Shown: positions 1 to 64,000, numbered from the stretch's first letter. The stretch is 64,000 bases of DNA from Candidatus Poribacteria bacterium (GCA_965242965.1 OZ251518.1:3392001-3456000), one strand, 5' to 3'. The notes: generated from the letters alone by a model not told the origin. A program made the numbers and translations.

Positions 1-16
1 AAATTTGCAAATAAAC

Positions 17-46
17 TTGACAAATACCAAACAGATAGGGTATAAT
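17..46 (+). promoter_or_regulatory. sigma70-type promoter
   Basis: TTGACA (17-22), 18 nt, TATAAT (41-46), upstream of the gene at 76. Confidence 0.8.
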
Positions 47-75
47 AGAATTAAATTTTACCACTAAGGAATCCA

Positions 76-1134
76 TTGCAAGTGCAGTTCACGTTGGCAA
101 ATCCTTATTTGACGAACGCCTTGACGGCACCTTCACCACAGAGTTATCGCGAGGCGCGGTGGCGCGAACGCGGCTATTATCCGTCCCTTCGGCCGATTTC
201 GCCTGACAGCGAAGCCGGCACCCTCATCGGGCAGATGGGTTGGGTAGGCGCGCACGCGCACGCACATCACTATCTCTGGGCATCGGCTGGCAACATGGGC
301 GCGATTTTATCTCAACCGGTAGACGAGGCATGCCTCCTCCCGTTCAACGCAGCACCACGTTACGCACTCCCCCCGAAGATTGTCGTGAAGGGACTCGCAG
401 GGAAACATGTGCTGCTCACGAAATCCGGGGCGCGCCTAGACATGATAGGCAGTGAGCATCCCGCGCTTAACGTTACGCTGATAGAGGTAGAACCGGACGG
501 GACGCACTACCGGATGCGCTTCGGCACGCCGGCACAAGCCGCGTTAACGCAAACCGGTACCGCGCCTAAGCCGACGAGTGAGATGTTCCACTACCTCCTC
601 ATTTTTGAACAGTTGGAGACACAGGGCTTCCGCGCGCTCGTCCACTTGCAACCGAAGTTTTTGAACCTTATCTCGCGCACGGAGCATGGGCACCCAGACA
701 GGTTTTACGAATTCCTGCGCGGCTATGAACCGGAAACGCCGATTATCTACGACGCATCCGGCGGTATCGGGTTCGTGCAGGAGCGCGCCCCCGGTATCCC
801 AGAACTCTCCTACGAGAGCCTGCGGCTGTTTGAGAATGCACCGAATTCGCCGCGTCATATCCTCTATTGGGTAGGCCACGGCACCTTCTCGCGAGGCGAA
901 GAACTGCTTGATGCCTACAAGCATGCCGAATACTTTGAGGCCGCGGCGCGCATGGCATGGGAGGCAAACCAACAGAAAATCGACGCGCAGGCGTATACCG
1001 AAGAGATTATCCGTTGCATCCTGCGCGAATTTGAGGCGAATCTTACCGTAACCCGCGCAGCGGAAAACGGCACCGACGCGACAGAAGTCCCCGATACCGA
1101 AACGGAACCGGAAAATCTCTATAATTATCCGTAG
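76..1134 (+). CDS. class II aldolase/adducin family protein (rhamnulose-1-phosphate aldolase-like)
   Basis: SAGNMG, PTSE, ALVHLQP and WVGHG...AEYFEAAA motifs; TTG start after AAGGA. Confidence 0.7.
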   Translation: MQVQFTLANPYLTNALTAPSPQSYREARWRERGYYPSLRPISPDSEAGTLIGQMGWVGAHAHAHHYLWASAGNMGAILSQPVDEACLLPFNAAPRYALPPKIVVKGLAGKHVLLTKSGARLDMIGSEHPALNVTLIEVEPDGTHYRMRFGTPAQAALTQTGTAPKPTSEMFHYLLIFEQLETQGFRALVHLQPKFLNLISRTEHGHPDRFYEFLRGYEPETPIIYDASGGIGFVQERAPGIPELSYESLRLFENAPNSPRHILYWVGHGTFSRGEELLDAYKHAEYFEAAARMAWEANQQKIDAQAYTEEIIRCILREFEANLTVTRAAENGTDATEVPDTETEPENLYNYP

Positions 1135-1145
1135 CAACGTCACCG

Positions 1146-1170
1146 GTAGGCGCGCTTTCAAACCGCGCCT
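1146..1170 (+). repeat. REP-like palindrome (GTAGGCGCGCTTTCAAACCGCGCCT family)
   Basis: GTAG-headed hairpin; related copies at about 36547-36575 and 49894-49918. Confidence 0.65.
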
Positions 1171-1226
1171 GCCGCCAGCATAAATTGGGCGAGGGCATCT
1201 CCCGCGCCACGAGGCAAAACAGCACT

Positions 1227-1838
1227 ATGCAAACACCGATAACGCCGCCGGAAACTACCGAATCGCAGAACGCATCTGCACCCCAGCAAAACGAACTCGA
1301 TGCCTACCTGCGCGAGAGCATCATCGGCAGCTACATCCGCAGCGTGAACAAGCGGCTGCGGACGCTCAGCCGCGAGGTAGAAGAAAGCGAGCAGCGCGTC
1401 GATGAAAAAATCGACGAACTGGAAACACAATTCCAAACCGAACTGGAGGCACTGAAAGCAGAAATTCGGAACCTGCCGCAGGGGTTGGAGTCGCTCATCG
1501 ATGCACGTATCGACGCGCGCCTCAACGGCATGACGCACCAAGGCGAAGACGACTTACAGAAGTTGTCCACCCTCATCAACGACTTCGCCCGCGAGTTCCA
1601 AACGCAACTGGACAGGCTTCGCACCGAAACGCAACGGGTCCGCGAGCAGACGCAGCGAACCCAGGAGGCACTTCGCGCCGAACTCGCCGATGAAACCGAG
1701 ACACTAGACATCGGCAAAGTAGACAGGCTCACACTCGCCGATGCGCTCATTACCCTCGGCACGCAACTTAAGGAAGAACACCCGAATGACATCGATCTGG
1801 ACGAAGTCCTCGCGCTCCCAGAAGAGCCCGAAGAATAA
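1227..1838 (+). CDS. coiled-coil hypothetical protein
   Basis: E/L/R-rich heptads; ATG at 1227 preferred over TTG at 1185. Confidence 0.7.
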   Translation: MQTPITPPETTESQNASAPQQNELDAYLRESIIGSYIRSVNKRLRTLSREVEESEQRVDEKIDELETQFQTELEALKAEIRNLPQGLESLIDARIDARLNGMTHQGEDDLQKLSTLINDFAREFQTQLDRLRTETQRVREQTQRTQEALRAELADETETLDIGKVDRLTLADALITLGTQLKEEHPNDIDLDEVLALPEEPEE

Positions 1839-1850
1839 CGGAGACACATC

Positions 1851-2906
1851 ATGCGCGATTTAAGAGGCGGATATAGACAGCCGCGCTTACAGTATCTCGC
1901 AATGCTATGGCTCATTTTCGTGTTACCTGTCGCTGCCGAAGAGATAACCGTCCTCGCTGTCGGCGATATTACTATTGGCACGCGGTTGACATACCTCATT
2001 GAAACGGAAGGCGCGCGCGTCTTTTTTGAGGGCACCGCGCCGCTCATTCAGTCCGCTGACATCGCCACCGCCTCGCTCAACACCAGCATCTCCGAGAGAG
2101 GCGAACCGCGCTACGGAATCAAGCATCCGTTTCGGGCAGCACCGGGACTCGGCCGCGCCCTCGCCAACGCAGGGTTCGATGCCGTCACACTCGCTACGCC
2201 GCACAGCATGGACTTCGGGGTGGAAGCACTCCACGACAGCCTCGCCGAACTCAAGGCGTTCAACGTCAAACCGCTCGGAGCCGGACTAACAGCAGCGGCG
2301 GCCCGGCAACCGGCGTGGGTAACCGTGAAAGGCACGGAAAAACAGGTAGCATTGCTCGGCTATTACCGGCACAGCGAATTCGCACAATATACCGAAGACC
2401 CGGTTGCGTATGCCGTTTACAGCGACATGGTAAACGCTGTCAAGAAGGCACGCGACAAGGCTGCACTCGTCATCGTCTGGCTGCACTGGGGCACCGCCGC
2501 ACCCGATGAGGAGAAACGAGAAACAGCTGTCGGTAGGCAACAACTCTTCGCGCAAATGCTAATTGACGCAGGCGCAGACATGGTGCTTTGTCAACAATTG
2601 CATACCTTCGGTGGGATGGAAATTTATCGCGGGAAACTGATTGTCTACAGCCTCGCCGATTTCCTTTACGATGCTTACGCCAAGCAACATGCACACATCG
2701 TTATCCCGAAGGCGACGTTCATGGACAGCACGCTAGTCTCAATAGAACTGATTCCGATTGCGACAGAAACACCGGATGCAGTCTATCAACCGCAACGCCT
2801 CCACGGTGCAGCCGCCGTTGAGACGTTGCAAGCGTATCAACAGCGGTGCAAGAAGTTCGACACGGAGGTAACCCTTGAAGGAGAACGTGGATGGATTCGG
2901 CCCTAA
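1851..2906 (+). CDS. CapA family (PGA_cap) metallophosphatase-like secreted protein
   Basis: AVGDI, AGFDAVTLA.PH.MDFG, LHWG, GADMV and YSLADF motifs; signal peptide. Confidence 0.85.
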   Translation: MRDLRGGYRQPRLQYLAMLWLIFVLPVAAEEITVLAVGDITIGTRLTYLIETEGARVFFEGTAPLIQSADIATASLNTSISERGEPRYGIKHPFRAAPGLGRALANAGFDAVTLATPHSMDFGVEALHDSLAELKAFNVKPLGAGLTAAAARQPAWVTVKGTEKQVALLGYYRHSEFAQYTEDPVAYAVYSDMVNAVKKARDKAALVIVWLHWGTAAPDEEKRETAVGRQQLFAQMLIDAGADMVLCQQLHTFGGMEIYRGKLIVYSLADFLYDAYAKQHAHIVIPKATFMDSTLVSIELIPIATETPDAVYQPQRLHGAAAVETLQAYQQRCKKFDTEVTLEGERGWIRP

Positions 2907-4812
2907 CACCCTACAACGTGGCTTCACGCCGAAGGTGGTTATCGCCGCACTCATCCTCATACCCCTCAACGTTTTTTGGATTATTCAACTGGAGGTAGTC
3001 CGCTATACACACCCGACGCTCATCCATCCGCTGTCCAACGTCATCTTCATCCTCTTTTGGCTGATGGTGCTCAGCGCGATGCTCGGCGCATTCTCAAAGC
3101 AGTTGCGTCTATCAGGTGCCGAGTTGCTCACGCTCTATGTCATCTTGTGCATCGTCTCCTCGCTTTGCTCGCACGATATGATGGAGATACTCGTCACGAT
3201 TCTGGGGCATCCGTTTCGGTTCGCGACACCGGAAAATGAGTGGGCACAACTCTTCTGGAAAGAACTGCCGACGTGGCTAACAGTGCAGGATGCCAGCGTC
3301 TTGTCCGGCTATTACGAAGGGAATTCCACCCTTTACGAGAAGGCACACCTCCGCGCATGGGCAGGCCCCGCGGCGTGGTGGACGCTCTTCATCCTCGTGT
3401 TGATGGGCGTTATGCTCTGCATCAACACGCTTCTCCGGCTGCAGTGGACAGAGCGCGAACGGTTGACGTATCCCATCATCCAACTGCCGCTCGCAATGAC
3501 AGAGGGACAAACAAGTTTCTTTAAAAACAAATTGATGTGGATAGGTTTCAGCATCGCCGCAGGCATCAGCATCCTGAATTTATTGAACTCGATTTACCCG
3601 GCGGTGCCGTATCTCCCCATCAAACGGCAAAACATACACCAATATTTTACCGGCAGACCTTGGAATGCGATGGGCGGCGTGCGGCTCTCGTTTTATCCGT
3701 TCGCCATCGGCATCAGCTATCTCATTCCGTTGGACCTGCTGTTTTCCTGCTGGGTATTCTATTGGCTCTATAAGTTTGAACTCATGGGCGGCAGCATCAT
3801 CGGCGTGCGAAGTTTACCCGGCTTTCCGTATGCCGATGCACAAGCACTCGGCGCATATCTCGCGCTCCTCGGCAGTGCCGCGTGGATAGGCCGCTCGCAC
3901 TTGAGATACATCATCGCCTGCATTCGTGACAGCAGTGCCGACATGCAACACGAACCGATGCCCTATCGCATCGCGCTCCTCGGCATCGTCATCGGCATGC
4001 TCTTTTTGACGGTATTTTCGTATCAGGCAGGCATGTCGCTCTGGGTGATTCCGCTATTTTTCGGGATATACTTCCTACTAGCGACGATGATTGCAAGGTT
4101 GCGCGCCGAACTCGGGTTCCTCGTGCACGATTTGCACCAGATCGATCCGCACGGGACACTCGTTACGCTGTTTGGCACACAACGGTTGACAGTGGGAACC
4201 AAAGCAGTCTTCTCACTTTACATGTTCTTTAACCGGGCCTACCGCGCGCATCCGATGCCGCAGCAGTTGGAAGCATTCAAAATCGCCGAACGAAGGCAAA
4301 TCAATCCGCGTCACACCGTCGCCGCCGTATTCTTCGCCACCGTTGTCGGTGCAGTCGTCGTCTTCTGGTTGCTGTTAGACAGTTACTACCGGCACGGTGC
4401 CGAGACAGGCTATTACGGCCCGTGGGCATTAGGCTTCGGGAGAGGTGTGTATCGGCAACTCGAAAACTGGCTGAACTATCCGCAAGGCACGGATGTCCCT
4501 GCGCTGGCGTTCGTGGGCGGCGGCTGCGCCTTTGCGGTTGGGATGATGGTGTTACGCACCCGGTTCTTGTGGTGGCCCCTGCATCCACTCGGCTACGCGA
4601 TGGCGAACAGTTGGGGGATGTATAACCTTTGGAGTTGCATTTTTGTCGCGTGGATAGCCAAGGCACTCGTGCTGCATCAAGGCGGACTGAAGGCGTACCG
4701 ACGGACGGTGCCCCTCTTTCTCGGGCTCGCCCTCGGTGACTACCTCTGCGGCAGCCTGTGGAGCATCGGTAGCATCATCGCGAACACGACGCTTTATCAA
4801 TTTTGGCCGTAA
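2887..4812 (+). CDS. DUF6785/DUF6784-like polytopic membrane protein (putative transporter)
   Basis: Many TM helices; QW.ERERL.YPI.QLP and WWPLHPLGY motifs; start codon uncertain (2875 or 2887). Confidence 0.7.
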   Translation: MDGFGPNTLQRGFTPKVVIAALILIPLNVFWIIQLEVVRYTHPTLIHPLSNVIFILFWLMVLSAMLGAFSKQLRLSGAELLTLYVILCIVSSLCSHDMMEILVTILGHPFRFATPENEWAQLFWKELPTWLTVQDASVLSGYYEGNSTLYEKAHLRAWAGPAAWWTLFILVLMGVMLCINTLLRLQWTERERLTYPIIQLPLAMTEGQTSFFKNKLMWIGFSIAAGISILNLLNSIYPAVPYLPIKRQNIHQYFTGRPWNAMGGVRLSFYPFAIGISYLIPLDLLFSCWVFYWLYKFELMGGSIIGVRSLPGFPYADAQALGAYLALLGSAAWIGRSHLRYIIACIRDSSADMQHEPMPYRIALLGIVIGMLFLTVFSYQAGMSLWVIPLFFGIYFLLATMIARLRAELGFLVHDLHQIDPHGTLVTLFGTQRLTVGTKAVFSLYMFFNRAYRAHPMPQQLEAFKIAERRQINPRHTVAAVFFATVVGAVVVFWLLLDSYYRHGAETGYYGPWALGFGRGVYRQLENWLNYPQGTDVPALAFVGGGCAFAVGMMVLRTRFLWWPLHPLGYAMANSWGMYNLWSCIFVAWIAKALVLHQGGLKAYRRTVPLFLGLALGDYLCGSLWSIGSIIANTTLYQFWP

Positions 4813-4945
4813 TTAGAATGGAGTTTTCATATTTGTGAAAACTTAGCCTAAGGAACGTAGGCATCAACATAACGTCAATCTCAACGACAGCCCTGGGAAG
4901 GGACGCTTAGTTCACAACTGGAACGCTTTGCATCAGGAGGAAAAT

Positions 4946-7474
4946 ATGGAAATGGAAGAAAGAGAAGACACACAAAACGAACATAAGCGCGAACCGCGCG
5001 CACCCGAAAAAAAACAGAACCGGGAGTTCCCGGTGCTTCCGCTGGATGATCTGGTGGTTTTTCCGTATATGCCGCCTGTTCCGCCGTTCCCGCCGCACCA
5101 CGTCGCGCTTTCCGGCGAAATGGCGACAGCCGCCGTGGAGGCGACGACGCGGAGCGAACGCGGGCTTTGCATCTTCCGGCCGAACCCCGACATCACCTAT
5201 GAGCAGATTCCAAACATCACCAAGGCAGACCTGAGTCCTATCGGGAGCCTCGTCCACATCCTTCGCTTTAAAAAAGACGACGGCGATATTCTCTTCCTCG
5301 CGCACGGACGCGAACGCGTCACGATTGAGGAGATTCTCTCCACCGAACCCTTTATCACCGCGCGCATCGCTATTGTCAACAGCGAACCCGAAGAACAAGA
5401 TGCCGAGTATTACCCAAATTTGGAATTGGAGGCACTCGTGCGCAGCAACGAGGAAATGTTCCAGCGCATTGTCGCCATGTCCGGCCGCTACCAAGAGGAA
5501 TACGGCGCGCTTACCAAAACGATAGAGCAGCCCGGCCGCCTCGCCGACTATATCGCCGCTGTGCTTGACTTAAAACCTGCCGATAAGCAGCGGATTTTGG
5601 AGGCGGTGTCCATCACGAAGCGGTTGAATTCCCTCGCCATCATCCTCGCGCGGGAACTCGATTTGCACGAATTGGAGAATAAAATCCAGCACAGCGCGCA
5701 ATCCGTCATTAACAAAGGCCAGCGCGAATACTATCTCCGCGAACAACTCAAAGCCATTCAGACAGAACTCGGCGAAGCGGAAGACCTCGGGCTGGAAACC
5801 GACGAACTCCGCGAACAACTCCGCACCACTGCCATGCCCGAAAAGGCGAAACAGACTGCGGAGAAGGAGCTCAAACGCCTCTCGAAGATGCAGTCTTTCT
5901 CACCGGAATCTACCGTCTCTCGGAATTACCTCGATTGGCTTCTCAACCTACCTTGGGAGGTAAGCACCGAAGATAGTTTAGACCTGGGTGCAGCAAAGAC
6001 CGTTCTTGACGAAGACCACTACGGCTTAGAGAAGGTAAAAGAGCGGATTGTCGAACACCTCGCCGTGCGGATGCTCCACACGCGGCGCGCAAAGGATGAC
6101 AGTGACACCGAAAGCGAAACAAGCGAGGACGTTGATTCGCAAAAGCCGGCGGCTTTTCTCACGCCTGAAATGAAAAGCCCGATTTTCTGCTTTGTCGGGC
6201 CGCCGGGTGTCGGCAAAACGTCCCTCGGCCGCTCCATCGCCCGCGCCATGGATAGGAAGTTCGTCCGCGTTTCCCTCGGCGGTATGCACGATGAAGCAGA
6301 AATCCGCGGGCACCGCCGCACCTACATCGGTTCGATGCCGGGGCGTATTCTGAAAGGCCTCCGCAACGCCGAATCCAACAATCCCATCTTTATGCTTGAT
6401 GAGATTGACAAACTCGGTTCCGATTTCCGCGGCGACCCGGGTGCCGCCCTGCTCGAAGTGCTGGATCCGGAGCAGAACCACGCCTTCACCGACAACTACC
6501 TTGATGTCCCGTTCGATCTTTCCAAGGTGATGTTTATCACCACGGCGAATCAACTGGACACGATTCCTATCGCGCTGCGCGACCGGATGGAGACGCTTGA
6601 ACTCGCCGGCTATACCGCCAACGAAAAACAGCAGATTGCCAAGCAGTATCTCATCCCGCGCCAACTCACGGCGAACGGACTGACGGCGGAACAGCTGCAC
6701 ATTGAGGATGCGGCAATAGATACCGTCATCGGTGGGTATACCCGTGAGGCAGGCGTGCGGAATTTGGAGCGCGAACTCGGCACCCTCTGCAGAAAAGAAG
6801 CACGCCGTGTCGCTGAAGGCATGACAGCCGGAACAACGAAGATTTCGGCGAAAAGCATCCCCGATTACCTCGGGCCGGAGAAGTTCACCGCCGAAGTCGC
6901 CGGCCGCAAGGCGGAAATCGGTGTCGCCACCGGGCTCTCTGTCACCCCTGCAGGCGGCGAAATCCTGTTCGTGGAGGTAGCCACGCATTCCCGCGCCGAT
7001 GGTGACAGAGAACGCGCGCACTCGTCGCAACTCCGCATCACCGGACAACTCGGAAATGTGATGCAGGAATCGGCGCAGACCGCGCTCAGTTACGTCAAAT
7101 CGCAAGCGGAGGCACTCCACTTTAACCCGGGCGTGTTGGATACCGACATCCACATCCATGTCCCCGCCGGCGCGATTCCAAAGGACGGCCCCTCGGCAGG
7201 CATTACGATGGCTACCGCCCTCGCCTCCATCGCCACGGGGAAACGCATCAGTCCGGATATCGCGATGACAGGCGAACTCACCCTGCGCGGCAGAGTCTTG
7301 CCTATCGGTGGCCTGAAAGAGAAAATTCTCGCCGCCAAACAGGCGGGCATCAAGAAGATTATCGTCCCGCGCGGCAACGAAAACCATTTTGTCGATATCC
7401 CGGAAGACATTCAAGCCGGGATAACGTTCCGTTTCGTGGAATTTATGAGCGAAGTTTTTCAGGAGATATTTTGA
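4946..7474 (+). CDS. lon: ATP-dependent Lon protease
   Basis: GPPGVGKTS Walker A, MLDEIDK Walker B, PKDGPSAG catalytic Ser, GGLKEK Lys; AGGAGG RBS before ATG 4946. Confidence 0.97.
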   Translation: MEMEEREDTQNEHKREPRAPEKKQNREFPVLPLDDLVVFPYMPPVPPFPPHHVALSGEMATAAVEATTRSERGLCIFRPNPDITYEQIPNITKADLSPIGSLVHILRFKKDDGDILFLAHGRERVTIEEILSTEPFITARIAIVNSEPEEQDAEYYPNLELEALVRSNEEMFQRIVAMSGRYQEEYGALTKTIEQPGRLADYIAAVLDLKPADKQRILEAVSITKRLNSLAIILARELDLHELENKIQHSAQSVINKGQREYYLREQLKAIQTELGEAEDLGLETDELREQLRTTAMPEKAKQTAEKELKRLSKMQSFSPESTVSRNYLDWLLNLPWEVSTEDSLDLGAAKTVLDEDHYGLEKVKERIVEHLAVRMLHTRRAKDDSDTESETSEDVDSQKPAAFLTPEMKSPIFCFVGPPGVGKTSLGRSIARAMDRKFVRVSLGGMHDEAEIRGHRRTYIGSMPGRILKGLRNAESNNPIFMLDEIDKLGSDFRGDPGAALLEVLDPEQNHAFTDNYLDVPFDLSKVMFITTANQLDTIPIALRDRMETLELAGYTANEKQQIAKQYLIPRQLTANGLTAEQLHIEDAAIDTVIGGYTREAGVRNLERELGTLCRKEARRVAEGMTAGTTKISAKSIPDYLGPEKFTAEVAGRKAEIGVATGLSVTPAGGEILFVEVATHSRADGDRERAHSSQLRITGQLGNVMQESAQTALSYVKSQAEALHFNPGVLDTDIHIHVPAGAIPKDGPSAGITMATALASIATGKRISPDIAMTGELTLRGRVLPIGGLKEKILAAKQAGIKKIIVPRGNENHFVDIPEDIQAGITFRFVEFMSEVFQEIF

Positions 7475-7495
7475 AGTCTTCAAGGAGATATTCTC

Positions 7496-9691
7496 ATGAG
7501 AAGGCACACATTTTTCGTCGCAACGCTCGTGCTTTTCATCGTGACACTCGCATCGGCGCAGGCGAACATGATGACAAGCGAAACGCCGCAGTTCCTCAAA
7601 GATGTCGCCCCGATTTTGGATAAACAGGGGTGCTCCGTTGGCATGTGTCACGGCAAATTCGGTGGGCAAGGCGGGTTCAACCTCTCGCTGCTCACGCTCA
7701 ACCCCGAATCCGATTACGAACCGATTGTCCATCACAACCGCGGTAGACGTATCAACCTGCTTGAACCGGCACAGAGCCTCTTCCTGCTTAAGCCGACTGG
7801 ACAGGTGCCGCATGAAGGCGGCGTGCGGTTTGAGCCGGGCTCCGATGAGGCGTTAACGATTCTGCGCTGGATTGAAGCCGGTGTTCCGTTTCCCGCCGAT
7901 GCACCGCGTCTCGCGAAATTAGAAATTCAACCGAGCGAACTCGTGCTGACATCGCCTGACGTGCCCGCACAACTGGAGGTGCTCGCGCACTGGACAAACG
8001 GGGCCGTCGAAGATGTCACCGCGCAAGTTGTCTATGAATCGAAGGACCCGGCCATCGCCGAAGTCAGCGCAACCGGCGAAGTCACACGTCTCCGCTGGGG
8101 CGGCACCGCTATTCTCGCGCGCTACCTCGGCGAGGTAACCGCGGCGTTCGTCACGCTGCCGCGCGAGACTGCCATCGCAGACACAGATTTCCCTGAGCCG
8201 GCGAACTATATCGACGAACACATCTTCGCGAAACTGAAGAAATTGAACGTTCAACCCTCGGCACTCACTACGGATACCGAGTTTCTGCGCCGAGTTTATC
8301 AGGATACCATCGGTAGGTTACCGACACCGGCAGAAGTCCGCGCGTTCCTTGCCGAGACGCATCCGGACAAACGCGCCCGGTGCATCGACAAACTTCTCAA
8401 TACTTCGGCGTGGGTAGATGTGCGCACGCTCGCGCTCGCCGATATGCTACGCATCCATCCCCGCGACTTGGGCAACGGCGCGTTCGGCGAACGCGGCGCG
8501 ACGCTCTTTCACGAATGGGTGCGCGACACCGTCGCGCAGAACAAACCTTACGATGCATTCGTGCGCGAACTCATCACCGCACGCGGCAGCACTTATCAGC
8601 ACGGCCCGACGAACTACTATCGCATCGAACGGCAACCCGCCGGTAGAGCCGAGACGACTGCACAGGTGTTCCTCGGCATCCGGCTCAGCTGCGCGCGATG
8701 CCATAAACATCCGTTTGACCGGTGGACAACCGACGATTACTGGAACTTCGCCGCATTCACAGGGAAAGTCGGCACCCGCGCCGGTGAACTCTACAACGAA
8801 CAGGTTGTCTATTACAATCCTACCGGGCGCGTCATTAACCAATCCGTGCAGGGTAACCGCGGTGAAGTCGCGCAGCCGACATTCCTCGCCGGCACAACGC
8901 TCGCCGCAAATTATCAAGGCGATGTGCTACACCACCTCGCCGAATGGATGACTTCGGGGACGAACCCTTACTTCGCCAAAGCCACCGTCAACCGCATCTG
9001 GAGCCACTATTTCGGGCGCGGCATCGTGGCACCGGTGGATGACATGCGCGCCACAACGCCACCGAGTGTGGAGGGATTGCTGGAAGCACTCGCCGCCGAT
9101 TTTGTGGAAAGCGGGTTTGATACGAAGCACGTCATCCGGCAGATACTCAATTCGCGCACATACCAACTCTCCGCTGTGCCGAACGAGACAAATGAACTGG
9201 ATGACAGGTTCTTCTCGCGCTTCACACCGCGCCCGATGAACGCGCAAACCTTGCTTGATGTGCTTAACGATGTCACTGGCACACAGGAAAAGTATGGACG
9301 ATACCCGATGGGCACGCGCACGGTGCAACTGCCCCTGCCTGTCAGTTCCCGCTTCTTATCGCTGTTCGGCCGTTCCCAGCGGGAGTTCCTCGGCAATCTC
9401 GCACCGAAATTAGAACCGACGCTGACACAGGCTCTCCATCTCATCAACGCACCGTATGTGCAGAAAAAGTTGCGGAGTAAGGGCGGTGCCCTCACGCGCT
9501 TGCTGAAAACGCACCGTGAGAATCGGGAACTGATTACCGAGCTGTATCTGCGCACGTTGAGTCGTTTCCCGACAGAAGAGGAACTTGCCACAGCGGAAGC
9601 ATACCTTGCCGAGAGCCCAAAACGGCGTGAAGGTAGCGAAGACCTGGTGTGGGCCCTCATCTCCTCGCGTGCGTTCCTTTTCGTCCAATGA
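7496..9691 (+). CDS. DUF1549/DUF1553 (PSCyt2/PSD1) secreted protein with Ig-like domain
   Basis: D.EFLRRVY.D..GRLPT, FLG..L.CARCH.HPF, NPYFAKA.VNRIW.HYFGRG motifs; signal peptide. Confidence 0.88.
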   Translation: MRRHTFFVATLVLFIVTLASAQANMMTSETPQFLKDVAPILDKQGCSVGMCHGKFGGQGGFNLSLLTLNPESDYEPIVHHNRGRRINLLEPAQSLFLLKPTGQVPHEGGVRFEPGSDEALTILRWIEAGVPFPADAPRLAKLEIQPSELVLTSPDVPAQLEVLAHWTNGAVEDVTAQVVYESKDPAIAEVSATGEVTRLRWGGTAILARYLGEVTAAFVTLPRETAIADTDFPEPANYIDEHIFAKLKKLNVQPSALTTDTEFLRRVYQDTIGRLPTPAEVRAFLAETHPDKRARCIDKLLNTSAWVDVRTLALADMLRIHPRDLGNGAFGERGATLFHEWVRDTVAQNKPYDAFVRELITARGSTYQHGPTNYYRIERQPAGRAETTAQVFLGIRLSCARCHKHPFDRWTTDDYWNFAAFTGKVGTRAGELYNEQVVYYNPTGRVINQSVQGNRGEVAQPTFLAGTTLAANYQGDVLHHLAEWMTSGTNPYFAKATVNRIWSHYFGRGIVAPVDDMRATTPPSVEGLLEALAADFVESGFDTKHVIRQILNSRTYQLSAVPNETNELDDRFFSRFTPRPMNAQTLLDVLNDVTGTQEKYGRYPMGTRTVQLPLPVSSRFLSLFGRSQREFLGNLAPKLEPTLTQALHLINAPYVQKKLRSKGGALTRLLKTHRENRELITELYLRTLSRFPTEEELATAEAYLAESPKRREGSEDLVWALISSRAFLFVQ

Positions 9692-9858
9692 GAACGTCGG
9701 CGCGAAGGTTCTTCCCAACGCGCCTCTAGGTGTAGCTCAGAAATGCAAGCCTTGACAACGTCAAGACGGCCTGATAAATCAACGTTCACTGCACAATAGC
9801 AGTTGAACAACCGCTAGGAAATACGAAAAACTGAACAACCGCTAGGAAGAACAAAAAC

Positions 9859-12798
9859 ATGAAAACGACACAGAACTGGCTCGTGGCATCGCTACTCATG
9901 TTCGCGCTCGCGATGCACGGGCTCGCCGCCGAGAAATGGCAAGCAGACATGCAAAAGGATTTCGCAAAGGTGCTGCGTGAGAAGAAAAAGCCCGCCGAAA
10001 AACATCGCGACTTCATCGTGAAATGGGAAAAACGGGGGCATCTGGCAGCAGTGCAGACGCTGTATCGCGACGAAAAAGTGAATCGTCAAACAGACGCGGC
10101 CCTCTTTTACGGCCTCGGCTATGCGCACGCGCTGCAAGGCACCGAGACAGCGTTAGAGACAGCCGTCACCGCTTTTCAACGCGCGCTGGAAATCGAGCCG
10201 AATCTGTTTTGGGCGCGCTTTAATCTCGGCGGTGTCTATCAGCGGCAAAACGAGCACGCTTACGCACTGGCGCAATTCGAGGCGTGCATCCAACTCAATC
10301 CAAACTACTATCCTGTCTACTACCGCATCGGCGAGATTCATTTGAAAGAGGGGAATACCGCCGAGGCACGCACGGCGTTTGAAACAGCGTATCAGTTAAA
10401 CCGGAAGTGGGAATACCCACGCTATGGACTCGGTTTAGTCGCCTTCGCCGAAGGCGATTTGAACGGCGCGCGGGAGGCGTTCGAGAGACTTATCCAACAG
10501 AAAAAGAAATTCGCGCCTGCCTATTTCAAATTAGGACAGGTGCTGGCGGCGGAAGGCTTGTTTGACGCGGCTCTGGAAGAGTATGCCAAAGGCGCGAAGT
10601 ATGAGCCGTATTCAGCAGCGTCGGTTGCGGAACTCGCCGTAATTTTCAGAACCGGGGGGAATACCGATGGCGCGATAACCTTGTATCAACGCGCCCTAGA
10701 AATCGAACCCGACAACGCGCCTATTCAGTTTGCACTTGCAGAACTCCGTTATACAGAAGGCGACACGGCGACGGCTGTCCGCCACTATCAACAGGCACTC
10801 GCGCTGATGCCGAGTTTGGAGGCGGAACTGTTTAACGCATTGCGTCCCTATTTTGAAGGCGAGATGTCTGCCGAAGAAGCGATGGCACACCTCGACAAAG
10901 CGATGGCAGTGCTACCCGATGACGCGCGCACCGCTTTTTATGCTGGCACGTTGGCGGCAGACGCGGCGGACGTTGAAGGCGCAATCGAATACTACGAGAA
11001 GACGCTTGAAATTATCGCAACGGAACCTCGCTATCTGGAAATGGAATTGCCGGTAGGGCACTTCAACGACGTTTACCTCAAACTCGGCGAACTTCACCAC
11101 CGGCAAGGAGATGCGGAAACAGCAAGCACCTATTTTCAACGCGCCATCGAACTGAATCCAGCCTTGGCGGATATGTTCATTGAACAAGGACAAGACGCTT
11201 TTGACGCGGCAGACTTCCAAAGCGCGATTGAACCGCTCAATACGCACCTCCTCCTCTACCCAGAAGATATCGCCGCCACTTATCTGCTTGGACAGAGTTA
11301 CGAAGCACTCAGTGACACGAAGAACGCGCTCCGTTTTTATGAACGCACTCTCGCATTAGACGCAGCGCGGCCCGACGTGCTTTTCAAAATGGTTCATATT
11401 TACCGCGAACAGGGAACGCATCGGCAAGCCGTGGATGCATTGCAGAACATCATCGCGCTGGAACCAGATAACGCCGAAGCACATTTCCTCGCCGCGCAAT
11501 CTTATCTCGCGCTCAATCAACCCGATGCAGCACTCGCCGCTTTTTTGGAAACGACACGGATAACGCCGGATAACGTCACGGCGCACTACCAAGCCGGCAT
11601 CCTGTTTGAACAGAAAGGCGACATCGACAATGCCATCGCGCAGTATGAAAACACGATTGCCCTTGACAAAACTAACGCCGAACCCTTTTTCCGACTCGGT
11701 GCCATCTATCGCAAGCGCAACGATGAAGAGAACCTCCTCCGCGTCTATCCACCAGCGTTGGAATTGGAGCCGAACCATCCGGAACTCCACTATTTGCTCG
11801 CGGGTATTTTCGAGAAACGGGGGGAGAATCAAGAACGGAAAGTCGAAGAGACAGGTAACGTAGCGCGGGGGCCTGTCCCCCGCGAACCCTATGCTTGGGA
11901 ACGCGCTCTCCATCACTACAAATTAGCGAATCACTACGCGCCAGATAACTTCGCGTGGCACTATCAGTACGCGCGCTTACTTGATAGATACGCCGAAACC
12001 CTCAGCGAAGTCAGCGAAGCCAATGAAGACTATCATGAACCGGCGGCTTTGGCGGTGACAGAGTATTCAACGACGATGGCACTGAATGAGTCGTATGTAG
12101 ATGCTTATTTCTACCGCGGCATGTTGACATTGCGTTACCGGCAAATCGGCGAGACGCTCTACCGTTACAGCCAGATTCTGGAGGATTTCAAGCAGGTAAC
12201 AGAACTGCAGCCGAGAAACCTTGAAGCACACTACACGGTGGGAGTTATCTATTTGGAACTAGACCGGCACCGATTGGCGAAAACGGCGTTTGAAAAGGTG
12301 CTGTCTCTCTCCGCAAACTACCGGGGCGCGCACCTGCAACTCGGCAAAATTGCGGAATGGGAACAGGATTGGAAAGAGGCAATCTCGCAGTATGAAAAGG
12401 AAGCGGCACTAATCCAAGGGGCAACCGATGACATCGCCATCGGGACGTATCAAAACCTCGGCGAACTCTACTACGCGCACGCGTTGGATTACAACGCCGC
12501 CAAAGAGACGCTGGAGAAGGCACTCGCGTTAGATGAGAAGCACGTGACGACGCTGCTCAATTACGGCAATACGCTCTTCAGCATGGATACGCTCGGCGCA
12601 GCGACAGAGCAGTTTGAACGCGTCATCCAACTGGAACCGGGGAACTTGACGGCGAACTACAACCTCGCTCTCATGTATGAATACCGTGAAAAAACGGAAC
12701 AGGCGCGGACGCAGTGGAAACGGTTCCTCGCTCTCAATCCGCCCGAGCAGTGGAAACGAGAGGCAGAGGAGCACCTCCGTGAACTCGGCATTGAGTAG
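9859..12798 (+). CDS. large secreted tetratricopeptide repeat protein
   Basis: Many TPR-like 34-aa repeats; signal peptide. Confidence 0.9.
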   Translation: MKTTQNWLVASLLMFALAMHGLAAEKWQADMQKDFAKVLREKKKPAEKHRDFIVKWEKRGHLAAVQTLYRDEKVNRQTDAALFYGLGYAHALQGTETALETAVTAFQRALEIEPNLFWARFNLGGVYQRQNEHAYALAQFEACIQLNPNYYPVYYRIGEIHLKEGNTAEARTAFETAYQLNRKWEYPRYGLGLVAFAEGDLNGAREAFERLIQQKKKFAPAYFKLGQVLAAEGLFDAALEEYAKGAKYEPYSAASVAELAVIFRTGGNTDGAITLYQRALEIEPDNAPIQFALAELRYTEGDTATAVRHYQQALALMPSLEAELFNALRPYFEGEMSAEEAMAHLDKAMAVLPDDARTAFYAGTLAADAADVEGAIEYYEKTLEIIATEPRYLEMELPVGHFNDVYLKLGELHHRQGDAETASTYFQRAIELNPALADMFIEQGQDAFDAADFQSAIEPLNTHLLLYPEDIAATYLLGQSYEALSDTKNALRFYERTLALDAARPDVLFKMVHIYREQGTHRQAVDALQNIIALEPDNAEAHFLAAQSYLALNQPDAALAAFLETTRITPDNVTAHYQAGILFEQKGDIDNAIAQYENTIALDKTNAEPFFRLGAIYRKRNDEENLLRVYPPALELEPNHPELHYLLAGIFEKRGENQERKVEETGNVARGPVPREPYAWERALHHYKLANHYAPDNFAWHYQYARLLDRYAETLSEVSEANEDYHEPAALAVTEYSTTMALNESYVDAYFYRGMLTLRYRQIGETLYRYSQILEDFKQVTELQPRNLEAHYTVGVIYLELDRHRLAKTAFEKVLSLSANYRGAHLQLGKIAEWEQDWKEAISQYEKEAALIQGATDDIAIGTYQNLGELYYAHALDYNAAKETLEKALALDEKHVTTLLNYGNTLFSMDTLGAATEQFERVIQLEPGNLTANYNLALMYEYREKTEQARTQWKRFLALNPPEQWKREAEEHLRELGIE

Positions 12799-12814
12799 AT
12801 ACATGCCGAGGCCC

Positions 12815-13143
12815 GTAGGAGAGACCTCCCGGTCTCGATGCACCTCCTTAGTGGGGGCCTGTTCTTCGGCATTCCATGTTCGCGGGGGACAGGCCCCCGC
12901 GCTACGGTAACTTTAGGCTCGCGGGGGACAGGCCCCCGCGCTACGCGCAGATCGGCAGCTCGCGGGGGACAGGCCCCCGCGCTACGGTAACTTTAGGCTC
13001 GCGGAGGACAGGCCCCCGCGCTACGCGCAGATCGGCAGCTCGCGGGGGACAGGCCCCCGCGCTACGGTAACTTTAGGCTCGCGGGGGACAGGCCCCCGCG
13101 CTACGAGCCAAATCCATCGTAGGGCGAGGGACAGGCCCCCGCC
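12815..13143. repeat. REP cluster: six tandem TCGCGGGGGACAGGCCCCCGCGCTAC copies (12880-13104) with two alternating linkers, plus GTAGGAGAGACCTCCCGGTCTCGAT
   Basis: Copies start at 12880, 12919, 12960, 12999, 13040 and 13079; 80-bp doublet period. Confidence 0.9.
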
Positions 13144-13161
13144 ATCGTTCCACAACAAAAA

Positions 13162-13764
13162 ATGCACTTTCAAATTGAACACCACAACGAAGTCGCATCA
13201 ACAAACGATATTGCACTAGAACGCGGAAAGGCTGGCGCGCCAGAGGGAACGCTCATCCTCGCGGAATACCAAACCGCTGGAAGAGGCAGATATGGACGGC
13301 ATTGGACAGCACCGCACGGCAAGTGCATCCTCGCATCCGTTATCCTGAGGCATCGGTTGTTGCGCGATGAGATTGCACTGCCGAACCTCATCGGTGCCCT
13401 CAGCATCGCGCAGGCGATTTACGCGACGACGCACCTAGCAGCGCGCATCAAAATGCCCAACGATGTCCGAATCGGTAAAAAGAAAATCGCCGGTGTCCTC
13501 ACCGAATTAGCGTCCGACCGGCAACGTCAACCCTTTTTTGTGCTCGGCTTCGGTGTGAACGTAAATATCACAAAAGAAGAGTTCCCATCCGAATTGCGCG
13601 CTACGGCGACCTCGGTGCGGATAGCCTTAAACGCCGACCCGGGTCTTTGCCGCACCACACTCCTCCAAGCGATACTCTCTCGGCTTGAGGAAACGTATCT
13701 GCTGCTGAAGTCAGGCAAAACCGATTGCATCCTGAAGCGAGTGAACCGATGGAAAGAAAAATGA
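13162..13764 (+). CDS. birA: biotin--[acetyl-CoA-carboxylase] ligase (no HTH domain)
   Basis: STN, AEYQTAGRGRYGRHW, K.PND, KKIAGVLTE and GFGVNVN motifs. Confidence 0.92.
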   Translation: MHFQIEHHNEVASTNDIALERGKAGAPEGTLILAEYQTAGRGRYGRHWTAPHGKCILASVILRHRLLRDEIALPNLIGALSIAQAIYATTHLAARIKMPNDVRIGKKKIAGVLTELASDRQRQPFFVLGFGVNVNITKEEFPSELRATATSVRIALNADPGLCRTTLLQAILSRLEETYLLLKSGKTDCILKRVNRWKEK

Positions 13765-14198
13765 AGACTCTGATAAGTGCATGCCTGCTCGGTGTTCGGT
13801 GCCGTTATGATGGTGGACATAGCCGAGACGTTGCCGCCATAAAACAGCACGAAACGGATACGCTCATAGCCGTTTGCCCGGAAGAATTGGGAGGTTTGCC
13901 GACACCGCGGCCGCCTGCCGAAATTGTCGGCGGCGATGGCGAGGATGTGCTCGCCGGGACAGCGAAAGTCATGACGGAGGCAGGGGAGGACGTGACAGAT
14001 GCATACCTGCGAGGCGCGCACCAAACCTTGCGTATTGCCCAATTGCACGGCGCAACGCGAGTTATCTTGAAAGCGCGGAGTCCATCCTGTGGCTGTGGAC
14101 ACATTTATGATGGGACATTCTCCGGCACGCTGAAAGCCGGCGATGGGGTTACGGCAACTCTGTTGAAACAGCACGGAATTGAGGTAATTTCCCAGTAG
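13761..14198 (+). CDS. DUF523 / 2-thiouracil desulfidase family protein
   Basis: ISACLLG..CRYDG, VCPEE.GGLPTPR and LKARSPSCG motifs; ATGA overlap with birA. Confidence 0.88.
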   Translation: MKTLISACLLGVRCRYDGGHSRDVAAIKQHETDTLIAVCPEELGGLPTPRPPAEIVGGDGEDVLAGTAKVMTEAGEDVTDAYLRGAHQTLRIAQLHGATRVILKARSPSCGCGHIYDGTFSGTLKAGDGVTATLLKQHGIEVISQ

Positions 14199-14360
14199 GA
14201 GAGACCTCCTGGTCTCGATTTCTTCCGGTAGGAGAGACCTCCTGGTCTCGATGCAATACCGTATCGGGACAAGGATATCCCTCCTACCCACACAGCCGTA
14301 TCGGGACAAGGATGTCCCTCCTACCCGCACAGCCGTAGGAGAGACCTCCCGGTCTCAATG
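14195..14360. repeat. REP cluster (GTAGGAGAGACCTCCYGGTCTCGAT and ATCGGGACAAGGATRTCCCTCCTAC types)
   Basis: Multiple palindromic copies. Confidence 0.85.
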
Positions 14361-14399
14361 GGGTAACGCCGCACTGCTGAAACGAAACGGCGCAGATAG

Positions 14400-14772
14400 C
14401 TGAGGGTGTTTCATAAATCTGTTTCGGTAGTTATCCCCCCTAGGGGGGGAGGGTGAATACCGAAAGGCATCGGGCCCATCTCTGTAGTTCGGGAGCGCCC
14501 GCTCCCGAACGGGTCAGGATCAGGCGATCCCGAACTACAGGTGATGAGTCTCAATTTTCACCGCAGCGCGGGGGACAGGCCCCCGCGATCATTGGATTGC
14601 GCGTGTGGCATGGCGAGGGAAACCCTCTCGCATGCGCGTGTGGCATGCGAGGGCCCAAGCCCTACGTGAAGGGGCGGCGTTTTTTTCACCGCAGCGCGGG
14701 GGCCCTCGGAGGCCACACGCGCATCCTAGCGGGTTTCCCCGCGACGTTGAGCGAATTATGAAACACCCTCAG
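14400..14772. mobile_element. MITE-like element with 17-bp terminal inverted repeats enclosing REP copies
   Basis: CTGAGGGTGTTTCATAA (14400-14416) and TTATGAAACACCCTCAG (14756-14772); no credible ORF inside. Confidence 0.55.
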
Positions 14773-14776
14773 ATAA

Positions 14777-15766
14777 CTATACTTGTCCAACCTCGGCGCG
14801 ATAGGGCCCGTGGGCAGCGAAAGCAAGCACCGTCCTCAACAATTCCTGCGGATTGCCTGTATCGTAACGCTGTCCCGCAACGCGATAACCGTCCATTCCT
14901 TCGCGCCGAATCAGTTCCGCCATTGCATCGCGCAGTTGGATTTCGCCGTGCGTCACGATGGTGTTTCGGTAGTGATGCTCCAAAATGTCAAACAGGAGCG
15001 GCGTGAGTAGATCGATGCCGAAATTACAGAGGTATTGCTGCGGTGGCAGTCCTTCAACGCGCAATGTTTCCCGCGCAACGTCTACCGTCGGTTTTTCGGC
15101 GATGTGAGTCAATCGGAAAAGTTGATCGGAATTCGAGACAGGGAGGGCTCCCCTACCGTATCCATGCACAATACTCCCCGTAGGAGAGACCTCGGGTCTC
15201 GATGCAGTAAGGGCTCCCCTACTGTATCCATGCACAATGCCGTTGAGATGAAGTTCGCTTTCATCGCAAATGTCAAGGCTAGTGACAGATGTGCCTACCT
15301 GCGCGTAAATGTCAACCAGTTGTTTCGCGCAGGAAACGTCTGTCTCCGTTAGATAGAGATGGTCTCCGAGCAGAATCATGACTGGCTCGCCATCGGCGAA
15401 TGCTTTGGCGCAGTAAATGGCGTGCCCGAATCCTTGCGGCTCAGCCTGAATCGCGAAGTGCAACCGTTCGCCGATTTCCGCGAGTCTATCCGCCTGCATC
15501 GCCAATGCCGCTTTCTCGCGAATGGCGGCGGGAACGGTGCCGGAAAAATAGTCGGCAATCGGTTCAACTTGGTGCGGTTGCGCGACGAGGCATACCTCTT
15601 CTATCCCTGCCGTTAACGCCTCCTCAATAATGAGTTGGATAATCGGTTTCGCGAGGCCGTCCCGCGCGATAATTGGAAAGAGGGCTTTCGGCACGGCTTT
15701 GGTGGCAGGAAAGAGACGTGTGCCGTAGCCTGCGATGGGAATAATCGCCTTTTGAATTCGGTGCAT
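14777..15766 (-). CDS. UTP--glucose-1-phosphate uridylyltransferase-like nucleotidyltransferase
   Basis: KAIIPIAGYGTRLFPATKAVPK, Q.EPQGFGHA, LGD, EKP, GEIQLRDA and RYDTGN motifs; contains an in-frame repeat insertion. Confidence 0.88.
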   Translation of the reverse strand: MHRIQKAIIPIAGYGTRLFPATKAVPKALFPIIARDGLAKPIIQLIIEEALTAGIEEVCLVAQPHQVEPIADYFSGTVPAAIREKAALAMQADRLAEIGERLHFAIQAEPQGFGHAIYCAKAFADGEPVMILLGDHLYLTETDVSCAKQLVDIYAQVGTSVTSLDICDESELHLNGIVHGYSRGALTASRPEVSPTGSIVHGYGRGALPVSNSDQLFRLTHIAEKPTVDVARETLRVEGLPPQQYLCNFGIDLLTPLLFDILEHHYRNTIVTHGEIQLRDAMAELIRREGMDGYRVAGQRYDTGNPQELLRTVLAFAAHGPYRAEVGQV

Positions 15767-15945
15767 ACGTCACCTCCATCAGATGAGGCATCCAATGTTA
15801 CGCAGGGTGAGGACTTGTCCCTCGCTATGCCAAGCGGAATGGGCGGATATAGAAATCCGCCCTTACCAATCGTTGCGTCTTGGCGGAAGTTAGGGAGTCC
15901 TCTTACGAAACCTACCATCGGCACGCTTCGCGCCAATACAGAAGA

Positions 15946-16701
15946 TCAGTTTCGCAACCCCTTGAGGTAGCCCCAAGTAGTTGAAAGTTTGCCAGCAGGT
16001 TCCACAGGCAAAGAATCGCTTTCGGATTCAAAGTTCTGCTTCACCTCGGCTTCGTCCAAGATCCTGTCGTAGATGCGGACGTTGTCAATCATCCCGATCA
16101 GGTATCTGCCATCGTGTTCGCTACCGATGCGGCGTTCGTCCATGTTTTCGGGCGTGCCGCCAGCGGTGCCTTCGTCCACCAACTCACCATCAACGTAGAG
16201 TTTGAGTTCATCCTCTTTCGTATCGCTGGTGTAAATGATGTGATACCAGTTATCTGTCTCGGCGTTCATGCGGATTTTGACACCGTCGTTTTTATGCACT
16301 TGGATCTGGTTGCCTTCAAACTTGAAATGGACTTTGCCGGCAGCCCACTGCCAAGTAGAGACGATGCCTTGGATGCCGCCAAACTGGGCCTCCAGGGCCC
16401 AGCACTCAATAGACACCGTCTCAAACTGACCGAGGGCGGGGATTTCAACGTAGTTTTCGGCATCTCCTTCAAACTCCATTGCATCTCCCATCGGGCCTTC
16501 GACGAACTTGAGTTTGCCCATCATCTCGGCATCGTTTTCGCCGAGGGCATCCTTGACGGTTTTGCCATCCAGATCAGCCTCATTGAGCGTATACATGGCG
16601 ACGAGGCCGTCGGTGACGAAGTCTTGCGCGTCCGCAGCGGTGACGTAGCAAAGTGCAGTCAAGAGCAGACAAAGCGCACAGATTACGATATTCCTATTCA
16701 T
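15946..16701 (-). CDS. secreted LamG-like jellyroll protein
   Basis: WYHI.YT, LKLYVDGEL and GMIDNVRIYDRIL motifs; C-terminal PVEPAGKLSTTWGYLK. Confidence 0.88.
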   Translation of the reverse strand: MNRNIVICALCLLLTALCYVTAADAQDFVTDGLVAMYTLNEADLDGKTVKDALGENDAEMMGKLKFVEGPMGDAMEFEGDAENYVEIPALGQFETVSIECWALEAQFGGIQGIVSTWQWAAGKVHFKFEGNQIQVHKNDGVKIRMNAETDNWYHIIYTSDTKEDELKLYVDGELVDEGTAGGTPENMDERRIGSEHDGRYLIGMIDNVRIYDRILDEAEVKQNFESESDSLPVEPAGKLSTTWGYLKGLRN

Positions 16702-16783
16702 TTTGATTCTCCTTCTGATTGCCAGAAAGTTAAGTTTGAATATAGTTTAACACATTCAATTCAGGAATGTCAAGACAAAAACG

Positions 16784-17110
16784 TTAACCAAAAAAGTGCT
16801 TGCCGACATACGCGACAATGAAACCCACGCTCAGGACAATCGCCACAATCAGCGACGAACGACGTTGAAACTTCCAATACCGAGGGAACTTGCGCGCCAT
16901 CCATTCGGTACCGGCACTGCCCGTTTCCGTGTAGTTGAGATAAATAAGCATCAACCACAACATAAGCATCATCAAAAAGGATTCTAGGATGTCCTGGCCC
17001 TTCACGTAGTAACGGACAAACCCGAAGAGAAAAATCGATAGCGCAAAACCCCAGAAGACGAGTTTATCCGCCGTTCCTCGTATCGGCATCCGTTCTTTAT
17101 CTGCAGGCAT
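16784..17110 (-). CDS. small membrane hypothetical protein
   Basis: Three hydrophobic segments; AAGGAG RBS before ATG 17110. Confidence 0.6.
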   Translation of the reverse strand: MPADKERMPIRGTADKLVFWGFALSIFLFGFVRYYVKGQDILESFLMMLMLWLMLIYLNYTETGSAGTEWMARKFPRYWKFQRRSSLIVAIVLSVGFIVAYVGKHFFG

Positions 17111-17211
17111 CTGTTTACTCCTTTGACGAGAATTGTCAAACAGTATACTCGCTGTGCTGAAAAAAATCAAGGCGGGGTTAATCGAGGGTGTTTCAGATAT
17201 CAATGCCTTCC

Positions 17212-17540
17212 TGATAGGAGAGCCCTCCCAGTCTCAATGTCTTCCCAGTAGGAGAGACCTCCTGGTCTCGATTTCCTCCCGGTAGGAGAGCCCTCCTGGT
17301 CTCGATGCTGCCAGACTTTCAACCACTCGCAAACTAAAGCGGTGGGCTTATTCTCTCGGGCAGGCGTGCCTGATTTTGACTCGTTCGGGTGCAGGCGCAC
17401 CCGAACTACAGAGTTAGCGTGCGCGCCGCCTGTAGTTCAGGAGCACCTGCTCCTGAACTGTTTGTGCTCAGGTGCTTGCAAACGACAGCGGCAGCCTCTC
17501 CTATGGGTGTGCATCGAGACCGGGAGGTCTCTCCTACCGG
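17212..17540. repeat. REP cluster
   Basis: GTAGGAGAGACC-type and GTAGTTC.GGAGC-type palindromes. Confidence 0.8.
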
Positions 17541-17813
17541 GACATCGCTCACCCGCAGCGGCACCGAGCCCTTTCCATCTCATCCGTGGCCAGCAAGTCA
17601 CCTAGATTGAGAAGAACGAGACATGCAAACTTATTGCCGGTGATGGACTCTATCACCGACCCGCTGTTCCGAAAAAAATCAAGCACGTGTCAGCGGTAGT
17701 ATTTCTGTATCCACCGTCGCCGTTCTTCCCTTGAAGGACGCTTTATTGGAACTATCAAGGTTCCGTTCGTCTGTCTTGTCGCCGTTAACAAGTGTCACTC
17801 GCGCGGGGTCTCG

Positions 17814-18491
17814 CTAGTGTGAATGCGAGGACTCATCATGCGAGTGTGATGGGTGAGCAACAGGGGCCTCCGGCCCATAAAGTGCGTCGGGGCCATACTT
17901 TCGGACGAGTGACCGGGCGTACTCCAGAAACTCGTCGTTCCTTTGATGTGGAACAAGCTGCGCCTGAAGTTCCGCGTGCTTTAATCGGTCTGCGGCCGTG
18001 TAAACGGGTGCAGTCGCGATTCTCAGTTCTAAATCCAGAAACTCTTCAACTTCTGGAATATCGCCGTTCATCGCGACGAGTGCCGGTCTCATCATCTCCA
18101 CGCGTTTGTAGGGATCGTTGAAATCCTCCGGGCTATACTTGCGCCTCGGTTTTTCTGCCTCTGTTGCTACCTCGTCTGAAGGTGTCGTTTCTGCGTTTGA
18201 CACCGTTTCGGTTGTCCTCTCAGTCACTGAGAACTCACCCTCATCGGTTTCTACCGTGGAGAGAGGTTCATGAACGTGCGTTTGTTCATGAGTCTCTTCG
18301 TGGTGAGGAACCGGTTCTTCGCGGTCAGGTCCAGAGTTGCTTTGCTCATGCTCAGCAGGGACGTGCACCGCGGGCGTGGGTGGTTTTGGTAGTGCTTCGT
18401 CAAACTGTTTTTTCTCCCATTCGGCATAAAAGAAAATGCCTGTGCAGAAAGCAATAAGGAGCACTATGCTGGTAACTAGGTATTTTGACAT
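17814..18491 (-). CDS. N-terminally anchored hypothetical protein with His/Glu-rich linker
   Basis: Single N-terminal TM; AAGGA RBS before ATG 18491. Confidence 0.7.
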   Translation of the reverse strand: MSKYLVTSIVLLIAFCTGIFFYAEWEKKQFDEALPKPPTPAVHVPAEHEQSNSGPDREEPVPHHEETHEQTHVHEPLSTVETDEGEFSVTERTTETVSNAETTPSDEVATEAEKPRRKYSPEDFNDPYKRVEMMRPALVAMNGDIPEVEEFLDLELRIATAPVYTAADRLKHAELQAQLVPHQRNDEFLEYARSLVRKYGPDALYGPEAPVAHPSHSHDESSHSH

Positions 18492-18563
18492 AGTAATTTC
18501 CTTTAGACGCGCGCAGGACGCTGAACTCATTGTCCCGCACTGTCTTTCATAAATCGCTCAACG

Positions 18564-18806
18564 TTGCGGTGACAGGCCCCGCGCTACGGTGGAAAAAACG
18601 CCTCACCTTCACGTAGGGCGAGGGCCTGTCCCTCGCCATGCGTTTTGCTGTCAGACCGCATCACTCCTGTAGGTCAAGATCGCCTGATCTTGACCCGTTC
18701 GGGAGCGGGCGCTCCCGAACTACAGCGGTGGGCCCGATGCCTGCCGGTAGTCGCCCGCCCTCCAAGGCGAGATAACTACCGAAACGGAGTTATAAAACAC
18801 CCTCAC
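18564..18806. repeat. REP cluster ending in a TTATAAAACACCCTCA terminus
   Basis: Same palindrome families and terminus as 14400-14772. Confidence 0.75.
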
Positions 18807-18890
18807 TTAAACATCGAGGATCTAGTGAATATACTCAACTCGATACACAGTCTCCTCCGCGAAGTAGAACACCTCGTGGTCCGGAGAAAA

Positions 18891-19892
18891 CTAAAGCATC
18901 TCGGAGGTTTTACGAAGGATAACATTATCCTCATAAACCGTCTGGATTAACTCCTCAATCTCCGGTTCTTGAACGGCGATGTCAACAATCCTGAATTTTT
19001 GGAGGATTGTGCCGATGAGCTCCGCCGTGCGAATTTCCTCTGGGGAGAAGCGATACTGCACACGGGTGCCTTCCCGATGCGTAATCTGCACGTGAGGGAC
19101 GCGAACGTCCGGATAGTCCTCGGCGTAATCAACCCTGAGCAGCCGCTCTTTTGAAAGCATCCCCCGAAGTGTGGCGAGTTTACCATCGAAGAGGAGGCGC
19201 GCGTCATCAATGAGAATCACGCGGTTGCAGAGTTTCTCTACATCACCCAGGTCATGCGTTGTCAACACCACCGTCACCTGCCGTTCAGCGTTAATCTGTT
19301 GGATAAACTGGCGGATACGCGCTTTGGCGACGACATCCAATCCAATCGTCGGTTCATCAAGAAACAAGACATCGGGGTTGTGGAGGAGGGCGGCACCGAT
19401 GTCGGCGCGCATCCGTTGTCCAAGGCTGAGTTGACGTACGGGTGTCTGAAAAAACGCGCCGAGTTCAAGCAGCCCATCAAACATCGCTACATTGCGCTGA
19501 TACTGCGCCTGCGGAATGCGATAGATACGCCGGAGTAATTCAAACGATTCTTGCACGGGCAAATCAAACCACAGATGCGAACGCTGTCCAAAGACAACGC
19601 CGATGCGCGCCGCATTCTCCTTTCGCTGACGATGCGGGATATAACCGTTCACGGTAACGCTGCCTGACGAGGGGACGAGGATGCCGGTCAGCATCTTGAT
19701 GGTTGTCGATTTTCCTGCGCCATTCGGTCCCAGATAACCGACGATTTCGCCGCGCATCACGGTGAAGGAGACGTTGTCTACGGCTTGGACTATGCGGTGT
19801 TTGCGCGAAAAGAGGTTGGCAAACGTGCCCCAAAACCCTTTGCGGTGATGGTAGACTTTGAACGTTTTGCTCAGATTTCGGACTTCAATCAT
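18891..19892 (-). CDS. ABC transporter ATP-binding protein
   Basis: GPNGAGKST, LSLGQRMR, LFLDEPT and TTHD motifs. Confidence 0.95.
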   Translation of the reverse strand: MIEVRNLSKTFKVYHHRKGFWGTFANLFSRKHRIVQAVDNVSFTVMRGEIVGYLGPNGAGKSTTIKMLTGILVPSSGSVTVNGYIPHRQRKENAARIGVVFGQRSHLWFDLPVQESFELLRRIYRIPQAQYQRNVAMFDGLLELGAFFQTPVRQLSLGQRMRADIGAALLHNPDVLFLDEPTIGLDVVAKARIRQFIQQINAERQVTVVLTTHDLGDVEKLCNRVILIDDARLLFDGKLATLRGMLSKERLLRVDYAEDYPDVRVPHVQITHREGTRVQYRFSPEEIRTAELIGTILQKFRIVDIAVQEPEIEELIQTVYEDNVILRKTSEML

Positions 19893-19906
19893 CGGTTTTT
19901 CTCCAG

Positions 19907-20692
19907 CTAATGCCCCGTGCTCTGATACTGCAACACGCCCCATCTCCAAAATAGCATCGCGACACCGAGGAAGACGCATCCGACAAACGGTGCGATAAGC
20001 ACACCTACCGACGCGGACTTATCAAGCAGGAACAGCACTGGAAAATAGTTGACACACGCAAGCGGGATGACGAACGTGAAAAAATGCCGAAACCATTGCC
20101 GGTAAATCGAAAACGGATAACTTCCCATAAACAGCCCGCCGTGCGTGAAAATGTTTATCAGTTCGATGGAGTGGACTGTCCAGAAACAGGTTGTCGCGCC
20201 AATGACGGCGAGCGCGATAAAAAAGCAGGTGCCGCCAACCAGCGCGACGAGCAGATACGCAACTTTAGCGAACGTCCACGAAACAGCCAATTGCGAACTC
20301 GCAATCAGTAGGACAACGAGTGCCTGAAAGAGTCTTCCCAACCGACGCAGTAGAAATTGGTGCGCGAACACCTGATAGAAGGTATCCAGCGGCCGGATGA
20401 GCATCGTATCAAATTCGCCGCGCACAACATTATCCTGAAAGAGATCGAAGCCGCGCGCGAACATCTCGGCAAAAGCGAAGCAGATACCAATCATGCCGTA
20501 AAGCAAGCCGACTTCCCACAGCGTCCACCCGGCGAGCTGTTTGAATCTGCCGAACAGAATGGCAATCATGAAAAAGTCAATGACAGCGATGCAGGATTGC
20601 GCGAACAGTTCAAAGAGGAATGAGAGGCGGTATTCCATCTGCGCGCGAATTCGCAATTTCACAAAATGCAAGTAGAGTGACAGGTGGTGCAT
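19907..20692 (-). CDS. ABC-2 type permease (DUF990-like)
   Basis: MEYR, GWT..EV..LYG, GEFD.ML.RP and YP.SIY motifs. Confidence 0.88.
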   Translation of the reverse strand: MHHLSLYLHFVKLRIRAQMEYRLSFLFELFAQSCIAVIDFFMIAILFGRFKQLAGWTLWEVGLLYGMIGICFAFAEMFARGFDLFQDNVVRGEFDTMLIRPLDTFYQVFAHQFLLRRLGRLFQALVVLLIASSQLAVSWTFAKVAYLLVALVGGTCFFIALAVIGATTCFWTVHSIELINIFTHGGLFMGSYPFSIYRQWFRHFFTFVIPLACVNYFPVLFLLDKSASVGVLIAPFVGCVFLGVAMLFWRWGVLQYQSTGH

Positions 20693-20711
20693 TTTTCCGA
20701 TGAAGGTGGCA

Positions 20712-21527
20712 TTAGCCGCCTTGGATGACGAGTCGGGAAAACCCACGGGTGATGAGGATACGCCCAATCCCGATAAAAACGAGCGTCCACACTACCTGTT
20801 TGCCGATGGCGAGCCAGATATCTACGCCGGTGAGGGTGCCTAAATAAATGCTGAACGGAATATCAACGAGCCCCTCAAACGGCAGCCACCTCGCGATGCG
20901 CGCTGCCCACTCAGGCCACAGCGCGATGGGGACGAGCAGTCCGGAAAAGAAGGTGATGACGGTGTGCGCGATGTAGTTAACGCCGGTTGCATCCAGCGTC
21001 CAGAATGCAACACTCCGGACACTCACCGTTATCGCGATGCTGAGGCAAATGGCGAGGAGCATGGAGACAGCGAACGCGATGCCGGTGTCAAGCTGTTGCG
21101 GCAGCATTGCATCAAAGATAAGTTTGCCCAGCCAAAAGGTAGGAAGACTCCGCATGAGGAGGTAGTAAAACGCCTTGCCTAACGCATCCGCGAACCAATA
21201 AGCCTGAAAGTCAACAGGTTTGACAAGTTGGAGCGCGACGCTGCCATCTTTCACCGTTTCGGCAATTTCGGAGCGGCCGCCCCACAACGGCATCAGCAGG
21301 AGGAACGCTTGGCACAGCACCACGTAGGTGCGGATTTCCATCAGGCTGAGGGGTTGCGGTTCGCGCGAGGCGGCATAGAAACCGGTATAGACGAAAATTT
21401 GCACCACGAGGAAGAAGAAATTTGTCGTTAACCCGGCGAGGTTCGCAACCCGATACTGCATCCGCATCTGAAACGATGTCCGCGCAAACGCCAGATAGAC
21501 ACTGGGGAACTGGGAGAACACCATCAC
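20712..21527 (-). CDS. ABC-2 type permease (DUF990-like)
   Basis: QYR, DGSVA..L.KP, FSG..VP and terminal IQGG motifs. Confidence 0.88.
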   Translation of the reverse strand: MMVFSQFPSVYLAFARTSFQMRMQYRVANLAGLTTNFFFLVVQIFVYTGFYAASREPQPLSLMEIRTYVVLCQAFLLLMPLWGGRSEIAETVKDGSVALQLVKPVDFQAYWFADALGKAFYYLLMRSLPTFWLGKLIFDAMLPQQLDTGIAFAVSMLLAICLSIAITVSVRSVAFWTLDATGVNYIAHTVITFFSGLLVPIALWPEWAARIARWLPFEGLVDIPFSIYLGTLTGVDIWLAIGKQVVWTLVFIGIGRILITRGFSRLVIQGG

Positions 21528-22552
21528 GTCTGGATTTGCACGGAGCTCCCTTTCGCAGCCGATGCGTAAATTCCATCAAGCATCTGCATCAGGATAACAC
21601 CTTGCGCCGCAGAGGAGATAGGCACTTTTCCCGCCACGAGGCATTCAACGAAGTGTTTCACCTCTTCGTCAAAACTATTGATTGCGGGAGCATCCAAGGG
21701 TTTATCCACCTCTTTTCCAATTTCTTCGGTGTAAAGCGTGAACGGACTGAGGCTCGCGCCCGCTTTCGTGCCTGCCACTTTGATGTAATTGTCGCCCGGT
21801 AGGTTCAATGCCCATGTCGTTTCCAGCACGATAGTCGCGCCGTTTTGAAAATGGATTTGCGCGAAGGTGGCATCGTCTACATCGTATTTGACGTTATCGG
21901 GGACAAGCCGCCCGAAGTGTGAATACGCCGCGCCCATAATCTCAATCGGTTTCGGCGAGCCCATCAACCACCAGACGCAATCCAGCGCGTGAACACCGAT
22001 ATCGATGAGCGCGCCACCGCCCGCGCGTGCCTTATCAACAAACCACCCTTCTTTGCCGATAGGAATCCCACGCCGACGAACGTAGCCAGCCTTTCCGAAA
22101 TAGACATCGCCGAGTTCACCGGCATCGATGAGCTGCTTGAGCCGCTGCGTCTTTCCATCAAACCGCTGGACAAGCGCGTACATTAAGGTTTTGCCGTTTT
22201 GCGCTGCGGCATCCGCCATCGCTTGTGCTTCCGCCGCGCTGCACGCCGGTGGTTTCTCACACAGCACATGTTTGCCGGCGTTTAAGGCATCTATCGTCAT
22301 CGGCGCATGGAGAAAATTCGGCAGACAGACGCTGACAGCATCAATATGCCGATTTTCTAGCATCTCCAAGTGGTTGGTGTAGACGTTGGGGATTTTGTAT
22401 TCCGCCGCTATTTGTCGCGCGTGCGCCTCGTCCAAATCACAGACAGCGACAACTTCGGCGCGCGCATCGGCGATGTAGCCTTTGAGATGTTGCATCCCGG
22501 GCCACCCCAGCCCGATAACCGCGGCACGCACGGTAGAAGTTTGGTTTGGCAT
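21524..22552 (-). CDS. Gfo/Idh/MocA family oxidoreductase
   Basis: IGLGWPG, GKHVLCEKP and GGGALIDIGVH motifs. Confidence 0.93.
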   Translation of the reverse strand: MPNQTSTVRAAVIGLGWPGMQHLKGYIADARAEVVAVCDLDEAHARQIAAEYKIPNVYTNHLEMLENRHIDAVSVCLPNFLHAPMTIDALNAGKHVLCEKPPACSAAEAQAMADAAAQNGKTLMYALVQRFDGKTQRLKQLIDAGELGDVYFGKAGYVRRRGIPIGKEGWFVDKARAGGGALIDIGVHALDCVWWLMGSPKPIEIMGAAYSHFGRLVPDNVKYDVDDATFAQIHFQNGATIVLETTWALNLPGDNYIKVAGTKAGASLSPFTLYTEEIGKEVDKPLDAPAINSFDEEVKHFVECLVAGKVPISSAAQGVILMQMLDGIYASAAKGSSVQIQT

Positions 22553-22572
22553 AAGTTTTAACTCCTTCTCTC

Positions 22573-23817
22573 CTAATTGTGGCGGAGTGCCTCCGTAGGC
22601 ATCAGGTTCGCGGCTTTATTTGCCGGATACAGCCCAAAGAATATCCCAATGCACGCTGAAACGCTAAACGCAATGAACATCGCTTGCAAGGAGACGACAA
22701 CGGGCCAGGTTATCCCTTTCATGAAAAACGTTGTAAGGATGTTGACGGTAGCGAAGACAATGCCGACACCGACAAAAACACCGATAATGCCCCCGCAAAG
22801 GCTGAGCACAATCGCCTCAATCAGAAACTGGATGAGAATGTCGCGCCGTTTTGCCCCAATCGCCTTCCGCAAGCCAATTTCCCGGGTCCGCTCTGTCACC
22901 GAGACAAGCATGATGTTCATAATGCCGATGCCGCCCACAAACAGCGCAAGCGCGGCGACACCACCGAGCAACACCTGAATCGTGCGACTCGTGCTACCGA
23001 GCTGCTTGATGGCTTCCTTCAGCGTGAAAAATTCAAAGTATTTTTCGGAGATGTGACGCTGACGCAAAGCAACTTTGAGCTCCATTAACGCCTGCTCGAC
23101 CTTGGCAAAACTCGCCGCTTGGACACGGATAGAACCGACACCAGACCAGCCCGGGTTCAGAAACCTTGTCCGCATCGTGGAAAAAGGAATGATGACGCGG
23201 CTATCCCAGCCACCCTGCCACATCGCACTCCCCTTCTCCTCCATCACACCGATAACGGTAAACCGTTCGTCACCGACTTTCAATTCCTGTCCAATCGGAT
23301 CGGCACCATGAAACAGGTCCTTGCGCACTTTGGAACCGATAACACACACGGTATCGCTTCGCTCAATGTCATCCTCGGTCAGAAACCGGCCGAGTGCCAC
23401 ATACCAATTCTCCACATCTTGGTAAGACGGTGTGACCCCATCAACTTGGAGAGACTGAGCCGTCTGTTTATGCCTGACAGACAAGTCCAGCCCCGAAGAT
23501 ACTAAAACGTTGGCGACATTCGGACAATTTTCAAGGATAAAGTCACCGTCCTCGTATTCCAATTCTTCGGGAGTAGTATTCGGCACATACACGCCGTCTT
23601 CTCTTTTAATGTGGCTGGGCCGAAAACAGTAAATCATGCGGGCGGCACCCATTTTCTCCATTTCGGCCAACACAATGTGTTCGGCACCACCGCCGAGAGA
23701 CACTACGGCTACAACGGTCGCGATGCCGATGACTATCCCTAACGTTGTGAGCACGGAACGCAGTTTGTTGCGCCGCAATGCAGCCAAGCCAACGCTAACG
23801 CCTTGTGTAATCTGCAT
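22573..23817 (-). CDS. MacB/FtsX-type ABC transporter permease
   Basis: NKLRS.LT.LG..IG and VGGIGIMNIMLVSVTERTREIG motifs. Confidence 0.93.
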   Translation of the reverse strand: MQITQGVSVGLAALRRNKLRSVLTTLGIVIGIATVVAVVSLGGGAEHIVLAEMEKMGAARMIYCFRPSHIKREDGVYVPNTTPEELEYEDGDFILENCPNVANVLVSSGLDLSVRHKQTAQSLQVDGVTPSYQDVENWYVALGRFLTEDDIERSDTVCVIGSKVRKDLFHGADPIGQELKVGDERFTVIGVMEEKGSAMWQGGWDSRVIIPFSTMRTRFLNPGWSGVGSIRVQAASFAKVEQALMELKVALRQRHISEKYFEFFTLKEAIKQLGSTSRTIQVLLGGVAALALFVGGIGIMNIMLVSVTERTREIGLRKAIGAKRRDILIQFLIEAIVLSLCGGIIGVFVGVGIVFATVNILTTFFMKGITWPVVVSLQAMFIAFSVSACIGIFFGLYPANKAANLMPTEALRHN

Positions 23818-23853
23818 GGTTTTCTCTGCCTCATTATCAGAATTATTGAGGGA

Positions 23854-24067
23854 CATGGCGAGGGACAGGCCATCGCCCTACAAAACGGAAAACGGCGGAC
23901 AATTCCCCGCGAGCGTGCCACGGCGAGGGACAGGCCCTCGCTATCGCTCGCGCGCCAGGCCTGTAGGTCAAGATCGCCTGATCTTGACCTGTTCGGGATC
24001 AGGCAATCCCGAACTACAGTGGTGGGCCCGATGCGCCTCCCCTCAAGGGATAAATTTATGAAACACC
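23854..24067. repeat. REP cluster ending in TTTATGAAACACC
   Basis: GGCGAGGGACAGGCCCTCG and GTAGGTCAAGATCGCCTGATCTTGACC palindromes. Confidence 0.8.
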
Positions 24068-24074
24068 GGCGGTA

Positions 24075-25142
24075 TTACTCGGGTTGCATGGATTCGCCGT
24101 GCAACAAAAATGCGCGGATATCGTAACGCCCGGGGCGTTCAATGGGTAAATCACCGTTCTCGATCATCAAATCAAGCGGATTGGCGTGCGTCCGCAGCGG
24201 CAATTGCACCACTTCATGCATGCGCGTGGACTCGTAGATGGCCATGATAATTTCAACGGCGGCGCGGCCATGCTTTGCCTCCCCGCGATGCTCAGGGCCG
24301 CCTTCAATCCAACTGACTAATTCGGCCGCCTGCGCGACGTGCTGATTCGTGCCATCGGAGGGACGTTCCTCCCAATCCGTGGCTTTATTATTCAGGAGCC
24401 GAACGCGTGCCTCGGTTACGTCGGCGATGCCATCGGTGCCATAGACAATGCCGCCCTGATAATTCGGTCTTCCGATTTCCTGCAGGAGCATGCCGATGCA
24501 TCCACCTTCAAAACCGACAATTCCCGCACTCCTGTCTTCGATTTGGATATCGCGCTCATACCGTTCGGTTTTGCGCTCTACGTTCCCCATAACCCACTGC
24601 GGTGCCGGATCTCCGAGCACATACCGCATCATATCAAAAAGGTGTGAGCAGTCGTTCAAAAGTCCCTGTCCACCCTGGCAGACAATTTGGCGCGGTTCGC
24701 CGATTGCACCCGCGGCGATGAGATTGCGCGCGTCTGTCCACGCCGAATTAAATCGACGCTGATGCCCAATGACGACTTTGACGTTGCTCCGCCGCGCGGC
24801 GATTAACATCTCATCGCATTCGCCGAGGCTGACACCCATCGGTTTCTCACAAAGGACTGCCTTCGGGCTGCGCGCGCAGGCAGCGATTGTCATCGGAGCG
24901 TGAAGTTTATGCCACGTCGCAACGCTCACAATATCAAGGGTTTCGCTATCCAGCAGGGCGCGAGCGTCTTGATAGCAGTGCTCGCTCGGCACACCGTAAT
25001 TTTGTGAAAACTTGTCAAGTGCAGCTTGAACCGGGTCTGCCAGGGCGACAATCTCGGTTTGTGCAACGCCTTGGTACCCACGCGCGTGGGCATTGGCGAT
25101 GCCGCCACATCCGATAATTCCAACGCGATATTTCGCTGCCAT
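24075..25142 (-). CDS. Gfo/Idh/MocA family oxidoreductase
   Basis: IIGCGGIA, VLCEKPM and GHQRRF motifs. Confidence 0.92.
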   Translation of the reverse strand: MAAKYRVGIIGCGGIANAHARGYQGVAQTEIVALADPVQAALDKFSQNYGVPSEHCYQDARALLDSETLDIVSVATWHKLHAPMTIAACARSPKAVLCEKPMGVSLGECDEMLIAARRSNVKVVIGHQRRFNSAWTDARNLIAAGAIGEPRQIVCQGGQGLLNDCSHLFDMMRYVLGDPAPQWVMGNVERKTERYERDIQIEDRSAGIVGFEGGCIGMLLQEIGRPNYQGGIVYGTDGIADVTEARVRLLNNKATDWEERPSDGTNQHVAQAAELVSWIEGGPEHRGEAKHGRAAVEIIMAIYESTRMHEVVQLPLRTHANPLDLMIENGDLPIERPGRYDIRAFLLHGESMQPE

Positions 25143-25176
25143 GTTTGCTCCTATGGACGGTTTTTTGCCTTTCGTA

Positions 25177-26283
25177 TTACTGAGCCGGTGCAACAGTCGC
25201 TTCCCCGAAATGTGCCGAGACTGCGACAAGATCCAACACATTCACCGTGCCATCGCCGTTTACGTCGCCAGTGAGCCCCTCACCGATCTGGCCAAATTGG
25301 CTTGCGACGAGGACGAGATCTTGGATATTAACAGTGCCATCCTCATTGACATCCCAAGCGGGGAACTCTGGCGGCGGCATCTCTATCGTTGTTGTCGTTG
25401 TGACTTCCGCTGTCTTCGTAGCATCAGTGCCCGAAGTTACTGTCACGGTGACTTCATAATCGCCCGGGGCTGTCAGCGCATCGCCAGTGACTGTTAAGAT
25501 GACATCAGCGGACACATCGGCATCAAGTTCAACAGATTTCTCGCTGAGCGCGCCGATGACACTACCCTCAACCCCGACTTCAGGCGAAACTTTAAGCGTT
25601 AACGTATCCATCATATTGCCGGTATTTTTGACGGTGAGGGTATACGTTACGCCTGCGACTGCATCCATTGTTGACTGCGCCATGCTGTCGGCTTCTAATG
25701 AAACGCCTGCAACGGTGGGGATAGGCGGCGTTGATTTAACCGAGGTGGTATAGATATAATCGCCTGTTGCTCCACCATCGTCATTAGCAGCGTTTCCTGC
25801 GGCGTAGAAGGTGATGGGACCGATGTCGACATCCGGTGCAGTCCATTGAACAGTCCACTGGTTCTCATCGGCTGTTCCCTTTGCGGTTCCAGGGGCATTG
25901 TGTTTAACGTATTGCTTACCGTTTGTTTCTGTTAGCAGCGTATTTGCTTCATCGGCGAGTTCAAACGTGCCGGCTTTGGCATCATTTGCATCCAGCGCAG
26001 TGATTTCAAATCCCCACCGGCTTTGTCCTGCACGCGCCAGATCTACGATAATCGTATACACCTCATTGGGCATATAGGTTTCTGGAATTGTCAACATCAG
26101 CGAACCGCCAGGAAGGTTCAATTCGTTACTGGCGTGACACCCCGCCATAGCACAAGTGGCTTCATTGGGAGCCCCCGTTCTTTCGTCTGGGGGGCCGAAA
26201 GAGTAAGCGAACGCGCTGCCGGTTGCCCCCATAAGAAGGAGGACAAGCATTGCGCAAAGAGGAACGATATGTTTTAACTTCAT
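25177..26283 (-). CDS. secreted Reeler (choice-of-anchor V-like) + Ig-like + dockerin protein
   Basis: Signal peptide; GPP..RTGAP.E.TC...CH, GFEITA, WT..WTAP and FYAAGNAAN..GDYIY (Reeler-like); two DVNxDGxVNxxDL dockerin repeats at the C-terminus. Confidence 0.82.
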   Translation of the reverse strand: MKLKHIVPLCAMLVLLLMGATGSAFAYSFGPPDERTGAPNEATCAMAGCHASNELNLPGGSLMLTIPETYMPNEVYTIIVDLARAGQSRWGFEITALDANDAKAGTFELADEANTLLTETNGKQYVKHNAPGTAKGTADENQWTVQWTAPDVDIGPITFYAAGNAANDDGGATGDYIYTTSVKSTPPIPTVAGVSLEADSMAQSTMDAVAGVTYTLTVKNTGNMMDTLTLKVSPEVGVEGSVIGALSEKSVELDADVSADVILTVTGDALTAPGDYEVTVTVTSGTDATKTAEVTTTTTIEMPPPEFPAWDVNEDGTVNIQDLVLVASQFGQIGEGLTGDVNGDGTVNVLDLVAVSAHFGEATVAPAQ

Positions 26284-26387
26284 CAAGTGTCTCCAATCAA
26301 CATTGCAGTTTTAAAAGCCCGCAATGGAAATATGTGTTGTATTCGCACAAGAAACGTATACAAACGCCTCGCGAACAACAAAAAGTC

Positions 26388-26439
26388 TTAAAAAAACGCC
26401 CCGGCCGGTTGCGGAACCGTTGCAGCGGGGCGTTTTTAA
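26388..26439. terminator. probable bidirectional intrinsic terminator
   Basis: AAAAAAACGCCCC...GGGGCGTTTTT inverted repeat with A/T tails. Confidence 0.6.
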
Positions 26440-26486
26440 GCATCGGTGGGACAGTTAAAACGGCAATCCTGTCCCACCGAGAGAAT

Positions 26487-29456
26487 CTATTTCAGGATGA
26501 CCATCTTGCGCGTAGCGGTGAAATCCTGTGTCTGGAGGGTATAGAAATAGATACCGCTCGCGACACGCTCACCGACTTCGTTTCTGCCATCCCAGTAGGC
26601 TGCGCTAGAGGCAGTCATGTAAGAGCCAGTCGGCTGCCAACCCAGGTTGAGCGTCCGGACTAAACGGCCGGATGAATCGTAAATGTGGATTGTGACTTCA
26701 GTTGCTTTGTTCAACTGATAGGGAATCCACGTTTCCGGGTTGAACGGATTCGGGAAGTTCTGTGCGAGGATGGTGTCCTTCGGTTGCACATCGCCGACAC
26801 GCAGTTGCAGCGTGAGGAAGGCATTCCGGATATCCGCGGTTGTCACCGTGCGCTGGAAGGGCCCGGAGACGATTGCGCCGCGCTCGTCATGGAGCGTGAT
26901 TTCGACTTTGTCACCGGCTTCCACGACGCTCTTCCGATTCATGTCTGCCCAGACAGCGGAACTCCGCTTCGCATCACTATTGACGCGCTGGCTTGCGACA
27001 GTCCCAGTGCGCAGGTTCTCTGCGACGACGGTATAGGATGCGCCCGGCTCCATTCCCTGCAAGTCGCTTGTGACGATGAACGCCCACGCGCTCTTATAGG
27101 TGGAGAGTGCGGGTGCTGCGGGAGCAGCCTCTTCCGCAGGTGCGGGTGCTTCAGCAGCCTCTTCCTCACCGTTCTCTTCGGCGGCGGGTGCTTCAACTTC
27201 GGCTTCCTCGGCCGGTGCATCAGCAGCGGCTTCCTCAGCCGGTTCTTCCGCTGCCGGTTCCTCGGCAACGACAGGCTCTTCAGCCGGTGCATCAGCAGCT
27301 GGCTCTTCCACAGGTGTCTCAGCCGGTGTCTCGGCAACGACAGGCTCTTCAGCCGGTTCTTCCGCTGCCGGTTCCTCAGCAACAACAGGCTCTTCAGCCG
27401 GTTCTTCCGCTGCCGGTTCCTCAGCAACGACAGGCTCTTCAGCAGCCGGTTCCTCGGCAACTGCCGGTTCCTCGGCGGCGGGTTCCTCTTCAGCCGGTTC
27501 TTCCGCTGCCGGTTCCTCAGCAACGACAGGTTCTTCAGCAGCCGGTTCTTCAGCAGGTGCCTCGGTCGGCTCTTCGGCGGGTTCCTCAGCCGGTTCTTCC
27601 GTTGTCGGGTTTGACCAGGCTTTACCCGTGAACGTTACAACACCACCAGCCGGCGTATTGACGATATACCCGCGTCCGCCATCAATGGCAAACCCAGCAT
27701 CGCCTTCAGCGACGGTGTAGCCGACAAAGTTCTGCGTAGTAGCATCCAGTTTGATGACAATCGTTGAACCCAGCATATCCGCGAGGGATTTCGCGGTGTA
27801 AGGTTCTGCTGGCATCAACGGGATAGAAATCATATTCAATCCCGGTTCCAGTGCAACATCAAAACCGGATTCTTCCGGCATCATGGGCTCTGTGACGACT
27901 GGCTCTGTCGGTTCCGCCGGTACCACTGGTTCCGTCGGTTCCACCGGCATTGGAGCCGAAACAGGCGTAATCGTCAGCATGGCTACCGGTCCTGTCCATG
28001 CAAATGCTTCGCCGACCTCCGCGCCGCCTTGGATGCCCGCGTGTTCAGCGATAACGCCACCTTCAGTTGGGACACGCGCGTTGCTACCCTCGGGGTCTGC
28101 CGCGGCATCTAAACCGAGCGGGCCGGGGATGTCTGATGCCATCTCCGTATTCTCTTCACTGCCAGCATCGTAAGCATTGAGCTCCAGGCTCATTGTTACG
28201 GGCGCGCCCTCTTCATCAAAGAGCGCAAAATCGGTAAGCGCGATGAATCCATCATTCGTGGATACCAACATCGCTCCAACAGAGAGCGAGGAGTTGGCTG
28301 TGTCAGCCGTTACCGTAGCGGTGGCACTCCCGCCGGGCGGAACAACGCCATCTGCAACGACAACGGATGCTTCCACGGCTGTTGCCAGCGTAACGAGCCC
28401 TGACGTATCACCACCCTCAGCGAGAGCAACGATTGCCTCGCTAGCAGGTTCACCCATCGGGGCGAGATTAATGCCAGCGGCGTGCGCAACAAATATAGGA
28501 GGTGAAAGAACTTGTCCCCCTGCTCCAGCTTCACCGGTGGTGAGATTCGTCAGGGTAACTTCAAACATTTGGCTGGTGGGCATCTCATCAGCGGCTGCGT
28601 CGTCATCGGCGGCTGCGTCGTCATCGGCAGCTGCGTCATCATCAGCGGCTGCGTCATCATCAGCGGCTGCGTCGTCATCAGCGGCTGCGTCGTCATCAGC
28701 GGCTGCGTCATCATCAGCGGCTGCGTCATCATCAGCGGCTGCGTCGTCATCGGCAGCTGCGTCATCATCAGCGGCTGCGTCGTCATCAGCGGCTGCGTCA
28801 TCATCGGCGGCTGCGTCATCATCAGCGGCTGCGTCATCATCGGCGGCTGCGTCATCATCAGCGGCTGCGTCATCATCAGCGGCTGCGTCATCATCAGCGG
28901 CTGCGTCGTCATCGGCGGCTGCGTCGTCATCAGCAGCACCATCGCCCTCGGCAGGTGCTTCATCCGCGGCGGCTGCAACGGTAACCGCGCCGTCCATCGT
29001 TGTGGAATCTAACGCGGCGGCGGCAGCATCGGAAATGAGGACACCGCTCAACGTAATGGCAGACGCTTTTGCCTCAACAACCATGAACGTCACCGTAGCG
29101 AGGGTGCCATCGCCATCAGAGGTTGCGCCTATAGCAACTGCAGCAAGTGGGATACTGCTGTCAGTCGGATCGCTCTGAACTGGTACTGCGCCCGCGGGCA
29201 GGTAATCCCCATTTGCACTAGAAACATAACTGAGCGCAGTGGGATCGAAATTGACAGTCACCTGATAACCGGCGACACCAACACCACCCGCGATGTTAAT
29301 ACTCACCGTCAGTTCTTCCCCGACGGCCGGGGAGGCTACTTCAGCAGGCTCTACAGAGACGACGGCTTGGCCGTAACTCATCGCTGTGAAACCCAAGCAC
29401 ATCACAACAGCTAATAAGGAAAATAGGATTTTCCTATTGAAAAGCTGAATTTTCAT
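26487..29456 (-). CDS. secreted cohesin + Spondin_N protein with acidic repeats and a T9SS/FlgD-Ig-type C-terminal sorting domain
   Basis: Cohesin-like N-terminus ([19 protein letters not shown]); spondin motifs VTLTNLT, LSPP...H, LAEGG, ML..TNDGF and AYDAGSE.N; C-terminal [16 protein letters not shown]...ASGIYFY...TRKMVILK. Confidence 0.85.
28588..28932 (-). repeat. 18-bp coding tandem repeat, (DDDAAA) about 19 times
   Basis: GCGGCTGCGTCRTCATCR units. Confidence 0.95.
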
Positions 29457-29740
29457 TAGATACTCCTTCTAATTTTAACATTTTGGCGTTCGCGCGCCCT
29501 CGCGGACAGCGCGAGCGAATTTCACGTTTGAGAAACGCACTCCACGGAAAGACAGGAGCAGTTCATTATTCACTATCGGCGTGTTGCCGTTACGCGCACG
29601 ACAGCGGATGTCTCAAACGTCGATTTCTTATCAGATACAAGTTTACCTTAATGCCAGAAAATTGTCAAGACAAAACGCATTTGCGCCAGATAATTTCCCA
29701 GACGTTTGCAATAGGCACACTTTTTCTGATGCTAACCTTA

Positions 29741-29769
29741 ATTATACCATAAATTTAAAGATAATGCAA
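29741..29769 (-). promoter_or_regulatory. sigma70-type promoter for the cohesin-spondin gene
   Basis: TTGCAT-17nt-TATAAT on the minus strand. Confidence 0.55.
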
Positions 29770-29781
29770 CAAAAAATCACA

Positions 29782-30414
29782 TTAACTCGTCGCGCGGGGT
29801 GCAAGCGTGTTCCAAACATCGCCTAATTCGGAAACGGCACGGTAAACCGGGTAAAGTGCCTCCCACATCGCTTTGCGGGCGGATTCGGCAGCAGCGGTAT
29901 CACCTGATGCGAGTGCCTCCGTGAGTTGCACGCCCATTTCTTGCTGAACCGCCGCGCACGTTTCAGTCAACTCTGCCAACAATTGCGCCGCATGTATCTG
30001 GCGCGTGACGAGTTCGGGCACCGATATCTGCATATCCGGCACCACATCGTAGGCGCGCGCCGACGCGAAATTGTGCGGCAGCCGTTCACCCGACTCCGCA
30101 CGCGGCGTGTGCGTCGGATGGATATGCGGCGTAACAGACAGATACATCGTTATCGGCTCATCGCCGAGCACACGCACCGAGTGCGGCTGGTCTGCCAAAG
30201 CGATGCACATCTGCCCTGGCCCGAGCTCCTCGCTCTCGCCGTCAATTGTAAATTCAACGCGTCCCTCCAAAATGAGGAAAATCTCGTGCCCGAGGTCATG
30301 GCTATGCAGCTGCGCGCTTTGTCCCGGCTCCATTTTCAAGAACCGCGAGCGAATCTGTGGTGTCACCAGCACATTGCGGATATCCGTGCGGTAATCGTAA
30401 ACTGGAAATCCCAT
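29782..30414 (-). CDS. cupin domain protein
   Basis: HSHD...E.F.ILEG and PGQ......QPH cupin motifs. Confidence 0.88.
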   Translation of the reverse strand: MGFPVYDYRTDIRNVLVTPQIRSRFLKMEPGQSAQLHSHDLGHEIFLILEGRVEFTIDGESEELGPGQMCIALADQPHSVRVLGDEPITMYLSVTPHIHPTHTPRAESGERLPHNFASARAYDVVPDMQISVPELVTRQIHAAQLLAELTETCAAVQQEMGVQLTEALASGDTAAAESARKAMWEALYPVYRAVSELGDVWNTLAPRATS

Positions 30415-30479
30415 TGACAGCCTCCGTTTGAACGAATTATACCGTTTTTGCAGAAAAATGGCAAGAATATTCGTCTTCA

Positions 30480-30760
30480 GTAGGAATAAACTCCCGGTCT
30501 TGACTCCCCAGTAGGAAAGACCTCCTGGTCTCGATGCCCCCTAGTAGGAGAGACCTCCCGGTCTCGATGCAATACCGTAGGAGAGACCTCCCGGTCTCAA
30601 TGCAGTTCCTATCCTTTGAGAGCACACGAAAATTAAGAATTTAAACGCCAGCAGCGTCTCGTTGCAAGAAAAAAGACGCTTTAGGAACGCTAGGCCCCAC
30701 ATGCCTATAATGTGGTTCCGGTATTTACGTTCTATAGACATTAAAGTCCTAATGGACCTT
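30480..30760. repeat. REP cluster
   Basis: GTAGGAGAGACCTCCCGGTCTC copies and CTATAGACATTAAAGTCCTAATGGACCT. Confidence 0.8.
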
Positions 30761-30844
30761 TCCTTCCTATGAAACGCTGGCAGACTTGTCAAACACCCTG
30801 CACTTATGCGGGCGCGCCCCATCGCAAACACGTGCGGCGCGAAA

Positions 30845-31405
30845 CTAGGCAGTCGGCGGCGAAGTCCCGTTATGTTTCTCCGCGGGATTCGGCTCGGTGA
30901 ACGGTTCGCCCGCCGCTTCCGCCGCTTGCCGGCGTTCCAGCCAGTCCAGCCAGGCATCGCGCTCCAATTCCTTGCCTCGTTCCTCGCCGAGTTTGATACC
31001 ACGTTCCTTGCCCCGTTCCTCGCCGAGTTTGATACCACGTTCCTCGCCGAGTTTGATACCACGTTCCTCACCGCGCGCCTCATGCGCCGCAATCCGAGAA
31101 CGCTGACGCTCCTCGATTTGCGCTTTCACGATTTCATATAGAATCATCAGAAACTCCCATATTACCAGAATAACGATAGGCGCAACACCCAGAATCGGTA
31201 AAGACTGCGACGTATCGTGAAGAATAGCACGAACGGTTTTGAAACCTCGCCAACCATCCGTCCCGATATAATCTGCAGCAGAGAAACCTGCGTAGACGAG
31301 CAGACTGATAACGAAGAGAAACAACGCATAGCCTACCCAACGACGCTTCACACCCAAAAACGGAACCCTGTCGTCTGCCCTATCGTTCAGTTGTTGATTT
31401 TTCAT
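30845..31405 (-). CDS. two-TM membrane protein with GEERGIKL repeats and W..W..RR..A...G.PF.EP tail
   Basis: Paralogous to 38393-38836; AAGGA RBS. Confidence 0.75.
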   Translation of the reverse strand: MKNQQLNDRADDRVPFLGVKRRWVGYALFLFVISLLVYAGFSAADYIGTDGWRGFKTVRAILHDTSQSLPILGVAPIVILVIWEFLMILYEIVKAQIEERQRSRIAAHEARGEERGIKLGEERGIKLGEERGKERGIKLGEERGKELERDAWLDWLERRQAAEAAGEPFTEPNPAEKHNGTSPPTA

Positions 31406-31539
31406 GCCGGTTGTAGTTCCTTTCGGTTCACCGTCCGGGCCGAAGGACCACCCGGCGATGTCATCATAGTATCACATATCTCGCGAGGAATGTCAAGTCC
31501 TTTTAGCTGACGACCGGACGATGCCGCTCGCCAAAACGG

Positions 31540-31620
31540 CGCGCGGGCACCTGTCCCCCGCGAGGACAGTCTAATACGCACCTCCGAAACGTAGCGCGGG
31601 GGCCTGTCCCCCGCGAGGGA
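31540..31620. repeat. REP copies (GTAGCGCGGGGGCCTGTCCCCCGCGA)
   Basis: Perfect copy starting at 31591 plus a degenerate copy. Confidence 0.8.
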
Positions 31621-31746
31621 GACTCGGCGAAGGACATCCCCCGTCCTACCAAAAAGGGGCCGTTCTTAACTGCTGGAAACAGGGTTGGAATTTCCCCTAT
31701 AGATGCATATAGTATACCACACTCATCCAAAAAATCGCAAAAAAAT

Positions 31747-31775
31747 TTGACATTTGCGCTGAAATAGGGTATAAT
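31747..31775 (+). promoter_or_regulatory. consensus sigma70 promoter of the his operon
   Basis: TTGACA-17nt-TATAAT. Confidence 0.85.
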
Positions 31776-31807
31776 ATAATAAACCGCTGACGCTTCAAAG
31801 CGAAAAA

Positions 31808-31858
31808 ATGATGCAAACGCTATTTTTCACCCCTCATCATCATCCGTTCCATGCCTGA
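31808..31858 (+). CDS. histidine operon leader peptide MMQTLFFTPHHHPFHA
   Basis: 16-aa ORF with four CAT codons between the promoter and hisZ. Confidence 0.75.
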   Translation: MMQTLFFTPHHHPFHA

Positions 31859-31979
31859 GCAGAGCGGATTCGGATGATGCATAACACTGCGATGCCCCCG
31901 GTAAACTCACCGCTCTCCTCTGTGCAGCGCGATATTTGCGCGCCAGAGCAAAGTGCACTGTTTGCCGGGAATTTTTTTT
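31838..31979 (+). terminator. his attenuator (alternative stems and terminator)
   Basis: CATCATCCG/CGGATGATG; AGAGCGG/CCGCTCT; CCCGGTAAAC/GTTTGCCGGG followed by a T run. Confidence 0.7.
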
Positions 31980-32084
31980 AAGGTAGATTTTTTTTAAGGT
32001 AGAGAGACGCAGAACACCTTAAACCGCGCTTACTGGAAGCATCAGTCCAAAGTCCAATTAAGTAAGGAGGCCATACGAAAAAAA

Positions 32085-33362
32085 ATGGCAAAGTTTACCA
32101 AACCCGCCGGCACGAACGATTTTTTACCAGACCAGATGGTTCAACGAAATTTCGTTGAAAACGTCGTTCGTGAAACGTTTGAAGCATACGGATACGCACA
32201 GGTGCAGACTCCGTTGTTTGAATCGTTCGCGCTGCTATCGGCGCAATCCGGCGAGGAAATCCGTCAAAAAATGTTTACGTTCGTCGGTTCGGACAGAGTG
32301 GATTACGCGCTGCGTCCGGAACTGACAGCCCCCGTGTGCCGGCTCATCGCGAACGGCGAACTCCAAAACCTGCCGTATCCGTATAAACTCTACTACGTTG
32401 GGCAGTGCGTCCGGCTAGAGACGGCATCGGCAAATCGCGAATTCCGGCAGGCAGGCGTTGAGCTCATCGGGGCGGCATCAGCTCTCGCGGATGCCGAAAT
32501 CATCACGCTCCCTGTCCGCATCTTGGAAAAACTGAACATTCACAACACGAAACTGAAAATCGGCGCGCCCGGTATCTACCGGCAGATTTTAAAACAGGTT
32601 CGCCTCCATCCGCGGGACCTCGGGGAAATCATCCTCGATTTGGACGTTATTTCACAAAGTCAGATGGAAGCATCGCCTAGCAACGTGGAAGAAACCTACA
32701 CGGCGCGGTGGCACCGCCACCTTCAGGTGCCGGAGGACATCGCGCATCGGTGCATCGCCGTCTCACAGATTCGCGGCGATAAGGACGCGGTGATGGCGGC
32801 ATGGGACACGCATCTCAAAGACATCGCTTGTGAAGCGAAGCAGGGACTCATCTCCCTCTGCGATGCACTGCACAATCACGACATCACCGATTTTGAGATA
32901 GACCTCGGGCTCACGCGCGGGTTCGATTTCTACACCGGCAATGTCTTCCAAATTGAACTCGAGGAGCCGCAACTGCCCCTCTGTGGCGGCGGCAGATATG
33001 ACACGCTCATTGAATCGTTCGGCGGGCCATCGCTTCCCGGCGCGGGGTTTGCGTTCCAATTTGATTCGCTGGTGACAGCGTTTGCGCAAACAGAAAACGC
33101 CACAATTTCTGCGAAGCGCGATTACTTTATCGCGACAACATCGCCTGAACTCACGGGGGAAGCGCAACGTCTCGCCGAGAAATTGCGGCGCACAGGTAAA
33201 ATTGTAGAGGTAGACCTGATGGCGCGCGACGCTCAGGCCCAGCACGATTATGCCGTGCAAGCGAACTACACCTACATGCTGAACTTAACTCCCGCACAAC
33301 CGCTCCGACAGATTGAGTTGAAAACCGGTAAGGCAGATGTTGTCGCCGTTGAGGAGTTGTAG
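32085..33362 (+). CDS. hisZ: ATP phosphoribosyltransferase regulatory subunit (HisRS paralog)
   Basis: LRPELTAPVCR, EFRQAGVELIG, AD.E, RG.D.YTG and GGGRYD motifs; precedes hisG; a separate intact hisS follows. Confidence 0.8.
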   Translation: MAKFTKPAGTNDFLPDQMVQRNFVENVVRETFEAYGYAQVQTPLFESFALLSAQSGEEIRQKMFTFVGSDRVDYALRPELTAPVCRLIANGELQNLPYPYKLYYVGQCVRLETASANREFRQAGVELIGAASALADAEIITLPVRILEKLNIHNTKLKIGAPGIYRQILKQVRLHPRDLGEIILDLDVISQSQMEASPSNVEETYTARWHRHLQVPEDIAHRCIAVSQIRGDKDAVMAAWDTHLKDIACEAKQGLISLCDALHNHDITDFEIDLGLTRGFDFYTGNVFQIELEEPQLPLCGGGRYDTLIESFGGPSLPGAGFAFQFDSLVTAFAQTENATISAKRDYFIATTSPELTGEAQRLAEKLRRTGKIVEVDLMARDAQAQHDYAVQANYTYMLNLTPAQPLRQIELKTGKADVVAVEEL

Positions 33363-33528
33363 TCCCTTTATAGGTAATTTCAGTAGGAGGGACATCCCTG
33401 TCCCGATACAACGAATTTTGGTAGGAGGGACATCCCTGTCCCGATACACAACGCATCAAAACCGGGAGGACTCTCCTACTGACAGCGTTCGGGAACGAAA
33501 TGTTTCTGATGAAAAAGGAAAACCGATT

Positions 33529-34365
33529 ATGCAATCGCAATTGAAAGCGCGCGGGGGACAGGCCCCCGCGCTAAAGAAACTGAACCTACTTTTGCCCAAA
33601 GGCAGCCTGCAGGGTGAAACGCTTGAAATGTTGCAACGCGCCGGCTACGAAGTCAACGGCTATAGCGAGACAGACAGACTGTATCGGGCGACGTTCCGCA
33701 ACGACAGCGAGCTGCAAATCAAGATATCGCGCCCACAGGAGATTCCTGTCTACGTCGGAATGGACGATTTCTATGACATCGGCATCACCGGACAAGATTG
33801 GACGGAGGAGGCAGACGCGGCGGTTGAAGAAATCTTGCCGCTGGAATACGGACGCATCGACATCGTGCTGGCGGTGCGCCAAGAACGCGATGACATCAAC
33901 ACGTTTGAAGACTTGATGCATCTCGCCGATGCCAGCGTGCCCGGTGCCAGCGCGGTTTCAAACCGCATCCGCATCTCCACCGAATATCTCAACATCGCCG
34001 AGAAATACATCCTTGAGAAGACAGAGAACCAGATCGCCCCGGCTATCCTGACCCCGTGGAAGCGGCTCAATACGCGAGGCAGCTATCAGTCACCTATCAC
34101 GCTGATGCTTTCCTTCGGCGCGACAGAAGGGAAGCCACCGGAAGAGGCGGATGCTATTATTGATAATTCCACCTCGTCCCGGCGGACGCTCATGGCGAAT
34201 GAACTCAAGGTAATCGAGCTGCTGCGGGAATCTGAATCAACCCTGATTGCGAATCCAAAGTCGCTGCGCGACCCGTGGAAAGGCGCGAAGATTCAGGAAT
34301 TCAAGCAGACGCTAGAAAAAGGACTGCGCCGGCGGCGGAGTCAAACCTTGACTGGCCACATATAA
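33529..34365 (+). CDS. hisG: ATP phosphoribosyltransferase (apparently lacking the C-terminal regulatory domain)
   Basis: LPKGSL, RPQEIP.YV, DIGITGQDW, STEY and SFGATE motifs. Confidence 0.9.
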   Translation: MQSQLKARGGQAPALKKLNLLLPKGSLQGETLEMLQRAGYEVNGYSETDRLYRATFRNDSELQIKISRPQEIPVYVGMDDFYDIGITGQDWTEEADAAVEEILPLEYGRIDIVLAVRQERDDINTFEDLMHLADASVPGASAVSNRIRISTEYLNIAEKYILEKTENQIAPAILTPWKRLNTRGSYQSPITLMLSFGATEGKPPEEADAIIDNSTSSRRTLMANELKVIELLRESESTLIANPKSLRDPWKGAKIQEFKQTLEKGLRRRRSQTLTGHI

Positions 34366-34466
34366 TCATCGCCTTATCCATCTCTGTAGTTCGGGAGCAC
34401 CCGCTCCCGAACGTTCAAGATCAGGCGAGCTTGAACTACAGAACTTTCGTAATAAGGAGGCACCCC

Positions 34467-35804
34467 ATGGCAACCTTTATCAAACCGCGTGTGCCGCGCG
34501 GGATGCGAGACATCTTACCCGAACAGATGCTCCGCCGGCACTACGTCATCAATACCGTTCAGGCCGTCTTCGAGGAATTCGGGTTTGAACCGCTACAAAC
34601 GCCCGCGTTGGAACTCTCCGAAGTGCTGATGGGCAAATACGGAGCGGATGCCGAAAAACTTATCTATCAGGCAGGACACAGCGGTGGGAAGGAGAACATC
34701 TCCCTTCGCTATGATCTGTCCGTACCGCTCTGCCGCGTCATCGCCATGTATCCGCAACTGCCGAAACCGTTCAAGCGATACCAGATCGATCCGGTTTGGC
34801 GCGCCGAACGGCCACAGAAGGGACGCTATCGCCAATTCTATCAATGCGATGCCGATACCGTTGGGAGTGAGAGCATGCTAGCAGACGCGGAGAATGTCAG
34901 CCTTATCTATCACGTGCTGTCGCGCCTCGGTTTCAAGCAGTTCAAGATTAATATCAACGACCGGAAACTCATCACCGGCATCGGGCAATTCGCCGGCGTG
35001 CCAGCGGAACAACTCGGCGGCCTCTATCGTTCCATCGATAAATTGGACAAGATCGGGTTGGCCGGGGTGCGGGAGGAATTGCGTCAAAACGAAATTCCGG
35101 AATCTGTTATCGTGAAGCTGCTGACGCTGCTCCAAATTGAGGGAGATGCAGAGACGGTGCTCGGTGAACTGGGTGAGCAACTCGGCGATTCCGAGGCGGC
35201 GCGGGAAGGCATCGTTGAGTTGACTGAACTCATCGGCTACCTCACGATGCTCGGCGTGCCCGAAGAGTGTTATCGGGTGAACGTAGCGATGGTGCGCGGG
35301 TTGGAATACTACACCGGTCCGATTTATGAAACCGTCGTCGAAGAACCGAAAATCGGGAGCATCACCGGCGGCGGTAGATACGATGAACTCATCGGAAGTT
35401 TCAGCAAGCAGAACTATCCCGCCACCGGCACCAGCTTCGGCATTGAACGGATTATTGACGTGATGGAGGCGTTTGACATGTTTCCGCCTTCCATCGGCAA
35501 AACGGTGACAGACGTGTTGGTATCCGTTTTTGACGACGAGTTGATGCCGGCATCGCTGAAGTTAGCGACGCTTTTGCGTCAAAACGGCGTGCGCACTGAG
35601 GTTTATTTCCGGCCCGCCCGGATGAGCGCGCAGATAAAATATGCGGATAACCGAGGTATCCCTTACGTTGCCATCCTCGGTTCTGACGAAGTGGAGTCTG
35701 GGACAGTTGCGATTCGGAATCTTGCGACTCGGGAGCAGCAGAGCGTGGCGCGGGAGGAGGTTGTTGCGCGGATTCAGGAGGCGTTGCGGGGTTCTAGAAC
35801 GTAG
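34467..35804 (+). CDS. hisS: histidine--tRNA ligase
   Basis: PRGMRD, LRYDLSVP, WRAERPQKGRYRQFYQCD, RGLEYYTG, GGGRYD and GIERI motifs. Confidence 0.96.
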   Translation: MATFIKPRVPRGMRDILPEQMLRRHYVINTVQAVFEEFGFEPLQTPALELSEVLMGKYGADAEKLIYQAGHSGGKENISLRYDLSVPLCRVIAMYPQLPKPFKRYQIDPVWRAERPQKGRYRQFYQCDADTVGSESMLADAENVSLIYHVLSRLGFKQFKININDRKLITGIGQFAGVPAEQLGGLYRSIDKLDKIGLAGVREELRQNEIPESVIVKLLTLLQIEGDAETVLGELGEQLGDSEAAREGIVELTELIGYLTMLGVPEECYRVNVAMVRGLEYYTGPIYETVVEEPKIGSITGGGRYDELIGSFSKQNYPATGTSFGIERIIDVMEAFDMFPPSIGKTVTDVLVSVFDDELMPASLKLATLLRQNGVRTEVYFRPARMSAQIKYADNRGIPYVAILGSDEVESGTVAIRNLATREQQSVAREEVVARIQEALRGSRT

Positions 35805-35910
35805 GGCGTGGGCCTGCCCCCCGCGAGCCTAAAGGAGGCGAGGGACAGGCCCCCGCCCTACGGTATCAAGGACAAGCGGCGTGGCGAGGGACAGGCCCTC
35901 GCCCTACGGT
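35801..35910. repeat. REP cluster
   Basis: GGCGAGGGACAGGCCCYCGCCCTAC copies. Confidence 0.8.
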
Positions 35911-35911
35911 A

Positions 35912-36250
35912 TCACGGACGGTTCGCAGTTTCGCGATTCTCGCTGGCGTATCTGAGGAATTCCAGATCCAGCAGCAGCGGCGCGGCCTCATCCAATTCAA
36001 AACAGAGCTCCTGCAAATCCGCAAGCATCCCATCTAAATCGGAGTCAACCTGGCGATATGCCTGTTGCGCACTATCCGGCTCATACCCCGATTTCCTGAG
36101 GAAATACGAGGTGCACAACCAGACGCTCACCAACACGATAAGCATTGTCCCACCGAAGATGATAGCGATGATAGCGACGACCGCGGCCAGCATTTTAACG
36201 ATGAAGAAGAGCATCACCGCGAGGAAAATGACGAGCAGTAGCAGTCCCAT
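35912..36250 (-). CDS. small membrane protein
   Basis: Hydrophobic N-terminus; similar to 36265-36501; AAGGAGG RBS. Confidence 0.65.
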   Translation of the reverse strand: MGLLLLVIFLAVMLFFIVKMLAAVVAIIAIIFGGTMLIVLVSVWLCTSYFLRKSGYEPDSAQQAYRQVDSDLDGMLADLQELCFELDEAAPLLLDLEFLRYASENRETANRP

Positions 36251-36264
36251 GCGATGTCCCTCCT

Positions 36265-36501
36265 TTACTCACCGCCGCTTTTGGCGATTTTGATGAGGCG
36301 TTTCACCTCTTGCCTGAGGTTCACGACTTCTTCCTGAACGCGGGCGAGTTTTTGCTGGAGTGCCTCTATCTCGCGTTGCGACGCGCCTTTTGTTAAGCCG
36401 CGTTTCTTTGCAGAGTAGGATGTCCCCATCCACACGCATCCGAGCGTCGTCACGGTAACACTGCCAAAAATAATGGCAATAATGAAAATGATTTGTGACA
36501 T
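36265..36501 (-). CDS. small TM + coiled-coil protein
   Basis: One TM followed by heptad repeats; AAGGAGG RBS. Confidence 0.7.
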   Translation of the reverse strand: MSQIIFIIAIIFGSVTVTTLGCVWMGTSYSAKKRGLTKGASQREIEALQQKLARVQEEVVNLRQEVKRLIKIAKSGGE

Positions 36502-36642
36502 GCCAAATCCTCCTTTTTTCTATCTGAACTACGTAGACTCAACCGGGTAAGCGCGGTTTAAACAGCGCGCCTACCGGGTTATTTTGTTTCCTATGAGATA
36601 GAGTCTTCTGGACGCGAAAAGGATAGAAAAAAATGAGCCTAA

Positions 36643-38064
36643 CTAAAAATGCCTGCGGCTCTTCGGACTTTCACACAACTCACACACCAATTGCTCCAGA
36701 ATGCAGGTTGCATCAAGTTGACTCGTTTTCAATTGCGTGTCCACTTCCAAGGTTTTTTCCAGCGCGGTCATGAGTTCCTCAACTTTGAAAGCGTGGAGCG
36801 TCTGAAAAATTTTGTAGGCGGCGTAGGGACGCTGCTTCAGAACGTTCGTATCGGCTGCTGTCGGGAGTAAATCCGCCATTTCTTGGGAGAGCGGTTTAAA
36901 AACGTCGCTGACAAACCTATCAAACTGCATCCTGCGTCCTATCTGGCTCCGGTTCGCTTTCTCGACAATGAGTTTCGCTTGCAGGGACAGGCGGAGTTGG
37001 CGGATAATCAGCGTGTTCACCTTAATATGCGGCTCACCGCTGGCCAGCACTTCGTGAAGGCTTTTTAACGCCTGCGCCACCGAACGCCGCCCGATGGCAT
37101 CGGTGAGGTGAAAAATGTTGTCAAACGTATTCTGCGTCACCATGTTCCGCACATCCTGTTCGTCAATCTGGTGTTTATCGCCGACAAAATTGACGATTTT
37201 GTTGATGGACTCGGCGATGGTGTGCATGTCACCGCCGGTGCGGGAACGGAGCTGCAGATAGGCGCGCGGGGTTATCTGCTTATCAAATGCCTCAAACTTC
37301 TCTACAACCTTTTTATACAGCGGGTCGCGGGGCGAAACGCCGCCACCTGCAGGCGCGCCAGAAAACGGTTGGAAGGAGACATAGCGTCCTACCTCTTGAA
37401 TCTTCTTGACGATGCGGTTCCGTTCGTTGACAACCCCTGGCACCGTTAACACTAACACGCTCGTCTTCGGAAGTTCGCTTTGCAGCCATTCAAACAGCAA
37501 TTCTGCATCGTCGGCAGCACCGGCATCCGCTGGAGAAACATCCACTTTCTCGGCAATTCGCGGCAGCCTCTCAAGGAACGCGCGCTCGTCTGCGGTTAAT
37601 TTATCACCAACCTCTTCAATTACTGCCTCAACAGCGTTTGTGAAATCAGCGTGGCGTTCGGCGATTTGTTGCGGTGTTACCCCTAGGCATTTCGTCACCG
37701 TGGTGATACACTTTCCGGCATCCTCGTTTTCTAGTTTGATGGCATCGCGAATGAGCGTTGTCGGCGTTGCACGCCGCTGCGTCTTGAAAACTGGCGAGTC
37801 GCGCACGACGACAACCCGCCAGTCCGACATAACAGGATAGAGGGACACCTGGCTCAGGATTTCCCGCGTTGTGACAGCGGTGCCATCAAGAAAGGAGAGG
37901 TTGAAATCGCGCGTGTCAGGCGTTAGCAGCGTATCTAACATCTGCTTGAGCGTCCCCTCGATGAGGAAACTCTCCTCGCCACAGAGCAGGTAGACAGGCT
38001 TTACCTTGTTTGATTGGATTTCGCGCAAAATATTGGGGGGTTTGTTTTCCGTTTTCTGTCTCAT
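36643..38064 (-). CDS. holA: DNA polymerase III subunit delta (with a large insertion)
   Basis: PVYLLCGEESFLI, FNL..LDG, NIF.LTDAI and D.QLKTS motifs. Confidence 0.85.
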   Translation of the reverse strand: MRQKTENKPPNILREIQSNKVKPVYLLCGEESFLIEGTLKQMLDTLLTPDTRDFNLSFLDGTAVTTREILSQVSLYPVMSDWRVVVVRDSPVFKTQRRATPTTLIRDAIKLENEDAGKCITTVTKCLGVTPQQIAERHADFTNAVEAVIEEVGDKLTADERAFLERLPRIAEKVDVSPADAGAADDAELLFEWLQSELPKTSVLVLTVPGVVNERNRIVKKIQEVGRYVSFQPFSGAPAGGGVSPRDPLYKKVVEKFEAFDKQITPRAYLQLRSRTGGDMHTIAESINKIVNFVGDKHQIDEQDVRNMVTQNTFDNIFHLTDAIGRRSVAQALKSLHEVLASGEPHIKVNTLIIRQLRLSLQAKLIVEKANRSQIGRRMQFDRFVSDVFKPLSQEMADLLPTAADTNVLKQRPYAAYKIFQTLHAFKVEELMTALEKTLEVDTQLKTSQLDATCILEQLVCELCESPKSRRHF

Positions 38065-38276
38065 TGCGGCAAACTGCCGCCACTAGGGAGGGCTCAGGTT
38101 GAGCCTTCCGTGGCAGCCTCCTTTTGGGTCCCCGCGGTTGCAAAAGCGGAGAAGCGTTTCTTTGGGTTTAGCGCGCCGCATCGCGGGCATTCAGGCGATG
38201 TGTCGGCATCACTGGCACGGCGCAGCATTTCAAACTGCGTTGTGCATGCGTAGCACTCGTATTCAAAAATTGGCAT
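38061..38276 (-). CDS. FmdB-family zinc-ribbon protein, candidate selenoprotein (in-frame UGA at 38094-38096; ends at 38094 if not recoded)
   Basis: MPIFEYEC..C...FE...CP.CG motif; read-through product ends in an ATGA overlap with holA. Confidence 0.8.
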
Positions 38277-38392
38277 CGTTTTCCTCATCGTGCTGTGGAG
38301 CGAGAGCACGCGCTCCCACTCCACAGAAATTCATCGGAGCCCCAGGACGCGTTTCGGCGTAACCGGGCAACCGAGCGTTATTCCAGGGGAAC

Positions 38393-38836
38393 TTATGGCG
38401 AAGTCGGCGGCGGTTCATGAAAAGGGATACCGCCTGCCTCTGCCGTCATCCGCCGGGTGTTCCACTCTGCCCACACCCGGTCTCGCTCGGCAGCGACTTC
38501 CGCAGTGACTTCCGCAGTGACTTCCTTCACGATTTCCCTGATTTGTTTTTCCTGTTCCCTCTTGTAGAGGTTCCACAGTATCATAAGAACAGACCCTCCG
38601 AGTTCAAAAAACAGCGTTAAAACGAAAGCCACCGAAATAAATTCGGCAACATGGCCTACGATGGCGATTATCGTTTCAACAGAATTTTCCCTGCCTTTCG
38701 CGAGCTCATATTCGCCTACCATCCAGGTATAACTCGCTACCAACGCAAGGAAAAAAATAATATCCGCGAGAAACGTCCCCCGCATGAAACTGAATACAGG
38801 CACTCGTTTCTCTATCAGGTACCTATCTTTTTTCAT
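38393..38836 (-). CDS. two-TM membrane protein, paralog of 30845-31405
   Basis: Shared RVP.F N-terminus, LMIL junction and ERD..W..W..RR..AEA.G.PF.EP tail. Confidence 0.75.
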   Translation of the reverse strand: MKKDRYLIEKRVPVFSFMRGTFLADIIFFLALVASYTWMVGEYELAKGRENSVETIIAIVGHVAEFISVAFVLTLFFELGGSVLMILWNLYKREQEKQIREIVKEVTAEVTAEVAAERDRVWAEWNTRRMTAEAGGIPFHEPPPTSP

Positions 38837-39049
38837 TTAGATTTTCCTGTAACGGCACGCGCAAACCGCTTATGTGGTAACACGTTTAAGCAGCTCGCAC
38901 GCTATACTTAAGTATCACATATTCTGCGCGAGCAATCCCAATGCCGCGCCATTTCCAAAACGACTTCGCCTTTCAATAACGCCCAACACCGCAAGACGAA
39001 GGATAGGTTTTCCCACGTCCTACGGGAAGGCGAAGTCAAAATCCACGCG

Positions 39050-41467
39050 CTAAGCATTCACCGGCCGGATAATCACCGTCACCTTCGTGCCTTGTGGTGG
39101 AATGACATCCGTGTTGACACGGTAGGTGTTATCATCGGTACCGGTAGGAAGCGGATGATTGAAAAGCGCGTCCGGATCCCGATAGACAGCGATGATGTTA
39201 TGAAACAGCTGCGCTGTCAACTGATTGTTGATAATTCTCGCTGTGAAAACCCACGGTGTTTCTTGCATCGGACGCTCTTGGAAGGCGTTCCATAACAACT
39301 GCTCCGCGCGGTGCGAGACAACCTCATCACCGCGTTCCCATTCTACCCAGATTTCAACGCGGGAACCCTCCGGCTGTCGAGTATCACCTTCTTCAACAAG
39401 ATTCATGCCATACTCAAAATCGTTTATACCGAGTGCGGTGAACATATAGAACGGCTCAGCGTGAAGGATCAGCACACTCTCGTGCGTTTTGCCCAACTTA
39501 CCGCACGCGAAGAATTCGATATTGGCATCCGCACCGACAATGTTAATCTCGCCCGGCACACGAACCTCCCGATTGTTGGTATCCACAGTGACATTGCCCA
39601 GTTGATAAAGGTTCTCACCAATCTTCTGAGGCTTCGCCAACTGCGCGTCTGTCGCAGACGTGGATTGCGGATAGACGGTGAGGGTTTCAGAGACACGCGG
39701 CCGGATATGGAACCCCTCCGTTACCACTCCCGCCGCTGTCTCTATTCGTGCCGCGATAGTTACGTCACCCGCTACCGTAGGCACCCAGTCAGCGGATATC
39801 GATGTCTCACCGAGGGTGGAAGTCCAAAGCACCTCTGTGGTTGCTACTTCCACATCATCGGCATAAAAGCCGACGTTAAGAATGCCATCAAAAGGCGTTC
39901 CAGTATTTCGGAGCGTTGCGCTGAGCCGCACCGCCTCGCCGACGCGCGGTGCCGGCGGCGAGAACCGCAGGCTCCGCGGCACGATACCGATATTCGGTTG
40001 CGTTGGCCCGACAAGCGCGCGGCTTAAGGACATCACAGCGAAGCATGTCGCCAAAAAATCGCCCTCCGCGCCTTGCCATTTGCCATCTGGCTCCTGACGT
40101 GCTACCATCATGCCAGCTATTTCATCATACCACGCGTGCCCGGCAAGCGTCTCCTGCATCGGCGGGATGTCGCAGAACCGCTGCAACGAAAGAAGATAGT
40201 AGTAAAGCCACGAATTAGAACCGGGATTGCGCGTCAATGTCCAATGCTTTTTCAGCCACGCGACACCCTTTTGAATCTGCCGGTCTTCGACAGAGACACC
40301 GCATGCGCGAAGGGCCCATAACCCCGTAGCTGTCATGCTGCCATAGACACCTATCGCCCACGGGGAGCCGTCGTCAACGAGATTATAGAGCCAGCCGCCG
40401 GTCTCGGTTTGGTTTCGGCGGACCCACTTTTCGGCGCGTTCCCATGTCTGCTGCGGAATCTCAAGGCCCGCCTGTTTTGCGGCGTAAAGCGCGTAGAGCA
40501 CCATGTTCATGTGCGCGCCATCGGCGGTGTAGCCGTAGCCCCAGCCGCCATCATCCCTCGGGTCGGTAAATGCGCTATCCTTTACCGGCAGCTGCTTTTT
40601 GACGAGTTGGTTCACGGCAAACTGCGCGCGCTCCCAGTAGGCAGCATCCTGGGATGCCAATAAAACCGGGACGACTACGGCGTAGTGGTAGACAGAAAAC
40701 CCATTCCAATCCTGTCCCAACAGAAACGTGAGCCCTTTTTCGACAGCCGGGGAATCGAGTGTCCGTCCAGCACCGAGGAGTGCCTGCAACGCTAAGGAAG
40801 TCTCCTGCGTTCTATCTTCGCCGAAATTCCACGCGGCACCCGGCACAACATTCTCTCCTAACCCCTTCAGGCTCGCGGCGCAAGTAATGCAAGACAGAAT
40901 CATTTGGTTTTTAGTGCCGCATTGCAGACAGGTGCGGCTATGTTTGCCCTGCTGCGCTTCTATCCACGCGACACCTCTGGCTATTGCGTTTTCGATTTGC
41001 GCCGGTGTGGCAGGCGGAAATGTCACTGCCTCGGCGACAATCGTGGTATGCGCAATGTTATTGCTATCGTCAGCCTCCTGAATATGCGTATCGCCATGAG
41101 GATTGACGATAGCATAAATCTCGGTTTGTCCGGGGGGTGGCTGCCATCGCGTTTTCACGCGCCTAGATTGTCCCGGTTTCAACTCAATAATGACATCCCT
41201 GCATACAATTTGGAGAGGTTGCGAATGCCTCGGGTCACCTTCATAAAGGTTAACTCCCAGGTCTTCGTTCATCGTCGGGGTGGCATCCCCAACGTTTTCC
41301 ACGCGCACCCAAATCATCACCTCTTCCCCTTCAACGGGTGTCGGATTAGAAAAGGTGATGCTATCGGGAGTGACGCGAAAATCCGGGAGTTGCGCGACTG
41401 CGCCATCGGAAAGCCACCCGACGACAGCAATAAAAATGGCAACGCAAGAAAGGCTGTGCCTCATCAT
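39050..41467 (-). CDS. secreted CARDB + prenyltransferase/squalene-cyclase-like repeat + CARDB + YdjY-like domain protein
   Basis: V.VENVG...E.DDSNN (CARDB); Q..DGGWGY and QEPDGKW QW-like repeats; C-terminal E..AC...GKTHES motif; AAGGAGG RBS. Confidence 0.72.
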   Translation of the reverse strand: MMRHSLSCVAIFIAVVGWLSDGAVAQLPDFRVTPDSITFSNPTPVEGEEVMIWVRVENVGDATPTMNEDLGVNLYEGDPRHSQPLQIVCRDVIIELKPGQSRRVKTRWQPPPGQTEIYAIVNPHGDTHIQEADDSNNIAHTTIVAEAVTFPPATPAQIENAIARGVAWIEAQQGKHSRTCLQCGTKNQMILSCITCAASLKGLGENVVPGAAWNFGEDRTQETSLALQALLGAGRTLDSPAVEKGLTFLLGQDWNGFSVYHYAVVVPVLLASQDAAYWERAQFAVNQLVKKQLPVKDSAFTDPRDDGGWGYGYTADGAHMNMVLYALYAAKQAGLEIPQQTWERAEKWVRRNQTETGGWLYNLVDDGSPWAIGVYGSMTATGLWALRACGVSVEDRQIQKGVAWLKKHWTLTRNPGSNSWLYYYLLSLQRFCDIPPMQETLAGHAWYDEIAGMMVARQEPDGKWQGAEGDFLATCFAVMSLSRALVGPTQPNIGIVPRSLRFSPPAPRVGEAVRLSATLRNTGTPFDGILNVGFYADDVEVATTEVLWTSTLGETSISADWVPTVAGDVTIAARIETAAGVVTEGFHIRPRVSETLTVYPQSTSATDAQLAKPQKIGENLYQLGNVTVDTNNREVRVPGEINIVGADANIEFFACGKLGKTHESVLILHAEPFYMFTALGINDFEYGMNLVEEGDTRQPEGSRVEIWVEWERGDEVVSHRAEQLLWNAFQERPMQETPWVFTARIINNQLTAQLFHNIIAVYRDPDALFNHPLPTGTDDNTYRVNTDVIPPQGTKVTVIIRPVNA

Positions 41468-41548
41468 GATAGTTACCTCCTTCTTACAATTAGACGTTCG
41501 CGAAACGGCGCGCTCTGGTGCTCTTGCCCTACAGAGAGTCATTGGGTA

Positions 41549-42481
41549 TTACGGTTGCCAGTATCCCACCGAAACGGAAGACGGCTGCTGAATCGGATTC
41601 GCAAACAACTGCTGTCCCGCTGGAGAGTATTTACTCACTTCACCGGTGAAGGTTGCCCCGAGCAGGTCTGCCACCCAAATCGCGCCATCGGTTGGCGAGA
41701 CGCTAATCGCGACGATTGCCATCCCCGCCGGAAATTCCGCCGTTTTCGTCCCATCCGTGGACAACTTAATCAGCATCGATTGTTGTGAGACTACCCACAA
41801 GCTCCCATCGCTCACATTGATGCGGGGTGACGTAGGATTCAGAATATCGGTTATCTCCACCAACTTTTGTCCATCGGGTGAAACGCGCATGAGGACGCTG
41901 TGTTGGCTATCCGCGATCCAAGCGTTCCCTTGGTAATCCACCGTTACGCCTTTCGGTTCGCCCATTGAGGGGGCATCGACGATTTTATTCCCCGCGGCAT
42001 CGTAACGTGCAATCGGCCCGCGGGCATTCGTTATCCATGCGGAACCGTCCTGCGGGTTCACCGCTACGGCGGGTTCGTGCGCCTCTATCGTGGCGAGGAC
42101 CTGGGTGCCATCGCCGGATACCTTTTTGACAGCATCGTAGCCGGCAACCCACGCGGAACCGTCGGCAGGGTTAATCGCTATCATGCTAGGGCGTTTGATA
42201 TCGGGAATCGCGAGAAACTCGCCGGTGTTCGGGTTATACCTATAAACGGTATTCGCGGCAGAGACAGCAATCCACACAACGCCATCGGCGGGATTCACCT
42301 CGGCGGCACTCGCCTGCGGTAAGTTGGGAATCACCTGCGGGTCGGCGTTGCCATTCGCATACAATTTGTAGACTGTGGTGCCGCCGCTCACAACCCAACA
42401 CTCGCCGTTATATTGTCCGTAACTCGCAGCAACACAGAGCCCGAACAGCATCGTTACTATCCAAAACATCTTCGCCTTCAT
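41549..42481 (-). CDS. secreted beta-propeller (NHL/Vgb-like) protein
   Basis: Repeated VNP.DG..W.A blades; signal peptide. Confidence 0.8.
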   Translation of the reverse strand: MKAKMFWIVTMLFGLCVAASYGQYNGECWVVSGGTTVYKLYANGNADPQVIPNLPQASAAEVNPADGVVWIAVSAANTVYRYNPNTGEFLAIPDIKRPSMIAINPADGSAWVAGYDAVKKVSGDGTQVLATIEAHEPAVAVNPQDGSAWITNARGPIARYDAAGNKIVDAPSMGEPKGVTVDYQGNAWIADSQHSVLMRVSPDGQKLVEITDILNPTSPRINVSDGSLWVVSQQSMLIKLSTDGTKTAEFPAGMAIVAISVSPTDGAIWVADLLGATFTGEVSKYSPAGQQLFANPIQQPSSVSVGYWQP

Positions 42482-42820
42482 AATCGGTATTCTCCTTTTT
42501 GATTCAAACGTGTCAAGCGGCGCGCTCGCCGCGCAGAACAATTCAACGATGCATCGGCACCGAGCCCAGCAACGGAATCAAGAACGGGGGCTCGCCTACA
42601 AAAGCATCGAAACTGGGAGGGTTCTCCTATGGGGAAAACCAAATCGTCCTGCTCGTTGCAAGCAACACCTTTAAGAAAATCGTTGTTATTTTAATATTAA
42701 CATATTCCTGTTCCTTTTTCAAGGAATTTCATTTTGTTGATTTTTGTAGAGACATGTGGTATCCTATTTATAGCTGGCATTATGGCTGACACGTGTGCCA
42801 GATTGAGGAGGTAGATATTC

Positions 42821-43429
42821 ATGGAATTTAGCGATTTTAAGACAGTTTCTGAAGTCCTAGAGCAATTTCAGATCCGTTATACGCGAAACGACTGCGTCAA
42901 GGGTGAACTTTTAACCCCATCGGAGCAGTTCTTGCAGGAACTCGCGTTTAACCAGCAGTATTTCGATGTTTTCGCATCCGAGGCAATCCGGTGCCAGGCA
43001 TTTATTTTCCCTGTTTTACGGGAGAGTTACAAAGGTTACGCTGACGACTATGTGCTTTGGGTAGAAAAATCCATTGCTTACGACGAAACCTTGAACGGCA
43101 CCCCAGACTATCTCATTGCGACTAAATCTCAATGGGGCACGCCCGTTTTCGGAAAACCTTTGATAATGCTTGTGGAAGCAAAGAAGAACGATTTCGACGT
43201 TGGTTGGGGGCAATGTCTTGCAGAACTCGTCGCCGCACAGAAAATCAATGACGATACAGATTTCCCTGTCTACGGCATCGTCACTGATGGCGAGCGGTGG
43301 CAATTTGGGTGCCTTGTCGGCGACACGTTTACGCACAATATCACCGGCTTTAACATGGACAATTTGCCAGCACTTTTCGGTGCACTTGATGCCGTGTTCA
43401 AAGCCGCAACGGAAGCCGCTAGCAGGTGA
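42821..43429 (+). CDS. PD-(D/E)XK restriction endonuclease-fold protein
   Basis: G.PDY, VEAKK, GQCLAE..AA and YGIVTDG..W.F motifs; GAGGAGG RBS. Confidence 0.75.
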   Translation: MEFSDFKTVSEVLEQFQIRYTRNDCVKGELLTPSEQFLQELAFNQQYFDVFASEAIRCQAFIFPVLRESYKGYADDYVLWVEKSIAYDETLNGTPDYLIATKSQWGTPVFGKPLIMLVEAKKNDFDVGWGQCLAELVAAQKINDDTDFPVYGIVTDGERWQFGCLVGDTFTHNITGFNMDNLPALFGALDAVFKAATEAASR

Positions 43430-43464
43430 ATAGGCATTGACGTGCGCGGTTATCACAAAAAAAC

Positions 43465-43494
43465 TTGACAGCAACCGCGCACGGATGGTATCCT
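43465..43494 (+). promoter_or_regulatory. sigma70 promoter, probably giving a leaderless mRNA
   Basis: TTGACA-18nt-TATCCT with TGn extension, 7 nt before ATG; repeated at 44683-44712. Confidence 0.65.
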
Positions 43495-43501
43495 AACGTG
43501 T

Positions 43502-44524
43502 ATGGACAATCACATTCAGACTCCCTTTGACTGGGAGAACCTCCCAGCAAACCGATACGATATCGCCGCAAAGCATGCCGCACGCGCATTCCCAAACGAT
43601 ATGCTCAACCTCCTCCTCGGCACCGCCGAGTTTCAATTCATTGAGCATGTCGATATCGAACTGCCAGCCATGGACATCCGGCGCATGGATACGCTCACAA
43701 AGATTCGACTCAATGGCGAAACGACGCTCATCCATCGAGAATATCAGCTGCACGAAAGTTATCCCATCCCCATCGAACGCCGCATCGCCGGCTACCGGGG
43801 AAGAGGCTATGAAAACGACGAACTGCCGATTCGTTCCTATGTCATATACTTTCAACCACCCGTCGGACGAAGAGACCCGGGCGGCTTCTTTCAAAACATA
43901 GATGTCCCCGGACAACGATTCATCTCCGAATATGAAGTCATTCGGATGTATGACATCCAAGGCGGACCGATTCTTGAAGCGCGCGCACCCGGATTGATGC
44001 CGTTTCTGCCACTGATGCAACCACCGGCCGGCGTGGACAGCCACGCCTGGCTGCAGCAGTGCATCGCAACGACACGGCAGCTGCCGCTTGACACGCCGCA
44101 TATCGACAATTTACTGATGGCTACCGGGATATTTGGCAATCTCGCCTACGACTCGGAAACACTCTACACCATTATTTCGGAGGAAGACATGAGACACTCA
44201 TCCATTTTCCAACGCCTCATGCAGCAACCGCTCACGGAGGCACGCCAAGAAGGAATAGAACTCGGTAAAGAACAAGGCCGCGAAGAGGGCATTGAACTCG
44301 GCCGGGAACAAGGCATTGAACTCGGCGAGCAAAGAAGAGCCGCCGCGGCTCTCCTTGAAGTCTTGGAGGCACGCTTTAACGGCGAGGTGCATCTCTTCAA
44401 ACCCACATTTGAGGCACTCACCGATTTGCAGCTCCTCGAACAACTGTTGCGCACAGCCCTTCGCGCGCCAACCTTTGACGACGTGATGCAGACCTTGAGA
44501 GGCTATCGAAACAACGGTACCTAA
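43502..44524 (+). CDS. Rpn/YhgA-like (PD-(D/E)XK) protein, copy 1
   Basis: YD..AK, ELP..D.RRMD, IH.EYQ, R...Y and EG.E.G C-terminal repeats. Confidence 0.82.
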   Translation: MDNHIQTPFDWENLPANRYDIAAKHAARAFPNDMLNLLLGTAEFQFIEHVDIELPAMDIRRMDTLTKIRLNGETTLIHREYQLHESYPIPIERRIAGYRGRGYENDELPIRSYVIYFQPPVGRRDPGGFFQNIDVPGQRFISEYEVIRMYDIQGGPILEARAPGLMPFLPLMQPPAGVDSHAWLQQCIATTRQLPLDTPHIDNLLMATGIFGNLAYDSETLYTIISEEDMRHSSIFQRLMQQPLTEARQEGIELGKEQGREEGIELGREQGIELGEQRRAAAALLEVLEARFNGEVHLFKPTFEALTDLQLLEQLLRTALRAPTFDDVMQTLRGYRNNGT

Positions 44525-44719
44525 CGCCGCACGCGCGGACGCTACAAACTGTAGCGTCCGCGCCCGGGACATCTCACACCGCGCGGGGGCCAATTCTGCA
44601 TTCTGGCACGAGTGCCAAACGAATCAGAGCGCAATAGACAGATGCGGAGAACGGAAGCACTTTAAGGTTATCACAAAAAAACTTGACATTAACCGCGCAC
44701 GGATGGTATCCTAATGTGT

Positions 44720-45697
44720 ATGGACAATCACATTCAGAATCCTTTTGATTGGGACAACCTCCCAGCAAACCGATACGATATCGCCGCAAAGCATGCAGCA
44801 CGCACATTCCCAAACGATATGCTCAACCTCCTCCTCGGCACCGCCGAGTTTCAATTCATTGAGCATGTCGATATTGAACTGCCAGCCATGGATATCCGGC
44901 GAATGGATACGCTCACAAAGATTCGCCTCAATGGCGAAACGACGCTCATCCACCGCGAATATCAGCTGCACGAAAGTTACCCCATCCCCATTGAACGCCG
45001 CATCGCAGGATACCGGGGAAGAGGCTATGAAAACGACGAACTGCCCATTCGTTCCTATGTCATATACTTTCAACCACCTGTCGGACGAAGAGACCCGGGC
45101 GGCTTCTTTCAAAATATAGACGTGCCCGGACAACGATTCATCTCCGAATACGAAGTCATTCGGATGTATGACATCCAAGGCGGACCGATTCTTGAAGCGC
45201 GCGCACCCGGATTGATGCCCTTTCTGCCGCTGATGCAACCACCGGCCGGCGTGGACAGTCACGCCTGGCTGCAGCAGTGCATCGCAACGACACGGCAGCT
45301 GCCGCTTGATACGCCGCATATCGACAATTTGCTGATGGCTACCGGGATATTTGGCAATCTCGCCTACGACTCGGAAACACTCTACACCATTATTTCGGAG
45401 GAAGACATGAGACACTCATCTATTTTCCAACGCCTCATGCAACAGCCGTTGACTGAGGCACTCCAAGAGGGCATCGAAAAAGGCTGGGAAGAAGGCGCAA
45501 GAGAAACCGCCATCAACAACCTCATCGCTGTCTTGGACGCACGCTTCCATGAACAGGAGGTGGCGCTCTTCAAACCCACATTTGAGGCACTCACCGACTT
45601 GCAACTCCTCAGTCAGTTACATCACACCGCTCTTCGCGCGCCAACCTTTGACGACGTGATGCAGACCTTGAGGGGCTATCGAAACAACGGCGCATAA
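44720..45697 (+). CDS. Rpn/YhgA-like protein, copy 2
   Basis: Near-identical to copy 1 except for a C-terminal segment. Confidence 0.82.
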   Translation: MDNHIQNPFDWDNLPANRYDIAAKHAARTFPNDMLNLLLGTAEFQFIEHVDIELPAMDIRRMDTLTKIRLNGETTLIHREYQLHESYPIPIERRIAGYRGRGYENDELPIRSYVIYFQPPVGRRDPGGFFQNIDVPGQRFISEYEVIRMYDIQGGPILEARAPGLMPFLPLMQPPAGVDSHAWLQQCIATTRQLPLDTPHIDNLLMATGIFGNLAYDSETLYTIISEEDMRHSSIFQRLMQQPLTEALQEGIEKGWEEGARETAINNLIAVLDARFHEQEVALFKPTFEALTDLQLLSQLHHTALRAPTFDDVMQTLRGYRNNGA

Positions 45698-45736
45698 CGC
45701 AAGCCCTGAATGCATGACGCGGGCACACGTCCCGCG

Positions 45737-48700
45737 TCATCCCTCCACAATCGCAATCTCCGCTTCTGTCACGCCGTAAAGCGCGTAAACTAACGCGTCA
45801 ATCTCCTGCTCCAGCGAAGACGTATCCGCACCCGGGTCTTCTCGCTTTGCCGCCATAATCTGCTCTACCAATTCAATGATAGGCTGCTGTTCCGCAAGAC
45901 TCACAACAGGAATCGGGATTTTGCCGACATAGTAGTTGTCAAAAAACATCGTCATCCTCGCGGAACAATAGATGAACCGGTGGACATACCAATTCACCAA
46001 TGTGGCGTTGAAACAGGCAACAATAAAATTCGGATGAAAGTTTGGAGCTGTGATAAAGGTGTTTTCGACGGTATTCACGCCCAATATGTCACCCGTTTTG
46101 TCAACGGTAGCAGTAATCTTCCGCGGCGTTACGATTTTCTGAGAGATAATTTTGGGCTGAAGTAGCGATTGCACTTTCTTATTCGTCAGGTTAAGTGCCT
46201 CATGATTGAGAAAGCCTTTCACTCCCTCAACCCCATAGCGGTTTATGTTCTTGCCACCGATGAACGCAATGTCACCCGAAGGCTTCAATAGTCTTTCTAC
46301 CGATAATCCGCGGGTGGTATGAGAAATATCCCGCATAAACGTCCCAATGCGGTTTATCCGCTCCGCAAGCCGAATTTCCTCAAGTGACACATCGCAAATC
46401 CACGCTTGGAAAGCGTTGACATGGGACGCGGGAATCTCGACAGTCCGAGTCCACTCGTCATCAACAAATTTACGCGCCGTATAGGAGTTCTCGGCGTGGT
46501 GCGTGTCGTAGATGAAAAACACCTGCTCCAACTTGACGTTTTTGAACGCCGCCTCAACGTCGACAAGAACCCGCGTCTTGTCCAGCAACGCGAACGCTAA
46601 ACTTCGCCAACTTTCGACATACAACAGCGATTTCGGCACGATGAAGGCAAGCACGCCATCGGATTTCAGCAAGCGATTTTTCGCCGCGTCAATGAAAATT
46701 GCCGCACTGTTCAAATTCCGTGTCTCTCTTGCAACCCGTTTGAAATACGCTTTCTCGTGTGAATCAAACTTCGCACCGTAAGGCGGATTGGCGATGATGA
46801 CATCAAAGCCGGGGTTCGCCAATTCTTGTCCCGATGCATCGCGGAAGACTTCCGGAAACTCAATCTCCCAGTGGAAAAATCGATAGCATTCTGTCAACTC
46901 GCGCGCTTTCGGATAGACTAGCGAGTCAAGAGAGACATCTGTCTCTTCCATGGTAAACGCGCGGTAATCGCCGGGCGTAACGGCGTTCCCAAAATAGGCA
47001 CTCATCCAAAGAGCTGCGATTGCCTTATGATGGCTGAGCCGCTGCTGCGCAAGCTGCAATTCCTGTTCCATCGCGTGGATATCGTCCGCGGTCTGGCTCT
47101 CCATCCTCTCAATGACGAGGTAATGCCCAACTGCTTCAGAGACGGTATCCGTCCATCCGAAATCCATGGTGAGCGCGGTTTGTGGCGTTTCCGTTGCGCG
47201 GCGGCGTTTGGACAAAACCGGCAGATTGGCGAGCCCGGCGATATTCGCGCCAATCAACGAATTTCCGCACCGAATATGGTGATCCAAGAAGGACAGCGGT
47301 TCGCCTTTCGCAACGGTATGAAGCCAAAGCGACACCTTCGCTAACTCCACCGCCATCGGATTGATATCTACGCCGTAGATGCAGTTCTCTACGACACGCC
47401 GCCGCCAATACGCAATCTCGGTATCCATATCGTCTACCATCCCCGCATCAGGCGCGCTTTCCACGCGCGCAGACATCAGCGGCGCATCGGGATGCGTCGC
47501 CAACTGAAGCGCGAGATAATCAATCGCACCGACGAGGAAGTGCCCGCTACCCATCGCCGGATCCAACACTTTCAACCGGAGAATCTCCTCATAAGTCTTG
47601 CGGCTGCAGAGCGGATCGAGTGCGTCTTCAACCATCGCGCGCACGATTGCATCGGAGGTGTAGTAACTGCCGCTGGCTTTGCGTTCTTTTTTATCGCGGA
47701 TTAACCGAACCACCGGCGGTTCACCCTCCACACGGACATTATATTCAAGCAGTCCCTCGTAAATGTTGCCGAGGTGCTGAATCGCCAGGTCTTCGTAGGC
47801 GATGCGTTCCTTCTTCGCCGTGCGCGTGAGGAGATTGATGACTTCCGCAAGCACAGCGTTCCCGATTCTATGCGTCTCCAAAAACCGGTGGCGCGCGGGA
47901 TTAAACAGCCCACCGTTATATTGCGGAATCCGCTCCTCCCATCCCTTGTCAATGAGAGTGAATAGATTGCGGATGCGTTCCCAATAGTCACTCCGCAACG
48001 CGGGGATAGGGGTGCCCGCATCTAGCGTCCCGTGTATTTCGGCGGCAAGCGCGTCCAAACTATAGGTATCGCGGTAATCCGCGTCTTCAAGCGGCAGCAA
48101 CCCGCGGCTCTCGGCATACAAGATGAACAAGAGCCGATAGAGTAAGATTAGGCAATTTTCGTGGAGAGTCTCCAACTCAATATTCGATTGACTTAACGAA
48201 AGTGAAGTGGGGGGGCTGGGCATTAACCGGTTATCGGGATAGGTGAGAAACCCGTTCATCAGAGCCTCTAATGCCGAATAGATGCTGTCCCCGAGGTCAT
48301 CGGAAACGGCGACGGTATAGTGCGCGCTGCCGGTTAAGACGTTAGCTAAAAAGGTTGCGGAACCAGCCGAAACCTCTTGAGCGAACGCTTCGCTGCGGAA
48401 AAAGTAGTAGAAGTAGCGAAAAGCGTTGATGTCGTCATCAGTTAGCACTTTTCCCAGGTCTACTTCGTAGAAACTGTCCAGCTTGTAACTGGTGTCCCGA
48501 TGGTAAAGCCGCCACTGCTTTCCGTTGGTGAGCATCCCCCACGTCACTCCCGATGTTCGGATGTAGAAATCGATCTGGTAGTTCGGGTTGCTATTAGAGA
48601 ATGCGTCGCCGGGGCCGTCTAACCGTCTGTCGAGGTTTCGTCCCCACGCTTTCGCATCACCGATGGCGGTGGCGGTAGTGAAAAATTCGTCGGTGTTCAA

Positions 48701-49009
48701 CTGCGGGCGCGCGAGATTCAACGTTTCAGTGTCGGCGAAGAAAGCATAGTCGGGCTGCTTCGTGCCTTGCGCCGTGCGGAGCCTCGGTTGCACTTCAAAG
48801 GCGTGCCCTAGGACGCGCAGCACGGGACGGATGAACAACTCCTCCGTCTGTGCCTCGTTCAGCCGAGAGGCGGCGGCAGCGATAGGCGCGTAAAGTGCTT
48901 GAATCTCCTGATAGACAGCCGTGAGCGATGCACCAGTTTGGGCCGCCACTACCTTCTCAACGTAATAACTCGAAAAGAGGGAACGGTTGTTGTAAATCGG
49001 TTCTGACAT
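45737..49009 (-). CDS. type IIG (Eco57I-like) restriction-modification enzyme with TaqI-like C-terminal TRD
   Basis: N-terminal PD..DAK and LTNG.QWRLY; GSYYT; LDPAMGSGHF; NPPY; FFHWEIEFPEVF. Confidence 0.9.
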   Translation of the reverse strand: MSEPIYNNRSLFSSYYVEKVVAAQTGASLTAVYQEIQALYAPIAAAASRLNEAQTEELFIRPVLRVLGHAFEVQPRLRTAQGTKQPDYAFFADTETLNLARPQLNTDEFFTTATAIGDAKAWGRNLDRRLDGPGDAFSNSNPNYQIDFYIRTSGVTWGMLTNGKQWRLYHRDTSYKLDSFYEVDLGKVLTDDDINAFRYFYYFFRSEAFAQEVSAGSATFLANVLTGSAHYTVAVSDDLGDSIYSALEALMNGFLTYPDNRLMPSPPTSLSLSQSNIELETLHENCLILLYRLLFILYAESRGLLPLEDADYRDTYSLDALAAEIHGTLDAGTPIPALRSDYWERIRNLFTLIDKGWEERIPQYNGGLFNPARHRFLETHRIGNAVLAEVINLLTRTAKKERIAYEDLAIQHLGNIYEGLLEYNVRVEGEPPVVRLIRDKKERKASGSYYTSDAIVRAMVEDALDPLCSRKTYEEILRLKVLDPAMGSGHFLVGAIDYLALQLATHPDAPLMSARVESAPDAGMVDDMDTEIAYWRRRVVENCIYGVDINPMAVELAKVSLWLHTVAKGEPLSFLDHHIRCGNSLIGANIAGLANLPVLSKRRRATETPQTALTMDFGWTDTVSEAVGHYLVIERMESQTADDIHAMEQELQLAQQRLSHHKAIAALWMSAYFGNAVTPGDYRAFTMEETDVSLDSLVYPKARELTECYRFFHWEIEFPEVFRDASGQELANPGFDVIIANPPYGAKFDSHEKAYFKRVARETRNLNSAAIFIDAAKNRLLKSDGVLAFIVPKSLLYVESWRSLAFALLDKTRVLVDVEAAFKNVKLEQVFFIYDTHHAENSYTARKFVDDEWTRTVEIPASHVNAFQAWICDVSLEEIRLAERINRIGTFMRDISHTTRGLSVERLLKPSGDIAFIGGKNINRYGVEGVKGFLNHEALNLTNKKVQSLLQPKIISQKIVTPRKITATVDKTGDILGVNTVENTFITAPNFHPNFIVACFNATLVNWYVHRFIYCSARMTMFFDNYYVGKIPIPVVSLAEQQPIIELVEQIMAAKREDPGADTSSLEQEIDALVYALYGVTEAEIAIVEG

Positions 49010-49142
49010 TTTTTTGCAACTTTTTTCGGAGAATGGTGTATAATTAAGGTAAAGACTGCAGGAGCAACGCGAAAGACGCGAAAATTGACAAGCGATGCGA
49101 GTTTTTCGTCCATCCTGGTATGTTCAAAGGGAGGAAGTCCCC

Positions 49143-49880
49143 ATGAAACGGACACATTTTTACTGCTTCACCTTTGCCGTGCTACTTCTGCTCGTCGGCA
49201 TTAGCGCGCTGAGCATGGCTGAAGTAGCGACGTTGAAAATAGAGATTGCCGATATCGTCAGCAATTCGGACGCACGGCAGCTCCGGCGGCTGTTAGCACC
49301 GTGGGCAGACGCGGAAGACATCACGTTCTCTACCCCTATCGGCAAGAACGGGAAAAAGCGGCTGTTCACGACTCTCGTGGAAATCAAGCCGCGGCAAGGT
49401 GTCTCCAAATACAGTGAGACGCACACGTTTGACGTGCATGACATCATCCGGCAGCTCAGCGATTCGCGCTTCCGGGGCCGTCATGGACTCGGGCACTCGC
49501 GCGTCCTCAAAACCGAGGCGACAATCCGTGGTGACATGTTTGAACACCCCGGCTTCGCCCGGAGCTATTTACGGAACGTCCCCTCATGGCGGCGGTGGCG
49601 GCCCGATACTTCTAACATTCATCACGCAATGACTGCGGGTAGCGAAGACCAGAAGTTCGTTTTCAGTGCCAACGCTGAGTTCGATCAGCTCCGCATTGAT
49701 GCCGCCGATAATGAGAAAGAAGTTGAGGTGCAAGGCACCATCATCGGATTCGACGGGCCCTACCCAATCATCTCGGTGCAACAATATCGCGTCGGTTATC
49801 GCGTTGGCGAACCGGCAGCACCTGCTACCGACGAAGAAGGTGGGCAACCCACCTACGATTATCTTGAGCGAGATAAATAA
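49143..49880 (+). CDS. secreted hypothetical protein
   Basis: Signal peptide; GGAGG RBS before ATG 49143. Confidence 0.7.
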   Translation: MKRTHFYCFTFAVLLLLVGISALSMAEVATLKIEIADIVSNSDARQLRRLLAPWADAEDITFSTPIGKNGKKRLFTTLVEIKPRQGVSKYSETHTFDVHDIIRQLSDSRFRGRHGLGHSRVLKTEATIRGDMFEHPGFARSYLRNVPSWRRWRPDTSNIHHAMTAGSEDQKFVFSANAEFDQLRIDAADNEKEVEVQGTIIGFDGPYPIISVQQYRVGYRVGEPAAPATDEEGGQPTYDYLERDK

Positions 49881-49928
49881 CCGAAAAGCGCCGGTAGGCG
49901 CGCTTTAAAAGCGCGCCTATCACGTGTT

Positions 49929-51080
49929 TCAGCAGTTCGCCTGATACCCACCCGTGTTAAAAAGCACGACGCGTTCAGAAGGCGAAATTATTCCGTTCGC
50001 GACTGCCTGTTTGAGCGCGGCGACTGTCGCCGCGCCTTCAGGGCACGTTAAGAGTCCCTCGGTTGCCGGGAGCAGGTGCATCGCCTCGCAGATGGCATCG
50101 TCCGTGACAGCGATTGCGGTACCACCACTTTCGCGAATGGCCTGCAATATGAGAAAGTCGCCGATTGCCTGCGGCACGCGCAATCCACTCGCGAGGGTGT
50201 GTGCATCGGGCCACGGTTCGGCTTCCGGTTTCCCTTCTTCCCATGCTTTCACAATCGGCGCGCAGCCAGCCGCTTGCACGGAGATGAACCGCGGGCGTTT
50301 CTCGCCAATCCAGCCGAGTGCCTCAAGTTCCGCAAATCCTTTCCACATCCCAACGATGCCGGTGCCGCCGCCGGTGGGATAGATGATAACATCTGGCAGC
50401 TCCCACCCGAATTGTTCGGCGAGTTCAAATCCCATCGTCTTTTTGCCTTCCACACGATACGGTTCTTTGAGCGTTGACACGTCAAACCATCCTTCAGCGG
50501 TTTTCCGTTCCGCCACAATTTTGCCCGCGTCAGAAATTAACCCATCGATGAGCGTGACGTTCGCGCCCGCCATTCGGCAGGTATCAAGGTTAAAAGCGGG
50601 TGTATCCTTCGGCATGAATATGTGCGCGGTGATGCCTGCCGCGGCGGCGTAAAGCGAGAGAGCCGTCGCCGCGTTGCCTGCTGAAGGGATTGCCAACTGC
50701 GTCACACCGAGTGCCTTCGCCATGGAAACCGCCATCGCCAAGCCACGCGCCTTGAAACTCCCTGTCGGCAGGCGCGATTCGTCTTTGATCCACACCTCTC
50801 TTAAGCCGCCAATTGTTGCGCCCAGTCTTTTGGCGTGGATGAGCGGTGTCATCGTTTCACCGAGGGAGACGATGTTTGCCGCATCGCCGACAGGGAGGAG
50901 CTCCCGATAACGCCACAGCGTCGGGGCCCTAGACGAAAGTTCTTCGCGTTTCGGTGCAGTCGCGAGAGAATAGCGCGCAAATAACGGTTTCCCGCACGCG
51001 TGACAGACATTCTGTGGCACGGTGTGCGGATGGGTTTTGCCGCATTTGCTACATTCCAGAGAGTGCAAGTTGGTTTTCAT
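49929..51080 (-). CDS. thrC: threonine synthase
   Basis: SLGE.MTPL, PTGSFKARG, SAGNA, EGKKTMG and PTGGGTG motifs. Confidence 0.92.
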   Translation of the reverse strand: MKTNLHSLECSKCGKTHPHTVPQNVCHACGKPLFARYSLATAPKREELSSRAPTLWRYRELLPVGDAANIVSLGETMTPLIHAKRLGATIGGLREVWIKDESRLPTGSFKARGLAMAVSMAKALGVTQLAIPSAGNAATALSLYAAAAGITAHIFMPKDTPAFNLDTCRMAGANVTLIDGLISDAGKIVAERKTAEGWFDVSTLKEPYRVEGKKTMGFELAEQFGWELPDVIIYPTGGGTGIVGMWKGFAELEALGWIGEKRPRFISVQAAGCAPIVKAWEEGKPEAEPWPDAHTLASGLRVPQAIGDFLILQAIRESGGTAIAVTDDAICEAMHLLPATEGLLTCPEGAATVAALKQAVANGIISPSERVVLFNTGGYQANC

Positions 51081-51096
51081 AGTTTCTAGATGCTCG

Positions 51097-51362
51097 TGGC
51101 ATGGCGAGGGACAGGCCCTCGCCCTACGGGAAACGGCACGTTCTTATCACCGTAGCGCGGGGGCCCTCGCATGCCACACGCGCATGCGAGAGGGTTTCCC
51201 CCGCGATCGGTGCACGGCGAGGGACAGGCCCTCGCCCTACGGGGCCAGGAACCGTTCTCGGTTACCGTAGCGCGGGGGCCTGTCCCCCGCGAGCGTTAGG
51301 CGAGTAGGAGAGACCTCCCGGTCTCGATGCAATACCGTAGGAGAGACCTCCCGGTCTCGATG
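51097..51362. repeat. REP cluster
   Basis: GTAGCGCGGGGGCC- and GTAGGAGAGACC-type copies. Confidence 0.85.
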
Positions 51363-51369
51363 CCACGCC

Positions 51370-52296
51370 CTACATCCCCCTCAAAAGCAATTTCAATAGC
51401 ACCGCCTTCATACTATGAAGACGGTTTTCAGATTGCTGGAAGATGATTGAACGTTCATCGTCAAGCAACTCACCAGCGATTTCATAACCGCGATGCGCCG
51501 GCAGACAATGCATAATCCGACACTCATGCCCAGCAAGCAGTTCAGCATTCAACTGATAGGGCATCATCTTTTCCAAGCGACGTTCCCGCTCTTCGGCGAA
51601 ACTCGGGTCGGTGAAGAATTCCATGTCTATCCACGTGTCGGTATAGACAACATCGCTTTCGGCGATGGCTTCCTGCACGTTCTCTCCTACGGGGAAAGCC
51701 TTGTAGGCACCCTGCCTTTCCGCTTCTTGCCAGAGTGCTTTATCTTCAGCAGCAGGATTAACTTCCGGAGCAACGACGGTGACTTCCATGCCGACTTTCA
51801 TCCCGGCGGCGATGAGCGAGTTGCAGACATTGTTGTGAACGCCGATGAAGCACACCTTAACGCCTTCCACTCTGCCGAAGTTCTCCTGAATTGTCATCAG
51901 GTCACCGAGTGCCTGCGTCGGATGATACCGGTCGCAACATCCGTTAATGATAGGCACCTCAGCAACTTCGGCTGCCGTGGCGATGTCAGCATGTTTTAAG
52001 AACCGGGCGAGGATGCCATCAACATACGCCGATAGGACGCGAATTTCGTCACCGAGGTCGGCGAGCCCGAAGTTAGTTGTGCGCCAGTCAAGGTAGTGTG
52101 CATGTCCACCGAGTTGAGTGATGCCGATTTCACCGGCGCACCGCGTGCGCGTTGAGGTTTTTTGGAACAGCAGCGCGAGGCTTTTTTCTCCGATAGCGTG
52201 CCAATATTTTTCAGGATAGTTTTTGATGTGAATCCCGTTTTCGACGGTATCCAGAATCTCCGTTTCTGTCCAATTTTTGAGTGTAATGAGATGCAT
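51370..52296 (-). CDS. argF: ornithine carbamoyltransferase
   Basis: STRTR, HPTQAL.D, YTDTW and MHCLPAHRG motifs. Confidence 0.93.
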   Translation of the reverse strand: MHLITLKNWTETEILDTVENGIHIKNYPEKYWHAIGEKSLALLFQKTSTRTRCAGEIGITQLGGHAHYLDWRTTNFGLADLGDEIRVLSAYVDGILARFLKHADIATAAEVAEVPIINGCCDRYHPTQALGDLMTIQENFGRVEGVKVCFIGVHNNVCNSLIAAGMKVGMEVTVVAPEVNPAAEDKALWQEAERQGAYKAFPVGENVQEAIAESDVVYTDTWIDMEFFTDPSFAEERERRLEKMMPYQLNAELLAGHECRIMHCLPAHRGYEIAGELLDDERSIIFQQSENRLHSMKAVLLKLLLRGM

Positions 52297-52336
52297 TGTG
52301 CGTCTCCAAAAAGGTATAATAAAATAAGAAATGTTA

Positions 52337-52365
52337 ATTATACCCAATTTTTGCACGGAAGTCAA
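52337..52365 (-). promoter_or_regulatory. sigma70 promoter for argF
   Basis: TTGACT-17nt-TATAAT on the minus strand. Confidence 0.7.
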
Positions 52366-52396
52366 ATCTTTTTTTTGCGATGCACCTATCCTTAAC

Positions 52397-53022
52397 AGGA
52401 TTAGCAAGAGAGGAGCAGGATATGAGCAGGATTTACAAGATTATCACGATTAGGAGCAGGATTTACAAGATTTTCAAGATTTCACAGGATTAGGGCTCTG
52501 GTGCATCGGCGCGGTTGTTGCCTGCCATGGGGTATTCGATGCATCAGCGTCTATAATCGTGGTAAATCGTGATAATCGTGTAAATCCTGCTTCAGACGAT
52601 TGGCATGGCGAGGGGAACCCGCTCGCATGCGCGTGTGGCATGCGAGGGCCCAAGCCCTACGGTAAATGGAGACGGCCTTGCATCCCGTAGCGCGGGGGCC
52701 TGTCCCCCGCGATCGCTCACGTGAAAACATCTCTGCAGGTCCTTTAGGTCCTGCATGTCTATAGCACCGCCGTACGAAAAGAACACTAAGGTCCTTTAGG
52801 TCCTTAATACGCAGCACACAACGCAGATACGAAAAACATTAAGGTCCTAAAGGACCTTGAGGACTTGGCTGTCTATGTATTCTATAGACATTAAGGTCCT
52901 AAAGGACCTTGGAGAGAACTGTAGGACAAGAGCACCTGCTCTGGATCCGTTCGGGAGCGGGCGCTCCCGAACTACAGATATCGGCAGGTCGAGCGATCGC
53001 GGGGGACAGGCCCCCGCGCTAC
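52397..53022. repeat. composite repeat region: 9-mer CAGGATT/CAAGATT arrays plus several REP families
   Basis: Same modules recur at 57894-59084. Confidence 0.85.
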
Positions 53023-53030
53023 GGTGCATC

Positions 53031-53071
53031 AAAAAAAACGCGCGGGCGGTACCCAAAGGCACCACCCGCGC
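53031..53071 (-). terminator. intrinsic terminator
   Basis: CGCGCGGG...CCCGCGCG followed by T8 on the minus strand. Confidence 0.75.
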
Positions 53072-53096
53072 GAGATATGAAACAACAGCGCGAGAA

Positions 53097-56000
53097 TTAC
53101 TCCCGCTGCTTGACTTCGCCGAACGTTGTCAACGAACGATTCGCTGGCGAGACGGGACCCGGTAAGTAACGTGTCCGCAACACCTCCGGCCGGCCGCCTA
53201 ACGAAACCTCCTCGATCTGGTAATAATACTCGACACCAGGCTTCGCAGAGGTATCCGTGAACGTATACGTTTGACGCTCGCCTGTGGTGCCGGCACCGGC
53301 GATGAGGACAGGATTCAGCAACGTGAATCCACTCTCGCGTTTCAGGCTCCGACGCAGGTTGAAACCGGCATTGTCGACTTCTGATTCGGTTGTCCATGTA
53401 ACCACAACCGGACCGGCATCGGTGCGCGTGAGGGTGAAACTGGATAACTCCACGGGCAAGGCACCGCCTTGACGATACCCCGGTGTGCCGATGTCCTCGG
53501 CATGGCCGTAATGCAGCGATTCCACTTTGAATTGATTGAAATGCGCTGCTAATGCCCAATTGGACTTCAGCATCCCATCGCGCGCCACCGCACCTTTATC
53601 GTAACGGCGGACGACCGAACTCCGCGCGCCATCCCTGCGATTCGTGGGCCACACCCAGACAGGCGCGTCATCGGTGCGACGATTGTCGTCTATGTTCCCG
53701 ACTTCGTCTATCTTCGTCCCGTTTCTGTCCGACAACTTCAGATAGAATCCCTCGCCACTCAAGAAGGTATCTCGCGGCGTTTTGATGCGCAGATTCTTCT
53801 CGTGTAGTTTCAGCAGGTTGTAAACCCGGTCTTCAGGGAAAACATCTGTCGATGAGGCGCGGGCATCACCGGCCACTATCAAGAGGGTCTGATTCGGTTG
53901 AATCACTTTCTCTTGCAATGTCAACGTCACAATCGGGCGGCCAATCAGGTCATGGGAATTCCGATTCTGGATCTCCAACTGCCAGCGATTCAGATTCAAT
54001 GCCTCCGTCTTGGATTTGTTATACAACTCTATCCACTGAGGCAATGTGCCACCCTCGGAATCAAACATGATTTCGCTGATAGTCACCGCGCCTTTCGGCG
54101 TAGATGCCTCCGTTTTCACCGCACCATTCGGATAGCCCGGTGTGCCTGCGGTGGCAGCCGATTTGGAGACCTGCCTGTCATAACCGATACCGGTAAACGC
54201 GGCCTCTGCCCAGGCATCTCGATGATACCCAATGAGATCCGCTTTCGCGCGCTGCCAGACTTTGCCGGAACTCAACGCATCTTCAGTGGCATCACCGGGG
54301 GATTCCAAGACCTGCAAGGGCCAGACATGCGTATCGTAGTCACCGGTTTCATCGCGGATAAAGGCATCGGTATCGCTGCCGCCGCCACCGGCGACATCGA
54401 TGAACGCCTCATCCAAACCCAATTTCTCCTTTGCATTCCGGAGAATCAACAGGAACTTGCCATCATCGGGCAGCGAGAGGCCTGCATCCACCAACGATGC
54501 ATGCGATAACCCTTTGTTTGCACCACCGGCGAGAGGTGTTTTGTCCGACGCGCTGTTTGTTATCAGCAACAAACTGTTTGCCGGCACACTCACATCCGGG
54601 AAGACGATGAGCGAGGTATCTTCCTTTTTGCCATCAGCTACAACGGAGAGTTCCCAGTCTTTCAGGGAGACATCTGAACCGCTGACATTGCGGAATTCTA
54701 GCCAATCGTTGGTATCCCCGCTACCGTTGCCGAGCTCGTTGAAAACGACCGGCGAACGCGGCACAGTTGATGCAACCGCCTTTGAGACAGCATCATCCTG
54801 CGGAATGTAAACCACCGGGGTCACCGCCACATCAAACGTTCTCGTCGGCTGAGAGGGTGTATCCGGGACAGGCGCAGCCTCACCCGGTGCCATCGCCGGA
54901 TCTGCCGTTCCAACACGCACAAGGCCTGATGCAGCCTTCAACGTCGTCTCACGCGGAACAGCCAAACTGTTGATACTGGCAATCTCCACGCTAATCGATG
55001 CAGCCGGCGGATCGGTCGCTTGCAACACATACACAAACGGCACAATCGTGGAACCCGAACGCTCCTCGCCTTGCTGCCATGTGGCATGACGCGCATTCGC
55101 GGCCTCGCGCGCGCCGAGGTAGATCGTCACATACGGCGGATTCTCGCCTTCATAAGTCAATCCATCCTGCGCAAACGGCACCTCAACGGTGATCTCGCTC
55201 CCCGCAAGATATGCACCACCCTCGGGTTCAACAACCTTAATCTCATCCGCATCTACTTGCACCGTGTCTACCTGCACCGTGACAGCCGCCGAAGCCAAAT
55301 TGCCGAGGTTGCTATTCACCGCAACCACCGTACCGGCGGGCAATTGGAGCGTCATCTCCCCTTTAAAGCCGAGCGCGGGCACCACGGTTACCTGATACTG
55401 CCTTGAATTATCCACCACGCCGAGGTGGCTTATCCCGCTTACCGTGCCGTTCTCAACACTTGCCGCCAGCGCAGTTTGCAACGCCGCAACGACATCCTCA
55501 CCATGGCTCGGCGCGGTTTGGAAGTCACCATAGTCCTCCTGGAACCGCAATGTCACCCTAAACGTGCCGGTTTGTGTCCCCGACGGCCCGTCTATCTCTG
55601 TCATCGCGGCGACATACCCCTCGAGAACCCGCGGATAGTAGATGCGGCCCTTGGCGGTATCATACGTGGGCGGAAAGAGGTGAGGGAACTCCGTCTCAGC
55701 ATGTTCCCGATAAAAACCCCTTGAGACATTATAGTGCCGTATGCGACCATCGGCGTTTCTCTGATTAGTGTTATGCGTCGCCTCCTGTTGCTGTTCCTCC
55801 GCTATTTTCATCGGGAGGGTGGGGTAAGGGTCGGGCCGGACATAGTCCTCCACTGCGTCATCAATGACTGGGAGGTAGTCAAGGAGACCGTCGCCGTTTC
55901 TGTCAAGGTCGCTCTTTTCGATGTTGTAAACCTCCTCGCCGTCTTTGTATCGCCCAAGTTGATCTGGAGTAGGAGTAGGCCTATCATCAGCCTCATACTT

Positions 56001-57781
56001 CTCCCTGTGGTCACGATACTGCGTCCTCTTGGCCTCGACGGGATTATCTGGGTAGGGAACGTATGGTGCACCCGCTATAAACGCAGCCACGTCCATAAAC
56101 TCTCCCCATCGCCGACCCCCGTTATCGCTATTAGCACCAAATGGCACGGCGAATCCAAACTCCTGCTGGTGATTGACATCTTTCCGCTCGCGCAGGGCGG
56201 TGATCTCGGCGTATGTGCGAATAGCTTTGTGCTCCCTACCGGCAAATACGTATGTCCTCCCGCCAACCGTGATGTTTTCGGGCGTGCCATTGAAATCAGC
56301 GAATTCGTAATTAGTACTGAGACTCGGCTTGTATGCGACATTGAACGGGGCCACGATAGTCCCATCCCCGGCCAACCACCCGTCCGGCAACAAGCTATTC
56401 AAGCCGTCAACATGGGCCTCTGTCACCGTAAATTGGTAGACGATGGTATGGTAACCATCCGCATTGGGATGCCCCCACTCCTCAGCGGTAACCGCAGAGT
56501 CGACATGTAAGTAGTATGTGGCCCCATTCTGTGTTATCCGTTCCAGTGGATAATTGGGATTCAGGATCCCGACAGGCTGAATGCCCACGGCTGCAGCTAT
56601 CATCCCGCCGGCGATGTCCCTACTGTTATTGCGCGCCCAGACAGTGCCTGTCGGGTTCGCCTCTACACCGCGATTGAACCATAATGGCAAAAGATTCTCC
56701 GTCCACCTGGCGGTACGTCGACCCGCGTTGTCGGTATTGCCCCTGGCTGCGGCGGTAACGAGTGGGTTGTCACCAAAGAGTGGAGGAAGCTGTTTATGCT
56801 CTAAATTCGGATTAGCAGGAGCAGGACTCGCCGGATCATCACCAGGCTTAGGATTTATGAATTCCTTTACCGCTTCATAGTAATGAAGTTTGACGTTGAT
56901 GGCAATGGCGACGATATCCCCGGGGACCACCGTATTATTTTCCGTGGCGGTGACAAGCCCACTGTTGCCGGGTTTATCGTCATCTGGCAACAGTTCGCCA
57001 TCGCGATTGATATTAACCCAGAAGTAGTCGTCATCCACCTCATCCAGCGTAACTTCGCCCTTCACGAGTTTCTCATAGTCGGCATATAAAGACGGGAAAA
57101 TCCGCGCGCGCCGCGTTGGAAAATCGGTCGGGTGAATAACATGATTCACGAGGACATCCTGGCTACGATCCGTGGTCCACCAGGCGCGCCGGTCATAGCT
57201 ACCGACGACTTCCCCATCCTCTTGAAGTTTCGCCAGTTTCGTGATTCTCGGATTTTTATAGACCCGTATCCACTCAATCTCAAAATGCTGCGGATGGATA
57301 GATGTCAACTGCCCACCAAAGAAGGCATCAATACCAACAGGATGCGAGTGGCCGTGGACCGAATCGGCCGGCAGCGAAAACGATGTGCCAGCCAAGGTAT
57401 GGGCTTCCAAGGGCTCGTCCTCCCAAGAAGCAACGATGCTATCAAGGTTATCATCCAGGACATCGCCCTCCGTCCATGTGTCGTGGCTCTCTCCCGGCGG
57501 TGCAAGCACCGTCAGCAGCCCGAATGTGAGCAACAGGCAGCTTATTAAAACGGAATGGATGCGCGCGGCGGACCGCGGGTGTCCCCTGTCCTTCTGCGCC
57601 TTCCTGCTGAGAGTCGCAGGAGTTAACGCGCGTAGATGAGAGGGGGGGTCTTCAGGTTGGATGCGTCACCGGCGGGCGCAAGCGCGCGGCATCTTTGCAG
57701 CGGGTGCTGCAATAACGCGGTGACGGTAGGTTTCAGGCGGACAGCAATGCCCGCGAAAATGAGAGAGAATAGGATTCTCAT
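53097..57781 (-). CDS. giant secreted protein with Ig-like and two lamin-tail (LTD) domains; 5' end frameshifted at a G7 tract (open frame 53097-57665)
   Basis: VVFNEL...DWLEFRN and TISEIMF...QWIELYN (LTD); LPVELSSF...WTTESEVDNAGFN; ATG 57781 with GAGGAG RBS is out of frame by one base. Confidence 0.75.
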
Positions 57782-57838
57782 TAGTTTTTTCTCCTCTAAA
57801 TTGACGTAAAAAATGATTGAAAATTAAACACTGTCTTA

Positions 57839-57867
57839 ATTATACCATTTTTTTACGTTTTTGTCAA
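57839..57867 (-). promoter_or_regulatory. consensus sigma70 promoter
   Basis: TTGACA-17nt-TATAAT on the minus strand. Confidence 0.8.
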
Positions 57868-57893
57868 ATTAAAAATTGCAAATAAAAAAATTG

Positions 57894-59084
57894 TAGTTCG
57901 AGATCGCCTGATCCCGAACGGGTTAAGATCGCGGCCTCCTCATCTACCGTAGCGCGGGGGCCTGTCCCCCGCGATCGTCCGACCTACGCGAAAAACGAAC
58001 GCCGACAAAAGCCGTTTCCCCGATCGAGGCATGGCGAGGGACAGGCCCTCGCCCTACGGTAATCGGCACGTTTTTTTATCGTAGCGCGGGGGCCTGTCCC
58101 CCGCGATCGTTCACGTGAAAAACCTCTTCAGGTCCTTTAGGTCCCGCATGTCTATAGTATCTCCGACCTCAAAAAACCCTAAGGTCCTAAAGGACCTTGA
58201 GGGGTATTGCATCCGCGCGTGCTATAGACATTAAGGTCCTACGGACCTTGAGAGAACCCTTCTGGGCGCGTAGCGCGGGGGCCTGTCCCCCGCGATCACT
58301 CGCATAAGAAAACACCTCTTCAGGTCCTTTAGGTCCTGCATGTCTATAGTATCCCCGATCCAAAAGAAAGCCCTAAGGTCCTTTAGGTCCTTAATATGCA
58401 GCAGAAAACATTAAGGTCCTAAAGGACCTTGAGGGATATTGCATCGGCGCGTGCTATAGACATTAAGGTCCTACGGACCTTGAGGAGACTGTAGTTCGGG
58501 AGCACCTGCTCCCGAACGGAGACGGCCTTGCATACCGTAGCGCGGGGGCCTGTCCCCCGCGATCGTTCACGTGAAAACATCTCTTCAGGTCCTTTAGGTC
58601 CTGCATGTCTATAGTATCCGCTGATCGAAAAAAGCACTAAGGTCCTTTAGGTCCTTAATATGCAGCATACGCAACGCCGCAGGAAAACATTAAGGTCCTA
58701 AAGGACCTTGAGGACGCAGCGGCTTGCGCGTGCTATAGACATTAAGGTCCTACGGACCTTGAAGAGACCGTAGTTCGGGATCCCCTGCTCCCGAACGGGT
58801 CAAGAGCAGGCGCTCTTGACCTACAGACGCGATGCGCACGCCTCATCTACCGTAGCGCGGGGGCCTGTCCCCCGCGAGCGTCCGACTCGCGCGAAAAACG
58901 CACGCCGACAAAGGCCGTTTCTCGTGCAGATCGCGGCATGGCGAGGGACAGGCCCTCGCCCTACGGTGATGACGCTATAATCGTGGTAAATCTTGAAAAT
59001 CTTGGAAATCCTGCTCCTAATCGTGATAATCTTGAAAATCCTGCTCAATCTTGAAAATCCTGCTCAATCCTGCTCATATCCTGC
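57894..59084. repeat. 1.2 kb repeat field: three composite REP units plus 9-mer AATCCTG arrays
   Basis: Units start at about 58081, 58270 and 58537 (GTAGCGCGGGGGCC...AGGTCCTTTAGGTCC...CTATAGACATTAAGGTCCTACGGACCT). Confidence 0.88.
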
Positions 59085-59180
59085 GCGAAACAAAAAAGCC
59101 TGTAAACTTATATAGGCGGCTTTGCGTTAGAATTTACACTTTATCACATTACGCAAAAATCAAGATCGGAGCACTCTTCC

Positions 59181-62100
59181 TTGAACCGAACATTTTCTGT
59201 GAACGCCCCCGAGGTCTTCCGTAAACATTGCATCCCTAAACGGGTTTTAAAAGTAGCAGGTCTTTTACTCTTACTATTTTTTCTACCCTTTCATGCCACC
59301 GCCAAATCCGCGCCCGACGCAGGGCTTTCTCCTCAGCCAGAAACGGAGGCAACGCCACCTGTCCAGCAGATGACGAGCGAGGCTTTTCATCAGGACGAAA
59401 GCCCCTTTTTTCTTTGGCAAACCGATTGGCAGAGTCCACTCACACCGCGCGCCGACAAACATGCCGAAGAACCTGCTGAAGAGCAGGAAGAATCTGGAGA
59501 ACCGGAAGAGCCATTAGACGCTTATCTCGAAAGTCTCCGGCGATGGAAGTATCCCCCGACGCTCATCGATTTGGATAACCTTGACACGTGGAAGCCGAGG
59601 AAGAAACGTGACGAAAAGGGCATCGCGCTTCCGATGGATTCTAACCTCCAGATTACCGGTTTCCAGTCTGTCACCGTAGAGGTTAACAAGACACACTACT
59701 TCGGTGAGGGAGATCTCAACCGTTACGGCGGCTACGGCTACGGTGGGGGATACGGTAGTTACGGCTCAGGCCTTGACCTGGGTTTAACCTCCTCCTACAC
59801 TTACGACGATTTTGGCTACGGTAGCACCGGCTTTGGCGATACCTACGGCGGCGGCTACGGGAGCCGTTATGGTGGCGGGTCCTACGGTGGCGGATACGGT
59901 GGCTACGGCGGTGGATACGGCGGATACAGCAGCGGTATCCCGCGCGCATCCGGCTTCAACATGCGGCAGTCACAGCAGTTCGGTTTGCACGGACGTGTCG
60001 GCGAACGGACTCACATCGCCGTGGATTACAGTGCAGGCTCCAGTTCACCGTTCGGCGGGGGTGGATACGGCGGCGGGTATGGCGGATACGGAGGTTATGG
60101 CCTCGGCGGCGCAAAAGAACAGAAAATCAAAATCTGGTATGAAGGCAAACCTGAGAGCATCATCAAAACTGTCGCTTTCGGTGACATCACGCTGACGCTG
60201 CCCAACACGCGCTTCTTAAACATCAATCGCAACCTGTTCGGCCTCGAAGGTGTGTTTGAGTGGAAAAACACCCGCGTGACGCTGTTCGGTTCTCGCAGCA
60301 AAGGCGTGCGTGAGGTGCGCACTTTCCGGGGGCAATCTCGCCGTGCGAGCGGGTATGGCAGCTATGGCCCACGCGGTATCCAAATCGCCGATGCCAACTA
60401 CGTCAAAAATCGGTTCTATCTGATTCACCAAGGCCCCGATGGCCTCATCCACGATGCCTATCTGCCTATCAAAGCCGGTAGCGAGGAGATTTACATTGAC
60501 GATGGCGTTGTCGGCAATAACCAAGGCGGCAAGCGCACTCCAAACGGATACTTCAACCCGCAGTTTCCGGGACAAGACTACAATATCGACTACGAGACTG
60601 GGGAGATAGAATTCCTCAGTCCTATCTCGGCGAGTTACACCCTCATCGTCGCTTACGAATACCTCGGCAATGGCGGCGGCACCGTCGGCACTCCCGGCAA
60701 CGTTTTCCCCGACGAACCCGTAACCGCTGGTGTCCCTGTAGTAGAGGTAACGGGCTCAGGCGAGCCTGTTCTAGACTCCCCGGCGCATCCCGACTCATAC
60801 GTCGTCCTCAAGGAAAAAGGCTTCCGCGGCACCGAGGCGAGCCACGTCTATAGCCTCGGCAATCGTAATATCAACCCGCGCGATTTTCAGCTATCCATCA
60901 TCAGACAGGGACAGAGCGAGACGTTTCAGACGGATGCCGGGCGCGTGCCTTACATCGAAATCTTTGGATTGGACAGGAACGGGGACGGCAATGTGGATTC
61001 GCAGTTCGTCGACTACGACAGAGGCATCCTCCGTTTCCCCGAATTCAGGCCGTTTGAAATCAGCGACCCGGGGCATCCCTACTACAAATACAGAGACGCG
61101 ATTAACAACCCCGCCATCTATCTTGAAAGTCTCCGCACTACCGATGCGGTTTACACGCTCATCGCCGACTACGCCTACCAATCCGAAACCTACAACGTCG
61201 GCTTATGGGTAATTCCCAACAGCGAGACGGTGCGTCTGAACGGCAGGGAGCTCGTGCGCGATGCAGACTATATGATGGTTTACGAAGTCGGCACTATCCG
61301 CTTCTTCACGGAACTTGACGAATTTGACGAAATCGTCGTTGAATTTGAAAAAACGCCGTTCGGCGGTGCATCGCAACAGGCAGTCGCCGGTGCGTGGCTG
61401 GAATACACGCACAAACCGAAAGCGAAATCCCAGAGAGAGCAGAACCTTGAGGATAGATTCAATCGGCTCGGAGGATTCCAAGGGATACAACCCGGTATCG
61501 GTGGCGATAGCCCCGGCGGACAGAATCTCTTTTCTGGCGCGGGGACTTTCGGAAATCGGCGTTCATACGGTGGCGGTTTTGGCGGCTATGGCGGCGGCAT
61601 GGGCGGTTTCGGTGGCGGATACGGCGGTGGGCTCGGCGGCTATGGCGGCGGTTACAGTTACGGTGGCTTCGGCGGCCGCTCGCGAAGCAGCTACCTCGGC
61701 AGTTACGGCGGCGGCATGAACTATTTCACACCCGTTTTTCAAAAAGGGTTTAATCTCTCAACGGGTTACATTCTGAACACCGGGCAGCGGCCCGCAGAGA
61801 TACCCGATGTCAACAACGTTCCAAATCGCCTGCAGGCGTTCAACATCAACACCAGCTTCGGCAGAGCCTTTAACATCGCTTGGCTGTTCAACCCGTTGCC
61901 GTTCATTAACGTCCGGAACGTGCCGCTCTCCATTGACTTCAGCGGCGAGGCAGCCTATTCGCATAACAACCCGAACTCTGTCGGTGTCGCGCTCATTGAT
62001 AGCATGGAAGGCGCGAAGGAAGCCACCACTATCCCAACGCTCAAATACAACTGGAAACCGTGTAGCATTCCGGGACAGGGGACAACGCCGGACACGACTA

Positions 62101-64000
62101 TTTTGGAAACGACGAATGAAAACCGCGCGCTGTTTAACGTTGCCCTGAAAGATAAAGACGAATCCGAGGCTGTCGGCAACTACATGCGCAATCGCGATGT
62201 CCCCGCCTCCTCTATTCAACCGCTCTCCCTCTCCACCGAAGAACGGCTTATCATGGAAGTCGGCTACGATTTCACTGACTTGGTGGAAGAATGGGGCGGC
62301 TTCTCCAGCGGCATCTCTAATGCCGGTGTCGATTTCTCCGAACGCGGGTTCGTCGAACTCTGGATGCGCGTCCAAGGCGACGACAACGTCACTCTCTTCC
62401 TTGACATCGGTATCATCAGCGAAGATACGGATAGAGACGAACGCCTCGATAGCGAAGACTTGCCCGATACACTCTTGGACATCAACGCCGATGGCAAGGT
62501 TGATGCGTTGGACCTGGATTTAGAGAACCTTCCCGATGAACTCCGATACCGTGGCAACGGCGCACTGGATACCGGTGAAGACATCGGTTGGACGTTCAAC
62601 GGCGCGTTTGAACGCATCGCCTTCGGTAGAAACAATCAGGTGCTTGATAGCGAAGACCTGAACGGCGACGGCGAGTTGAACGCCATTGATGCCTATTTCC
62701 AAATCTCCATCCCGCTTAACGAAATTCCTAACGAGTGGGTGAAAAGCCAAAACAACAACGGTTGGACGTTTCTCAGCATTCCGCTCTCGCGATTCGTGCC
62801 GCAAGGCACCCGCGTACCGAGTCTCGTGTTCGTCCAGCACTTCCGCTTCTGGCTGATGAAAAACCGTCCCGGCACCGTGCAAGGCACATTCCAGTGGGCA
62901 TCCATCGAGATAGTCGGCAATAAATGGCAGCAAGGCATCGTCACTAAAGCGCAAGCGGCGCAACCCGCAGGCGAACTCGCCGGACAGGCAATCGTCGAAG
63001 ATACGCTTGAAAGGTTCGTCGTCGGCACGAAAGACAACTTCAGCTATGACGATTATCAGCGCGCATACCTTGAAATTGAAGGCCATGAACAGTACGGCGA
63101 ACTCTTCAAGAAACTGCACCCGTTCACCGCCACTTCCCTCGGTTTTCAGACGCAACAGCAGCGTGAACAGACGCTGAGCCTCGACTATTACCTCTTCCCC
63201 GGTTCTTACGGCATTACCTCCAAGCAACTCAAGGGTTTAACACAAAGCGAGGGACAAGACTTTAGCAAACACGACACCCTTCGCCTCTGGCTGTATGGTG
63301 ACAAAAGCGATACCACCTTCGTGTTGCAACTCGCGCCTAGCGTGCGGACAGGCTATCGCAGCGCGTTTTACAACGCAGACCCTTTTGTTAACCCGCAGCA
63401 GGAAGAGGAGGACATCAACGTCTTTGAAAACCTCACCGACTACTACGAATACACCGTCCCTATTGACTTTGAGGGATGGCAGCTCATTGAGATAGATCTT
63501 CGTGATAGGCACAGAAATGCGTATCCTGATGTTACAGCCGGAGCAGGACAGGGGAGTGAGCTCCTGGGCACGACATTAGTTAACGAAGTGTCAACTCCCC
63601 CGGCGGAACCCGATGCACCCGATGGGCACCCCGACGGCTTCACCGTGAGAGGCAGAACTAGCACACAACTCTCCATCAAAAACATCGGCGGCATCCTGCT
63701 CGGCATCCGAAACGACACCGGGCGCGAAATCAGCGGCGAGGTTTGGGTAAACGAAATCCACCTCGGTGATCCGCTCGTTCGTTCCGGTTGGGCGCGCCGC
63801 GGAAATATGTCTGTCTCCCTCGGCAACCTCATCAAACTCCGCGGCGGCTATGCCAGCCAAGACAAAGATTTCGAGAGCGGTGCCGGCGAAATCGGGCGGC
63901 AACGCCTCTCCTCGCGCGGCTATAGCACAACTAATAACGACTTTAACATTGACGCAGATGTCAACATGTTCTCATGGCTGCCCATCCGCTATTCTGTCAG
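59181..64000 (+). CDS. sprA: SprA/Sov-like T9SS outer-membrane translocon (partial, runs off the window)
   Basis: Missing from the ORF track, as expected for a frame with no stop in the window; manual translation of the 5' and 3' parts gives a signal peptide, Q.QQ..L.G.VG, KIWYEG.PESIIK...FGD..L.LP...LFG, DSEDL repeats and GEVWVNEIHL...GWA. Confidence 0.78.
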   Translation, partial: MNRTFSVNAPEVFRKHCIPKRVLKVAGLLLLLFFLPFHATAKSAPDAGLSPQPETEATPPVQQMTSEAFHQDESPFFLWQTDWQSPLTPRADKHAEEPAEEQEESGEPEEPLDAYLESLRRWKYPPTLIDLDNLDTWKPRKKRDEKGIALPMDSNLQITGFQSVTVEVNKTHYFGEGDLNRYGGYGYGGGYGSYGSGLDLGLTSSYTYDDFGYGSTGFGDTYGGGYGSRYGGGSYGGGYGGYGGGYGGYSSGIPRASGFNMRQSQQFGLHGRVGERTHIAVDYSAGSSSPFGGGGYGGGYGGYGGYGLGGAKEQKIKIWYEGKPESIIKTVAFGDITLTLPNTRFLNINRNLFGLEGVFEWKNTRVTLFGSRSKGVREVRTFRGQSRRASGYGSYGPRGIQIADANYVKNRFYLIHQGPDGLIHDAYLPIKAGSEEIYIDDGVVGNNQGGKRTPNGYFNPQFPGQDYNIDYETGEIEFLSPISASYTLIVAYEYLGNGGGTVGTPGNVFPDEPVTAGVPVVEVTGSGEPVLDSPAHPDSYVVLKEKGFRGTEASHVYSLGNRNINPRDFQLSIIRQGQSETFQTDAGRVPYIEIFGLDRNGDGNVDSQFVDYDRGILRFPEFRPFEISDPGHPYYKYRDAINNPAIYLESLRTTDAVYTLIADYAYQSETYNVGLWVIPNSETVRLNGRELVRDADYMMVYEVGTIRFFTELDEFDEIVVEFEKTPFGGASQQAVAGAWLEYTHKPKAKSQREQNLEDRFNRLGGFQGIQPGIGGDSPGGQNLFSGAGTFGNRRSYGGGFGGYGGGMGGFGGGYGGGLGGYGGGYSYGGFGGRSRSSYLGSYGGGMNYFTPVFQKGFNLSTGYILNTGQRPAEIPDVNNVPNRLQAFNINTSFGRAFNIAWLFNPLPFINVRNVPLSIDFSGEAAYSHNNPNSVGVALIDSMEGAKEATTIPTLKYNWKPCSIPGQGTTPDTTILETTNENRALFNVALKDKDESEAVGNYMRNRDVPASSIQPLSLSTEERLIMEVGYDFTDLVEEWGGFSSGISNAGVDFSERGFVELWMRVQGDDNVTLFLDIGIISEDTDRDERLDSEDLPDTLLDINADGKVDALDLDLENLPDELRYRGNGALDTGEDIGWTFNGAFERIAFGRNNQVLDSEDLNGDGELNAIDAYFQISIPLNEIPNEWVKSQNNNGWTFLSIPLSRFVPQGTRVPSLVFVQHFRFWLMKNRPGTVQGTFQWASIEIVGNKWQQGIVTKAQAAQPAGELAGQAIVEDTLERFVVGTKDNFSYDDYQRAYLEIEGHEQYGELFKKLHPFTATSLGFQTQQQREQTLSLDYYLFPGSYGITSKQLKGLTQSEGQDFSKHDTLRLWLYGDKSDTTFVLQLAPSVRTGYRSAFYNADPFVNPQQEEEDINVFENLTDYYEYTVPIDFEGWQLIEIDLRDRHRNAYPDVTAGAGQGSELLGTTLVNEVSTPPAEPDAPDGHPDGFTVRGRTSTQLSIKNIGGILLGIRNDTGREISGEVWVNEIHLGDPLVRSGWARRGNMSVSLGNLIKLRGGYASQDKDFESGAGEIGRQRLSSRGYSTTNNDFNIDADVNMFSWLPIRYSV

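Follow-up and report, generated by a model that had tools for sequence, protein, structure and literature searches.

Adjacent cohesin-spondin and dockerin-Reeler genes of Candidatus Poribacteria may encode a two-protein surface-display pair

Two neighboring genes of a Candidatus Poribacteria genome raise the question of whether a bacterium has copied an animal protein or has built a surface device from bacterial parts. Reeler and Spondin_N domains occur together in animal F-spondin, and here the two domain types are encoded by adjacent genes that also specify a dockerin and a cohesin, respectively. The initial annotation of this locus proposed a split mimic of F-spondin suited to a sponge symbiont. 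We analyzed the locus within a 64,000-nucleotide stretch of DNA, referred to here as the window. Both ORFs were found where the initial annotation had placed them, on the minus strand:

26487..29456, minus strand: P2 gene, 989 amino acids, a T9SS-anchored cohesin-spondin stalk protein
25177..26286, minus strand: P1 gene, 369 amino acids counted from TTG, a dockerin-tagged Reeler-fold protein

The database copy of P1 (P0001) has 368 amino acids, consistent with translation from the next codon, and the ATG that follows the TTG is the probable start. Searches at an E value of ≤0.001 returned 884 relatives of P1 and 447 of the P2 region, so both genes are far beyond chance ORFs.

P2 starts with a signal peptide and a cohesin domain, continues through an acidic repeat and a spondin domain to two unnamed domains and a second repeat, and ends in a type A tail of the type IX secretion system (T9SS). 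The parts were located as follows:

28977..29351, minus strand: cohesin domain, residues 36 to 160
28585..28976, minus strand: acidic Asp/Ala repeat, from Tandem Repeats Finder and the translation
27966..28568, minus strand: spondin (FS) domain, residues 297 to 497
27537..27956, minus strand: middle domain with no family name, about residues 501 to 640
27182..27608, minus strand: Pro/Ala/Glu-rich repeat, the second linker, from Tandem Repeats Finder and the translation
26763..27071, minus strand: domain preceding the C-terminal sorting domain (CTD), with no family name, residues 796 to 898
26496..26756, minus strand: T9SS type A CTD, residues 901 to 987

The cohesin scored 45.3 bits with Pfam Cohesin (PF00963; cut-off, 24.1), and a profile of P2 orthologues matched 14 solved cohesin sequences at E values of ≤0.01, the best at 4e-12 (ScaB 3l8q, 4e-12; NagJ 2jh2, 4e-7). 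The acidic stretch contains an 18-nucleotide unit repeated 19.4 times between 28585 and 28934 (Tandem Repeats Finder) and is likely a flexible linker. The spondin domain was strongly recognized by NCBIfam NF038123 (122.3 bits; cut-off, 40) and fell narrowly below the cut-off of Pfam Spond_N (PF06468; 22.9 bits versus 24). Its sole sequence match in the PDB was Spondin-2 (E = 0.0049). The predicted P2 model, which is confident in the spondin part only, gave just three fold matches at E values of ≤0.001, to mindin (3d34 chains B and A) and F-spondin (3q13_A), with target TM scores of 0.54 to 0.64. The middle domain is 60 to 94% conserved in all 24 complete orthologues; it was poorly modelled, had no match in Pfam or NCBIfam, and the Atlas was uninformative. 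The pre-CTD domain is 63 to 91% identical among orthologues and weakly resembles the C-terminal part of PorU (NCBIfam). At the C terminus, TIGR04183 scored 35.4 bits (cut-off, 23), and the Pfam models Por_Secre_tail and FlgD_ig scored 27.2 and 42.7 bits. The second repeat and the two unnamed domains, like a Cys...Cys-His motif in P1, add to the features listed by the initial annotation.

No dockerin was found in P2 at E values of ≤1 in Pfam or NCBIfam, and among the 120 P2 relatives listed, 85 carried a cohesin and none a dockerin. The spondin domain was missing from 2 of 24 P2 orthologues, both of which retained the cohesin and the CTD. This retention marks the cohesin/anchor function as the conserved core of P2. 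A candidate for the export machinery lies in the same window:

59181..63998, plus strand: SprA/Sov homologue (T9SS translocon), ORF truncated by the window end

The truncated ORF matched TIGR04189 with an E value of 7e-48 (162.7 bits versus a cut-off of 200) and Pfam SprA_N with 26.4 bits. No other T9SS components were seen within the window.

P1 has a signal peptide followed by three domains:

25738..26229, minus strand: Reeler-fold/choice-of-anchor V domain, residues 20 to 183, from profile and fold matches
25381..25704, minus strand: Ig-like spacer domain, residues 195 to 302
25201..25356, minus strand: type I dockerin, residues 311 to 362, with two calcium-loop repeats

The N-terminal domain matched NCBIfam choice-of-anchor V (NF041895) with 109.3 bits (cut-off, 42) and, over residues 68 to 162, Pfam Reeler (PF02014) with 27.2 bits (cut-off, 21). 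Its fold matched the human F-spondin reeler structures 2zot, 2zou, and 3coo with target TM scores of 0.62 to 0.67 and 20 to 22% identity. The Ig-like region was predicted as a confident beta-sandwich (pLDDT, about 80 to 90) and had weak Pfam matches alone, to FixG_C (E = 0.0017) and NPCBM_assoc; P1 orthologues carry 1 to 15 copies, and P1 of the window carries one. The dockerin scored 39 bits with Pfam Dockerin_1 (PF00404; cut-off, 22.9), and the P1 orthologue profile matched solved dockerins, the best being 2y3n_B (E = 1e-7). Both D-x-N-x-D-G-x-x-x-x-x-D loops are intact and, in 25 sequences, nearly invariant, with no change at the Asp, Asn, and Gly positions. EF-hand models of Pfam also matched the two repeats weakly. 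In Pfam and NCBIfam, P1 had no T9SS or other sorting domain at E values of ≤1 and no recognizable signal for crossing the outer membrane. Among the 120 P1 relatives listed, a dockerin was present in 116 and a T9SS tail in none.

The domain calls made in the initial annotation thus hold, the spondin by way of NF038123. So do the two architectures it described, including the complementarity of the docking modules: a dockerin but no anchor in P1, and a cohesin with an anchor but no dockerin in P2.

Conservation of the gene order was examined across Candidatus Poribacteria. In all 27 loci with a P1 orthologue, the gene immediately upstream is of the P2 type, and it encodes a cohesin in all 24 loci that are not cut by a contig end. 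The pair belongs to a syntenic block, comprising genes for a cupin, P2, P1, a GFO oxidoreductase, and a MacB-like permease, that is kept in all the same loci. The P1-P2 adjacency is therefore no better conserved than the flanking genes, and since the entire block is equally syntenic, adjacency by itself is no proof of coupling. A hairpin reported by the initial annotation at 26388 to 26439 proved to be real:

26387..26440, minus strand: terminator-like hairpin followed by a T-run, between P2 and P1, folding energy of -25.9 kcal/mol

Only 1 of 200 shuffled sequences folded equally well (z = -2.89), and an equivalent hairpin with a T-run lies between P2 and P1 in all 27 orthologous loci. It matched no Rfam family. 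Because this strong terminator-like hairpin parts the genes, P1 and P2 may be transcribed separately.

We propose, with a probability of roughly one half, that P2 and P1 are partners in surface display, a minimal cohesin-dockerin pair of the non-cellulosomal kind. P2 would be exported by Sec, cross the outer membrane, and be fixed at the surface through its type A CTD. The spondin-type beta-sandwich, the two unnamed domains, and the two low-complexity linkers would then make up a long stalk, tipped at the distal N terminus by the only cohesin of the protein. P1 would likewise be exported by Sec, with no anchor of its own, and its C-terminal calcium-type dockerin would plug into a cohesin, most probably that of its neighbor P2. 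Docking would hang the Reeler-fold domain on the stalk tip, spaced off by one Ig-like domain. Other bacteria fix the choice-of-anchor V domain to the surface differently, some with a T9SS tail directly attached, so the dockerin of P1 would simply be the anchor choice of Poribacteria. Poribacteria also hold many other cohesins, and P1 could therefore dock elsewhere. Our analysis established the domains, folds, architecture, conservation, and family-wide motif; mutual binding of the two proteins, their cell-surface location, and haem binding are predictions.

Several known systems resemble parts of this arrangement. Cohesin-dockerin assembly is best known from the cellulosomes of Gram-positive anaerobes. 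As in cellulosomes (Clostridia, Acetivibrio ScaB), the cohesin sits on the anchored protein, the secreted partner ends in a type I-like dockerin with two calcium loops, and both module profiles match solved cellulosomal modules. Cellulosomal anchors, however, are SLH or sortase based, whereas here the anchor is a T9SS CTD in a diderm and the cargo is a Reeler-fold domain. No carbohydrate-active enzyme, glycoside hydrolase, or CBM was found in P1 or P2 with Pfam and NCBIfam; with a single cohesin and no such match, the pair was rejected as a cellulosome. Closer in kind are cohesin-dockerin pairs that act outside cellulose degradation, such as that of Clostridium perfringens NagJ. Of the solved structures matched by the P2 cohesin, those of the NagJ cohesin (2jh2 and 2ozn, E about 5e-7) rank among the best. 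These pairs differ from P1 and P2 in phylum, cargo, and anchor, and the poribacterial modules belong to a large expansion with T9SS tails. Non-cellulosomal cohesin-dockerin modules were reportedly surveyed more widely by Peer et al. in 2009. The type A sorting domain and the SprA/Sov homologue recall T9SS cargo of Bacteroidota, but here the organism is a poribacterium and the cargo, P2, would serve a second protein as its scaffold. In many poribacterial T9SS cargo proteins, the tail is immediately preceded by a dockerin or by a cohesin and a dockerin.

This expansion bears on the specificity of the pairing. It is possible, although we hold it to be less probable than a dedicated pair, that P1 and P2 have no specific pairing and belong to a promiscuous, phylum-wide cohesin-dockerin surface network in which the adjacency is inherited gene order. 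Dockerin-type relatives occur in 496 of 605 candidate stretches of the genome collection, almost all of them from Poribacteria. In 52 loci, we counted 77 other dockerin modules (42 dockerin-CTD, 16 cohesin-dockerin-CTD, and 19 with no CTD detected), and such genes often stand in tandem arrays. The synteny of the flanking genes and the hairpin between P2 and P1 point the same way, as does the identity of the P1 dockerin, which reaches 69% with dockerins of other genes versus 66 to 89% with its orthologues. The exact complementarity of an anchorless P1 and a dockerin-free P2 argues instead for a dedicated pair, as does retention of the cohesin in P2 even after loss of the spondin domain. Among orthologues, P2 cohesins share 58 to 73% identity, against no more than 57% with the other cohesins of the fetched loci, which makes them a distinct group. 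Far less probable is a purely periplasmic P1, a soluble haem or binding protein whose dockerin-like repeats serve as calcium-binding or folding elements and plug into no cohesin. Its Sec signal peptide, its lack of an outer-membrane sorting signal, and the weak EF-hand matches would fit such a protein. This reading, which we consider the least likely of all, sits poorly with the retention of the dockerin in nearly all the P1 relatives listed, with the match of that dockerin to solved cohesin-binding dockerins, and with the presence of true surface anchors, such as T9SS tails, on the same domain in other phyla.

Mimicry of F-spondin, in which the pair would act on sponge matrix or receptors as a Reeler-Spondin complex, is nearly as improbable. 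Both folds match solved human domains, the FS-domain structures being the sole significant matches for P2, and the two domain types co-occur in the animal protein. The organism is poribacterial, and one relative is deposited under the name of a sponge genome. However, identity to the animal domains is just 15 to 22%, and bacterial models far outscore the Pfam Reeler and Spond_N models, which are mainly animal, for both domains (109 versus 27 bits for choice-of-anchor V and Reeler; 122 versus 22.9 for NF038123 and Spond_N). With 6,145 representative clusters, the Reeler-like family is very large and extends into free-living phyla; its nearest Atlas clusters are from Planctomycetota, Acidobacteriota, and Gemmatimonadota. 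Its members have a haem-like Cys-His motif outside the Pfam Reeler match and are sometimes fused to redox enzymes. No Reeler-spondin fusion was seen in 92 longer relatives or in 62 longer representatives of the family, the spondin is dispensable in 2 of 24 P2 orthologues, and the adjacency is no more conserved than that of the flanking genes. Relative to F-spondin and mindin (Spondin-2), the domains here are in the opposite arrangement and split over two proteins, and no thrombospondin (TSP1) repeats were found in either with Pfam and NCBIfam. For want of TSP1 repeats and of a fused bacterial form, and with the domains divided between two proteins, membership in the SPON1 family was rejected. 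The mimicry proposed in the initial annotation is thus not borne out. Because the F-spondin-like parts belong to large bacterial families, the pair probably represents bacterial surface display and no copy of a host protein.

The Reeler half of the pair carries a further feature:

26134..26154, minus strand: Cys45-x4-Cys50-His51 motif of P1, a candidate haem c attachment site, invariant in the alignment

A C-x(2-4)-C-H motif is present in 92 of 92 longer P1 relatives, and within a broader C-x(2-7)-C-H pattern, the Cys-His dyad is invariant in 150 of 150 sequences of the choice-of-anchor V family, in which a second His is 83% conserved. Spacing between the cysteines is x2 in 94 of these sequences, x3 in 11, x4 in 39, and x5 to x7 in 5, and one sequence has a single Cys; spacing this variable is unusual for haem c sites. 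The motif region of P1 was modelled with low confidence. Fusions to PQQ sugar dehydrogenase, cupredoxin, cytochrome c/peroxidase, or CHRD were found in 6 of the 62 longer representatives. Cytochrome f and cytochrome P460 are beta-sandwich c-type haem proteins, and the P1 domain is likewise all beta, with Cys...Cys-His about 20 residues after the mature N terminus. It differs from both in its variable spacing, and PDB searches gave no relation to either in sequence or fold. The motif and the second His suggest that the P1 domain, instead of imitating a protein of the animal matrix, binds haem c and carries out redox or haem/iron chemistry; haem is thus possibly a ligand of the Reeler-fold domain, a prediction made from sequence conservation.

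P1 otherwise follows the plan of choice-of-anchor V proteins (NF041895; the MXAN_6652 family), in which the signal peptide leads straight into the domain, with spacers and then an anchor of variable type behind it. Among the 62 longer representatives, from other bacteria, the anchor was a T9SS tail in 10 and a dockerin in 4, so the dockerin of P1 is a minority choice. Among the paper titles examined, none concerned choice-of-anchor type V. More tentatively, the Reeler half may represent an undescribed class of beta-sandwich c-type haem proteins, with thousands of clusters across bacterial phyla and interchangeable surface anchors. In Poribacteria, such a domain would be plugged by its dockerin onto the tip of the T9SS-anchored spondin stalk and could act as a modular extracellular redox or haem/iron device at the host-matrix interface. 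On this view, P1, for lack of its own signal for export across the outer membrane, might exit already docked to P2, as a T9SS passenger.

At least 27 species-level genomes of an uncultured phylum associated with sponges thus join cohesin and dockerin modules to type IX secretion, which points to a general plug-in-part construction of the cell surface. Domain names common to bacterial and animal proteins are not by themselves a sign of host mimicry. If P1 and P2 bind each other, they would make a two-gene model for studying how the surface is reached by a protein with no anchor and perhaps no export signal. Further, the conserved Cys...Cys-His motif suggests haem binding as a testable role for the very large choice-of-anchor V family, to which no function has been assigned.

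Two neighboring genes with the same orientation, separated by a 200-nt spacer, were analyzed together with a homologue of the type IX secretion system (T9SS) translocon encoded in the same window.

26487-29456, minus strand: P2, predicted T9SS-anchored cohesin-spondin gene (ORF, 989 aa)
25177-26286, minus strand: P1, dockerin-tagged Reeler-fold gene (ORF, 369 aa counted from TTG)
59181-63998, plus strand: T9SS outer-membrane translocon SprA/Sov homologue (E=7e-48, below the curated cut-off)

The database copy of P1, an identical protein, is 368 aa long, which fits an ATG start one codon downstream of the TTG. The SprA/Sov homologue scores below the cut-off because its ORF is truncated by the window end.

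P1 matched Dockerin_1 (39 bits; cut-off, 22.9), Reeler (27.2 bits; cut-off, 21), and the NCBIfam family choice-of-anchor V (NF041895; 109.3 bits; cut-off, 42), a name that carries no function. Its Ig-like region gave weak scores only, and profile searches found no sorting domain at E<=1. P2 matched Cohesin (45.3 bits; cut-off, 24.1), the NCBIfam spondin domain (NF038123; 122.3 bits; cut-off, 40), and the T9SS type A sorting domain (CTD; 35.4 bits; cut-off, 23), while Pfam Spond_N scored 22.9 bits, slightly below its cut-off of 24. No dockerin was found in P2 by profile searches. P2 also carries two further conserved domains without a family name (the middle and pre-CTD domains) and two linkers, one an 18-nt acidic repeat (19.4 copies) and the other a Pro/Ala/Glu-rich repeat.

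The best single-domain matches of the P1 model (mean pLDDT, 75) were the human F-spondin reeler domains 2zot, 2zou, and 3coo (target TM, 0.62-0.67; identity, 20-22%). A model of P2 residues 295-640 was confident in the spondin part only, with the middle domain at pLDDT <50, and had just three matches at E<=0.001, all FS-domain chains, from mindin (3d34, two chains) and F-spondin (3q13). In profile comparisons with solved structures, the P1 dockerin matched dockerins (best E=1e-7), the P2 cohesin matched both cellulosomal ScaB and noncellulosomal NagJ, and the P2 spondin region matched Spondin-2 alone (E=0.0049). An Atlas search with the middle domain was uninformative (best score, 0.86, no family attached). 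By these profile, fold, and solved-structure matches, every domain called in the initial annotation is confirmed.

In the spacer, a GC-rich hairpin of 12 bp precedes a T-run. Its predicted folding energy is -25.9 kcal/mol (z=-2.89), a stability reached by 1 of 200 shuffled sequences. A hairpin and T-run (-14 to -25 kcal/mol) lie between the P2-type and P1 genes in 27/27 orthologous loci, so P1 and P2 are likely transcribed separately, a possibility that the initial annotation had raised. A generic scan, which may not fit the promoters of this phylum, found no sigma-70-like promoter in the stretch from the hairpin to the first codon of P1. An Rfam scan of 24900-29900 returned a single subthreshold chance match, inside a repeat, which leaves the spacer without a known RNA element; a tRNA search of the whole 64-kb window found none. 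Downstream, the longest ORF of a GFO/IDH/MocA oxidoreductase (24075-25241, minus strand) shares 65 nt with the 3′ end of P1. The true start probably lies further in, as the Rossmann domain does not begin until residue 39. This gene is 86-95% identical across orthologous loci, far more conserved than P1 or P2.

Other genes in the window include a large fused Eco57I/MmeI-type restriction-modification enzyme, with an N6 methylase and a TaqI-like specificity domain (45737-49009, minus strand), and two probable surface proteins, one of 1478 aa with lamin tail domains (53097-57533, minus strand) and one of 830 aa with CARDB and YdjY domains (39050-41542, minus strand). Two histidyl-tRNA synthetase-like genes lie close together (32085-33362 and 34275-35804, both plus strand), the first without an anticodon-binding domain, like HisZ-type regulatory subunits. 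A PSCyt2/PSD1 (DUF1549/DUF1553) protein, of a type common in Planctomycetes-like genomes, is encoded at 7496-9691 (plus strand).

At E<=0.001, an exhaustive search for the Reeler-like domain of P1 yielded 6,145 representative clusters. In the Atlas, its closest neighbors are clusters of short bacterial proteins labeled "Reeler domain", from Planctomycetota, Acidobacteriota, and Gemmatimonadota. Cys45...Cys50-His51 of P1 (window 26134-26154, residues 45-51) is invariant in an alignment of P1 relatives, and C-x(2-4)-C-H occurs at the same place in 92/92 longer carriers of the domain (81 with x2, 1 with x3, and 10 with x4). Among the best 150 of the 6,145 representatives, C-x(2-4)-C-H is found in 144, the spacing is 5 to 7 in five, and the first Cys is lost in one. 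An alignment drawn from these 150, with P1 included and one 93-aa fragment left out, retains the Cys-His dyad in 150/150 sequences; a further histidine, at the position of His129 in P1, is conserved in 83%. Relative to the Pfam Reeler match the motif is N-terminal, and the P1 model has low confidence there. The motif's pattern is that of a candidate haem c site in which the first thioether would be variable and bis-His ligation is possible. The variable Cys-Cys spacing leaves room for an alternative, a disulfide loop with a metal-binding histidine.

Partner domains were scanned in 62 representatives, all those of >=327 aa among the 141 new representative ids considered. Ten carried a T9SS tail and four a dockerin. 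Six carried a redox-type partner: PQQ sugar dehydrogenase in three, CHRD in two (one of them overlapping the PQQ sugar dehydrogenase set), cupredoxin in one, and cytochrome c/peroxidase in one. Spond_N fused to the Reeler-like domain was found in 0/62 scanned representatives and 0/92 longer proteins, the Pfam Spond_N model being weak on bacterial spondins.

P1 and P2 each fall in a large family, and every named member is from Candidatus Poribacteria. A dockerin is listed in 116 of the best 120 P1 relatives and a T9SS tail in none of them, while the best 120 relatives of the P2 spondin/middle region have a cohesin listed in 85 and a dockerin in 0. Thirteen of the latter have DUF3108_like where the cohesin would be, some relatives are shorter, and one variant has a spondin domain and CTD without a cohesin. 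NCBI assigns one P2 relative (P0131) to the sponge Geodia barretti; it is most likely a symbiont sequence within a sponge assembly. Another protein, P0328 (906 aa, not named poribacterial), has the Reeler-like domain, a dockerin, and a cohesin in a single chain.

A genome scan with one genome per species gave 605 candidate stretches; 496 of these were confirmed, and 80 loci were kept for comparison. A full-length P1 orthologue was present in 27 of the 80, and in 27/27 the gene immediately upstream, in the same orientation, is of P2 type. Three of these loci end at a contig edge; in the 24 uncut loci, cohesin, middle, and pre-CTD plus CTD segments were always present (24/24) and the spondin segment was present in 22. 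The P2-type ORFs of the other two loci, L003 (7039-9333; 764 aa) and L010 (7782-9749; 655 aa), are intact, with cohesin and T9SS tail, and have no spondin match in Pfam or NCBIfam. Two spondin domains stand in tandem in L005, and L021 carries a tandem of two P2-like genes. The number of Ig-like repeats in P1 orthologues ranges from 1 to 15 (8 to 15 in L024, L025, and L026, against one in P1), which would make the docked domain reach very different distances among species. Adjacency is kept in these 27 loci, yet the flanking genes are syntenic in the same loci (a cupin upstream, the GFO-type oxidoreductase and a MacB-like permease downstream), and the pair is therefore no better conserved than its neighborhood. 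The hairpin between the two genes likewise weakens the case from synteny.

The reading that we consider most likely, at a confidence of about 0.5, has P1 docking on P2 as a surface display in two parts. P2 would be fixed via the T9SS, its long stalk holding out one cohesin, with the spondin domain an accessory part of the stalk. P1 would dock to this cohesin through its own dockerin and present its Reeler-fold domain, which is probably haem-binding. The same domain is directly anchored in other bacteria, as the family name choice-of-anchor records, which suggests that the dockerin is the local anchor. That P1 is exported as a passenger already bound to P2 is conceivable, though this is pure speculation. 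The initial annotation had instead proposed a split mimic of animal F-spondin. We consider this very unlikely: both domains are bacterial in type, the Reeler-like family has a very large membership, bears a haem-like motif, and also occurs in fusions with redox enzymes, a Reeler-spondin fusion was absent from the 62 scanned representatives and the 92 longer proteins, and the spondin domain is absent in two orthologues.

The main rival to P1 docking on P2, tentative and the less probable of the two, is that P1 docks to other cohesins of a wider network and that adjacency reflects inherited gene order only. The equally syntenic flanking genes and the availability of other cohesins in Poribacteria fit this rival. 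Against it, P1 is of a minority type, a plug without an anchor, and P2 is a socket with an anchor and without a plug; this complementarity favors the pair, other cohesins being available nonetheless. P2 cohesins also share 58-73% identity among orthologues and <=57% with other cohesins seen in the loci. P1 dockerins share 66-89% among orthologues versus 40-69% with others, an overlap that fits the rival. A comparison of cohesin and dockerin co-evolution would be limited by the species tree common to all 24 pairs and by a dockerin of only ~54 residues. The predicted complex of the P2 cohesin and P1 dockerin fragments (score, 0.08; mark, 0.32) bears neither way on binding.

By title, the library searched contained nothing pertinent on dockerin or cohesin in Poribacteria, on Poribacteria with spondin, on Reeler in sponge symbionts or eukaryotic-like proteins, or on cohesin/dockerin with type IX secretion in Poribacteria. 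Titles on the Reeler domain, bacteria, and haem concerned tick or insect work only; type V was not among the choice-of-anchor titles listed, and the DOMON, CXXCH, or beta-sandwich titles listed had nothing on a domain of the P1 sort. Noncellulosomal cohesin-dockerin titles were among the matches listed.

The other 53 kept loci had a dockerin match only, 52 of them poribacterial and one (L044) a dockerin-like stretch from the archaeon Methanolobus vulcani, the sole nonporibacterial locus kept. The 52 contain 77 dockerin modules: 42 have a T9SS tail within 450 nt downstream, 16 have a cohesin before and a T9SS tail after, and 19 have no detected tail, although locus ends may truncate some. Tandem arrays reach five cohesin-dockerin-CTD genes (e.g., L068). 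Tandem genes with a terminal cohesin-dockerin-T9SS or dockerin-T9SS tail arrangement were seen in L068, L070, L075, L049, L037, L074, and others. A socket and plug within one protein could let surface proteins chain together. Given the abundance of such modules in poribacterial loci, cohesin and dockerin are a phylum-wide building kit for T9SS cargo.
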